Source: an uncultured Methanosarcinales archaeon (GTDB lineage: Archaea; Nanobdellota; Nanobdellia; Woesearchaeales; CAZYIM01). Taken from it: a stretch of DNA of 30,434 nt. The translations under genes and the position numbers were made by a program. The DNA is taken from NCBI GenBank assembly GCA_964647565.1, contig CAZYIM010000026.1, positions 10,762-41,195 of the forward strand. Direction: 5' to 3'. Below are positions 1 to 30,434 of this stretch, one piece after another. The notes below the pieces were generated by a model that did not search any database, was not told the origin of the DNA, and saw only the letters and a list, made by a program, of their open reading frames with translations. Numbering within the stretch: the stretch's first letter is position 1; each line of letters opens with the position of its first letter.

Positions 1-112
1 AGATACTATGACTGTTTGAGTGGCGATGTTCATGATGGTTAGGGAGGAGAAGTTTTTATTTAAAGTTTATCTTTTCACAAGGCTTTTAAAGCATTCTGAC
101 TTCCTTTATTTC

Positions 113-685
113 ATGAATTGGTTGAAGGCGGTTGTTTTAGGATTAAGTATATCCAGTCTAGTTTCTGGAGCTAGCTTGGCACAAGAGAAAATAGAAAAAG
201 TCACATCTGATATTGGAAGTACATATCAAGCTATCGAAGAAGATGATCTTCTTACTGAGTTCTATAGCTGGCATGAGAAAGATACATCAACTGTTCTAAC
301 TATAAGGACTGAAACTGCATATGAAGATGAAACACCAAATGTTGTGGATGGCAAGAAAAAGACTGTTCAGCTTCAAAGATGGATCGGTAAGGGTGATAGC
401 GTTCAGATGCTCTGTGAAATCTGCGACTATAATGAGCTAAAAGGGGACAAATTAGGAAAAGTTGACAAACTGGAGTACTACACTCTCTGGAAGAAAAACA
501 AGAAAGGAGAACATGTCCAGCTCTGGCCGATGTTTATGTCAAAACCTGCGCCTGATGCATATAATCCTGTGACTGGTGAGACTCCTAAACTAGTTCCTAA
601 GAAAGAATGTGCATCCCGTGAGGAAGCTAATAAGATTCTTCAGCTGTATCTTAAAAAAGTCCCTTCTTTGGCAGAGAATTTATAA
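113..685 (+). CDS. Hypothetical secreted protein (~190 aa)
   Basis: The ORF track gives 20..685. ATG113 (MNWLKAVVLGLSISSLVSGASLA-QEK) starts a signal-peptide-like sequence and lies ~29 nt after TTTTAAAG (84-91). No family recognised. Confidence 0.7.
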   Translation: MNWLKAVVLGLSISSLVSGASLAQEKIEKVTSDIGSTYQAIEEDDLLTEFYSWHEKDTSTVLTIRTETAYEDETPNVVDGKKKTVQLQRWIGKGDSVQMLCEICDYNELKGDKLGKVDKLEYYTLWKKNKKGEHVQLWPMFMSKPAPDAYNPVTGETPKLVPKKECASREEANKILQLYLKKVPSLAENL

Positions 686-743
686 AACATTCTTGAGCTT
701 CAGCATATTTACTATACTATATATAGTGTTCGGAGTATTTGAT

Positions 744-2588
744 CTACTTTCCAAGGAATTTCTCCAATATTTTTAGCATTCCTTCCTTATTCCTAGTATA
801 TTTGAGATATTTTGCCAACTTTTCCCTATGGAATACGTCTTTTATCCATGTTGCGAAGTGGTTGGTTTCTGCAGTTACATAGTGGTTGAAGTCTTCTTCA
901 GAAATAGTCTTTATATATTCCTTAAGGTCACTCAAGCTTTTCAAGCTGGTTCCGTCTCTTAATTGAAAATATTTTTCAGGCTCAATTATTATTTCTTCTT
1001 CTTTCTCTTTTTCTTCTTTTTCTTCTTTTTTAGATGCTTTCTTTTTATGTATGGCGTAAGGTATGAGGATCAAGATTAAGGCTAATATGGCTGCACACAG
1101 GAGGACGATGCTGGTTAAGGCTGTGCCTAATAGCTTTTCTGCTAAAGGAATTGGGCTGGGTTTTTCAACAAATGGCATCAACACAACTTCAAATGGGCTG
1201 TCCGCTTCCCAACTTGCTCCTTTGTACGTTGCAATTGCTTGGAATGGGTGGCTGCCAGGTCGAGTATCTTTAGGCAGTTTTAGTTTTGCAACAAAGACAG
1301 TTTTGGTCTCCAGAGCCACTACTTTTTGTCCTTCAGCAAGGATGTTGCCATCTTCGTCGAGGATGGAATAGCTGACATTGATAGTGTCTGTCACTGCGAA
1401 CAAGCCCAGATTTTTAAGCTCTATTAACGCTTTTACATCTTCTTCCTTGCTGACCTCTTTTTTCATAGTATCGACCTTCAAAGAAAGATGTTCTAGCAGC
1501 TCTTCTGTCAGAATTGGTGCAGAGTAGATACATTGTTTGGACTCGACAGGTTTTTCTTCATCAGTTTCACATAGATTCATCTCAGTGCAATTTCTTGTCT
1601 GAGTCTCATTCTCAAAGCAGGAAGACCAGGGATTACATTCCCACACTTCTGTACAGAAAATGGTCATTCCGCCTCCACCTCCGCCTCCACCGCCGCCTCC
1701 AGTTGTGGTAGGTGGAGCAGGGGGTACATATTCTTCATATTCTCCAAATCCTGTGAATATACTGAAATTATCTACAATAGCCCAGATGAAGTTGTTATAG
1801 GTGTCAACACCTGAAAAAGGGATTACTACCCAGCGAGAAAAGTCCTCATTCCATTTGTACATTTTTAATGATGATTCTTTTATGCTTCTGGCTGTAATAT
1901 CTGAATCGTCGTAATAAAATAGTGCGATTTCAGCCACAAAAAGTTTGTTTAGGGTTTGTTGGGCTGCAGTTATATTATAGAAATAACCTAAATTAATAAG
2001 ATCGAAATCACTGAAATTATGTGGGAATGTATCAGCTCTCGTTATTGCGAACGAGACATTTGCATTTTCTTTGGTTTTTATACGTATATTCATATTTATT
2101 TCTTCAGTTAGATTGATAAGTGTTACGTTGCCCGCAAGAACAGGATAGGGGCCTATTCCTGCCGGGAATCCGCAGTTATCTGTGGAATCCTGGAAAAAGT
2201 AGTATGTGGGGTTTTGGCCTGGCGGAACTGGCAGCATTATATGGAAATCTGCACTTTCATTAGGGAATACGCTGCTGTTTTTGAGGATTTTGAAGACAAA
2301 AATAGGTTCTCCTAATGAATTCTTAAGTAGACCCATGGCATTTGAGCTGTTTTCGGGATTCAGGGTGATGCTTGGTAAGGTGAGGTTTCTATTGCCAATA
2401 TCCCATGTCATGGTGTTGTTGGCCTTAAATGTGGCTACACCAGAGACGCGATCTCGGATATAATAAAATAGCTGGGAAAAGTTGTAATAGGCGTCCAGTT
2501 CTGCACCTGTAGCCTCCGATAAGGAGTCCAGATAAAGATGACCTGGTAGAGTGGGGTCTGCTGTCTGGTATAGATGTTCTGAGGACAT
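744..2588 (-). CDS. Single-pass cell-surface protein, 5'-truncated: surface domain, PGF-pre-PGF-like domain, poly-Gly linker, Cys-rich module, Ig-like domain, TM helix, cytoplasmic DUF5752-like domain
   Basis: ESSLKMYKWNEDFSRW...IWAIVDNFSIFTGFG; a 12-Gly run; CTEVWECNPWSSC...QTRNC...C...KPVESKQC; hydrophobic LLGTALTSIVLLCAAILALILILIPYAI followed by KKK; C-terminal PEKYFQLRDG..LKSL.DL...F.HYV....NHFATWIKDVF. No signal peptide, and the frame stays open upstream (…INKTELYAT-M) into the junction at ~2604-2616. Confidence 0.8.
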   Translation of the reverse strand: MSSEHLYQTADPTLPGHLYLDSLSEATGAELDAYYNFSQLFYYIRDRVSGVATFKANNTMTWDIGNRNLTLPSITLNPENSSNAMGLLKNSLGEPIFVFKILKNSSVFPNESADFHIMLPVPPGQNPTYYFFQDSTDNCGFPAGIGPYPVLAGNVTLINLTEEINMNIRIKTKENANVSFAITRADTFPHNFSDFDLINLGYFYNITAAQQTLNKLFVAEIALFYYDDSDITARSIKESSLKMYKWNEDFSRWVVIPFSGVDTYNNFIWAIVDNFSIFTGFGEYEEYVPPAPPTTTGGGGGGGGGGGMTIFCTEVWECNPWSSCFENETQTRNCTEMNLCETDEEKPVESKQCIYSAPILTEELLEHLSLKVDTMKKEVSKEEDVKALIELKNLGLFAVTDTINVSYSILDEDGNILAEGQKVVALETKTVFVAKLKLPKDTRPGSHPFQAIATYKGASWEADSPFEVVLMPFVEKPSPIPLAEKLLGTALTSIVLLCAAILALILILIPYAIHKKKASKKEEKEEKEKEEEIIIEPEKYFQLRDGTSLKSLSDLKEYIKTISEEDFNHYVTAETNHFATWIKDVFHREKLAKYLKYTRNKEGMLKILEKFLGK

Positions 2589-2607
2589 GGTTGCGTAAAG
2601 CTCTGTT

Positions 2608-3255
2608 TTGTTGATGCACTTTAATAATGAAAGTGCGTTTGGTGAGAATAGTACTTATGTATATGACTGGAGTGGGACTGGGAATAATGGTACAGTGTAT
2701 GGGGGAACTATTCCGAATGAATTGGCAAAATTTGGCAAGTCTTTCAACTACTCTGCAAGTGATGATTATATCACAGTTGATGATCATGCATCTATCAAGA
2801 ATATGGACGAGATGACTGTGGCCGTATGGATATATCCTTACAATACCGACGGGGTAGGATCTGATACTCAAACCATAGTACAAAAAGACAATCTTAATAA
2901 CGGAAATGAAAGGCCGTGGATATTGGGCTGGTGGAGTAACAATAACCCTGTGTTTGGAATGACAAATTCAAGCAATGGTTTCGTTAAAGCAGTATCTTCT
3001 GTGGACGCAAATCAGGATAGCTGGAACCACATGGTAGGCAGGCTAAATAGCACACATCTAACAATTTTCTTGAATGGATTTGAACGAGGAAGTGTACCTA
3101 GAACGAACCTAGATGCCACATCTAATACAGATCCTGTAACATTAGGAAGGCTTAGTTATACAGATGCCTGGCCGTTCTTAGGTTTAATTGATGAAGTGGC
3201 GATCTGGAATCGTTCTTTGAGTGAAGCAGAGATTGAGGCTTTGTATAATTATTCT
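2608..3255 (+). other. LamG/concanavalin A-like domain 1 of the giant protein (further copies at ~5700-6365 and ~14150-14840)
   Basis: Motifs L.HFNNES.FGEN...DWSG.GNNG, T..AW, W.H..G, Y.NG, F.G.IDEVA.WNRSLS..E..ALYNY in all three copies. Confidence 0.85.
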
Positions 3256-6200
3256 AAGACTAAGTTTTATCCTGTTTTTCAGAATGAGACTTTGGGTGAT
3301 GGTAATTATGTTTGGAATGTGTTGGCTTATGATAATGCTACGAGTTCTCAGAGTGATTGGGATAGTAATCGTTCGTTGTTGGTGGATGGTTCTGCTCCGG
3401 TTATTAATAGTAAGGGTGTTAATGTGAGTTCTGTTAGTCCTGGTGCTGGTGTTTGTATTAATGCTAGTGTGACTGAGAGTTTGTCTTCGGTTGATGCTGT
3501 TTGGGCGACTGTTACTCAGAGTAATGGTAGTGTGTTTAATACTAGTGAGTTTAGTGATACTGGTGATTGTGCTGGTGCGGGTGGTGATGGTTGGTATAGT
3601 GTGAATGTGAGTGTGGGTGATGTTGGCGGTACTTTTTATTATAATGTTACTTATGTTAATAATAGTGTTGGGGTTGTTGGTAGTAATTCTAGCGCGGTGA
3701 ATATTACTGTAAATACTGTTGATGATGCTCCTAATGTTTCCCTTTCATCTCCTGATGATGCCTCATTTGATGCTGATGGGAATGTTATCTTTAATTGTAC
3801 TGTGACAGATGACAATAGTATAGGTAACATAACTTTATATGGCAACTGGTCAGGTAGTTGGATTGCCAACAAGACGGTTGACTTTGGTAGTAATGGTGAG
3901 CATTGGGATACAGGCGATTTAGGAAATACATACGCTGTAACATTTGCTGATCTGGATAATGACGGTAAGAAGAATGATGTTATTGTTGCTAGTTATGATT
4001 CTGGACTTCCTGAAAATTATATTAGAGCGTATTGGCCTAATGGTTCGGTTAGATGGGATGAAAGTCCTGATAAGAAGAGTGCCGGTTTTGTCCGTGCTGT
4101 TCATGCAATGGATGTGGATGGGGATGGTTTTGATAATGATATCATAGTTGAGTTTAGTAGCGGTCTTTTTGCTGTTTATAACGAGAGTGGAAATAATGTT
4201 TCTGAATCTCCATATCCTCAGAACTGGATGGTTACGATGGGTGAGGCTGATTTGGATGGAAATGGAGTTTATGATTTAGTAACAATTGGGAGGGAGTTTA
4301 CTGGTGAGGTCAGGGCATATAACACTACTGATAATGGGTCGTCTTGGAATAATGTTTGGAATAAAACTGGAATGACTTATGCGATGGCTGAGATAGAAGG
4401 ATTTGATGCTGATTCTGATAATAAGACAGATGAGATGTTGTTGGTGGGTTTTGCTGAGATTTATTGTGTGGAGGCGAGGAACGGCTCAGTTATTTGGTCT
4501 AATACCTCAACTGAGATTCCTAGTTTGGCATCTGCTGCTGCCGCTGTTTTAGATTTGAATCATGATGGGAACAGAAATGAGGTTGTTTATAGTGCAGGCT
4601 ATTTCGCCCCCTATAATTTGTATGCAGTTGAGGGTGATACAGGTGATGTTATTTGGACTTCAGACATCCCCATGCATAGTAGTGCTCAGTATAATAGGGA
4701 GTTGATTCCTGCTGATTTAGATAATGATGGTTGGATTGATGATTTTGTAGTATCAAATTATTACATTCATGGTGTTAACAATGATTCTACTGTACTTTGG
4801 AATTTTACAACACCCACTGCATATATATATTCTGTTGCTGTTGGAGATTTGACAGGAGACGATGAAGTTGAGATTGTTGCAGGTGGGGATCAAGGAATTG
4901 TGTGGGTGTTAAACAGGACAGGTGCTTTGTTGTGGAGTAAGGATCTTGGCCAGGGCGATATTGGAACTGCTCTAGGAAAAGGTGAGGCAATTTCAATTGC
5001 TGACTTTAATGATGATGGAATTAATGATTTTGCTGTTGCGACTCTTAATGGTTTTGTGAATGTGTTTTCCCTGGTCACAAGCAATGTGACTGTTTCTTTC
5101 AATGTAACTGGTATTTCAGATGGGACTCATAGCTGGAACTGTTTGGCTTATGATAATAACAGCCAGAGTGATTGGGGCGATACTAACAATACGTTGACTG
5201 TGGATTCAACTGCTCCGGTTATTAATAGTAAGGGTGTTAATGTGAGTTCTGTTAGTCCTGGTGCTGGTGTTTGTATTAATGCTAGTGTGACTGAGAGTTT
5301 GTCTTCGGTTGATGCTGTTTGGGCGACTGTTACTCAGAGTAATGGTAGTGTGTTTAATACTAGTGAGTTTAGTGATACTGGTGATTGTGCTGGTGCGGGT
5401 GGTGATGGTTGGTATAGTGTGAATGTGAGTGTGGGTGATGTTGGCGGTACTTTTTATTATAATGTTACTTATGTTAATAATTCTCTGGGCTTGCTTGGCA
5501 GTAATTCGAGTGTTGTGAGTATTTCTGTTGATGCTGCCCCTAATACGACTTTGGTAACGCCGGCTAATGGGGCTGGTCTGACTTCTACGACTGTTAGGTT
5601 CATATCTAATGTTACTGATGGTAATAATGTTGTTAATGCCACACTCTATACTAATGAGACTAGTTGGTCTGCTAAGGAGACTAGGTGGAATGGTGAGATT
5701 GCTTACAATGACACGGGTCTTGTTTTCCTTGCGCATTTTAATAATGAGTCTTTGTTTGGTGAGAATGATACTTATGTATATGACTGGAGTGGGACTGGGA
5801 ATAACGGAACCTCTTATGTGAATAACAGTGATGGAAGTGTAAGAGGTCCAAATGCAACAGGCAAGTTTGGAGGCTCCTTTAGGTTTGATGGTAATGATTA
5901 CATAAATGCAGGAAAGGATGCTAGTTTAAATGTTGGTGGTGGGAATTTCACATTTGCAGCATGGGCAAAATTGTATTCAAATTCATCTGATAGTGAAATT
6001 GTTGTCAAAGGAGATCTTGGACAAGCTATAGATCTGCGTTATGATTTTGATGAAGACTCATGGCAATTCACTGTCAGTGCTGGCGGCTGGCAATATGCAA
6101 AATATTTACAGGAATCTCCTGTGATAAATACCTGGTATCATGTGGTAGGCATACGTAACGGAAGTACAATTAAAGTATATGTTAATGGCGTTGAAGGTAA

Positions 6201-9200
6201 CACAGTTGATACAGTTGGAACAGTGGCAAACCTCGTAACCTATAACCTTGTAATTGGACGTATAGGTGATACGGCAGATAGATACTTTAATGGTACAATA
6301 GATGAGGTTGCAGTCTGGAACCGCTCCCTGTCTGCCTCTGAGATTATGGCTCTTTATAACTACACCAAGACCAAGTTCTATCCAGTTTTCCAGAATGAGA
6401 CCTTGAGTGAGGCTGATTATGTTTGGAATGTGTTGGCTTATGATAATAATAGTCAAAGTGACTGGGATACCAACAACTCCTTTACTGTTTTAGACACAAT
6501 CAACCCTTCCATAAGCAACCTGGCGATCAATACAAGCCTGGTAAAGAACCAGAGCTTTGCCAAGCTCAATGCCTCGATAACAGATAATATAGGTGCTATA
6601 AATAGGGCGACATTCACTGTAAATAATTCAGTAGCAGCCGCGAACTATACAGCCATAGATAACTATCCTGAGTTCTATTACAACTATCAATGTAATGCAT
6701 CCGCCACCATACAATGGAGCCATGCCTATGCCAATGATAGCGCGGGTAACAATGACTCCAACCTAAACTTTGGCCTGAACTTTGTATGTGACGCAGACAG
6801 GCCAGTCATCAACAATGATGGCAGCAATACTACGAGTGTGGTCGTTGGCTCAAAGGCCTGCCTCTCAATAAATGTGACAGATAATCTGGTGGTTGATGCC
6901 AGCTCAGTGATTGCTCAGGTTTACAACACATCAGATTGGCTTAACCTTTCGATGAGCAATGCTTCTTCGAATTGCGGAAGTGCAGGCGGTTCTGTCTTTA
7001 CTGTTGAGCTGACCCTTAATGCAGGCGGCACCTGGAACTATTCTAAGGTATATGCATCTGATACTGCAGGCAATTCCCAATCATATGATTTCAATGACAG
7101 GACAATCTCAGCAGGAGAATTGGTCACCCCTACCAACCCTGCATCTTATATATCTGTGGATAGGGACGGGGTTAATGCTTCTGTGGCAGATAGCGCCCTG
7201 CTTGTGGCCAAGCTTAGCAATGGGACGAGTGGAGTGACAGTGACCTTCAAGGCTAATCTGACAGATCCTATCATTGCAGACCAGACCAACCTGACCCTGG
7301 ACACTGCTGTGACCAATGCAACAGGTTATGCCAGCATAACCTGGTCAGGCAATGATTCTCTTGGTGAGATGTATGCAGGCAATTACACCTGGTGGCCAGA
7401 GGCCACAGGATACAATCTTAACGGTACGAAGATCATATATCTTTATGGAGGCATGAATCTTACATTCAGGTATACGACCACTGATCCAAACACCAACTAT
7501 ACTGTTGGAAACACCATAACATTTGACACCCTGCTTGACTCAAAGGGCCCTGAGTCCAGGGGCCAGCTCAACAGCACCTACAGCGGTAATGTTTCCCTTA
7601 TACTGACCAATCCTCTCGGCTCGAACACCACCTTGGTACTTATAGACCCTGGCCCTGATGATGCTCCAAGAAGGGGGACCGCAGCTTCGAAGAAAGGAGA
7701 AGGAACTTCAAAGAATGAAGTAAAGCTTGTTGTTGAGGAGAAGCTTGCTGTTGTTGAGGATAGGAGGGCGCAGGTTGAGGCTTCTTCGACTAATGATTAT
7801 TATGCTCCTGATGGTAGTATTGGTGGTACTTGGGCTCAGGTTGCTGATGCTGATCAGGCTCCTGATGATACTCCTGATACTGATGATATTGATAATGCTA
7901 AGGAGTTGTTTACTTATGGTTTTTCGGGTTGGCCTGCTGGTGTTACTGTTAATGATGTTTGGTTGATGTTGAGGTGGCAGATTAGTGCTACTGGTGATGA
8001 TGATTTGGAGTTGAAGTATAAGTTGACTTCGGGTGGTACTTGGTTGGATTTGGATGGTACTACTTTTGCTTCTGATGATGCTGGTGTGTTTACTGCTAAT
8101 AGGTCTGTTGGTGCTTATGCTACTCAGGCTTATAAGATTACTTCTGGTTTGTCTTTGGCTAATTTGGATGATTTGTATTTGGGTGTGAATGCTGATAAGG
8201 ATGCTGGAGGTGATAATGATAATGCTGATATTGATGCTATTTGGTTGAGGTTGAATTATACAGTTCCTGATGCCAGCCCGAATGTTTCTAGCTTGGATTA
8301 TCCTGGTGATGGTATTTCTTTGGAGCCTGGTTTGGTTGATTTTAATTTCAGTGCTTCAGATGACTCTAAGATTTCGAATTGTTCGTTGTGGGCTAATTTT
8401 TCAGGTACCTGGGCCAGGAATGTGACTGTGTTAAACCCGACGAATAATAGTGAGGTTAATTTTACTGTTAATGTTTCTCTTGGAAATTATATCTGGAATG
8501 TTCAATGCTTTGATAATGCTACAACACCACAGGGTGACTGGTATGATAGCAATTATAGTGTTATTGTTTCCTGGTTTAAGCCTACTGTTCTTGATGTGAG
8601 TGTTGTTCCAAGTGCTGGTGTGAATGGGACTGTCCTGAATATCTCTGCCAATGTCACTGACGTTTATGGCTTGGGTGTTGTCAAGGCCCTGCTGGAATAC
8701 CCAAACGGTACGAATTTTATCAATGTTACCCTCGATAATAGCAGCGGCGGCACTATATATTATAATGAAACTTATGTTATTGATACGAATGAGGTCTGGG
8801 GTAATTTCACTGTCACTGTCTGGACGAATAATTCCAAGAACGTGATCAACCAGAGTGAGAGCGTCCAGTTTATTCCTTATTGGAATGTTTCTCAGAATAA
8901 GAGTATTACAGTTGATGGTGATGCCACTGACTGGAGCAATATGGCTAATTTAACTGACTTGCTTGGGGATAGTCTGGAGTATAATGGTTTTGTTCAGGTA
9001 GCAACCGGATATCGACATGGTTGTGCCATCCGGTTTAATGGTAGTGCTTATTGTTGGGGTTTGAGTGGTGAGGGTCAGGTTGGATATGGAGGTATATCCA
9101 CTCAGGGACTCCCTGTTGCTGTTAACATAGTTAATAATAATTTTAGCTTAATATCTGTAGGAAAATATCATTCTTGTGGTGTTCATGTGAATGGTAGTGC

Positions 9201-12200
9201 TTATTGTTGGGGTTTGAGTGGTGAGGGTCAGGTTGGATATGGGGGTATTGAGAGCCAATTGACTCCTATTGCTGTTAATATTGCTGTTAATAATTTCTCT
9301 GATATTGATGCGGGAGGCGACCATACTTGTGCTCTTCATGTGAATGGTTCTGCTTATTGTTGGGGTGAGGGCCTGTATGGTAAGCTTGGTAATGGGGATG
9401 AGGGCAATCGGACTGTTCCAACTCAAGTTAACTATGCCCCTAATAATTGGACAACCATTTCAGGAGGCGCTTGGCAGCATACATGTGCTCTTCCTGTTAA
9501 TGGTTCTGCTTATTGTTGGGGAAGAGGTTTGTATGGTGTGCTTGGTGATGGAGGGACAGTTCAACAAAATACTCCTGTTGCTGTTAGTATTGGTGTTAAT
9601 AATTGGTCATCTATCTCTGCAGCTAAGGTCCATACTTGCGGCGTCCACATTAATGGTAGTGCTTATTGTTGGGGTGTTGGCACGGATGGCGAGCTTGGTT
9701 ATGGCGGTACTAGTGCTGCTGAGAACCTTCCGCTTGCTGTGAACTTTTCTCCTAATAATTGGACTGCTATCTACGCTAGCGACGAGCATACCTGCGGCGT
9801 TGTGCCTAATGGTTCTGCTTATTGTTGGGGTAATGGGAGTTATGGTGCGCTTGGATATGGGGGTAATGACAGTCAATTTGTCCCCATTTCTGTTAATAAG
9901 ATCCCTAATAACTGGAGTGTTTTATCTCAGGATGATGGAGAGTTTTTTTCTTGTGGTATCTTGTATAATGGTACTCTTTACTGTTGGGGTGAAGCAGGTA
10001 CTTCTAAGAGAACCGGGTTAAATTCCATGACTGATGTGTTTGTTCCTACTCAAGTAGTCTTTGATTATAGCCAGCCTATTACTGAGTTTGATTTGAAAAC
10101 AGTTTCTGTTACAAACAACGAAACACGTATTTTTGGATTACTTATTGATGGGGATGGACTTGTTGATGTTTCAAATGGGTTTGAGTATTATCGTATATAT
10201 CTCTCTACTTCTTCTGGTGGCAATAGTTCTAGTCCTGAGGGGAATTCTTTGCCGTTTGCGTATGATTATCGTGTTCAGGTGAATGGCAGTGTTTGTTATG
10301 TGTATAATGTTAGTTTTGATAATATGAGTAGTTGTAGTTTTGCGAATAGTGGTGGTGTTTTGGAGTTGTCTGTTTCGTTGGAGGATTTGGGTGCTTCGAC
10401 TGGTGATGTTTGGAATGTTAGTTTTGAGACTGCGAATTCAACTGCGCGTTATGATCTTGCTCCGGATAGTGCTTCTTTTGTGCGGTTTCCTTTGACGGGT
10501 TCGTTTGATTTTGGTGTTCCTTTGGTTAGTAGTGTGAGTGTTGTTCCTGGTATTGGTGTGAATGGTAGCGTGTTGAATGTTTCTGCTGTTGTTACAGATG
10601 ATAATACTGTTAGCATTGTTAAGGCAATGCTTAACTATCCAAATGGAAGCAATTTTGTTAATGTTAGTTTGGATAATACTGGTGGTGGCAGTGTGTATTA
10701 TAATGCGACTTATGCCTTGGATAATTTGGGTGTCTGGGGTAATTTGACTGCAACGATTTATGCTACTGATACTGGTGGTTATATCAATCAGAGTGAGAGC
10801 GCTCAGTTTATTCCTTATTGGAATGTGAGCCAGAATGGGAGTATTACTTTGGATGGTGCTGTTGGTGATTGGAGCACGCTTGCTAAACTTTCAGAGCCAT
10901 CAAGTGGAGATGCTGCGTCTTCTTATTCATTAAATTGGTCGTATAATTGGACATCACCTGAAAACCGGCATGATATTGCGTATGATGTTTTTGAGGATTC
11001 AAACGGTTCTGTGTATGTGGTTGGTTATGGTTCTAATACTTCGGGGAACGGTAATGCGAGGGATTGGTTAGTACAGAAACTGAATAGTGATAATAGTTTG
11101 AACTGGTCGTATAATTGGAGTTCGTCTGCCTTTCAAAATGATGAGGCGTATGGTGTTGCTGTGGATTCGAATGGTTTTGTGTATGTGGCAGGTTACGGCA
11201 AGAATGTTGTGGGGCAAGGCAATACTCCTGATTGGGTGGTTCAGAAGTTGAATTCTGATGGAGGGTTGAATTGGAGTTATAACTGGAGCTCGCCTGGAAG
11301 TAATTGGGATATTGTGGAGAGTGTTGCGGTTGATTCGAGTGGTTTTGTTTATGCTGCAGGCCGTGGCATGAATGCTTCTGGTAATGGTATTGCTTATGAT
11401 TGGTTGGTTCAGAAGTTGAATTCTGATGGTAGTTTGAATTGGTCTTATAATTGGACCTCTGCATGGGAATTCGGAGATGATGAACCGTATGGTGTTGCTG
11501 TTGATGATTCTGGTTTTGTGTATGTTGCTGGTTATGGCATTAATGCTTCGGGGAGTGGCAATGCTAATGATTGGTTGGTTCAGAAGTTGAATTCTGAGGG
11601 CTCATTGTGGTGGAGTTATAACTGGAGTACAGCAGGATCTAACACCGACACAGCAGAGGGTGTTGCTGTGAATTCTAGTGGTTTTGTCTATGTTGTTGGT
11701 AATGGTTTTAATGCTTCGGGGAGCGGCAATACCAATGATTGGGTGGTGCAGAAGCTTTCGATTGGTGGTACTATTGACTTGAAGGCTGTTTCTGTCTCTA
11801 ACAATGATTCTTATTTGTTTGGTTTGGTTGAGGTTGGGGGTAGTGTTGATGCTTCTGGTGCTGATGATTATTATCGTATGTATATCTCTACCACTAGTTC
11901 TGGTAATAGTACGTCTCCTGAAGGCAATTCTTTGCCGTTCCCATATGATTATCGTGTTCAAATAAATGGCAGTACTTGTTATGTGTATAATACGAGCTTT
12001 GTTAATATGAGCAGCTGTAGTTTTGCCAGCAGCAGTTCTTATCTTGAGTTTAGTTTTAATTTTTCTGATCTTGGTTTGAGTGTTAATGATACTGTTAATA
12101 TCACCTTTGAGACTGCTAACTCTACTACGGATGGGTTTGATTTGGCTCCTGATTATGCTTCTTTTGTGAAGTATACTATCAAAGAGGTTGATTTGGCTGC

Positions 12201-15200
12201 TACTGATGATGCGCCTACTACTAACTTAGTTTCGCCTTCAACAGCAACTTTTGATTCTGATGGAAATGTTATCTTTAATTGTACTGTGACAGATAACTAC
12301 GGGATAGCTAACATCACCCTCTACGGCAACTGGTCAGGAAGTTGGACAAAAAACATTACGATTGATTATGGTCAAAATGGTGTACATTGGAGTACAAGTG
12401 ATATTGGTACAGTGTTTAATGTTAAATTTGCTGATCTCAATAATGATAGTATCATAGATACCCTGCTTTCGGATGCAACAAATTCCCCTCCTGGAGAAAG
12501 AGTGATGGCATATTACTTCAACGGAAGTTCCGGATGGAACTATACGTCTGACAGAGCAAAGGCATTTTTCATAGGAGATGTTGATGGCGACAGTGACAAT
12601 GATGTGTTTGCTTTGGACCAGAGAGGATTCACTATCCTGAATAATACTGGTGGGCTCATAGATAACGACATATTGAATCTCCCTATAGTGGCCACTTTAG
12701 CAGTGACTGACATGGACAATGACAGCGTGTATGATTTATTGGCTATAGGTGATTCCAGTAATAGATTTGTTTATGTCTTCAATGCTACTACCTATGATAA
12801 TTGGGAAAACGTATATAATATTACATTTCCAGACAATACGCAAGATTACCCTACTGAACTCCTTTTTGCTGATATAGATGGGGATGGAATAAAGGATGAA
12901 CTGCTTGTGGCAGATAGTGATAACGGACTTTATGTAATGAATGCGACAGACGGAACGTTTATCTGGAATTCAACAAGCAGCAGAAGAGCCAAAGCAATGG
13001 TATTGGTGGACTTGAATGATGATGGGGATGAGGAGATTGTCTTTGGAGGTCAGAAATGGGATGACAAACAAGTATTTGCATATTTCAAGAACTACACGCA
13101 GTATTGGAATATTAGTATTTCCTTGACACAGAATTGGATATATGAGATTGATACGGCTGATCTGGACAATGATGGAAAAACAGATGAGCTTGTTATTGGT
13201 ACACAGGATGGAGATATCTACGCTTACGACGAAACAGGCAGTTTTATGTGGAATTTTACAGGGCCTTCAAACCTAATGCTCAGCATTGCTGTCGGTGACC
13301 TTGATAATGATGGTGAGGATGAGATTGCGGCTGGAGGAGATGATCATGTCCTTTACATAATAGATAGAAATGGTAATTCCCTGTGGAACTATAGTACTGC
13401 TGGTGATATTGGAGCAGATACATTTGGATTCGGTGCAATTGATATCGCAGACTTAAATCAGGATGGTGTTAATGATATTGCAGTAGCTGATCAAGATGGG
13501 TATGTATATTTGATTACAGTGCCGACAAACGATACAATTGCATCGTATAATGTGGCAGGTTTATCAGATGGAAACTATGTCTGGAACTGCTTGGCTTATG
13601 ATAACGCAAGCCAGACTGATTGGGCTAATAGCAACAATACGTTGACTGTTGACAGTTCTGCTCCGGTTATTAATAGTAAGGGTATTAATGTCAGTTCTGC
13701 AGATCCTGGTGATACTGTCTGCATTAATGCTAGTGTGACTGAGAGTTTGTCTTCGGTTGATGCTGTTTGGGCAACTATCACTCAGAGCAATGGCACTGTT
13801 ACTAACACTTCGGAGTTTAGTGATACTGGTGATTGTGCTGGAGTTGGTAGTGACGGGTGGTATAGTGTGAATGTGAATGTGGGAACTACTGGTGGCACTT
13901 TCTATTATAATGTCACTTATGTTAATAACAGTGTTGGATTGCTTGGCAGCGATACAACTCCTGCCAGTATTGCTGTGGATGCTGCCCCTAATACTAATTT
14001 GGTTTCGCCTGTTAATGGAGCTGGTCAGAGCTCTTCTGTTGTTAGGTTTGTTTCTAATGTTACTGATGGTAATAATGTTGTTAATGCCACACTCTATACT
14101 AATGAGACGACTTGGTCTGCGAAGGAGACGCGGTGGAATGGTGAGGTTGCTTATAATGATACTGGTTTGGTATTGTTGATGCACTTTAACAATGAAAGCG
14201 CGTTTGGTGAGAATGATACTGTAGTGTTTGATTGGAGCGGAAATGGAAATAATGGAACCATGGGTGCTGGAAACGAATTTATTAATAGTGCTGGCCGTTT
14301 TGGTGGGAGCTTGAAATTGGATGGTGTGAGTGATTATGTTGATGTGGGAAATACTAGCAGTCTAAAAATTAATAGCTCGATTACCATGAGTGCTTGGTTT
14401 AAATTTGATGAACTACCTAGCGTATTGGGAAGACAAGGATATATCATGGGGAAAGGGCGCTCTTTGTCAGGTTCGGGAGTATATGGGTATAGTCTTGTTA
14501 TTCATACAGATGATGATGCATATTGGGATATTTATGATTCAAGTGGGCTAAGGGATTATCAACCTTGCAATCTTCCAACACTTCAGAAAGATGTGTGGTA
14601 TCATATCGGGGTTACTTGGGATGGAACTAATGATGCTAATGGGAAAAGATGTTATCTTAATGGAAATTCCACTGATAACAATACAGTGACAATAAAAAAT
14701 ATTAGTATGCCTGATATGAATTTCTATATAGGCAAAGATAAGGTTCGTGAAGATTACGATTTCAATGGAAGCATTGATGAAGTAGCAGTCTGGAACAGAT
14801 CACTTTCCCATGCAGAAATGAAAGCTCTCTATAACTACACCAAGACTACATATCAGCCTGTTTTCCAGAATAGGACAGTTGCGGATGGTAATTATGTTTG
14901 GAATGTGTTGGCTTATGATAATAACAGCCAGAGTGATTGGGATACCAATAATTCGTTGACTGTGGATGCTTCATTTCCTTACTTTTCCAATAATGCCACT
15001 ACTGGTGTCTATAAGAAAAACACCAACTACACAGCCAATGTGACTGTGAATGATAATAGCCTGGACTATGTATGGATCGAGAGTAATCATACAGGAACCA
15101 TGAATAATTACAGTGTTACAGACATATCTGGAATGGAATATAATTTCAGCACATCATTGAACATATCAGCTGGCAGGGGCAACAAGGTCTGCCATAGGTT

Positions 15201-17760
15201 CTTTGCCAATGATACCGCAGGCAATATCAACAACTCAGGAACCTATGAGTGCTTCTTTGTATTGAACACAGCACCTACATATGACCAGAGCCTGACAGCG
15301 CAGACTGTGAATGTTAGTGATTCCTCTTTTGTCTATGACATCAACTGCACTGAGATTGACGGTGATACTCTGACCTATTACGATAATACCACTCTCTTTG
15401 ACATCAACACCACTTCAGGAGTTATAAACCACAGTCTCTCAGAGTCTGACGCGGGGTCGTATAATGTTCAGATAACCTGTGGAGATGGCTATGATAACAC
15501 CAGCCAGACCTTCACTTACACTATATATGACAATGTGGTTCCAACCACAGTCCTGGTCAGTCCTGCTGACACAACTATAACTGTGTTAGGAGGTGTGATG
15601 ACTACCTTTAATTGTTCAGCAACAGACAGCTATGGCCTGAAGAATGTCAGCCTCTACATCACCGACAGCGATAACCAGAGCTTCAGCTTTAACTCTTCAT
15701 CAAGCCTGTCAGGAACAAGTGATTGGGCCAACTGGACATATAACATGACAATTGGCAACTACACATGGAATTGCCTGGTCTACGATACCTACAACAACTC
15801 AGACTGGGCTGTAAACAGGAGCTATATAGTGCAGCGTCCTGTGAAACACTGGAACAATACTTATTTGACAAACGGGAAGCAACCAGGAGTTTGGAATATC
15901 AGTACAAGGGCAACGGCAAAATGGTTCTACACAGTAAGCCAGGTAAGAGCTAGGAACTTCACGTTAAATAGTTCACCTGGAAATGCTGCGCCAACAAACC
16001 CAACACCCATAATAAATTCAAGCGACGGTACGAACTACTCAAGCCAGGATCTGAATTGCTTAGCAACTCTGGATGATGATGACAACGATACTATGAATGT
16101 GTCTGTAAGGTGGTTTGTTGGAGGGATCCTGAATATTACAGCACACTTCAACAACAGTTATGCGAATGGAACTGACTTCAATGCAACGCTGGGATCTGGT
16201 AACACATCTGCAGGCCAATCCTGGAGCTGTTCAATGAGAGTGTATGACCAGAATGGCAGCAGTGATTGGGGAAACTCAAGTTATTTGCTTGTGAAGGCAG
16301 AGGACGTGGGGCCGCCAAATGTTTCCAGTCTTGACTATCCTGGCAATGACAGTTTGATATTTAATCTTCCTATTGATTTCAACTTTACTGTCAGCGACGA
16401 TGTTCAGCTAGTTAACTGTAGCTTATTTGCTAATTTTTCACAAGTATGGGAAATAAACAAGACTATCTATCCGCCAACTAATGTTGAAGCGATGTACAAC
16501 ATGACAGTCAGTCCGCCAGATGGTAATTATATATGGAACGTGGTCTGTTATGACGCTGCATCTCCTCCCAATTTGGGTTGGTTTGGCTCTAATTACACAG
16601 TCGAGGTTGATGGAGCAGCCCCTACTTGGGCAAATCAGGAGAACGATGCGGATTGGAACACGACAACATTTGACAATATCACTTTCAATATCACTTTCAC
16701 AGACAAGACCCCTGATACATACACCCTAAGTATCTTCGACAGAATTTGCGATGCTCCTGGTTGTTTTAACGAATGGACCAACTATACAGGAACCTATACT
16801 TCAGGTGAGAAAATCAGCAGGGTTATTCAGATCCGTGCCAAGGGTGGGGAAGTCTTCAAATGGAGATGGTATGCAAATGATAGTGCAGGAAGGCTTCTAA
16901 AAACGCAATACTGGTTTGAATATGCTCATGGAGCTCCTCCTCCGCCTGATGAATATAATTCAACCTGGGATGGAGAGAACTTCACCTTCTATTGGGAAAA
17001 CATAACAAATGCCACTCAGTACAGGATTTACATGTTCGATGATCTGAATGATGATTACTGGGATTACCAGAACATATCTGGATCAACAAATACATTTATG
17101 CATGAAAATGCATCCCAATATGAACGTATGTTTTATAAGCTTGCCTGTGTAAATGATGAAGGAGAAACCAATACATCGGTTTTAATGGGCAACTGGAGAT
17201 ACACCTTAGAAAGAGAACCGGGAGGACTTAACAAGAACTGGATATCCCTGCCAATAAATAACTCTGATTACGAAAGAGCAAGCGACTTGCTTTCAGCCCT
17301 GTCGTATGCTACTGCAATCACATACTGGAATGCAAGTACGCAACAGGCTGTTGGCTGTACCTTGGCCTACTGTCCCACATCATGTGAACCTACCGCATGT
17401 GACTTCTACCTAAAGCCTGGACAGGCTTATGAGGTGGACTTGAATTCAACAGCACCAGAACAGCTTAACTGGACGCTTAATGGAATTGTTTTTGGTAGGA
17501 CCAATATTTCCCTTGATCGCAATGTTTCAGGCGCAAACTGGATTGCTGTACCTGCAGACACAGAACTAAACTGGTCCTCAGATCTTGTGACTAGTATCGG
17601 TGCAAGTAAAGTTGTGGCAGTAAACAAATGGAACGCCTCGACTCAGGCATCCATGGGATGGGTAAATCTTAGAGGCGGAAGAGGCATTAATTTCCCGCTC
17701 ATAGGCCGTGAGGGCTATGAAGTCTGGGTAAATGACTCTGTGGATTGGGAGCAGACGTGA
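2608..17760 (+). CDS. Giant multidomain cell-surface adhesin-like glycoprotein (at least 5050 aa, 5'-truncated)
   Basis: 15.1-kb uninterrupted ORF. LamG/ConA-like domains (IDEVAxWNRSLS), FG-GAP/VCBS DxDxDG repeats, RCC1 repeats, SBBP-like repeats, many Ig-like domains and very dense N-x-S/T sequons. It starts mid-domain (LMHFNNESAFGEN; compare GLVLLMHFNNESAFGEN at ~14164) with an in-frame TAA at 2596-2598 and no signal peptide. Confidence 0.92.
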   Translation: MLMHFNNESAFGENSTYVYDWSGTGNNGTVYGGTIPNELAKFGKSFNYSASDDYITVDDHASIKNMDEMTVAVWIYPYNTDGVGSDTQTIVQKDNLNNGNERPWILGWWSNNNPVFGMTNSSNGFVKAVSSVDANQDSWNHMVGRLNSTHLTIFLNGFERGSVPRTNLDATSNTDPVTLGRLSYTDAWPFLGLIDEVAIWNRSLSEAEIEALYNYSKTKFYPVFQNETLGDGNYVWNVLAYDNATSSQSDWDSNRSLLVDGSAPVINSKGVNVSSVSPGAGVCINASVTESLSSVDAVWATVTQSNGSVFNTSEFSDTGDCAGAGGDGWYSVNVSVGDVGGTFYYNVTYVNNSVGVVGSNSSAVNITVNTVDDAPNVSLSSPDDASFDADGNVIFNCTVTDDNSIGNITLYGNWSGSWIANKTVDFGSNGEHWDTGDLGNTYAVTFADLDNDGKKNDVIVASYDSGLPENYIRAYWPNGSVRWDESPDKKSAGFVRAVHAMDVDGDGFDNDIIVEFSSGLFAVYNESGNNVSESPYPQNWMVTMGEADLDGNGVYDLVTIGREFTGEVRAYNTTDNGSSWNNVWNKTGMTYAMAEIEGFDADSDNKTDEMLLVGFAEIYCVEARNGSVIWSNTSTEIPSLASAAAAVLDLNHDGNRNEVVYSAGYFAPYNLYAVEGDTGDVIWTSDIPMHSSAQYNRELIPADLDNDGWIDDFVVSNYYIHGVNNDSTVLWNFTTPTAYIYSVAVGDLTGDDEVEIVAGGDQGIVWVLNRTGALLWSKDLGQGDIGTALGKGEAISIADFNDDGINDFAVATLNGFVNVFSLVTSNVTVSFNVTGISDGTHSWNCLAYDNNSQSDWGDTNNTLTVDSTAPVINSKGVNVSSVSPGAGVCINASVTESLSSVDAVWATVTQSNGSVFNTSEFSDTGDCAGAGGDGWYSVNVSVGDVGGTFYYNVTYVNNSLGLLGSNSSVVSISVDAAPNTTLVTPANGAGLTSTTVRFISNVTDGNNVVNATLYTNETSWSAKETRWNGEIAYNDTGLVFLAHFNNESLFGENDTYVYDWSGTGNNGTSYVNNSDGSVRGPNATGKFGGSFRFDGNDYINAGKDASLNVGGGNFTFAAWAKLYSNSSDSEIVVKGDLGQAIDLRYDFDEDSWQFTVSAGGWQYAKYLQESPVINTWYHVVGIRNGSTIKVYVNGVEGNTVDTVGTVANLVTYNLVIGRIGDTADRYFNGTIDEVAVWNRSLSASEIMALYNYTKTKFYPVFQNETLSEADYVWNVLAYDNNSQSDWDTNNSFTVLDTINPSISNLAINTSLVKNQSFAKLNASITDNIGAINRATFTVNNSVAAANYTAIDNYPEFYYNYQCNASATIQWSHAYANDSAGNNDSNLNFGLNFVCDADRPVINNDGSNTTSVVVGSKACLSINVTDNLVVDASSVIAQVYNTSDWLNLSMSNASSNCGSAGGSVFTVELTLNAGGTWNYSKVYASDTAGNSQSYDFNDRTISAGELVTPTNPASYISVDRDGVNASVADSALLVAKLSNGTSGVTVTFKANLTDPIIADQTNLTLDTAVTNATGYASITWSGNDSLGEMYAGNYTWWPEATGYNLNGTKIIYLYGGMNLTFRYTTTDPNTNYTVGNTITFDTLLDSKGPESRGQLNSTYSGNVSLILTNPLGSNTTLVLIDPGPDDAPRRGTAASKKGEGTSKNEVKLVVEEKLAVVEDRRAQVEASSTNDYYAPDGSIGGTWAQVADADQAPDDTPDTDDIDNAKELFTYGFSGWPAGVTVNDVWLMLRWQISATGDDDLELKYKLTSGGTWLDLDGTTFASDDAGVFTANRSVGAYATQAYKITSGLSLANLDDLYLGVNADKDAGGDNDNADIDAIWLRLNYTVPDASPNVSSLDYPGDGISLEPGLVDFNFSASDDSKISNCSLWANFSGTWARNVTVLNPTNNSEVNFTVNVSLGNYIWNVQCFDNATTPQGDWYDSNYSVIVSWFKPTVLDVSVVPSAGVNGTVLNISANVTDVYGLGVVKALLEYPNGTNFINVTLDNSSGGTIYYNETYVIDTNEVWGNFTVTVWTNNSKNVINQSESVQFIPYWNVSQNKSITVDGDATDWSNMANLTDLLGDSLEYNGFVQVATGYRHGCAIRFNGSAYCWGLSGEGQVGYGGISTQGLPVAVNIVNNNFSLISVGKYHSCGVHVNGSAYCWGLSGEGQVGYGGIESQLTPIAVNIAVNNFSDIDAGGDHTCALHVNGSAYCWGEGLYGKLGNGDEGNRTVPTQVNYAPNNWTTISGGAWQHTCALPVNGSAYCWGRGLYGVLGDGGTVQQNTPVAVSIGVNNWSSISAAKVHTCGVHINGSAYCWGVGTDGELGYGGTSAAENLPLAVNFSPNNWTAIYASDEHTCGVVPNGSAYCWGNGSYGALGYGGNDSQFVPISVNKIPNNWSVLSQDDGEFFSCGILYNGTLYCWGEAGTSKRTGLNSMTDVFVPTQVVFDYSQPITEFDLKTVSVTNNETRIFGLLIDGDGLVDVSNGFEYYRIYLSTSSGGNSSSPEGNSLPFAYDYRVQVNGSVCYVYNVSFDNMSSCSFANSGGVLELSVSLEDLGASTGDVWNVSFETANSTARYDLAPDSASFVRFPLTGSFDFGVPLVSSVSVVPGIGVNGSVLNVSAVVTDDNTVSIVKAMLNYPNGSNFVNVSLDNTGGGSVYYNATYALDNLGVWGNLTATIYATDTGGYINQSESAQFIPYWNVSQNGSITLDGAVGDWSTLAKLSEPSSGDAASSYSLNWSYNWTSPENRHDIAYDVFEDSNGSVYVVGYGSNTSGNGNARDWLVQKLNSDNSLNWSYNWSSSAFQNDEAYGVAVDSNGFVYVAGYGKNVVGQGNTPDWVVQKLNSDGGLNWSYNWSSPGSNWDIVESVAVDSSGFVYAAGRGMNASGNGIAYDWLVQKLNSDGSLNWSYNWTSAWEFGDDEPYGVAVDDSGFVYVAGYGINASGSGNANDWLVQKLNSEGSLWWSYNWSTAGSNTDTAEGVAVNSSGFVYVVGNGFNASGSGNTNDWVVQKLSIGGTIDLKAVSVSNNDSYLFGLVEVGGSVDASGADDYYRMYISTTSSGNSTSPEGNSLPFPYDYRVQINGSTCYVYNTSFVNMSSCSFASSSSYLEFSFNFSDLGLSVNDTVNITFETANSTTDGFDLAPDYASFVKYTIKEVDLAATDDAPTTNLVSPSTATFDSDGNVIFNCTVTDNYGIANITLYGNWSGSWTKNITIDYGQNGVHWSTSDIGTVFNVKFADLNNDSIIDTLLSDATNSPPGERVMAYYFNGSSGWNYTSDRAKAFFIGDVDGDSDNDVFALDQRGFTILNNTGGLIDNDILNLPIVATLAVTDMDNDSVYDLLAIGDSSNRFVYVFNATTYDNWENVYNITFPDNTQDYPTELLFADIDGDGIKDELLVADSDNGLYVMNATDGTFIWNSTSSRRAKAMVLVDLNDDGDEEIVFGGQKWDDKQVFAYFKNYTQYWNISISLTQNWIYEIDTADLDNDGKTDELVIGTQDGDIYAYDETGSFMWNFTGPSNLMLSIAVGDLDNDGEDEIAAGGDDHVLYIIDRNGNSLWNYSTAGDIGADTFGFGAIDIADLNQDGVNDIAVADQDGYVYLITVPTNDTIASYNVAGLSDGNYVWNCLAYDNASQTDWANSNNTLTVDSSAPVINSKGINVSSADPGDTVCINASVTESLSSVDAVWATITQSNGTVTNTSEFSDTGDCAGVGSDGWYSVNVNVGTTGGTFYYNVTYVNNSVGLLGSDTTPASIAVDAAPNTNLVSPVNGAGQSSSVVRFVSNVTDGNNVVNATLYTNETTWSAKETRWNGEVAYNDTGLVLLMHFNNESAFGENDTVVFDWSGNGNNGTMGAGNEFINSAGRFGGSLKLDGVSDYVDVGNTSSLKINSSITMSAWFKFDELPSVLGRQGYIMGKGRSLSGSGVYGYSLVIHTDDDAYWDIYDSSGLRDYQPCNLPTLQKDVWYHIGVTWDGTNDANGKRCYLNGNSTDNNTVTIKNISMPDMNFYIGKDKVREDYDFNGSIDEVAVWNRSLSHAEMKALYNYTKTTYQPVFQNRTVADGNYVWNVLAYDNNSQSDWDTNNSLTVDASFPYFSNNATTGVYKKNTNYTANVTVNDNSLDYVWIESNHTGTMNNYSVTDISGMEYNFSTSLNISAGRGNKVCHRFFANDTAGNINNSGTYECFFVLNTAPTYDQSLTAQTVNVSDSSFVYDINCTEIDGDTLTYYDNTTLFDINTTSGVINHSLSESDAGSYNVQITCGDGYDNTSQTFTYTIYDNVVPTTVLVSPADTTITVLGGVMTTFNCSATDSYGLKNVSLYITDSDNQSFSFNSSSSLSGTSDWANWTYNMTIGNYTWNCLVYDTYNNSDWAVNRSYIVQRPVKHWNNTYLTNGKQPGVWNISTRATAKWFYTVSQVRARNFTLNSSPGNAAPTNPTPIINSSDGTNYSSQDLNCLATLDDDDNDTMNVSVRWFVGGILNITAHFNNSYANGTDFNATLGSGNTSAGQSWSCSMRVYDQNGSSDWGNSSYLLVKAEDVGPPNVSSLDYPGNDSLIFNLPIDFNFTVSDDVQLVNCSLFANFSQVWEINKTIYPPTNVEAMYNMTVSPPDGNYIWNVVCYDAASPPNLGWFGSNYTVEVDGAAPTWANQENDADWNTTTFDNITFNITFTDKTPDTYTLSIFDRICDAPGCFNEWTNYTGTYTSGEKISRVIQIRAKGGEVFKWRWYANDSAGRLLKTQYWFEYAHGAPPPPDEYNSTWDGENFTFYWENITNATQYRIYMFDDLNDDYWDYQNISGSTNTFMHENASQYERMFYKLACVNDEGETNTSVLMGNWRYTLEREPGGLNKNWISLPINNSDYERASDLLSALSYATAITYWNASTQQAVGCTLAYCPTSCEPTACDFYLKPGQAYEVDLNSTAPEQLNWTLNGIVFGRTNISLDRNVSGANWIAVPADTELNWSSDLVTSIGASKVVAVNKWNASTQASMGWVNLRGGRGINFPLIGREGYEVWVNDSVDWEQT
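3392..3663 (+). repeat. 272-bp direct repeat, copy 1 (Ig-like module APVINSKG...YYNVTYVNN)
   Basis: Base-for-base identical to 5210-5481 (offset 1818). A diverged third copy lies at ~13658-13929. Confidence 0.95.
3895..5070 (+). other. FG-GAP/VCBS-type beta-propeller 1 (second copy at ~12375-13520)
   Basis: Seven DxDxDG-like Ca-binding loops (ADLDNDGK, MDVDGDGF, ADLDGNGV, FDADSDNK, LDLNHDGN, ADLDNDGW, GDLTGDDE) plus ADFNDDGI. Confidence 0.85.
5210..5481 (+). repeat. 272-bp direct repeat, copy 2
   Basis: Identical to 3392-3663. Confidence 0.95.
8985..10065 (+). repeat. RCC1-like seven-bladed beta-propeller (7 x ~51 aa)
   Basis: Seven repeats of G..H.C....NGSAYCWG....G.LG.G.......P..V. A 53-bp stretch is identical between blades 1 and 2 (9037-9089 = 9190-9242). 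Confidence 0.9.
10927..11760 (+). repeat. SBBP/NHL-like beta-propeller repeats (5 x ~56 aa, ~168-bp period)
   Basis: Five copies of LNWSYNW.S.....D.A.GVAVDS.GFVYV.G.G.N.SG.G...DW.VQKLNS. Confidence 0.85.
13658..13929 (+). repeat. Diverged third copy of the 272-bp module
   Basis: APVINSKGINVSSADPG...YYNVTYVNN, with long identical patches against copies 1 and 2 interspersed with substitutions. Confidence 0.9.
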
Positions 17761-17762
17761 GA

Positions 17763-19826
17763 ATGATGAATAAAAATAAAAAATCCGGATGGCGCATGAC
17801 TCGAATAATTGTGTTGATCTTAATAGCAATCATATTGATATCAGATGCCTCTGCTCTTGTACACTGGGTTTGCGGCAGTGTGGCTGACGCTGCAGATGGC
17901 ACCAACGCTTACCATAAAGAGATAAGAATATACTATGATGATGCTGATAGTTACTCACCCTGTACTGTGGGCGTTGAGAGTAAGTACTGCTGTGATGCAG
18001 GGGCAATACCCAACTTGGATTGGACAATAGGTGATGTTGTCAACCTTTATATTCCTGACCCTGGAGACAACTACTATGCCGATGCTGTTAGTGTCGTAAC
18101 CACAGGGGAGGGTTTTGATACAGCACCTGACCTGCTTCTGACATCTGATTTGATGATACTTTTGCCTTTAAACCAGACATATAGAGTGAACTATACGACC
18201 TTAAGCATAATCTCAAAAGACTCTTACAGCAGGGCCATATGGTATGACTTGGACAATAAAGGTAATATAACCATCTGCAATGTTTGTACAACAGCCATAA
18301 GAAACCTTACAGGCCTAGGTGATACAACCCATACAGTAAAGGCCTATGCAATTGACGCCTCCAACAACATAATATCTAAGCAAAGGAATTTTGTAATAGA
18401 TGCAATAAACGATCCACCGACAGTGATTATGGCAGATGATATATTGACTGCTACAGAGAACGTGCTTTTTACATATGATGTGAATGCAACAGATCCTGAC
18501 GGTGATAACGTGCAGTTCTTTACAGACTCAAGCCTGTTTACCATAGATGTTGATACAGGGCTGATTAACTTTACACCTGGGCCTAGCGATGGCGGTAACT
18601 ATACAATAACCATCTCTGCTAGGGATACTGCAAACGCAACTGGCACAAAAGTAATCCTGCTTGAGATTATTCCTGTGAATGATCCGCCAAGCATTGATGA
18701 CTTCTACCCTGCGACAACACCTGTGACCATAACAGAAGGGGAAACATTGACTTTCAGCATAAGTAAGTCAGATCCTGATGCGACAACTCCGACAGTTAAG
18801 TGGTATAGGAACAACTCAGAGCTGGCAGGTGAAGATGGTGATTACTATACTTTCAGATCTGGCAGCCAATTTAGCAATCCCTTAGGATCTTATAAGATAA
18901 AAGCAGAGATCAGTGATGGAGAATTTTCAGTCAACCAACAATGGGTGTTGTTTGTCGCTGAACAAGAAAGCACTTCTTCTACCCGACAGGAGATTGATCC
19001 GTTTACAATCACTGTAGATAATGCTGACGATCCTGAACTCGCTATAACCAGCCTGATAATAACGACCAATGGAGAGACAAGAAACGTTGGTATAACTCTT
19101 AAGAGATTGGATGGGAAGCCGTCCTGGCTTGTTATGGACGATCCTAATAAGATTTACCAATATATAGAGATAATACATAACAACCTGACATCAGATGAAA
19201 TTGATCAGGTCAAAATAAGGTTTACTGTTGAAAAGGCCTGGCTTGAATCCAATAACTTCGATCCTAGTATTGTGATCCTAAAAAGATATGAGAACTCCAG
19301 CTGGCATGCTCTGGAGACTCATTTGCTAAAAGAGGATGATGAATATTTCTATTATGAATCTGTCTCAAACAGATTGTCCTTATATATAATAACTATTGCA
19401 GAGCCAATTAAGCAAGAACTAGAGAAGGAAGAAGAGCCGAAGAAAGACGAGCCTGAGGAAGAGGATATAACGCCTATTAACTTAACTGAAATTGTTCGTC
19501 AGATACCATATTTAGATGTAGTCATGGTTCTTGCGATAACAGCTGTGTTGGCAATGTTGGTAGCTTCATTCATATTCAATCTTAAAAAGGGAAATCTTAA
19601 GTTTGTCAGAAAAAAGAAACAACAAATACGAGGGGCTCAGAGAAAAAAAGGAAAGCAAGAAAAAGGAAAACCTGATGAACTAGTAGTCCCGACACCGCCC
19701 AAGAACATGGACAGGTATGTGATTAAAGATAAGGTTCCACGACCTTCTGAAGAGAAACATATGCGGCCTAGTTTAAAAGAAAAGGTTCGCAAATCTAAGA
19801 GCAAGAAACGCAAGAATAAGAAATAA
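17763..19826 (+). CDS. Membrane-anchored surface protein with cadherin/Ig-like domains, PGF-pre-PGF domain, C-terminal TM helix and basic cytoplasmic tail
   Basis: Start is ATG17763 or ATG17796, just after the giant gene's stop. Signal peptide IIVLILIAIILISDASA; NDPP...ATDPDGD...GLINFTP; IYQYIEI...IRFTVEKAWLESN...LKRY...W..LET...YFYYES...LS.Y.I; TM VVMVLAITAVLAMLVASFIF; Lys-rich tail. Confidence 0.85.
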   Translation: MMNKNKKSGWRMTRIIVLILIAIILISDASALVHWVCGSVADAADGTNAYHKEIRIYYDDADSYSPCTVGVESKYCCDAGAIPNLDWTIGDVVNLYIPDPGDNYYADAVSVVTTGEGFDTAPDLLLTSDLMILLPLNQTYRVNYTTLSIISKDSYSRAIWYDLDNKGNITICNVCTTAIRNLTGLGDTTHTVKAYAIDASNNIISKQRNFVIDAINDPPTVIMADDILTATENVLFTYDVNATDPDGDNVQFFTDSSLFTIDVDTGLINFTPGPSDGGNYTITISARDTANATGTKVILLEIIPVNDPPSIDDFYPATTPVTITEGETLTFSISKSDPDATTPTVKWYRNNSELAGEDGDYYTFRSGSQFSNPLGSYKIKAEISDGEFSVNQQWVLFVAEQESTSSTRQEIDPFTITVDNADDPELAITSLIITTNGETRNVGITLKRLDGKPSWLVMDDPNKIYQYIEIIHNNLTSDEIDQVKIRFTVEKAWLESNNFDPSIVILKRYENSSWHALETHLLKEDDEYFYYESVSNRLSLYIITIAEPIKQELEKEEEPKKDEPEEEDITPINLTEIVRQIPYLDVVMVLAITAVLAMLVASFIFNLKKGNLKFVRKKKQQIRGAQRKKGKQEKGKPDELVVPTPPKNMDRYVIKDKVPRPSEEKHMRPSLKEKVRKSKSKKRKNKK

Positions 19827-19916
19827 AAGGTTTTTATTTATGATGATTTAATTGCTGCTTGCGGAGAAAGTAGCAGGATAAATCCTCCTTTCTTAACAGA
19901 GCCCAATTATAAAAAC

Positions 19917-19953
19917 ATTTAAATACAAATATGCTGTTTTTTTAGTGGAGGTG
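19917..19953 (+). promoter_or_regulatory. TATA box (ATTTAAATA) and archaeal Shine-Dalgarno GGAGGTG for the 151-aa gene
   Basis: A-rich BRE-like run followed by TTTAAATA at 19918-19925; GGAGGTG at 19947-19953, 10 nt before ATG19964. Confidence 0.65.
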
Positions 19954-19963
19954 TTGTAGTGGG

Positions 19964-20419
19964 ATGTTAAGCAAGAAAAAAGTTTATAGACTAGTAATCA
20001 TACTCTTGCCAATCTTTCTTTTAATTATGTTGAGTCTTTCTAGTTACATAAGTGGCGATCCGCCAGGAAATTCAACAGAGTTCCCATCATTAACAATACC
20101 TCCTGGCTGGAGCCGTAATTTTCCTGAAGTGGCCAATTTCAGCGATAAAGGGTTTTCGCTTAAAGCTCCACCAGGAAAGATGAAGAACAACATTATAACT
20201 TTGCCGCCAGGAACTCAAATAACAACAGCTGAAGAGTTGCTGGAGTCAATACCTGATGCTGTTGCTGTTAACTGGCAGGATCCTGAGACCAACAAGACCT
20301 ATGGATGGACTAATGTACGGGGGGGTAGGGGAATAAACTTTGAGATAAAGCCAAATACGCCTTATGAAGTATACCTAAAGGACCCAGTCGATTGGACTCC
20401 GCCCTCGCTAAAGCCTTGA
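19964..20419 (+). CDS. Small N-terminally anchored protein carrying a stand-alone copy of the giant protein's C-terminal domain
   Basis: KKK followed by a hydrophobic helix; GWTNVRGGRGINFEIKPNTPYEVYLKDPVDW aligns with the giant protein's GWVNLRGGRGINFPLIGREGYEVWVNDSVDW. Confidence 0.85.
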   Translation: MLSKKKVYRLVIILLPIFLLIMLSLSSYISGDPPGNSTEFPSLTIPPGWSRNFPEVANFSDKGFSLKAPPGKMKNNIITLPPGTQITTAEELLESIPDAVAVNWQDPETNKTYGWTNVRGGRGINFEIKPNTPYEVYLKDPVDWTPPSLKP

Positions 20420-20421
20420 CC

Positions 20422-22005
20422 ATGATATTCAAAAAACTAATGCTACTGTTTTGTACAGCCCTTTTAGTCTTGTTAGTACTTCCTGCAAATGTACTTGGAG
20501 CATACTGGGTTCTTGGAACAGTATATAATCATTCAGATGGTACTGATGCAAATAACTACAATATAACTGTTTATATAACAGGCACACCTGCAGATAATAT
20601 AACAGACTATATTGGACCCCGAAGTGCACAAAGCCCTCCTAAGAACGAGTATATGATAGACTGTACTACACTTTCAACAGCCTGTGAAGCTGGTGATAAT
20701 GTGACTGCAGTGATTACCAGCACAGGAGACGCCTATTATACAGATGCGGTTACGATAAATTTGTCAGGAGAGGGAGCTGATGAAATGCCTGACATGACCC
20801 TGAACAGCACCAATTCCGCACCTACAATGCCAGTTCCTACAATCAATTCAAGCGATGGAACCAATCTTACAACCCAGAATTTGAATTGTTACGCCATCAT
20901 AAATGACACTGATAATAACTCTATGAACGTATCAGTCAGGTGGTACCTGGATGGATCCCTGAACTTGACAGTGCACTACAACAATACCTATGCGAATGGA
21001 ACCGGCTTCAACGCCACCCTCGGATCTGGCAACACTTCTAAAAACCAGGCCTGGAACTGTTCGATGAGGCTGTTTGACGGCACAGCATTTAGTGCTTGGG
21101 GAAACTCAACCAATCTGACCATAAATAATTCACCGCCGACAATAAATTCTAATGCTTCTGCTCCGTCTACTGTTACAGAGAATGATAATGTTTTTATCTA
21201 CGCGAATGTGACTGATGTGGATGATGATGCTATTGTCTGGGTTAATTTTACAGTCACAGCACCCAATGGCACTGTTGTACTGAACAGTGAAAATGCTTCA
21301 TCGTACTCAGGAGACGTGTGGAACTCAACTACCTTTTCATCTGGTTGGGTGGGCAATTGGACCTGGAGCCTGGTGGCTTTTGATGGTACAGATACCGCAA
21401 CAACTTCGGGGTTGTTCAATATAAGCGCTTGGCACACAACTTATGGTAATATTAGCGGTAGCCTCGGCCTGGGAACTTCAAATAGTACAACCTTGCTCAC
21501 ATGGGTTGTTACTAATGTTAGCGGCAGTAATGTCTTTGTGGCTGATACTGAAAGCTCAGTAACATTTGATGAACTGAAAGCCCTGAGTAGGACTACAGGC
21601 GATAGTTATGTGGGTGATGATTTTGAAGAGCTGGACGCTGTTCTTGGTTACACAAATTTTTCAGATTCTATAAATCGTACCTATACTGCTGGTGGAAATC
21701 CCAAGATGACTACAACTTTCACTATATATAATGTACCTATAACTAATGTGCCTGTCATTAACAGCACCAACTCCAGCCGTTTTCTTTCAGGCATAATGTG
21801 GGATACGAGCGATGACATAGGTGGTGATGGAGAATATGACTCTTCTGACAATGAAGATGTTGTGTTTGTCACATATGTGAATAACTCTGGTTCTCAGGGT
21901 TTATATGGTATTTATGATTATGAGCTTGTTTTTCCCTCATTTCTAAAGAGATTCAACACTAGCGATGCAATCAGTGTGTACTACTATGTTGGCTTAAATC
22001 CCTAG
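20422..22005 (+). CDS. Secreted multidomain surface glycoprotein (~527 aa)
   Basis: ATG20422 lies 2 nt after the upstream stop. Signal peptide MIFKKLMLLFCTALLVLLVLPANVLG; Ig-like domains shared with neighbouring genes; many sequons; no C-terminal TM helix. Confidence 0.85.
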   Translation: MIFKKLMLLFCTALLVLLVLPANVLGAYWVLGTVYNHSDGTDANNYNITVYITGTPADNITDYIGPRSAQSPPKNEYMIDCTTLSTACEAGDNVTAVITSTGDAYYTDAVTINLSGEGADEMPDMTLNSTNSAPTMPVPTINSSDGTNLTTQNLNCYAIINDTDNNSMNVSVRWYLDGSLNLTVHYNNTYANGTGFNATLGSGNTSKNQAWNCSMRLFDGTAFSAWGNSTNLTINNSPPTINSNASAPSTVTENDNVFIYANVTDVDDDAIVWVNFTVTAPNGTVVLNSENASSYSGDVWNSTTFSSGWVGNWTWSLVAFDGTDTATTSGLFNISAWHTTYGNISGSLGLGTSNSTTLLTWVVTNVSGSNVFVADTESSVTFDELKALSRTTGDSYVGDDFEELDAVLGYTNFSDSINRTYTAGGNPKMTTTFTIYNVPITNVPVINSTNSSRFLSGIMWDTSDDIGGDGEYDSSDNEDVVFVTYVNNSGSQGLYGIYDYELVFPSFLKRFNTSDAISVYYYVGLNP

Positions 22006-22079
22006 TTCTGAATAAATTGTGGGTTTTGACTCTGGTTCTTGATGTATTAGGGGATTTTCTTTGGTTTTCTTTCAGGTTT

Positions 22080-22145
22080 CTACACTTTTATATTTTTATG
22101 TAATAAATATTTTTATATTTTCATAACTAAAATATAAAAGTGTAG
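22080..22145. repeat. Perfect 17-bp inverted repeat with a 32-bp AT-rich spacer
   Basis: CTACACTTTTATATTTT (22080-22096) and AAAATATAAAAGTGTAG (22129-22145). Confidence 0.9.
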
Positions 22146-22173
22146 CTCTTGTTTGGCTGTGCTTAAGAAAAGA

Positions 22174-22181
22174 TTTATAAA
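22174..22181 (+). promoter_or_regulatory. TATA box of tRNA-Arg
   Basis: TTTATAAA preceded by a purine-rich BRE-like AGAAAAGA; starts 33 nt before G1 of the tRNA. Confidence 0.7.
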
Positions 22182-22206
22182 TATTCTTCAGCTCTTCTGA
22201 ACAGAT

Positions 22207-22459
22207 GGACCCGTAGCCTAGTCTGGATACCTGCGAATCCTGATGAGTAGGGATTAGCACGTAGTGCAAATAAGGCGACAGCCTTCTATTTGGACTGGCG
22301 TCCTAATCCTTTTGGACGTTATCCGAAAAGTAAGCTGTAGACCGTGGGTTCGAATCAACTGAAAGCTCGGTTGACACGCTGTGCGGCGTGCGCTCACAAC
22401 GCTCGCTTAGCCCCACGTGTCGATAATGTTTTTCGTTGTCGAAAGTCCCATCGGGTCCG
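22207..22459 (+). tRNA. tRNA-Arg(TCT) with three introns (D-loop ~22230-22272; 37/38 at 22289-22332; 59/60 at 22355-22445)
   Basis: The spliced sequence GGACCCG TA GCCT AGTCTGGATA AGGC G ACAGC CT TCT AA GCTGT AGACC GTGGG TTCGAAT CCCAT CGGGTCC G folds into a complete cloverleaf. The T-loop intron has a BHB-like junction (TTCG/CGAA helix, AA|t and ag|T bulges). The D-loop intron boundary is ambiguous by ~3 nt because ATA is repeated. Confidence 0.88.
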
Positions 22460-22516
22460 TTTATTATTTTAAATACTTCTTAAGTTTTAGGACCATCAAC
22501 AATATCAGAAATATCT

Positions 22517-23953
22517 TCAGCTATCAATGGTTTCTACAGTGCCCTTATCTGCATTGACTCTGACTTTTTGACCAGAATACAATAATCCTAAAAGATTAGG
22601 TATGCCTATTATACAGGGTACTCCAAGTTCCCTGCTTACAATGGCTGCGTGTGATGTTATACCTCCCATGCAGGTCAAGATAGCTGCTGCTTTTCGCATT
22701 ACAGGGAGAAAATCAATGCATGTTGCTTCAGATACCAGGATATCTCCTTCTTTAAATTCCTGCATATCATTGACATCATTGATGATCCGGATAGTCCCTT
22801 CTGCAATACCTGGACAAGCACCCATTCCCTTGATTCTATCTGCATGCTCTTGCGCAGGTTTAACATAATTATCTTCAAACAGACGAGCTGCTTCTGTGCC
22901 AGTTATAACCTCAATATTCTCAGGTGTTGATATGTAGAATGTTGGTTCTAACCTGGGCGGGATTATCTGAGAACAATCCTTGTTATTAAGCAAGACTTCG
23001 CTAACTTCTTTTGGTGTAAGGCAGGCTAATTCTTTTTCAGTTAAACTAGTTCGTTCAAAGATTTCTTTGTAAATGGGTCGTAGAATTTGTGTGCCTAAGG
23101 AAATAACAACTTCCGCTTCATTTCGAATGAAAGCCAGCTCTTGCATCACTTTTGCAAAACCCTTGTCAAGATTGAACTTTCTTTCGATTTCTGAAATCTT
23201 TTTCTTTTGTTTTTCGGGAAAGATCTTAAGGCGGTTTATTTTAGAATTTAGCAGGTCATCTTTAGACAAAGTTTCAATTTCACTTGATATATAACTTGAG
23301 CTCCAGGCTTCGCCGAACAAGAAGACTGGTAGCCAACCATACTCTTTGATATATTTGTTAATTTGCTCTTCAGAAATTTCTTTACCCTGCTGAACTTCCA
23401 GAGCCATACTCATCAGGGACAGTTCTTCATTTTGAGTCAGGGTTATCCTGGTTGGGGCTGTCAAGGTGGTTAGAATGAGGTTGTACCTTTCCTTTTTCTC
23501 AGCCTCTGGCAGTGCCTTGTCCAGATATTCTTCCAGTCTTTTGAGCTGGAATTGCTCGCTGATCATGCAATATTGATCAAAAGGAGTTACTTTCATCATC
23601 ATATCAAGAATATATCTAAATTCTTTTTCTAGTTTTGCATCAGAACAGTCATGATATTCTGCATCATAATATGATAAAAGCTTTTCCATGACATCTTCAA
23701 ATGTTGGGTAAAACGCCTGAAGCTGAGAAATTATCTTTTCAGGCTCAGTTGAATAGATTTGCTCTTTTAAGTCTGCCAGCCATTTTTTATGAAAGAAAAG
23801 ATGTTGTTTGCGATCCTTGATTAAAAAAGCTGCATTCCGTGACGTATTGAACAGCTTCTGCAAGCGGATGTTGACCTCAATATTATACCAAAACAGGCAA
23901 TAAAACATAGGAATATTATTCCATTCTCCAAAAAACTTCCAGTCTTGAGTCAT
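22517..23953 (-). CDS. PEP-utilising enzyme mobile (phosphohistidine) domain protein with a long helical N-terminal region
   Basis: C-terminal KGMGACPG.AEG...GDILV...T...P.M.KAAAI.T..GGITSHAAIVSRELGVPCIIG...VRVNADKG.V. No recognisable ATP-grasp domain or PEP-binding barrel. Confidence 0.85.
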   Translation of the reverse strand: MTQDWKFFGEWNNIPMFYCLFWYNIEVNIRLQKLFNTSRNAAFLIKDRKQHLFFHKKWLADLKEQIYSTEPEKIISQLQAFYPTFEDVMEKLLSYYDAEYHDCSDAKLEKEFRYILDMMMKVTPFDQYCMISEQFQLKRLEEYLDKALPEAEKKERYNLILTTLTAPTRITLTQNEELSLMSMALEVQQGKEISEEQINKYIKEYGWLPVFLFGEAWSSSYISSEIETLSKDDLLNSKINRLKIFPEKQKKKISEIERKFNLDKGFAKVMQELAFIRNEAEVVISLGTQILRPIYKEIFERTSLTEKELACLTPKEVSEVLLNNKDCSQIIPPRLEPTFYISTPENIEVITGTEAARLFEDNYVKPAQEHADRIKGMGACPGIAEGTIRIINDVNDMQEFKEGDILVSEATCIDFLPVMRKAAAILTCMGGITSHAAIVSRELGVPCIIGIPNLLGLLYSGQKVRVNADKGTVETIDS

Positions 23954-24084
23954 AACGTTTGAAAGACTGCTCAGAATATAAAAATCTTTGGGATTTCGAG
24001 TTAATTCTTATAGTCAGCTATAATTTGTTTTTCTAAAGATAGCTTTTTAAGTATATTTAGTTTCCTTAATTTTGGTGGTTGTTA

Positions 24085-24465
24085 ATGGCAGATATATCAG
24101 TTAAAATTAAGTTTGAAGAGCATGAAGGACTTATGCGGCCAGTTGGTCTTAAAGTGCTTACTGATGATCTTGTTTCTTTAGGTCTTCGTAACTGTCCTCG
24201 CGATAAACTGGTGCAGTATACAATAGGCGAGTATGTGGATATGCCTGAGGAATTTATGGCAGATAAGAAAGACAGGGGCGGCTTGTGGCTGGTCAAGAGG
24301 ATGGGCGCTGCAAGAACTCTGAAACGATATATGCATGACCATTATGGTATCCAGACCCGCATTTTCAACTGTGTTGGTGGCCCAAGGCACTTTGATGTCT
24401 CCAACTACCGCTATAAGACAGACAGGATCAAGCTGTTGGATGAAATCATCTATGATTATCCATAA
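24085..24465 (+). CDS. Hypothetical protein (~126 aa)
   Basis: ATG24085 follows an SD-like GGTGG (24074-24078) and TTTTTAAG (~24044-24051). It fills the gap between neighbouring genes; no confident family. Confidence 0.7.
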   Translation: MADISVKIKFEEHEGLMRPVGLKVLTDDLVSLGLRNCPRDKLVQYTIGEYVDMPEEFMADKKDRGGLWLVKRMGAARTLKRYMHDHYGIQTRIFNCVGGPRHFDVSNYRYKTDRIKLLDEIIYDYP

Positions 24466-24479
24466 AATATTCCATAATA

Positions 24480-24487
24480 TTTAAAAA
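24480..24487 (+). promoter_or_regulatory. TATA box of tRNA-Cys
   Basis: TTTAAAAA starting 33 nt before G1, the same spacing as for tRNA-Arg. Confidence 0.65.
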
Positions 24488-24512
24488 GCACCCTCTATTT
24501 CGTTCTCGTGAA

Positions 24513-24664
24513 GCAGGAGTGGCCAAGCGGTCTAAGGCGACCGCCTGCAGTGGCTAGGATTCGCTGTGATGAGCTTCACGCGATGATTTGCTGACAGCGG
24601 TTATTCGGGGGTTCAAATTGATCGATCAAGAAATTGATTGGTCGGGAGAGTCCCTCCTCCTGCT
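24513..24664 (+). tRNA. tRNA-Cys(GCA) with two introns (37/38 at 24551-24595; 59/60 at 24618-24650)
   Basis: Spliced sequence GCAGGAG TG GCC AAGCGGTCTAA GGC G ACCGC CT GCA GA GCGGT TATTC GGGGG TTCAAAT CCCTC CTCCTGC T. The U73 discriminator is typical of Cys. The T-loop intron is an 11-bp hairpin with a GAAA loop. A T-tract follows. Confidence 0.9.
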
Positions 24665-24677
24665 TTTTTCTATTAAA

Positions 24678-25439
24678 ATGGCAAGAGTAATAATCAAGAA
24701 GGAAAGATCTGTTGAGGTTGACGGCAAGAAGAGGAAGATCTCTTCATTTGACAAGCATTATGTTGATTCTGATAAAGATTTTAGCTGCAAATACGGCACT
24801 ATCAAGAAAACTGATCTCAAAAAAGATAAGGTCAAGGTTGCTAACGAGGAGTTTGTGCTCTTTGACGCTCAGTTCATAGATGATTACAAACGGCTCCGGA
24901 GAGATGCCCAGATCATAACATTGAAGGATATTGCTTCAATAATTGCTAATACCTGTATTAATAAGAAGTCGAAAGTAATTGATGCGGGTGCTGGGAGTGG
25001 TGCACTTGCTTGCTTTTTGGCTGCGGTGGCTGATAAGGTTGAGAGCTTTGACATCAACATGGATAGCCTGAAAATTGCTAGGGAAAATGCTAAGCAGCTA
25101 GACCTCGAGAATATTAAGTTTACCCGAGGAGATGTATATAATGCTGTCAGCATCAAGCTAAAGGGCTTTGATGTCTTTACCCTGGATGTGCCTGAGCCAT
25201 GGCGGGCAATAAAAACTGCTGGCAAGGTGCTTAAGGTGGGTGGCTTCTTGGTTTCTTATAGTCCAAATATCAACCAGACACAACAACTAGTGAATGCACT
25301 ACCAGATAATTTCCTGCACGAGAAAACCATCGAGGTTATCGAGAGGGAATGGTCTGTCAAGGACCTGGTGCTTCGGCCAAAGACCAAGGATGTAGGTCAT
25401 ACAGCATTTCTTACGTTTGTAAGGAAGATAGGGAAATAA
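24678..25439 (+). CDS. trmI: tRNA (adenine-57/58-N1)-methyltransferase TrmI
   Basis: AQIITLKD, IDAGAGSGAL (SAM motif I), LDVPEPW, SYSPNINQ, EVIEREW, RP...VGHTAFL. Start placed at ATG24678 because the longer ORF-track start overlaps tRNA-Cys. Confidence 0.9.
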   Translation: MARVIIKKERSVEVDGKKRKISSFDKHYVDSDKDFSCKYGTIKKTDLKKDKVKVANEEFVLFDAQFIDDYKRLRRDAQIITLKDIASIIANTCINKKSKVIDAGAGSGALACFLAAVADKVESFDINMDSLKIARENAKQLDLENIKFTRGDVYNAVSIKLKGFDVFTLDVPEPWRAIKTAGKVLKVGGFLVSYSPNINQTQQLVNALPDNFLHEKTIEVIEREWSVKDLVLRPKTKDVGHTAFLTFVRKIGK

Positions 25440-25483
25440 AGAGTAATCTTTTTAAATCATTTATAGGTTCTAATGATAAAGAC

Positions 25484-25516
25484 ACTATGCCTCCGTAGCA
25501 TAGTAGCTATTGCGGC
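25484..25516 (+). repeat. 33-bp direct repeat of the tRNA-Thr leader and positions 1-28 (5' tRNA fragment)
   Basis: ACTATGCCTCCGTAGCATAGTAGCTATTGCGGC is identical to 25619-25651. Confidence 0.95.
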
Positions 25517-25623
25517 CAAGGGTTTCGTTCCTTGACCCCGAAGTGCGACATTCGGTTGCTTACGCAACCTCAGTCCCACAAGCTCGCTTCGCGCGCTAAT
25601 AACATCAAACAAACCAATACTAT

Positions 25624-25708
25624 GCCTCCGTAGCATAGTAGCTATTGCGGCAGACTTGTATTTCAGCAAGCCATCTGCAGGTCGGGGGTGCAACTCCCCT
25701 CGGAGGCT
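25624..25708 (+). tRNA. tRNA-Thr(TGT) with a 12-nt intron at 37/38 (25661-25672)
   Basis: Spliced sequence GCCTCCG TA GCAT AGTAGCTA TTGC G GCAGA CT TGT AA TCTGC AGGTC GGGGG TGCAACT CCCCT CGGAGGC T. The BHB central helix CTTG/CAAG is perfect, with TA|t and cc|A bulges. A T7 tract follows. Confidence 0.9.
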
Positions 25709-25828
25709 TTTTTTCTATATTTTTTTAAGTTAGTTTTATATATGATACTAGATTTCTAATTTATATATTAAGTATTAATTGAGGTGGGTAATTAGTATAA
25801 TACATTTAATTGATAAACTGGTGTAAAA

Positions 25829-26776
25829 ATGGCAAAAAATTCCCCTCCATTAATAACAAATATGGATGAAATAAAGCAAAGTCTTGAAGATAATCTTGCA
25901 AGCGATCTTGTTCCCGGTAAGATTTTTAAAATCAAACCTTATGTCTTTAAGGGCCGTCCACTGCGTTCATATTCAGAATTAATTTCGCCTGTAAATTCTT
26001 ATTTTTGTAAAAAGATAATAACTGTTCAAAAGTTAAATTGGACAAAGGACGATATTTGGGGTGCTGGAACAGCATCTTGGATCATAACAAATGAAGATTC
26101 TGTTGATTTTGATACGGTCCAGAAGCTATGGATAAATAATCACCTAATCCAGAAGTTTTATTCTGCTGAAGAAAAGGATCTTCCTGATATAGTCTATCTA
26201 TTGAATAAAAAACCTTTAAGATTAGATATCTCTACTACAGAAAATATTGAGTATTTGATGGAATCTGGCAGGGATCAACTTCGGGGCAATCAATTATATA
26301 ATGGTCTTTTAGATATAATGGTTGCTAGAAATATCATGCAAAACCATATTGATGGCAAAATGGATTTTAATTCGGCTGTTAATCATCTGCTGAAAATGGA
26401 TATCGGTGTACAGCTTGACGGTTTGAGTTATTTATATAAGAACTGTGGAGTTGAATTTGAACATTTTGAGCAGGTTTTGGAGTATGGTCAAAAATGGGAA
26501 GATGCGGGATTGCCTCAACTCAGAGATGCATTTAAAGTTTGTGTTGGAGAGATTGAACCTGAAGAAAAAAAGATGTGGTTAGAGTTCTCAAGCAATCTTT
26601 TACCTGATATCAAGTTTGTAAAGACTTTTAAAACAGATTTTATGCTAAAATATGGTGTTAAATATGTGGATCAATATGTGGATTGGTTGGTATATACAGA
26701 ATCAGGGCAAGGTTCCGTTAAACACTTTATAGAGCCTTCAGATATAGATTTATTGAATGTGTATTCTAAACCTTGA
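25829..26776 (+). CDS. Hypothetical protein (315 aa), AT-rich
   Basis: Long ORF with ATG preceded by GGTG; no motif recognised. Confidence 0.75.
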   Translation: MAKNSPPLITNMDEIKQSLEDNLASDLVPGKIFKIKPYVFKGRPLRSYSELISPVNSYFCKKIITVQKLNWTKDDIWGAGTASWIITNEDSVDFDTVQKLWINNHLIQKFYSAEEKDLPDIVYLLNKKPLRLDISTTENIEYLMESGRDQLRGNQLYNGLLDIMVARNIMQNHIDGKMDFNSAVNHLLKMDIGVQLDGLSYLYKNCGVEFEHFEQVLEYGQKWEDAGLPQLRDAFKVCVGEIEPEEKKMWLEFSSNLLPDIKFVKTFKTDFMLKYGVKYVDQYVDWLVYTESGQGSVKHFIEPSDIDLLNVYSKP

Positions 26777-26830
26777 AATATCTAAACTATTTCAATAACT
26801 ATTTAAATCATTACTATCAGGTTTCTCTTT

Positions 26831-28246
26831 ATGCATAATCATACTAAGATCGTTGCTACCATTGCAGATATCAACTGCGGTGTCTTATTTCTGAGGGAGT
26901 TATTCAATGCAGGTTTGGATGTTGTTAGGATCAATACAGCCCATGCTACAGAGGCTGGGGCCCTTAAGATCATCACTAATGTCAGGAAGGTCTCTGATAA
27001 GATCGCTATCCTTATAGATACCAAAGGTCCTGAAATCAGGACTACTGCTTGTGAAGCGAAAATTCCTGTTAAAAAGGGTGAGAAGATCATTATGTCAGGC
27101 AATCCTAATTGCCGCATGGCACAAGGATGTGTCTGCGTCAACTACAAGGGTTTTGTCAGGGATACTCCTGTTGGTGCGCGTATTATGATAGATGATGGCC
27201 ATCTTGAATTGATAGTCCGTGATAAGAACAGGAAGGGCCTTGTCTGTGAGGTGATGAATGATGGTGTTATCCATGGCAAGAAAGGTGTTAATCTTCCTGG
27301 AGTCAGAAACCATCTGCCTGCTGTCAGTGATAAAGACAAGAAATTCATCAGGTTCGCAGTCAAGCATAAGGTAGATTTTATAGGTCATTCCTTTGTGAGG
27401 AACAAGAAAGATGTTAAAGAGGTCCAAAAATTATTAGATGCTAAGAAGAACCCAATCAAGATCATTGCTAAGATAGAGAATCAGGAGGGTGTTGAGAACA
27501 TTGATAATATCCTCAAACATGTCTATGGTGTGATGGTGGCCAGAGGCGACTTAGGAATTGAAGTGTCTGAAGAGAAAATACCTGGTATACAGAAGATGTT
27601 GATCAAGAAATGCATCCAGCAGAAAAAACCAGTTATTGTTGCGACCCAGATGCTTCACTCAATGATTAAAAATCCTAGACCTACACGGGCTGAGGTCAGT
27701 GATGTGGCTAATGCAGTGTATGATGGTACAGATGCGATCATGCTCAGCGGAGAGACAGCTATTGGGAAATATCCTGTCTCATCGGTAAAGACCATGGTCC
27801 GGATTGCAAAAGAGGTGGAAGCTGTTAAGTTAGCAGAGCATGAGTTAGATATTATCCCTATTAATAATGAGACTTCAGCATTCCTTGCTAAAGCCGCAGT
27901 CAATGCCACTTTGACATTACCCACGCGGGCTATAATTGCAGACACCCAGACAGGTAGGACAGCTAGGTATTTAGCTGCTTTTAGGGGACGTACTCCTGTC
28001 TATATCAAATGCTATGATAAAATGGTGATGAGACTTCTAGCATTGTCGTATGGAGTCTACCCTGACTTTATGAAACCCAGAAAGACTACTGATGCATTTC
28101 TCAGTTTTGCTCTTTCTCCCTTGCTAAAGAGCAAGAGATTGAGAAAAAAGGACCGCGTCCTTATTCTGGCAGGTAGCTTTGGTCCTAGTGCTGGAGCTTC
28201 ATATATAGAGATTAGTACTGTGAAGAATTTGTTGAGAACAGACTGA
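26831..28246 (+). CDS. pyk: Pyruvate kinase
   Basis: TKIVATI, VVRINTAH, DTKGPEIRT, IIAKIENQEG, GVMVARGDLG.E, ATQML.SM...PRPTRAEVSDVANAV.DGTDA.MLSGETA.GKYP. Confidence 0.97.
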   Translation: MHNHTKIVATIADINCGVLFLRELFNAGLDVVRINTAHATEAGALKIITNVRKVSDKIAILIDTKGPEIRTTACEAKIPVKKGEKIIMSGNPNCRMAQGCVCVNYKGFVRDTPVGARIMIDDGHLELIVRDKNRKGLVCEVMNDGVIHGKKGVNLPGVRNHLPAVSDKDKKFIRFAVKHKVDFIGHSFVRNKKDVKEVQKLLDAKKNPIKIIAKIENQEGVENIDNILKHVYGVMVARGDLGIEVSEEKIPGIQKMLIKKCIQQKKPVIVATQMLHSMIKNPRPTRAEVSDVANAVYDGTDAIMLSGETAIGKYPVSSVKTMVRIAKEVEAVKLAEHELDIIPINNETSAFLAKAAVNATLTLPTRAIIADTQTGRTARYLAAFRGRTPVYIKCYDKMVMRLLALSYGVYPDFMKPRKTTDAFLSFALSPLLKSKRLRKKDRVLILAGSFGPSAGASYIEISTVKNLLRTD

Positions 28247-28259
28247 GCAATAGATTGTT

Positions 28260-28514
28260 TTATTGGAGAATCGTATAACCTGCAAATGCTACTGATGCAG
28301 CCAGATAGACATAACCTGCAGTCATTGCAACTTCTGCCAATCCTTTTCCGGTTCCATAGTTGTCCCTCCCACTGTAGCGATCTTCACATCGCTCTAAAGC
28401 TTTGCGAACTCCAGGGATCTTTTTTGGAAGTGTATTCAAACAACCTGCTTTGACTCCGCCAAGGAAGCCGCCAGAGGTTGTGGCTACAGAATCTATTGAT
28501 TTTGTTTGTATCAT
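28260..28514 (-). CDS. Small hypothetical membrane protein (84 aa)
   Basis: Fills the intergenic gap and converges with pyk. C-terminal hydrophobic segment; TATA-like TATATAAA about 30 nt upstream on the minus strand. Confidence 0.6.
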   Translation of the reverse strand: MIQTKSIDSVATTSGGFLGGVKAGCLNTLPKKIPGVRKALERCEDRYSGRDNYGTGKGLAEVAMTAGYVYLAASVAFAGYTILQ

Positions 28515-28550
28515 GAATAAGAGAAGTATAAATTGATTTATATACTTTTC

Positions 28551-28967
28551 TTAGAATATCAAATAATAGCCCGTTAAACAGCCTAGAATGCCAACAATAA
28601 CGCCTACAAACACCTCTGCAGGAGTATGTCCTACCCATGTAGTCAGTCCGGCTTCTTTAAACTTTTTTTCACCAATTAATCTCTTGAGGATCTTGGCGTG
28701 TTCTCCTGTTTGGTATCTGACATTCATTGCGTCATGGAATACGATTATTGCAAAACCCACAGTTACAATAAAAAGCAGTGAAACACCCATGACAAGAAAG
28801 ACGCCTGTTGACAAAGCAGCAACAAATGCTGAGTGTGAACTGGGCATGCCGCCGTCATGTATGAATGCATGCAGACTAAACTTTTTATCCTGGATTGAAT
28901 GTAATACCCCCTTAAGTATTACATTTGTGAACCAACCTAAGATTATTGAGAATATTATATTGATCAT
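28551..28967 (-). CDS. Divergent PAP2 family (DUF212-type) membrane protein
   Basis: K....,GGMPSSHSA, DA..VR...GEHA..L, GHTP.EV..G. ATG28967 overlaps the upstream TGA (ATGA coupling). Confidence 0.9.
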   Translation of the reverse strand: MINIIFSIILGWFTNVILKGVLHSIQDKKFSLHAFIHDGGMPSSHSAFVAALSTGVFLVMGVSLLFIVTVGFAIIVFHDAMNVRYQTGEHAKILKRLIGEKKFKEAGLTTWVGHTPAEVFVGVIVGILGCLTGYYLIF

Positions 28968-29923
28968 GGTATTCTCCTGAATTTGGTGCTTAAGATGCCC
29001 CACTCAAAAAGCAATAGCAAAAGGGCCAGAGTTAAAAGGGGTAAAGAAATGTCAGTGTGTAAGAAGGCTCTTTCTGAGTCATCTGATATAAGATTATATG
29101 CCTGAGCAAGACTTTCCATATCCTGTGCATGATAGTAAGTTCCTCCTGTCTCATTACTGATATTTCTCAGAGAGCTGTCATCGAAGATGGCTGAAACATT
29201 ATAATAAGCTGGAAGATAACCTATTGGTCCAACATTTGAACCCACTCCGATAGTATCTACGATCACTCTCCCCTTCTTGGCATATTTTACAGCCTCTTGC
29301 ATTGAATTGCTGGTAAACATACCAACCGTATTGCTTCCATCAGTGATCAGGATAAGTTTCTTGCCTTTCTGGGATGTCATCATCATGTTGGTTGCTGTAA
29401 TGATTGTGCCTGCAAGGTCTGTACCGCCTGCCAGTTCAGGTTCAATTCCTATTATTGCTTTCTTGACATTGAACTGGTTCTCTGTCATTGGCTGCTTTAC
29501 AAATGGTACTCCTGCAAAGCCAATGATTCCAATCTTTGAATGGGAGCTAAGTTTATCGATGAAGTCCAGGGCCAGGTCTCTGGCTGCTTCTAATCTGGAA
29601 GGTTCAATATCCTGTGCAGTCATTGAAGCACTTGTGTCCAGAGCAACTACGAAGTTATTCTTGTTGCTCATGCCTTCATACCAGACAACTGTTCCTGCAA
29701 TAGCAAATATTAATGATGTTAGTATCAGACACCGCACGATTAATAGAATTATATTTTTAGTCAGCAATTTTTTTCCGGTGACTCTTCTTATTGCCTCAAA
29801 ATTTGCAAACTTGATAGCCTTGTTCTTAGAGTGTCTCAGGAAAAAGAAATGGCTGAAAATAAGCAGAGGTATACTTATTAAAAACCAAAGATACGCAGGT
29901 TGGTTAAAAACTAATTCTACCAT
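28964..29923 (-). CDS. BatA-like vWA domain membrane protein
   Basis: N-terminal F..P.YLW.L..IP...R.L.L...I.A.A double-TM motif; MIDAS DTSASM; PSRLEAAR, GGTDL, LITDG; C-terminal TM helix ...FRRIP. Confidence 0.92.
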   Translation of the reverse strand: MVELVFNQPAYLWFLISIPLLIFSHFFFLRHSKNKAIKFANFEAIRRVTGKKLLTKNIILLIVRCLILTSLIFAIAGTVVWYEGMSNKNNFVVALDTSASMTAQDIEPSRLEAARDLALDFIDKLSSHSKIGIIGFAGVPFVKQPMTENQFNVKKAIIGIEPELAGGTDLAGTIITATNMMMTSQKGKKLILITDGSNTVGMFTSNSMQEAVKYAKKGRVIVDTIGVGSNVGPIGYLPAYYNVSAIFDDSSLRNISNETGGTYYHAQDMESLAQAYNLISDDSERAFLHTDISLPLLTLALLLLLFEWGILSTKFRRIP

Positions 29924-29924
29924 T

Positions 29925-30434
29925 TTATTCGATCATATGCATTCTTTGTCTGAACAGCTTAAGTAAGGGATCATAAAAATCTTCATCGGTTGAGAGCGTC
30001 AGGAATCCTCCTTTGCTAACCTTGAATGCACTTCTGATCTCCTCCAACTGTTTTTTTGCTTCATGTTCATAAAGTAAGGAATATTCGTTGGCATCTATCT
30101 GTATCTTTTCGTCAGAGTAAGGGTCTTGAATTAGAAACTGTCCTCCTTCCTTAGGTAGTTTATAATCCCGTGGATCCCGTATCATGATACCTATTACATC
30201 GTTGTTCTCGCATAGCTGTGCTATCATCCTCTTGAGATCTGATGGTGCGCCAATAAAATCTGAGAGGAATATGATCAGGCTTCTTCTTTTTAAAAAAGTT
30301 TGGAGATATTGAATGCCTTTCTTTAGATCAAAACCACCTCCATAGTTTTTGGGATCAGTTATAGCTTTTATGATCTTGAAATAATTGGCACGTCCAACAG
30401 TGGCTTCAATTCTTTTAATCAACCCGTCATTAAA
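29925..30434 (-). CDS. DUF58-family protein, 3' part (runs off the window edge)
   Basis: RRSLIIFLSDF, DVIGI.I.DPRD..LP..G......DP.S.E. The frame is open to the window end. The position upstream of a BatA-like vWA gene matches MoxR-DUF58-vWA clusters. Confidence 0.88.
   Translation of the reverse strand, partial: FNDGLIKRIEATVGRANYFKIIKAITDPKNYGGGFDLKKGIQYLQTFLKRRSLIIFLSDFIGAPSDLKRMIAQLCENNDVIGIMIRDPRDYKLPKEGGQFLIQDPYSDEKIQIDANEYSLLYEHEAKKQLEEIRSAFKVSKGGFLTLSTDEDFYDPLLKLFRQRMHMIE

Follow-up and report, generated by a model that had tools for sequence, protein, structure and literature searches.

The giant gene that begins at position 2608 of the window (the whole 30,434-nt stretch of DNA analysed) raises the question of whether its conserved stalk domains, termed the chassis, act as homology arms for the swapping of the head domains that they carry. 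The original prediction described the gene as a candidate cassette-swapping system of surface variation. Exchange of heads over evolution and recombining arms remain of that reading, but no working variation system was found in the genome. The probable explanation is a giant adhesin-type gene of a DPANN (Woesearchaeota-like) archaeon with nested heads, module duplication, arm conversion and no switching machinery. The nesting, the duplication, the younger arms, a perfect conversion tract and other heads in the same chassis elsewhere were observed directly.

Heads inside split stalk domains

The features of the gene are listed in Table 1. Every head was predicted to interrupt a host domain, with the FG-GAP and LamG heads at one and the same loop. 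A profile HMM of the Ig-like domain (chassis 1, profile length 99) was trained on the three uninterrupted copies only (U1, U2 and U3). It gives complementary matches to the proposed halves in all four complete split units, at the predicted coordinates. The N-halves are covered within profile positions 2–59 and the C-halves from position 48, 53 or 57 to 99, with the exception of the LamG-c unit, where the C-side match starts at position 23. That the Ig-like domain holds its LamG and FG-GAP heads within a single loop is confirmed for the complete units. The first LamG head has a C-half alone because the ORF begins in mid-domain. The RCC1 and SBBP propellers are inside a second, different split chassis (chassis 2), and this split is backed by an uninterrupted homologue in genome G048.

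Table 1. Coordinates of the giant ORF, its 5' junction and its domains in the window
Feature	Positions	Strand	Basis or remark
Suspect 5' junction	2589..2607	.	LamG-unit homology from 2605; in-frame TAA 2596-2598
Giant ORF, 5050 aa	2608..17760	+	begins mid-domain
LamG-a head (Laminin_G_3)	2608..3252	+	N-side chassis half missing
Ig-like chassis C-half after LamG-a	3265..3387	+	profile positions 68-99
Scaffold Ig domain D1-a	3361..3693	+	3392-3663 identical to D1-b
Ig-like chassis N-half before FG-GAP-a	3727..3882	+	profile positions 2-59
FG-GAP beta-propeller head a	3898..5067	+	Pfam and library matches
Chassis C-half after FG-GAP-a	5083..5205	+	profile positions 57-99
Scaffold Ig domain D1-b	5179..5511	+	repeat of D1-a
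Chassis N-half before LamG-b	5536..5688	+	contains 56-bp exact match to 14053-14108
LamG-b head	5713..6363	+	Pfam, AlphaFold2, Foldseek
Chassis C-half after LamG-b	6376..6492	+	profile, AlphaFold2
Uninterrupted chassis domain U1	8272..8568	+	sub-threshold Big_7, 23 bits vs cut-off 24.1
Flank X: Ig-like domain and chassis 2 first strand (ITVDGDATDW)	8581..8958	+	
RCC1 propeller head in chassis 2	8971..10047	+	PF25390, 194 bits
Flank Y: rest of chassis 2, copy 1	10087..10494	+	
Flank X'	10519..10896	+	61% identity to X
SBBP-type propeller head in chassis 2	10927..11778	+	PF06739, E 1.2e-19
Flank Y'	11773..12180	+	63% identity to Y
Chassis N-half before FG-GAP-c	12211..12366	+	profile positions 7-58
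FG-GAP propeller head c	12379..13527	+	Pfam, block alignment
Chassis C-half after FG-GAP-c	13531..13653	+	profile positions 53-99
Scaffold Ig domain D1-c	13627..13959	+	
Chassis N-half before LamG-c	13984..14136	+	profile positions 3-53
LamG-c head	14161..14838	+	Pfam
Chassis C-half after LamG-c	14851..14967	+	profile
Uninterrupted chassis domain U3	15538..15831	+	profile
Uninterrupted chassis domain U2	16309..16608	+	profile

The heads can be assigned to families. Laminin_G_3 (PF13385) matches score 170.6 and 85.6 bits against a cut-off of 27.6. In an AlphaFold2 model the LamG domain has a pLDDT of about 90, and its top Foldseek matches are ConA-like lectin jelly-rolls (E about 1e-10). FG-GAP copy a scores 24.2 bits (cut-off 22.1) and copy c scores 54.1 bits with FG-GAP_3 (cut-off 26.9); many of the 1868 FG-GAP library matches are propellers. 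The RCC1 head scores 194.1 bits with PF25390 (cut-off 150) and has six RCC1 repeats (PF00415). The SBBP and RCC1/WD40_RLD heads are also above the Pfam cut-offs. By these family matches the head set would consist of three LamG lectin-type domains, two FG-GAP propellers, one RCC1 and one SBBP propeller, with putative ligand-binding functions.

Structure modeling had been proposed as a check on whether the two halves form one domain, and the outcome is mixed. An earlier AlphaFold2 run, with 60 LamG units and mixed flanks, gave pLDDT values below 50 in the chassis halves and is uninformative on them. A second model, of the Ig::LamG-b unit with an alignment that includes uninterrupted homologues, shows pLDDT values of 81–94 in both halves, with a mean of 83.8 and a pTM of 0.74. 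Foldseek matches to this model are to the LamG head only and none are to the halves. When modeled as two chains, the halves have an ipSAE of 0.53 compared with 0.00 for the best of three controls, with at least 95% contact agreement between runs and a partner pLDDT of at least 74. Among solved complexes 116 of 157 reach the pass mark, as do 2 of 215 mismatched pairs, but passes at or below 0.60 comprise just 18 of the 157 complexes and both of the mismatched pairs, and with the custom alignments used these counts are approximate here. The pass may stem from likeness, Ig folds being common among solved structures. The models weakly suggest that the two halves fold into one sandwich; the evidence of packing is indirect and the complex score is weak.

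Duplicated blocks and the ages of arms and heads

Self-comparison of the protein by 100-aa chunks shows a colinear segmental duplication between aa 361–1330 and aa 3184–4156. The block consists of half-Ig, FG-GAP, half-Ig, D1, half-Ig, LamG and half-Ig, in that order, and is present twice. The heads are highly diverged, as predicted, with amino acid identities of 37% (FG-GAP a and c) and 43% (LamG b and c), compared with 63–82% for the arms. They do not represent unrelated cassettes, however, but homologous pairs in the same order.

The four DNA matches on which the original prediction drew are maximal exact repeats: 3781–3810 and 12265–12294 (30 bp), 5605–5660 and 14053–14108 (56 bp), 3298–3336 and 14884–14922 (39 bp), and 2652–2687 and 5769–5804 (36 bp). 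The last of these had been taken as chassis and is instead inside the N-terminus of the LamG head. The largest perfect repeat is 272 bp (3392–3663 and 5210–5481, D1-a and D1-b) and has sharp borders. There is also a perfect 34-bp match between C-arms of the FG type and the LamG type (5143–5176 and 14908–14941). Between the blocks, arm identity is 72–86% and the perfect runs are just 30–56 bp. Nevertheless, the longest perfect run is longer than expected in all six arm comparisons (P ≤ 0.0015) when the same mismatches are scattered by codon position in 20,000 simulations per comparison; these comparisons are ungapped and some contain out-of-register stretches.

Arms and heads differ in synonymous divergence; equal divergence, one of the refuting outcomes named with the original prediction, is not what the sequences show. 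At identical residues the same codon is present in 151 of 211 cases (72%) in the arms and in 101 of 213 (47%) in the heads. Codon usage alone gives an expected fraction of 0.42–0.47, and the heads are at this level. Four-fold sites match at 67 of 101 positions in the arms and 26 of 83 in the heads (Fisher p 3.5e-6), and sliding pS values are 0.23–0.45 and 0.65–0.9, respectively. The arms are clearly younger, and their younger age at synonymous sites indicates that recombination acts on them. It fits gene conversion, as judged from the sequences; a younger duplication followed by replacement of both heads with heads of the same family could give the same pattern but would be less parsimonious.

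A single duplication without recombination, followed by plain divergence with the stalk under stronger purifying selection than the heads, would also give amino acid identities that differ between arms and heads in the way observed, and identity does fall off gradually into the head edges. Protein constraint cannot, however, produce the excess of same codons, and it leaves both the 272-bp tract with its sharp borders and the over-long perfect runs unexplained. Plain divergence is a highly improbable explanation.

In the proposed mechanism of duplication and arm conversion, each head would emerge from a single fixed loop of a stalk domain with a beta-sandwich fold, and the Ig-like domains would form a rod with the heads projecting to its sides. 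The gene would have grown by duplication of whole composite modules. Copies of the stalk domain would then have exchanged sequence, by short-tract gene conversion or by unequal recombination, which kept the arms similar while the heads diverged to saturation. The same process, acting between paralogues and lineages over long times, could add, remove or substitute heads at that loop.

Head turnover and the case for switching

The chassis 1 loop in the window carries LamG, FG-GAP or nothing. In public proteins the same loop has LamG (P0047, P0052), a DNRLRE domain (P0070; NF033679, 50.2 bits vs a cut-off of 34) and an unnamed insert of ~320 aa (also in P0052). Ig::LamG units with the same chassis pattern are present in several other families of the order. 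Of the 151 genomes of the order, 4 have chassis 2, which carries RCC1, SBBP, a PQQ_2-like propeller, an orphan 206-aa domain or nothing; flank Y had no match in the first set of loci and proteins, and its matches come from the order-wide search. Genome G048 has two copies of a 434-nt chassis that are 95.6% identical, one with a head of ~600 nt and one without, the head-less copy being 44 nt from a contig end. The predicted chassis with exchangeable heads thus holds on the evolutionary scale: since relatives and public proteins bear this chassis with different heads or without any, head exchange over evolutionary time is real. Recombination would be the agent of this turnover.

No close orthologue of the giant protein was found. 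A search with aa 1–1400 against giants in a collection of 5.8 billion proteins gave 26 proteins, with a best local identity of 42% and no orthologues. In the same collection, none of 30 candidates among proteins of 84–268 aa matched aa 946–1098 at E ≤ 1e-10.

Programmed or high-frequency cassette swapping, in which the arms drive frequent in-frame exchange of heads and host attachment varies in a manner like phase variation, is very unlikely. The younger arms, their perfect runs of 30–56 bp and the near-identical G048 chassis with and without a head are in its favour, as are the swaps of binding domains between otherwise similar alleles described for RTX adhesins in bioRxiv 10.1101/2025.09.30.679566. 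Donor cassettes, however, were not found in the genome. The assembly searched is 2.68 Mb in 86 contigs and is 86.9% complete, and tblastn with 100-aa chunks shows no chassis, D1 or LamG match outside of the gene; the outside matches are weak FG-GAP ones and C-terminal-domain ones in two downstream genes. The heads of the two blocks are homologues in matching order; exchange within the gene would shuffle or homogenise them and by itself is unable to add new ones. A working swapping system is unsupported in this genome. The arms, moreover, are far less than identical. In JGI metagenome contigs there are no stretches with the exact 41-nt arm pattern, and a protein-guided scan (D1 and N-half) gave no confirmed loci among 166 candidates. 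In line with the original prediction's own remark, no recombinase was found in the window. The genome has no match to the reverse transcriptase family RVT_1, and a diversity-generating retroelement was rejected on that ground and because mismatches between repeat copies are not adenine-specific.

Read mapping had been proposed as a way to look for alternative heads between the arms. Logan contigs on the gene are available from four runs (X1–X4) of two studies; they are short and break within the gene. The reading of these contigs is confined to parts of the gene with listed cover, depth being present in all 30 bins for X1–X3 and in 28 of 30 for X4, and the best-covered run may be the source sample. 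None of the four runs shows an alternative head, variant letters or indels in its contigs, at a depth of 2–6 where rare forms are invisible; other letters number zero in each of 32 pieces listed, with 138 further pieces unlisted. One X1 contig (depth 3.8) passes from 5768 to 2652 by way of the shared 36 bp and resembles a product of unequal recombination. Logan contigs are built with the same k as the index (31). As the 36-bp repeat is just 5 bases longer than the 31-letter word of the index, this single hybrid joint may be a graph artefact. There is no sign of dedicated switching machinery, and nothing in the finding amounts to a new type of variation machinery.

A more dynamic possibility, which is rather unlikely, is that the split stalk halves are recombination substrates. 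In-frame gain, loss, duplication and exchange of whole heads would then take place in DPANN populations, between paralogues as well as between strains that live together, and would run on ecological and not geological time scales. If so, the 5768–2652 contig and the G048 chassis with and without a head would be snapshots of exchange, and archaea would have their own version of the allele shuffling of adhesins, with adjustment of host attachment as its effect.

The putative surface protein and its known counterparts

The giant ORF opens within a domain and has no signal peptide; it is therefore 5'-truncated or misjoined. It has no TM-like stretch. Other giant ORFs of the genome have hydrophobic N-terminal signals, and full-length homologues have signal or anchor sequences at the N-terminus; truncation is the most likely cause of their absence here. 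A divergent ORF (744–2588) starts at 2588, 20 nt from the start of the giant ORF. It also is without a signal peptide and has no relative but itself in the 5.8-billion-protein collection. No sequon-rich ORF in the genome runs off a contig end, which places the missing 5' part outside the assembly. With neither signal peptide nor anchor, this copy may represent a pseudogene or a product of the assembly.

Collapsed or misjoined repeats would mean that unit order, number and junctions, and above all the 5' end, are not real. The mid-domain start so close to the divergent ORF, the missing N-terminal signals, the short contigs with their one hybrid joint, and a 272-bp perfect repeat that short reads can hardly bridge are all compatible with an artefact of this type. 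It is nonetheless unlikely. The contigs from four runs and two studies show no other letters in the 32 listed pieces (the best-covered run perhaps being the source sample), the frame is open for 15 kb, and nested units recur in independent genomes; an artefact would also affect the order of the units and not the nested design.

The giant ORF has 289 N-x-S/T sequons, or 57 per 1000 aa, compared with 2–9 per 1000 aa in cytoplasmic enzymes of the window, and the protein is probably glycosylated. Neighboring genes encode signal peptides and Ig or cadherin-like domains. The domain families point to a surface location and to adhesion to a host or substrate. The predicted DPANN origin agrees with the archaeal SSU and LSU rRNA in the genome, with the small genomes of the order, and with homologues named by NCBI as LamG-like jellyroll proteins of Woese-, Pace- and Nanoarchaeota. 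Pyruvate kinase, as a taxonomic marker, matched two Bacteroidales records at 52% and was uninformative. DPANN archaea depend on cell contact, and giant surface proteins are prime candidates for that contact yet are almost uncharacterised. The nested design gives a rule for finding binding domains in such proteins, i.e., to seek what interrupts a stalk domain, and the nested units represent defined constructs for expression. Young arms next to old heads, together with the varied heads in the chassis of relatives, indicate how such proteins diversify.

In pilE/pilS, vlsE and the MgPa repeats, conserved flanks surround variable segments of surface proteins in cassette-based antigenic variation. 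Here, in contrast, no silent donors were found, the flanks differ considerably, entire domains of 200–400 aa from the same families make up the variable segments in a fixed order, and no population variants were seen in the contigs of the four runs (depth 2–6).

Concerted evolution by intragenic or ectopic gene conversion is established for repeat-bearing surface protein genes. The pattern here shares with it scaffold repeats whose similarity exceeds the expectation from their age, perfect tracts that are short and have sharp borders, and functionally diversifying parts that escape homogenisation. The CEACAM family is an example, as described in PMC7042247. The difference is that here entire domains, set within the homogenised ones, escape, so that arm conversion leaves a pattern of the same frame with a different head.

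Giant LamG/PKD-rich surface proteins of DPANN archaea, e.g., of nanohaloarchaea, have been proposed for host contact (PMC10266531). As described there, they are archaeal, extracellular and of multi-thousand residues, with Ig-like and LamG domains; the present protein is likewise archaeal, has several thousand residues and contains arrays of LamG domains with Ig-like spacers between them. The parts of that account considered here make no mention of nested heads in split domains. In contrast to the nanohaloarchaeal giants, Pfam reports no VirB4/TraG-like ATPase domain in the giant ORF, and the N-terminal signal of full-length DPANN relatives is absent from this ORF.

The display of heads from a split stalk is a design already known from bacterial adhesins, of which the RTX adhesins are the closest. 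In Aeromonas AhLap, Vibrio FrhA and others, split Ig-like domains have projecting ligand-binding domains (PMC12077191; bioRxiv 10.1101/2025.09.30.679566). RTX adhesins are type I secreted proteins of Gram-negative bacteria with an N-terminal retention module, whereas the gene here is archaeal by rRNA and the N-terminus of the ORF is missing. The Pfam results for the complete protein and for its final 386 aa include no RTX-repeat family, and among the domains found no type I secretion signal or retention module was identified. The chassis here belongs to a different, weakly Big_7-like family, and the heads are LamG_3 and three kinds of beta-propeller in place of the CBM, vWFA and PA14 heads described for RTX adhesins. 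The break is in mid-domain (profile positions ~53–59 of 99), but in RTX adhesins bioRxiv 10.1101/2025.09.30.679566 places it behind the first strand or ahead of the final two; the head swaps between similar alleles are reported in the same source. Features in common, as far as these sources describe them, are a half-megadalton rod of Ig-like extenders, binding domains with N- and C-termini together that bud from a split beta-sandwich, and several head types per protein, with heads that are highly diverged within a protein. Like the bacterial RTX adhesins, this archaeal protein displays its heads, here lectin and propeller domains, from split stalk domains.

Split Ig-like domains of the giant protein

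The giant adhesin-type gene is a single ORF encoding 5050 aa, with the domains listed in the table. The protein has 289 N-x-S/T sequons (57 per 1000 aa), compared with 2–9 per 1000 in cytoplasmic enzymes of the same window. Four exact DNA matches had been reported between copies of the Ig-like stalk domains (the chassis) that surround its heads. A script search for exact repeats shows that all four are real and maximal, and that one (2652–2687 and 5769–5804), earlier assigned to the chassis, falls within the N-terminus of the LamG head instead. The same search reveals a perfect repeat of 272 bp (3392–3663 and 5210–5481). The C-arms of an FG-GAP unit and a LamG unit have a 34-bp perfect match (5143–5176 and 14908–14941).

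A chassis profile trained on three uninterrupted domains only matches the halves of all four complete split units in a complementary manner. The N-halves span profile positions 2–59 and the C-halves start at position 48, 53 or 57 and extend to 99; in the LamG-c unit (third LamG) the C-side match begins already at position 23. Only the C-half of the chassis is present at the first LamG. These complementary matches show that the domains split by LamG heads and those split by FG-GAP heads are homologous and are interrupted at the same loop, as the original prediction proposed. It was also proposed that the two halves fold as one Ig domain. The halves are unconfident in a first AlphaFold2 model. 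A second model, with uninterrupted homologues included in the alignment, has a mean pLDDT of 83.8 and a pTM of 0.74, with values of 81–94 across both halves, and the predicted strands are those that an Ig-like sandwich would have. Folded as two chains, the halves give an ipSAE of 0.53 vs 0.00 for the best of three controls, with at least 95% contact agreement between runs and a partner pLDDT of at least 74. The two-chain fold lends weak support to packing of the halves into one domain, and its pass may come from likeness to many solved Ig domains.

A second split chassis (chassis 2) is located within the same predicted region, around the RCC1 and SBBP propellers, which are of different families. 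The flanks of the two propellers are 61–63% identical. The head site follows the motif ...DW...D[LVI][VI]GD and precedes [F]D[IL]..V[SA]L.N.

Coordinates of features in the window (nt, or aa of the giant protein where marked)
Feature	Position	Strand	Basis or remark
Giant ORF	2608–17760	+	
Laminin_G_3 (three)	aa ~1–215, 1036–1252, 3852–4077	+	Pfam
FG-GAP propeller (two)	aa ~431–820, 3258–3640	+	Pfam
RCC1 propeller	aa 2122–2480	+	Pfam
SBBP-type propeller	aa 2774–3057	+	Pfam
RCC1 flanks	aa 1992–2117, 2494–2629		chassis 2
SBBP flanks	aa 2638–2763, 3056–3191		chassis 2
Divergent ORF	744–2588	-	
Downstream module	18468–18773		in ORF 17745–19826; like giant-protein C-terminal part
Downstream module	20189–20395		in ORF 19964–20419; like giant-protein C-terminal part
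Downstream module	20791–21150		in ORF 20392–22005; like giant-protein C-terminal part
33-bp perfect direct repeat	25484–25516, 25619–25651		
tRNA, 85 nt	25624–25708		Rfam, 51.2 bits
Pyruvate kinase	26831–28246		

The 5' end, adjoining genes and host genome

Homology to the LamG unit starts at position 2605, and an in-frame TAA is at 2596–2598. The giant ORF begins mid-domain and has no signal peptide, which argues that it is truncated at the 5' end. In the source genome, 13 other ORFs reach at least 1500 aa, and 10 of them have, as judged by eye, an N-terminal hydrophobic signal-like stretch within the first 50 residues. Most of 26 distant homologues have a hydrophobic signal- or anchor-like opening. 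Several of these homologues open with a motif of the type RGQSSTEFL, which resembles the archaeal class III (pilin-like) signal. Five LamG-array giants of 4444–7048 aa from related archaea (P0155, P0156, P0158, P0159 and P0163) start with RGQ(S/T)(S/T).E(F/Y)L followed by a hydrophobic stretch. The divergent ORF is arranged head to head with the giant ORF and starts 20 nt from it (junction 2589–2607); although it has the look of a surface protein anchored in the membrane, it too lacks a signal peptide, and no relatives of it were found. The truncation represents either a real deletion that removed both 5' ends of the divergent pair or an assembly misjoin. The missing 5' part is on no contig end of the assembly.

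The products of the three genes downstream of the giant ORF each have a signal-like segment at the N-terminus, and two of them match Ig or cadherin-like domains. They contain modules that also occur in the giant protein's C-terminal part: aa 4977–5047 (42%), 4450–4574 (55–65%) and 4241–4340 (30–38%) recur in them, and the giant protein ends in the same ...RGGRGINF... module as the product of the small ORF 19964–20419. The four products may belong to a single surface assembly.

SSU and LSU rRNA of the source genome are archaeal, and homologues of the giant protein carry NCBI names of Woese-, Pace- and Nanoarchaeota proteins. The nearest relatives compared have only the order in common with it and have genomes of 0.6–2.3 Mb. 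The source genome is the sole member of its family and genus among those compared. At 2.68 Mb (86.9% complete, 1.85% contamination) it exceeds all 27 order relatives with listed sizes, out of ~150 searched. Elsewhere in the window, the 33-bp direct repeat overlaps the 5' part of a tRNA, to which ARAGORN assigns a four-base anticodon; the upstream copy runs on into unrelated, GC-richer sequence. The repeat could be the trace of a partly duplicated tRNA or of an integration event, or the tRNA could be split or interrupted by an intron. The pyruvate kinase gene may be of bacterial origin, as its only two confirmed relatives in a genome-contig scan are from Bacteroidales bacteria (52% identity).

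Segmental duplication and relative age of arms and heads

Chunked self-comparison of the protein shows one colinear segmental duplication, in which aa 361–1330 match aa 3184–4156 in the order half-Ig, FG-GAP, half-Ig, D1 (a scaffold Ig domain), half-Ig, LamG, half-Ig. In addition, aa 1–300 match aa 1040–1332 and 3856–4156. The heads had been described as highly diverged, and identities of 37% (FG-GAP) and 43% (LamG) agree with this, but the colinearity indicates that they are diverged copies in the same order and not unrelated cassettes. Arms and D1 are 63–82% identical between copies.

Synonymous divergence is not equal in arms and heads: in windows of 40 codons, pS by the Nei-Gojobori method is 0.23–0.45 in arms vs 0.65–0.9 in heads. 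The same codon is used at 151 of 211 identical residues in arms and at 101 of 213 in heads. Gene-wide codon usage predicts a codon identity of 0.42–0.47, so the heads are saturated. Four-fold sites match at 67/101 positions in arms and 26/83 in heads (Fisher p 3.5e-6). Such a synonymous difference cannot arise from protein constraint, and by these measures the arms are younger than the heads. D1-a and D1-b are identical across the 272 bp with sharp borders, and their flanks, in ungapped register, show no similarity beyond chance. In all six arm comparisons the longest perfect run is longer than expected (P ≤ 0.0015; 20,000 shuffles of mismatches within codon positions, ungapped and so partly inflated by indels). 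These are the signs left when repeated stalk domains exchange short tracts by gene conversion or recombine unequally.

Exchange of heads and known systems

LamG units with ~60 aa before and 45–50 aa after are abundant in giant ORFs of the order, with a match in 29 of 41 genomes, the source genome counted. Among 73 LamG units extracted from order genomes, the chassis pattern of the window is also present in G022, G039, G032, G009 and G030, and a different Ig-like frame surrounds LamG in G035, G007, G025, G002 and G012. Of the 150 library proteins that match the FG-GAP unit best, 41 have a long propeller match, several of them along with LamG arrays. A half-profile search detects inserts enclosed by an N-half and a C-half in three public proteins: three LamG units are enclosed in this way in P0047, a LamG unit and an unnamed ~320-aa insert in P0052, and in P0070 a DNRLRE domain (residues 1653–1803; NF033679, 50.2 bits vs a cut-off of 34) between halves 1559–1601 and 1827–1865. 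The chassis 2 C-flank is found in 4 of 151 genomes of the order, the source genome counted. Its loop contains an RCC1 propeller in G023, a PQQ_2-like propeller in G064, and in G048 an orphan 206-aa domain on contig C103 (L049) and no insert on C124 (L046). Chassis identity between the G048 copies is 95.6% over 434 nt, and the likeness also takes in 28 nt of the upstream arm; the ~600-nt head and the entire downstream sequence set the copies apart. The head-less copy is 44 nt from the contig end. In both chassis types, then, the head at the fixed loop varies between lineages, a finding in favour of head exchange in the course of evolution.

The original prediction viewed the arms as homology arms for swapping heads in frame and so varying host attachment. 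No copies of chassis, D1 or LamG were found outside the gene in the 86 contigs (whole protein in 100-aa chunks, tblastn; assembly 86.9% complete). The arms were not found in JGI metagenome contigs, either with a DNA pattern or in a scan guided by protein, and the large protein collections searched have no near-identical protein. Without donors, exchange confined to the gene can do no more than change the order or number of heads or homogenise them. Population data were Logan contigs from eight runs of two studies; in the four compared with the gene, at depths 2–6, there are no other letters, indels or alternative heads between arms. One 391-nt contig of run X1 joins 5631–5768 to 2652–2904 over the common 36 bp. 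This joint is the expected product of an unequal cross-over (an in-frame 3117-bp duplication), but at depth 3.8 it can also be a graph artefact, because the repeat is just 5 bases over the 31-letter word size of Logan's index, presumably also the k of its contigs. Contigs at 2693 (run X4) and 4709–4741 (all four runs) match only short conserved motifs, of the LamG N-terminus and an FG-GAP blade respectively, before unlike sequence; they probably come from other LamG/FG-GAP genes or other organisms of the same samples. As already reported, no recombinase is present in the window. RVT_1 is absent from the source genome, and mismatches between repeat copies are not adenine-specific.

The gene product is a modular protein of the adhesin type whose heads lie within split domains; segmental duplication, together with concerted evolution of the stalk, has shaped it. 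The original observation is confirmed and its interpretation partly supported: the chassis take different heads in different lineages, no donors were found in the 86 contigs and a dedicated switching system is not evident. In narrow literature searches, display from split domains was not described for any archaeal protein; DPANN archaea are known to have giant LamG/Ig surface proteins (PMC10266531). An account of bacterial RTX adhesins describes a binding region defined by ligand-binding domains budding from "split" Ig-like domains (PMC12077191), and alleles are reported that keep their architecture while one binding domain falls to 28–30% identity (10.1101/2025.09.30.679566). The giant protein differs in its archaeal host, the absence of any RTX-repeat family from its Pfam matches and its missing N-terminus, and is therefore not an RTX adhesin.

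Follow-up and report, generated by a model that had tools for sequence, protein, structure and literature searches.

The window, i.e., the whole stretch of 30,434 nucleotides that was analyzed, contains a giant open reading frame (ORF) whose product combines LamG, FG-GAP, RCC1, and SBBP beta-propeller modules with many N-x-S/T sequons. Its host is a marine DPANN archaeon represented by an assembly (G000) that is 87% complete. Four tracts of this ORF consist almost exclusively of codons that end in one of the keto bases G and T; the proportion of such codons is given below as the keto fraction. The features under discussion are the following.

2608..17760, + strand: giant ORF (5050 aa) that encodes a modular protein of the secreted or surface type and contains all four tracts
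3229..3690, + strand: tract 1, 154 codons, keto fraction 0.994, spanning the last part of a LamG module plus an Ig-like module
3392..3663, + strand: identical core of tract 1, 272 nt, base for base equal to 5210-5481 and read as a gene-conversion tract
5209..5481, + strand: tract 2, the recipient or partner copy of the tract 1 core
7723..8259, + strand: tract 3, the focal tract, one domain without a Pfam family, single-copy in this assembly
10222..10566, + strand: tract 4, 115 codons, keto fraction 0.983
about 11905-12249: diverged paralog of tract 4, 54% amino acid identity, keto fraction 0.80
13627..13926, + strand: third copy of the tract 1/2 module, diverged, 83% nucleotide identity to copy 1, keto fraction about 0.74-0.77

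For the focal tract, the original prediction had counted 179 codons, 178 of them ending in T or G, with GGA at 8206 as the one exception and no codon ending in C, and this count was exactly reproduced. The codons are in frame with ORF 2608-17760, and their third bases comprise 127 T, 51 G, 1 A, and 0 C. Across the genome the keto fraction has a mean of 0.526 and an SD of 0.099 (15,411 windows of 50 codons), and the probability of finding at least 178 keto third bases among 179 at this mean is 1.3e-48. The unbroken run of 161 T/G-ending codons at 7723-8205 is the longest in the 2.68-Mb genome, where the longest runs for the control dichotomies amount to 62 (purine or pyrimidine), 40 (A/T), and 53 (G/C) codons. 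Windows of 60 codons with a keto fraction of at least 0.93 form nine regions in six ORFs genome-wide, four of which belong to the giant ORF. The three similar tracts that had been reported at ~3190-3690, ~5210-5480, and ~10230-10600 are all real as judged by their unbroken T/G-ending runs, which extend over 3229-3624 (132 codons) and 3628-3690 (21 codons) in tract 1, 5209-5442 (78 codons) in tract 2, and 10222-10284 (21 codons), 10288-10437 (50 codons), and 10441-10566 (42 codons) in tract 4.

The neighboring segments had been described as unlike the tracts, and windows of 30 codons bear this out, with ordinary keto fractions of 0.40-0.63 across 6478-7648 and of 0.30-0.73 across 15028-17638. 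Within the giant ORF the fraction jumps from 0.4 to 1.0 between adjoining 30-codon windows, and the left edge of the focal tract is sharp, the windows just before it standing at 0.40-0.60. Independent DNA, i.e., Logan contigs from four runs of two studies, matches the assembly at 100% over 7978-8374 and spans the right edge of the tract at 8259/8260 with a depth of 2-5x, positions 7718-7977 lying outside the cover of these contigs.

When the four tracts are pooled (526 codons), merely four third bases are A or C, and the third-position frequencies are 0.74 for T, 0.26 for G, 0.00 for C, and 0.00 for A. The other codon positions are shifted as well: first-position G reaches 0.44 versus 0.30-0.33 in two contrast segments, first-position C is 0.06 versus 0.12, and leucine is written 29 times as TTG versus three times as CTT. 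At the protein level, V, G, A, D, and S are raised, and N, T, I, M, and H are lowered. In comparisons with in-genome paralogs, codon positions 1 and 2 show 71 transitions from amino to keto bases versus 19 from keto to amino, and 39 amino-to-keto transversions (A>T, C>G) versus 17 (p=0.005); for tract 3, set against distant homologs, the transversion asymmetry appeared in two of five comparisons only. Taken together, these shifts show or at least strongly indicate that keto bases (G, T) have taken the place of amino bases (A, C) in the tracts, to an extreme degree and in a strand-specific manner, and that all positions left free by protein selection were affected.

Deamination of single-stranded DNA was the process originally suspected. 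The strand exposed during each conversion would suffer C>U and A>hypoxanthine changes, of which protein selection would leave T and G. Such an origin has the same link to conversion tracts that is described below, either strand may be exposed so that both signs of the bias are possible, transitions are indeed the most asymmetric class of changes, and keto-skewed relatives show that a strong strand-asymmetric process exists in this order. Deamination alone (C>T, A>G) is nevertheless a misfit, since the transversions are in excess too, and since T and G stand at about 190:47 at the fourfold sites of the tracts, i.e., at about 80% T instead of the T/G mix that C and A would yield, a ratio on which a simple transition-only origin from a normal codon pool was rejected. 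A purity of 99% would furthermore require that the rate within the tracts exceed the reverse rate about 100-fold, and we regard deamination as an unlikely cause. Avoidance of T runs, which act as archaeal terminators, was not detected behind the choice between G and T at fourfold sites, the run lengths being equal to the codon-shuffled expectation.

The original prediction had also stated that the bias mostly tracks repeated modules. This is correct for tracts 1 and 2, loosely correct for tract 4, and incorrect for the single-copy focal tract. Segments 3392-3663 and 5210-5481 differ at 0 of 272 bases, and every codon of this core ends in T or G except for one GGC that is common to both copies. 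The T/G-only coding of tract 2 begins where its identity to copy 1 begins, and the codons upstream end in A or C. In copy 1, pure coding runs 163 nt past the identical core, so that purity does not strictly delimit the latest conversion tract, and the module copy at 13627-13926 no longer shares identical DNA with tracts 1 and 2. No repeat partner of the focal tract is present in the 87%-complete assembly, nor does the depth of the public contigs give any hint of a second copy; the link of this tract to conversion is therefore an extrapolation. It contains fewer glycosylation sequons than the remainder of the giant protein, and homologs of its domain (n=5), located in other DPANN surface proteins, share 39-54% amino acid identity at keto fractions of 0.51-0.70. 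A protein homology search yielded none among longer proteins at E<=1e-3, and a protein search of viral contigs found no relatives. A diversity-generating retroelement target was considered and rejected, because the adenine differences between template and variable copies are absent, tracts 1 and 2 being free of differences in the core and the blocks of G084 and G163 being 99.8-100% identical.

Elsewhere in the genome, three RHS-type toxin paralogs have a common N-terminal part with keto fractions of 0.93, 0.87, and 0.74 and variable tips with about 0.5-0.7. These paralogs differ in 13% of their DNA, with T<->G exchanges in 14 of 31 synonymous differences, and their leader and first roughly 20 codons are identical yet not pure. 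A cytoplasmic protein carries a T/G-only block of roughly 48 codons that is common to its repeats. Tracts 1 and 2 represent the sole pure pair among the real repeats of the genome (14 pairs with at least 90% identity), and the generalization that all repeats are biased was rejected, since not every repeat of this genome and of the relatives G084 and G163 is pure. G+T-rich single strands are the preferred pairing substrates of RecA/Rad51-type recombinases, and exchanging modules might thus have been selected for maximal G+T content on one strand. Selection of this kind would fit the exchanged modules, would permit either strand, and would agree with the location of the bias in the conserved RHS toxin parts that serve tip swapping. 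As second-order selection it is far too weak per synonymous site to account for 99% purity, and it leaves the bias of the cytoplasmic ATPase pair described below unexplained; we consider it very improbable.

The two relatives extend the picture. G084 is a closed genome, and each of its 11 period-3 pure segments (six loci) is situated in a locus with a 97.8-100% identical copy, although one of them, the second half of a block, is without a copy of its own, and identity begins at the first pure codon. In G163, of which 852 kb of 1.1 Mb were read, all four blocks form two pairs with 99.9% identity. Purity sets in together with identity there too, whereas the last 20 nt or so of the identical stretch are not pure. 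Counted by repeats, seven of nine repeat loci are pure in G084 and two of eight in G163, where one further locus stands at 0.84. Pure blocks measure 0.2-1.4 kb, and the T/G-only ones have keto fractions of 0.976-0.998. Beside them, G084 contains A/C-only coding blocks (keto fraction 0.00-0.05), which are near-identical duplicates too. G163 and G084, members of different families, share an orthologous block pair in a HerA-like ATPase; the flanks of the block are saturated, with the same third base at 30 of 81 identical residues, and T<->G exchanges account for 52 of the 61 synonymous differences within the block. Because the synonymous changes of this orthologous pair are nearly all of the T<->G type, its state has apparently been maintained in the long term. 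In G000 such a pair was not found, only a partial match of 35%.

The evidence from the relatives demonstrates or strongly suggests that the blocks in this order are mostly ongoing gene-conversion units between paralogous copies and that their state is held over long evolutionary times. The expectation of a strand-asymmetric DNA process tied to exchanged modules was upheld, with shifts at codon positions 1 and 2 and with pure blocks that coincide with near-identical duplicates in the window, in other genes of this genome, and in the two relatives, and the tracts are probably the products of a conversion-linked, strand-polar drive from amino to keto bases.

An alternative locates the cause at the level of codons or RNA, e.g., in tRNA use, in the avoidance of A/C-only triplets by way of RNases or terminators, or in hidden stops, or else in transcription-coupled damage to the non-template strand of R-loops. 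All seven real blocks of G000 carry their keto bases on the coding strand, as this alternative would have it, and it follows directly from the sequence that T/G-only third positions leave no room, in any frame, for a triplet made of A and C alone. It is at odds with the joint presence of A/C-only and T/G-only coding blocks in G084, with edges that are sharp inside one transcription unit, with the altered amino acids, and with the lack of T-run avoidance. In archaea, moreover, C- and T-ending codons share tRNAs, which speaks against a codon-level cause, and the whole group of explanations is scarcely credible. Transcription-associated asymmetry as a class was rejected on account of the A/C-only coding blocks of G084 and the abrupt switch inside the gene. 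The bias of the tracts acts on DNA and is asymmetric between the strands; it is not a codon preference and is not tied to the coding strand.

Strand asymmetry on a larger scale is known from this order. The relatives G353, G222, G031, and G045 have a strong strand skew of the G/T-rich leading-strand type irrespective of gene orientation, and in the most skewed ones the keto fraction is 0.7-0.9 for genes of one strand and 0.14 for housekeeping genes of the opposite strand. G163 has a purine-type skew only, and G000 is unskewed at large, with only eight stretches deviating by at least 0.09 (3-kb windows). The cumulative keto skew of G084 is weak, and the signs of its blocks at 344, 672, and 744-782 kb are not predicted by it; a constant assignment of the keto strand to the leading strand is not supported. 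Replication strand skew, in which the G+T-rich leading strand is marked by the same two base classes and which is extreme in relatives of the same order, was rejected as a class for the tracts, because their edges are sharp within one ORF and not of replichore scale. In contrast to such skew, the bias of G000 is limited to sub-genic blocks in a genome of ordinary mean composition, and the sign of the G084 blocks does not follow that of the weak background skew. A comparison of the tracts with genome-wide strand or expression bias gave no match, and the module-linked reading was left standing.

Strongly skewed genomes would nonetheless be conceivable donors. Blocks might have been imported from replicons with extreme skew, e.g., from G353-like relatives, plasmids, or viruses, and copied before amelioration; the original prediction had likewise allowed for residence on another replicon or strand. 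Apart from the skewed relatives themselves, the integrase and VirB4-like genes of G000 with keto fractions of 0.1-0.2, one island with strand-type skew, and the sharp-edged, partnerless, and sequon-poor focal tract are in line with an import. However, the blocks are purer than any gene of the most skewed genomes sampled, where no gene exceeds about 0.92 and the relatives reach about 0.9. None of the genomes searched qualified as a donor of the same composition, the nearest relatives of the focal domain being ordinary in their keto fractions and none being viral, and among the 401 genomes none had the tens of thousands of pattern matches expected of a genome with a keto fraction of 0.97. The orthologous block pair, which kept its state in two families, favors maintenance in place, and T<->G exchanges are frequent among the synonymous differences of the RHS paralogs despite their divergence. 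A foreign origin is therefore disfavored and, in our assessment, improbable.

A candidate for the source of the conversion-linked drive is NucS/EndoMS, the only mismatch-repair enzyme that was detected in the organism. The gene of G000 (C9:42572-42922, - strand, within a 245-aa ORF; PF21003 and PF01939) encodes a full-length protein that matches EndoMS 5gke over residues 6-242 with both domains (E 4e-52), and NucS was present in five of five relatives checked. Domains of MutS and MutL (PF00488, PF01119) were detected in none of three genomes (G000, G084, and G163, which are 87%, 99%, and 98% complete), and the same profile searches gave matches in control genomes. At least 100 matches to the period-3 keto pattern occurred in 33 of 159 genomes with NucS versus 7 of 242 without a NucS match (n=401; 33/159 versus 7/232 without the 10 unpublished genomes), a count to which true blocks, low-complexity repeats, and genome-wide strand skew all contribute and in which kin are not independent; those seven genomes still reach this number without a NucS match. 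When each family is represented by a single genome, 11 of 54 stand against 0 of 81 (Fisher 2e-5). The association of NucS with keto-pattern runs had been stated as a prediction beforehand and was then tested. Neither deamination nor selection for recombination predicts it.

In the reported assays, which concern the enzymes of Thermococcus and Corynebacterium, NucS/EndoMS cuts G/T, G/G, and T/T mismatches and ignores A/C, A/A, and C/C (PMC4838380, PMC6159521). The in vivo data described for Mycobacterium smegmatis agree, with incoming-strand alleles that form C-C, A-A, C-A, or A-C (also G-A) accepted, those that form G-G or G-T rejected by NucS, and a repair patch of <=6-9 nt (PMC11551744). NucS has further been reported to restrain homeologous recombination (PMC5290159), and in Haloferax gene conversion is described as impaired by nucS deletion (PMC11276520).

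Under the proposed mechanism, one strand of a paralog would repeatedly pair with the other copy, in a polarity that is assumed here to be constant. Incoming A/C opposite resident A/C would stay unrepaired and be fixed in half of the progeny, incoming G/T opposite resident G/T would be cut out, and the transferred strand would drift until it consists of A+C alone, with G+T alone on its complement. The drift would proceed one site at a time, owing to the shortness of the repair patch, and protein selection would veto non-synonymous changes on the way. The identity of the transferred strand would decide whether the codon ends of the gene become T/G-only or A/C-only, and the T:G ratio within the keto class would be set by ordinary AT-biased mutation. 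The predicted sign of a block would hinge on the outcome of the NucS cut, i.e., on whether the resident allele is restored or a new conversion is triggered. That NucS/EndoMS imposes a strand-polar "keto-biased gene conversion," by which converting paralogs are pushed to G+T on one strand, with consequences for codons and even for amino acids, is put forward tentatively. It is quite possible that the specificity of NucS is the cause of the drive, the specificity of the DPANN enzyme being taken from that of other lineages, and strand-polar conversion under NucS/EndoMS that drives the tracts to keto bases is, as a whole, the best explanation at hand, which we rate just short of probable.

Among known systems, GC-biased gene conversion (gBGC) of eukaryotes and bacteria is comparable in that a heteroduplex repair bias mimics selection, is confined to converting segments, outweighs amino acid selection where this is weak, and is able to push synonymous sites toward fixation. 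In our data, the bias was confined to exchanged segments in tracts 1 and 2 of the window, in G084, and in G163, though not in the focal tract, and non-synonymous sites were affected, as seen from first-position G and the changes at positions 1 and 2. Unlike gBGC, the blocks favor keto over amino and not strong over weak bases, they are strand-polar with both signs, and they reach 98-100% within 0.2-1.4 kb with codon-sharp edges; GC-biased conversion itself was rejected for the tracts, since third-position G/C is not favored over A/T and mirror blocks exist on the other strand. The vls cassettes of Borrelia, which serve antigenic variation and have a G excess on the coding strand, are likewise surface-protein segments of odd one-strand composition that are exchanged by gene conversion. 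An expression site with an array of silent cassettes was, unlike there, not seen here, cytoplasmic proteins (the HerA-like ATPase and the repeat protein) are affected, and the bias concerns G and T and is near-absolute. Kataegis in resected or break-induced-replication DNA of eukaryotes shares one-strand, tract-limited changes tied to recombination intermediates; it is C-specific and deaminase-driven and reflects somatic single events, whereas the blocks described here were filtered by selection into codon purity. The same elementary step as in the proposed mechanism, i.e., survival of A/C-type mismatches and removal of G/G and G/T, is described for oligonucleotide recombination in M. smegmatis (PMC11551744), a study whose available text deals with laboratory editing in an actinobacterium and not with an evolutionary footprint, paralog conversion, or an archaeon.

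A search of the openly readable literature gave no description of such blocks, of keto-biased conversion, or of this consequence of NucS. That such stretches are, in related genomes, mostly the pieces copied between duplicated genes suggests a one-strand bias in DNA repair that has not been described before. If the mechanism is correct, the substrate range of one repair enzyme would explain blocks that draw on only one half of the codon table and recur across an archaeal order, and a second kind of biased conversion would stand beside gBGC, strand-specific and strong enough to alter protein composition. Selection tests, codon-usage analyses, and the detection of horizontal transfer would be misled by such blocks. 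At the same time, the blocks would mark gene-conversion units, concerted evolution, and the polarity of strand transfer in genome sequences, which would be useful for studying the diversification of giant surface proteins and polymorphic toxins in uncultured symbiotic archaea. NucS/EndoMS is the mismatch nuclease of most Archaea and Actinobacteria, and the mechanism would be directly testable in tractable organisms that possess it. The blindness of NucS to A/C-type mismatches may also underlie the extreme genome-wide skew of some DPANN lineages.

The four tracts of T- and G-ending codons are located in a single gene of the window:

2608-17760, + strand, giant ORF for a modular surface protein (5050 aa; LamG, FG-GAP, RCC1, and SBBP modules)

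The original prediction of an almost pure tract at 7723-8259 (here the focal tract) proved correct to the codon: the tract is in frame with the giant ORF, and of its 179 codons, 127 end in T, 51 in G, one in A, and none in C, which corresponds to a P value of 1.3e-48 against the genome-wide mean share of such codons (keto fraction, 0.526; SD, 0.099; 15,411 windows). Runs of T/G-ending codons were also found in the three further tracts that it named (3229-3690, 5209-5481, and 10222-10566; tracts 1, 2, and 4), and contrast segments of the gene have keto fractions of 0.3 to 0.7. The longest T/G-ending run of G000, the window's own genome (2.68 Mb, 86 contigs, 87% complete; window at C26:10762-41195), comprises 161 codons and lies in the focal tract, and other base dichotomies reach at most 40 to 62 codons. 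DNA of G000 is present in sequencing runs from marine and seawater metagenomes (two studies); where public contigs of four runs cover the focal region, they match it at 100% identity, and they bridge the right tract edge. The product of the focal tract is a domain of ~160 aa that has no Pfam family, is conserved among surface proteins of DPANN archaea, and includes motifs such as DDDLELKY and IDAIWLR. It is inserted in the middle of the giant protein, after a linker containing Lys and Arg, and stands at the N-terminus, directly after a signal/TM segment, in a metagenome relative (L074, 782-1315).

Positions 3392-3663 and 5210-5481 are identical in 272 of 272 bases; T/G-only coding begins at the start of identity in the second copy and reaches 163 nt further upstream than identity in the first, and a third copy of this module (83% identity) has a keto fraction of about 0.75. 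Of the 15 50-codon windows with keto fractions of >0.9, 12 fall within the 3.7% of the genome that is repeated DNA; the focal tract accounts for the remaining three. Windows with keto fractions of at least 0.93 form nine regions in six ORFs, and a segment finder retrieved seven real coding blocks (four within the giant gene, the others divided between two RHS-type toxin paralogues), in addition to two low-complexity repeats. A block of ~48 T/G-only codons is moreover nearly identical in repeats 2 and 3 of a cytoplasmic repeat protein (contig C17), with diverged sequence of ordinary composition on both sides. Most repeats are unbiased: the 14 pairs in G000 with at least 90% identity include just two that are biased, the tract 1/2 pair and a low-complexity pair. 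The RHS family has three members:

G000 C2:34154-35611, RHS/YD-type polymorphic-toxin paralogue
G000 C8:45816-47213, RHS/YD-type polymorphic-toxin paralogue
G000 C2:42108-43517, RHS/YD-type polymorphic-toxin paralogue

Their shared N-terminal ~230 codons have keto fractions of 0.93, 0.87, and 0.74, and their variable C-terminal tips range from about 0.5 to 0.7. T<->G exchanges account for 14 of the 31 synonymous differences between the two closest copies, a share far above what unconstrained decay would give. The paralogues share a signal peptide, a Cys-rich domain, and the terminal part of the RHS core; their C-terminal tips are unrelated. Identity between two of them begins ~22 nt before the reading frame.

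Starting from the C>T and A>G changes that deamination causes on exposed single strands, the original prediction attributed the tracts to repeated passage of the modules through a strand-asymmetric mutational process, either single-strand exposure during gene conversion or residence on another replicon or strand. The strand asymmetry and the link to exchanged modules stand, but the mechanism was incomplete. Across the four tracts (526 codons), a single codon serves almost every amino acid (GCT, GGT, ACT, CCT, GAT, AAT, TAT, ATT, TTT, AAG, GAG, CAG, and TTG); Val alternates between GTT and GTG, and Ser is encoded by AGT or by TCT/TCG. About 80% of fourfold sites carry T (T:G, roughly 190:47), a ratio that C>T plus A>G changes would not produce from ordinary codon usage. 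The first two codon positions deviate as well: first-position G amounts to 0.44 versus 0.30 to 0.33 in two contrast segments and first-position C to 0.06 versus 0.12, and the encoded protein contains more V, G, A, D, and S and less N, T, I, M, and H. In comparison with in-genome paralogues, amino>keto changes (A or C to G or T) at these two positions outnumber the reverse for both transitions (71 versus 19) and transversions (39 versus 17; P = 0.005); the bias tracks keto and amino classes, beyond deamination-type transitions alone. For the focal tract against distant homologues, the transversion asymmetry was seen in only two of five comparisons. Homologues of the focal domain, with 39 to 54% identity, occur in two further genomes of the order, again within giant proteins, and on a metagenome contig, and since their keto fractions are only 0.51 to 0.70, ordinary to mildly raised, the purity was derived in the G000 lineage.

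A period-3 keto pattern of 46 positions, run over 401 genomes of the order (ten unpublished), matched in 234, and the matches are of three kinds, i.e., extreme strand skew (class 1), sharp purer blocks in genomes of ordinary overall composition as in G000 (class 2), and low-complexity repeats. The related genome G084 (one contig, 909,956 bp, 99% complete) was read entirely and contains 11 pure segments at six loci. Every locus (6/6) has a second copy at 97.8 to 100% identity, in the same gene, in the adjoining gene, or inverted at a distance of 328 kb, and the sole segment without a copy of its own is the second half of one block. Conversely, seven of the nine repeat loci of G084 (at least 150 bp and 90% identity) show purity in a single codon phase. 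Mirror blocks, whose codons end only in A or C (keto fraction, 0.00 to 0.05), make up three of the six pure loci; they are real coding DNA, situated in two ORFs (3073 and 2315 aa) and in a tandem repeat, and block sign in G084 showed no correspondence with the weak background skew of the genome. Selection at the codon or RNA level, or transcription-coupled damage, is therefore disfavored as the origin of the blocks: both signs occur in one genome, amino acids are altered as well, and sharp edges lie within one transcription unit. In 852 kb read of the 1.1-Mb relative G163, all four blocks form two pairs with 99.9% identity and keto fractions of 0.991 to 0.998; the first pure codon coincides with the start of identity, which ends ~20 nt past the last pure codon. 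Five of the eight repeat pairs of G163 are short and unbiased, and one more has a keto fraction of 0.84.

G163 and G084 belong to different families and carry a block in the same two neighboring genes, whose N-terminal parts differ and whose ATPase domain is DNA-identical:

G084:C1 755238-756371 and 759418-760551, HerA/DUF87-like ATPase block pair
G163:C1 306980-308200 and 311435-312655, HerA/DUF87-like ATPase block pair

Between the two genomes, the flanks have protein identities of 26 to 46% and third positions that are saturated (identical at 30 of 81), and the blocks are 71% identical, with T<->G making up 52 of 61 synonymous differences. The pure state has therefore been maintained in both lineages since their split, with the copies within each genome kept identical. 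The HerA-like blocks represent concerted evolution under persistent directional pressure rather than recent import. Adjacent to the locus are genes for giant surface proteins, which likewise have identical blocks in common.

Class 1 includes whole genomes from some families of the order (G353, G222, G031, G045, and G043) with extreme strand skew independent of gene orientation, including the following loci:

L038-L045, class 1 loci of G353
L050-L052, class 1 loci of G222
L053-L055, class 1 loci of G031
L063-L064, class 1 loci of G045

Keto fractions are 0.7 to 0.9 for genes on one strand and 0.1 to 0.3 on the other, where class II aminoacyl-tRNA synthetase and LonB genes (0.14) are among the low ones; this may be one of the strongest replication-type skews known. 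Import of the blocks from such skewed replicons would agree with the mobile-element genes of G000 and one island of moderate strand-type skew, but it is disfavored, given that the blocks (0.976 to 0.998) exceed any gene seen in the genomes with the strongest skew (up to about 0.92), that none of the 401 sampled genomes has the match counts expected of a 0.97-keto genome, and that a protein search of viral contigs found no viral relative of the focal domain. The reading best supported is that a conversion-linked, strand-polar amino-to-keto drive probably shaped the blocks. This reading is less secure for the focal tract, which is single-copy in the assembly and has no partner there, and for which import is the main alternative.

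More tentatively, we regard the specificity of the mismatch endonuclease NucS/EndoMS as the most likely cause of this amino-to-keto drive. The Thermococcus enzyme is reported to cut G/T, G/G, and T/T well, T/C and A/G weakly, and C/C, A/C, and A/A hardly, i.e., "mismatches made of G and T" (PMC4838380), and its Corynebacterium counterpart to behave the same (PMC6159521). In Mycobacterium smegmatis, NucS reportedly removes oligonucleotide-borne alleles that make G-G or G-T mismatches, those that make C-C, A-A, C-A, A-C, or G-A mismatches are retained, and the repair patch is ≤6 to 9 nt (PMC11551744). NucS has further been described to restrain homeologous recombination (PMC5290159), nucS deletion to impair gene conversion in Haloferax (PMC11276520), and a preprint that notes an excess of T>C changes where M. 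tuberculosis has paralogous regions offers an action of NucS during recombination as speculation (PMC13061034). The keto/amino split of the blocks corresponds exactly to the substrate split of NucS/EndoMS. If paralogue conversion always transferred the same strand, an amino base on that strand opposite a resident amino base would be accepted and a keto base opposite a resident keto base rejected, so that the transferred strand would drift toward A+C and its partner toward G+T. Such a drive would cover transitions and A<->T and C<->G transversions equally and leave G<->T and A<->C changes neutral, and would match the asymmetry between base classes, the synonymous turnover between T and G, the occurrence of both signs, the sharpness of the edges, and the amino acid shift. 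The steps drawn from the literature were demonstrated in other organisms; their consequence for evolution, a constant polarity of transfer, and NucS activity in DPANN archaea are inferred. Our literature search retrieved no account of such blocks or of keto-biased conversion.

G000 encodes a full-length NucS with both domains confirmed, a C-terminal family search gave matches over the cutoff in all five relatives examined, and a domain search for MutS and MutL found neither in G000, G084, or G163. NucS is patchy in the order, with matches over the cutoff in 165 of 401 genomes, of which 159 were retained after hits weak by E value had been dropped. At least 100 pattern matches, a count that pools class 1, class 2, and low complexity, occur in 33 of 159 genomes with NucS versus 7 of 242 without (Fisher, 7e-9), where a missing match in a draft genome is no proof of absence. 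Removal of the ten unpublished genomes gave 33/159 versus 7/232, and one genome per family (G001 to G135), which controls kinship to the family level only, gave 11/54 versus 0/81 (2e-5). Among the seven exceptions, G145 displayed a low-complexity locus. The skewed class 1 genomes G353, G222, G031, and G045 all have NucS.

Other compositional features of G000 include an island of ~9 kb (C11:11001-20000) whose + strand is A+C rich whatever the gene orientation (keto fraction, 0.28 to 0.44 for + genes and 0.68 to 0.69 for - genes) and which may have been integrated from a replicon with such skew. Mostly A/C-ending codons (0.08 to 0.18) are found at C33:27427-27876, C22:42595-42744, and C2:125566-125715, with products of mobile-element type, VirB4/TraG-like ATPase and integrase-like by motif inspection. 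Downstream of the giant gene lie three more genes for secreted proteins (17745-22005). The last ~40 residues of the giant protein are found again at the end of a small ORF (19964-20419; motif WxNxRGGRGINF...Y.V) and may represent a shared anchoring or sorting module.

Follow-up and report, generated by a model that had tools for sequence, protein, structure and literature searches.

A folded non-coding element, probably mobile, found as tRNA introns and as repeat-flanked insertions in Woesearchaeota-type archaea

Two stretches of DNA, one directly in front of a tRNA-Thr gene and the other inside a tRNA-Arg gene, carry the same conserved and folded core of 52-66 nt, followed by a non-conserved tail of 0-75 nt. 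Both lie in the window, by which we mean the whole stretch of 30,434 nt that was analysed. We consider it likely that the two belong to a single family of small, non-coding elements, restricted to the lineage of Woesearchaeota-type (DPANN) archaea and mobile there now or until recently; the place of insertion and the capacity for splicing would decide the fate of a copy. The origin of archaeal tRNA introns is an open question, and here a single family is met in both states, as spliceable introns and as plain insertions between duplicated target sequences; it offers a concrete route to study archaeal tRNA intron gain. As the recognisable folded core can be searched for, intron gain becomes testable through filled and empty sites, RNA ends and the duplicating activity.

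The Thr copy occupies an insert (25517-25618) bracketed by a perfect 33-nt direct repeat, which the first-pass annotation had not recorded (Table 1). It is not an intron, since the mature tRNA is not interrupted: the insert precedes position 1 of the intact gene and is enclosed by two copies of the leader and tRNA positions 1-28. The minimum-free-energy fold of the Thr core is the consensus structure of the family (-20.2 kcal/mol); the tail lacks sequence conservation between members. In a public run, possibly the sample of origin, an independent contig of 164 nt covers 25487-25650 with zero differences, and the arrangement is therefore no assembly artefact. From its distance to the first tRNA-Thr copy, which is the TATA spacing usual in archaeal promoters, the TATA-like box at 25460-25465 is likely the promoter of the whole Thr unit.

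The Arg copy forms the predicted third intron of its gene. When this intron is removed, a standard arm is restored: the T-stem is GUGGG/CCCAU, the T-loop is UUCGAAU and the acceptor 3' strand comes next. The bulge-helix-bulge consists of a 5' bulge at 22353-22355, a 4-bp helix (22349-22352/22440-22443, UUCG/CGAA) and a 3' bulge at 22444-22446, with AAU and AGU as the bulges, the T-stem as outer helix and CAAC/GUUG as inner helix, the 3' strand of the latter with one extra base. The fold constrained to this motif has -41.0 kcal/mol, compared to -42.4 kcal/mol for the minimum free energy, a gap of 1.4. The tail contains GUUG, with which the 5' strand of P1, the first hairpin of the core, can pair as an alternative partner, and CGAA, which pairs with UUCG of the T-loop; in this model, the tail is thus the source of the 3' half of the splicing motif. 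The same layout is seen in 10 further copies, and we infer from this geometry that the Arg copy is spliced as an intron.

Table 1. Features of the Thr and Arg copies and of their tRNA genes in the window.
Feature	Position	Strand	Basis
TATA-like box	25460-25465	+	sequence reading; ~27 nt before the first, partial tRNA-Thr copy
Direct repeat copy 1 = truncated tRNA-Thr fragment, 5 leader bases and tRNA positions 1-28	25484-25516	+	33/33 identical to 25619-25651
Core of the Thr copy, made up of hairpin P1, a linker and helix P2 around hairpin P3	25517-25579	+	model R2, 56.2 bits, E 2.5e-13
Variable tail of Thr copy, containing the second motif of the first-pass annotation	25580-25618	+	between P2 end and repeat copy 2
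Direct repeat copy 2, running on into the intact tRNA-Thr	25619-25651	+	33/33 identical to copy 1
Intact tRNA-Thr(UGU) with 12-nt canonical intron	25624-25708	+	ARAGORN
Multi-intron tRNA-Arg gene	22207-22459	+	identity from the first-pass annotation; T-arm, acceptor 3' strand and intron 3 checked by inspection
tRNA-Arg T-stem	22344-22348 with 22447-22451	+	fold
tRNA-Arg acceptor 3' strand	22452-22458	+	fold
Intron 3, putative T-loop intron at tRNA positions 59/60, core and tail	22355-22445	+	bulge-helix-bulge geometry
Element core, Arg copy	22356-22416	+	model R2, 45.6 bits, E 1.7e-10
Tail of Arg copy	22417-22445	+	fold; comparison of 11 T-loop copies

That the two inserts are homologous follows most directly from a covariance model (R2) made from 47 matches in other genomes only, a choice intended to remove circularity. 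Run over the window with filters off, it picks exactly the two sites, 25517-25579 and 22356-22416 (56% identity), the next best hit having an E-value of 4.3. The inserts had first been linked on other grounds: both are GC-rich and some 90-100 nt long, which is borne out (102 nt with 51% G+C for Thr and 91 nt with 54% for Arg, against 40.6% in the window), and both contain TCGGTTG (25552-25558 and 22367-22373) followed, after 18 nt in Thr and 21 nt in Arg, by CACAA(C)GCTCGCTT (25577-25589 and 22395-22408). These motifs are indeed where they had been placed, and the kinship drawn from them stands, but their alignment is in the wrong register. In the R2 alignment, TCGGTTG is the start of the P2 loop plus the inserted hairpin in Thr and the 3' strand of P1 in Arg, while CACAAGCTCGCTT is the last 3 nt of P2 plus tail in Thr and lies inside the P2 loop in Arg. 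Because these are non-equivalent positions of the model, the motif alignment is probably a coincidence. Alternatively, it may reflect a partial second copy in the Thr tail, the first 17 nt of which resemble, by inspection, the tail of a T-loop intron in another genome (L024) and the P2-loop insert of the Arg subfamily.

Taken by itself, the pair has modest significance. The top score in local alignment, 22 for the CACAA..GCTCGCTT block, was matched by 18 of 2000 dinucleotide shuffles, and an ordered shared 7-mer and 8-mer occurred in 7 of 2000; a figure of 0 of 100 for the motif pattern is circular, the pattern having been written from the same two sites. Such moderate values, together with short motifs at non-homologous model positions, are what one would cite for a chance resemblance between two G+C-rich structured stretches. 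Dozens of further members speak against it, and it is already refuted by the covariation and by the E-values from a model of other genomes, so that we give it practically no weight. The observation that started this work is thus partly confirmed.

The core starts with P1, a 6-bp hairpin beginning with CAA and ending with UUG, which is followed by a linker of 6-13 nt and by P2, a helix of seven positions. P2 reads GUGCGAC/GUCCCAC in this genome, while GUGCAGC/GCUGCAC, GUGGGAC/GUCCCAC, GUGAGAC/GUCUCAC, GUACGAC/GUCGUAC and others are found elsewhere; its loop, AUUCGC...GCUCA, can hold an extra hairpin, P3. Among the 47 copies from other genomes, 93.9% of the cells are paired, compared to 72.4% in shuffles, and 14 of the 15 pairs have changes on both sides, values reached in 0 of 500 shuffles (slid controls, 27-45% paired), although the alignment was fitted to the model, which somewhat favours structure. 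The loop of P1 is complementary to the linker in many members, but not all (mean longest match 2.87 vs 2.26 for permuted linkers, with 0 of 2000 permutations reaching this value), which suggests that the two probably form a pseudoknot. At gathering score, Rfam 15 has no match in the window, and none of its curated covariance models, those of small self-cleaving ribozymes included, represents the family; for six loci of this genome searched with E up to 1, the sole match is a tRNA. A description of the structured motif was likewise not found in the Woesearchaeota literature, taken here as that outside subscription journals and supplements. The core is, in our view, an undescribed structured RNA motif of DPANN archaea.

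In the genome to which the window belongs (2.68 Mb in 86 contigs, 38% G+C), BLAST and profile searches revealed a copy on contig 8 that bridges the Thr and Arg sequences, after which further copies were found; a model of nine copies from this genome (R1) detects 10 in total. The possibility that no further members exist, named at the outset as what would speak against a family, is thus not borne out: R1 also matches 16 of 61 genomes that represent, with one per family, the order to which the window belongs, and R2 yields 48 full-length matches, out of 53, in the 72 loci of an exact-pattern scan with one genome per species. Two of the 16 genomes are rich in copies, with 26 and 13 matches, many of them at contig ends. 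Beyond the order the family thins out; in a class-wide sample, 10 of 151 genomes have a match, and one of the 10 lies outside the order. The full-length matches of the scan are almost all in records named Woesearchaeota, Nanoarchaeota, Nanoarchaeia or 'archaeon', including the complete chromosome CP010425.1. Seven of the 72 loci duplicate one genome, G053, and overall we viewed some 100-110 distinct copies. For the scan, in which a pattern of 20 bases was sought with 31 gap lengths over 596 billion bases, roughly 30 matches are expected by chance. We treat the bacterial matches as being of this kind; the four that were checked (L075, L087, L094, L133) match R2 only partially, over the pattern itself. 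Viral contigs gave 0 matches to the pattern GCGACATTCGC..CTCAGTCCC.

Six of the 10 copies in this genome lie in or beside tRNA genes, and so do 17 of 47 in the loci of relatives (14 by ARAGORN, 3 by inspection). Pairwise identity between the cores of this genome is 41-73%, while the repeats that flank them are perfect, a combination not accounted for by a simple, recent burst from one master copy residing in the genome.

Besides the 33 nt at the Thr locus, flanking repeats in this genome measure 24 and 22 nt (contig 8), 21 nt (contig 31), 18 nt (contig 36) and 46 nt (contig 12). On contig 8 (~9920-10215), a single tRNA has a repeat-flanked copy at both of its ends; the copy at the 5' end is in sense orientation with the 24-nt repeat, and the one at the 3' end is antisense, its 22-nt repeat including the T-rich trailer. 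The anticodon of this tRNA is GUG by sequence reading, whereas ARAGORN calls it Ser. The copies on contigs 31 and 36 are at tRNAs as well. The contig 12 copy (1455-1641 of locus L007) lies between two co-oriented genes of an apparent operon; the first of them, with 425 codons, has its five 3'-terminal codons replaced and is separated by the copy from the next gene of the operon. In other genomes, the repeats are 10-43 nt long and occur at the ends of tRNAs; in two protein genes they are found at the ribosome-binding site and start, and one repeat overlies a TATA box. The proposal of small elements that target tRNA genes holds as far as the family and its tRNA sites are concerned, but its targets also include the ends of protein genes and one promoter.

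The repeat-flanked copies share a strict polarity. Part of a recognisable gene is included in the repeat in 23 cases; in all of them, as judged by inspection, the truncated copy of the target is 5' of the core and the intact gene is behind the tail. Twelve lie at the 5' end of a gene, where the element is in sense orientation, and 11 at the 3' end, where it is antisense. Seven gene-less or ambiguous cases were left out of the tally (L033, L109, L120, L142, L143, L035:1624, L025:1739). The spacing between the repeats is 53-140 nt, with a sharp 5' junction (0-11 nt) and a ragged 3' tail (0-75 nt). The tRNA break points vary from position 10 to 28 at the 5' end and from about 48 to 66 at the 3' end.

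Other copies abut a gene without a repeat, the first base of the core being 0-2 nt from the mature 3' end of a tRNA (L026, L065, L124), from the 5' end of a divergent tRNA (L037, L062, L068, L130) or from the start codon of a divergent protein gene (L091, L097, L108, L140, L142). In three of the last group (L091, L097, L108, all of them Woesearchaeota-type records), we take the divergent gene, from the look of its N-terminus, to encode ribosomal protein uS19, and in L097 the other side presumably holds the end of the ribosomal protein L2 gene; this placement may be a conserved site or an insertion hot spot. For cores without a near repeat, no second repeat copy was found within 1.5 kb. At two loci (L025 in G019 contig 5 and L114 in CP010425.1, ~594.5-595.1 kb), several copies of one tRNA 3' fragment alternate with family copies beside the intact tRNA, which looks like repeated insertion at a single site. 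An empty site or presence-absence polymorphism was not seen in four public DNA runs, whose low-depth contigs break at the repeats and contain no joint. Public RNA runs containing the locus were not found. Metagenome contigs gave no close relative of the Thr locus, and a search with the protein encoded next to it gave 46 pattern matches, 0 of which were confirmed.

The intron state is likewise found repeatedly, so that both fates proposed in the first-pass annotation, introns and flanking insertions with duplicated tRNA ends, occur many times over. Including that of the window, there are 11 T-loop introns (L019, L024, L066, L073, L076, L080, L082, L092, L107, L139 and Arg), which are modelled as having bulge-helix-bulge intron geometry at positions 59/60. 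Each of them is preceded by a T-stem strand and UUCRA, and behind its tail come YGAA, two more bases, a U and the strand that completes the T-stem. Their inner helix is made of the 5' strand of the core and of a mimic of the P1 3' strand located in the tail; as the same core strand is used in both structures, we suggest that the T-loop introns can switch between a 'splice' fold and a 'core' fold. By inspection, the core also starts introns at the canonical position (L058, L059, L071, L118) and an intron in the D-loop (L090). Throughout the intron copies, the 5' end of the core coincides with the 5' splice site of the intron.

Longer forms exist in addition. This genome has three units of ~225 nt with pairing ends and a conserved TATA-like box, and G053 has many units in which terminal inverted repeats enclose the core and whose length is ~290 nt, or 372 nt in L050; at least three loci of G053 hold identical 54-nt cores inside such units. 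Of four clean cases in G053, two have exact target duplications of 9-10 nt (L044, L050), one an imperfect duplication (L043) and one none (L049). The ~290-nt unit is a second way in which the core spreads. The short form, to which both copies of the window belong, has no terminal inverted repeats, and its duplications vary from 10 to 46 nt.

We propose that the element is non-autonomous and mobile now or until recently, and that new copies would be placed at or in the ends of genes, above all those of tRNAs, with duplication of 10-46 nt of the target around the new copy. A copy near the end of a tRNA gene would be harmless, as the duplication preserves one whole gene. The Thr locus may be a case of this kind; its arrangement would have arisen by insertion, and the native promoter would read through fragment, core, tail and tRNA, the long leader then being trimmed off. 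A copy inside a tRNA loop would survive only if it can be spliced, as may be the case for Arg at 59/60; here, the tail would pair with the 5' strand of the core and with the exon, to form the bulge-helix-bulge. The direction of evolution in this scheme is one that we infer. We base the mobility itself on the flanking repeats, the identical copies in one genome, the positions at contig ends, the patchy range and the stacked arrays of tRNA fragments and elements. Taken together, we believe that the interpretation of the two inserts as members of a mobile family with two fates is supported.

An enzyme responsible for this is not apparent among the three protein families that we covered. Reverse transcriptase (PF00078) was found in one of five element-bearing genomes, but not in G000 (86.9% complete), G053 (83%), G017 (98%) and G027 (94%); the Y1 transposase (PF01797) is present in 2 of 16 genomes with the element vs 13 of 45 without it; and tyrosine recombinases are present in 11 of 16 vs 40 of 45, which is no positive association. 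The expectation that an integrase, a HUH/Y1 transposase or a reverse transcriptase would track the family is thus contradicted, and with no enzyme co-occurring, mobility has to be read from anatomy and copy pattern. Duplications of 10-46 nt combined with strict orientation fit no transposase that we could name. The long and variable duplications, sharp 5' and ragged 3' ends, strict orientation, diverged cores and missing enzyme together point to a polar copying process, possibly with an RNA intermediate. This variant of the main reading, which is compatible with it, would have an excised, intron-like RNA of core and tail with a defined 5' end, copied by a polymerase into gene termini through template switching or target priming; we regard it as rather unlikely, if worth stating. 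Its appeal lies in the coincidence of core 5' end and intron 5' splice site, in the sharp 5' junction (0-11 nt) set against a tail of 0-75 nt, in the polar orientation of 23 out of 23 cases, and in the position of the core 0-2 nt from a mature tRNA end in 7 cases. The outer end of the repeat is moreover 0-7 nt before position 1 or 0-12 nt past the 3' end in 20 of 20 tRNA cases, often in a T-run and so near the presumptive end of the primary transcript, and the tails are rich in A (of 402 nt, 178 are A and 77 are T, and 14 of 19 tails have more A than T). On the other hand, four of five bearing genomes, one of them 98% complete, gave no reverse transcriptase, and the repeat at the contig 12 protein gene is wholly within an operon; selection acting on insertions whose duplications are short and of varying length could likewise bring repeat ends close to gene ends. 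The A-richness may stem from a decayed outer repeat or from the complement of a T-rich trailer, or terminators may have been selected against. We did not adopt exosome-type A-rich tails as proof of an RNA intermediate, as several of them look like one of the first two. We can only speculate, and with considerable doubt, that the core marks a moving RNA which is copied back at transcribed gene ends in a polar manner and with no dedicated reverse transcriptase, leaving behind long duplications and, in tRNA loops, new spliceable introns. The core might then be the handle for the copying reaction, either as a fold recognised by a ligase or polymerase or as a small ribozyme.

Two further explanations dispense with a small mobile element. 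The core could mainly be a functional RNA module of the cell, such as a protein-binding or processing signal or an undescribed ribozyme, with the observed contexts resulting from recruitment and local duplication. Strong conservation of sequence and structure across an order would be expected of such a module, and so would the copy shared at the same place by L120 and L109, with 1 difference in 67 nt while the adjacent coding DNA is, by eye, clearly more diverged. In addition, the long forms have a TATA-like box of their own, and the core directly adjoins the start codon of the uS19-like gene in three genomes, which hints at a cellular role over pure selfishness. However, a module of this kind should hardly be confined to 16 of 61 genomes of the same order, lie antisense at tRNA 3' ends (11 cases), be flanked by repeats at unrelated protein genes, or occur as identical copies in the G053 units with terminal inverted repeats and target duplications; we therefore think that this explanation has a small chance of being right, somewhat below that of the RNA intermediate. 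Less probable still, to the point of being improbable, is that the repeat-flanked copies are scars left by the integrase-mediated integration of larger elements, with the duplicated tRNA part as attachment site and the bulk lost later. A duplicated tRNA segment beside an insert is a classic signature of integration, seen here on both sides of the insert, and tyrosine recombinases are found in 51 of 61 genomes; the report on Caldiarchaeum (PMC3293823) also links a 5' tRNA fragment, a recombinase-bearing element of 1.8 kb and a gained intron. Yet only 53-140 nt lie between the repeats, the varying tRNA break point leaves no fixed crossover site, copies without a near repeat have no second repeat copy at kilobase distance, the recombinases are not positively associated with the family, no viral contig matches, and the same core also occurs in introns and at protein genes.

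A family of small mobile elements, which we prefer, invites comparison with known systems. Like miniature inverted-repeat transposable elements, it is non-autonomous and multi-copy, and the ~290-nt form of G053 has terminal inverted repeats, with duplications of 9-10 nt in two of the four clean cases; the short form differs from them by the lack of terminal inverted repeats, the sharp 5' and variable 3' end, its target duplications, which are 10-46 nt long, and its strict polarity. 'Insertion with long target duplication' is reportedly a property of bacterial restriction-modification units, which are said to lack terminal inverted repeats and to have an unusually long target duplication. The present inserts likewise lack terminal inverted repeats and are bracketed by an unusually long duplication, but the bacterial units are gene-sized and without a folded core, while the present family is folded and linked to tRNA introns. 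Variable target duplications, a defined 5' end and an A-rich 3' tail, as SINE-type retroposons have them, are seen here, but the A-richness has other possible causes, and a reverse transcriptase was found in only one of five bearing genomes. Elements derived from IS200/IS605 are set apart by the distribution of the Y1 transposase (2/16 vs 13/45) and by the long duplications seen here, and integrase-type elements by the fixed crossover and co-occurring integrase that are missing here, even if a duplicated tRNA segment at both ends is shared with them.

The closest precedents concern archaeal tRNA genes themselves. In the Thermoproteales, intron families common to different tRNA genes and positions have been described as 'large-scale tRNA intron transposition' (Fujishima et al. 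2010, as relayed in PMC4090602 and 10.64898/2026.10.13.758758), by a mechanism that PMC4090602 calls unknown. The likeness lies in related introns in different tRNA genes, at T-loop, anticodon-loop and D-loop positions and under the constraint of a bulge-helix-bulge; the differences lie in the DPANN, Woesearchaeota-type lineage, in a defined and covarying folded core, and in the occurrence of the present family outside introns as well, flanked by repeats at tRNA and protein-gene ends and in units with terminal inverted repeats. Since it is found outside introns and flanked by repeats, the family has left direct footprints at the DNA level. In Caldiarchaeum subterraneum, a tRNA gene was disrupted by an integrating mobile element (Sugahara et al. 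2012, PMC3293823). Both cases have a 5' tRNA fragment, an insert and an intact tRNA in a row and both are tied to intron gain, but the Caldiarchaeum insert is 1.8 kb long and codes for a recombinase, while the present inserts are 53-140 nt, non-coding and folded, with no associated enzyme.

A few observations on the tRNA genes of this genome may be added. A tRNA-Thr(UGU) call by ARAGORN on contig 15, with an 'intron at 28' and thus a seeming link to the break point of the Thr repeat, was rejected as a misfold of another tRNA. ARAGORN lists only 18 tRNA genes in G000, 17 of them with an intron; many more are probably missed owing to several introns each. About 60 nt upstream of the tRNA-Arg gene, there is a perfect 17-nt inverted repeat (22080-22096/22129-22145) within the A+T-rich spacer. 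Within the first intron of the same gene, CUGAUGAG (22240-22247) resembles what we take to be the C box of C/D small RNAs.
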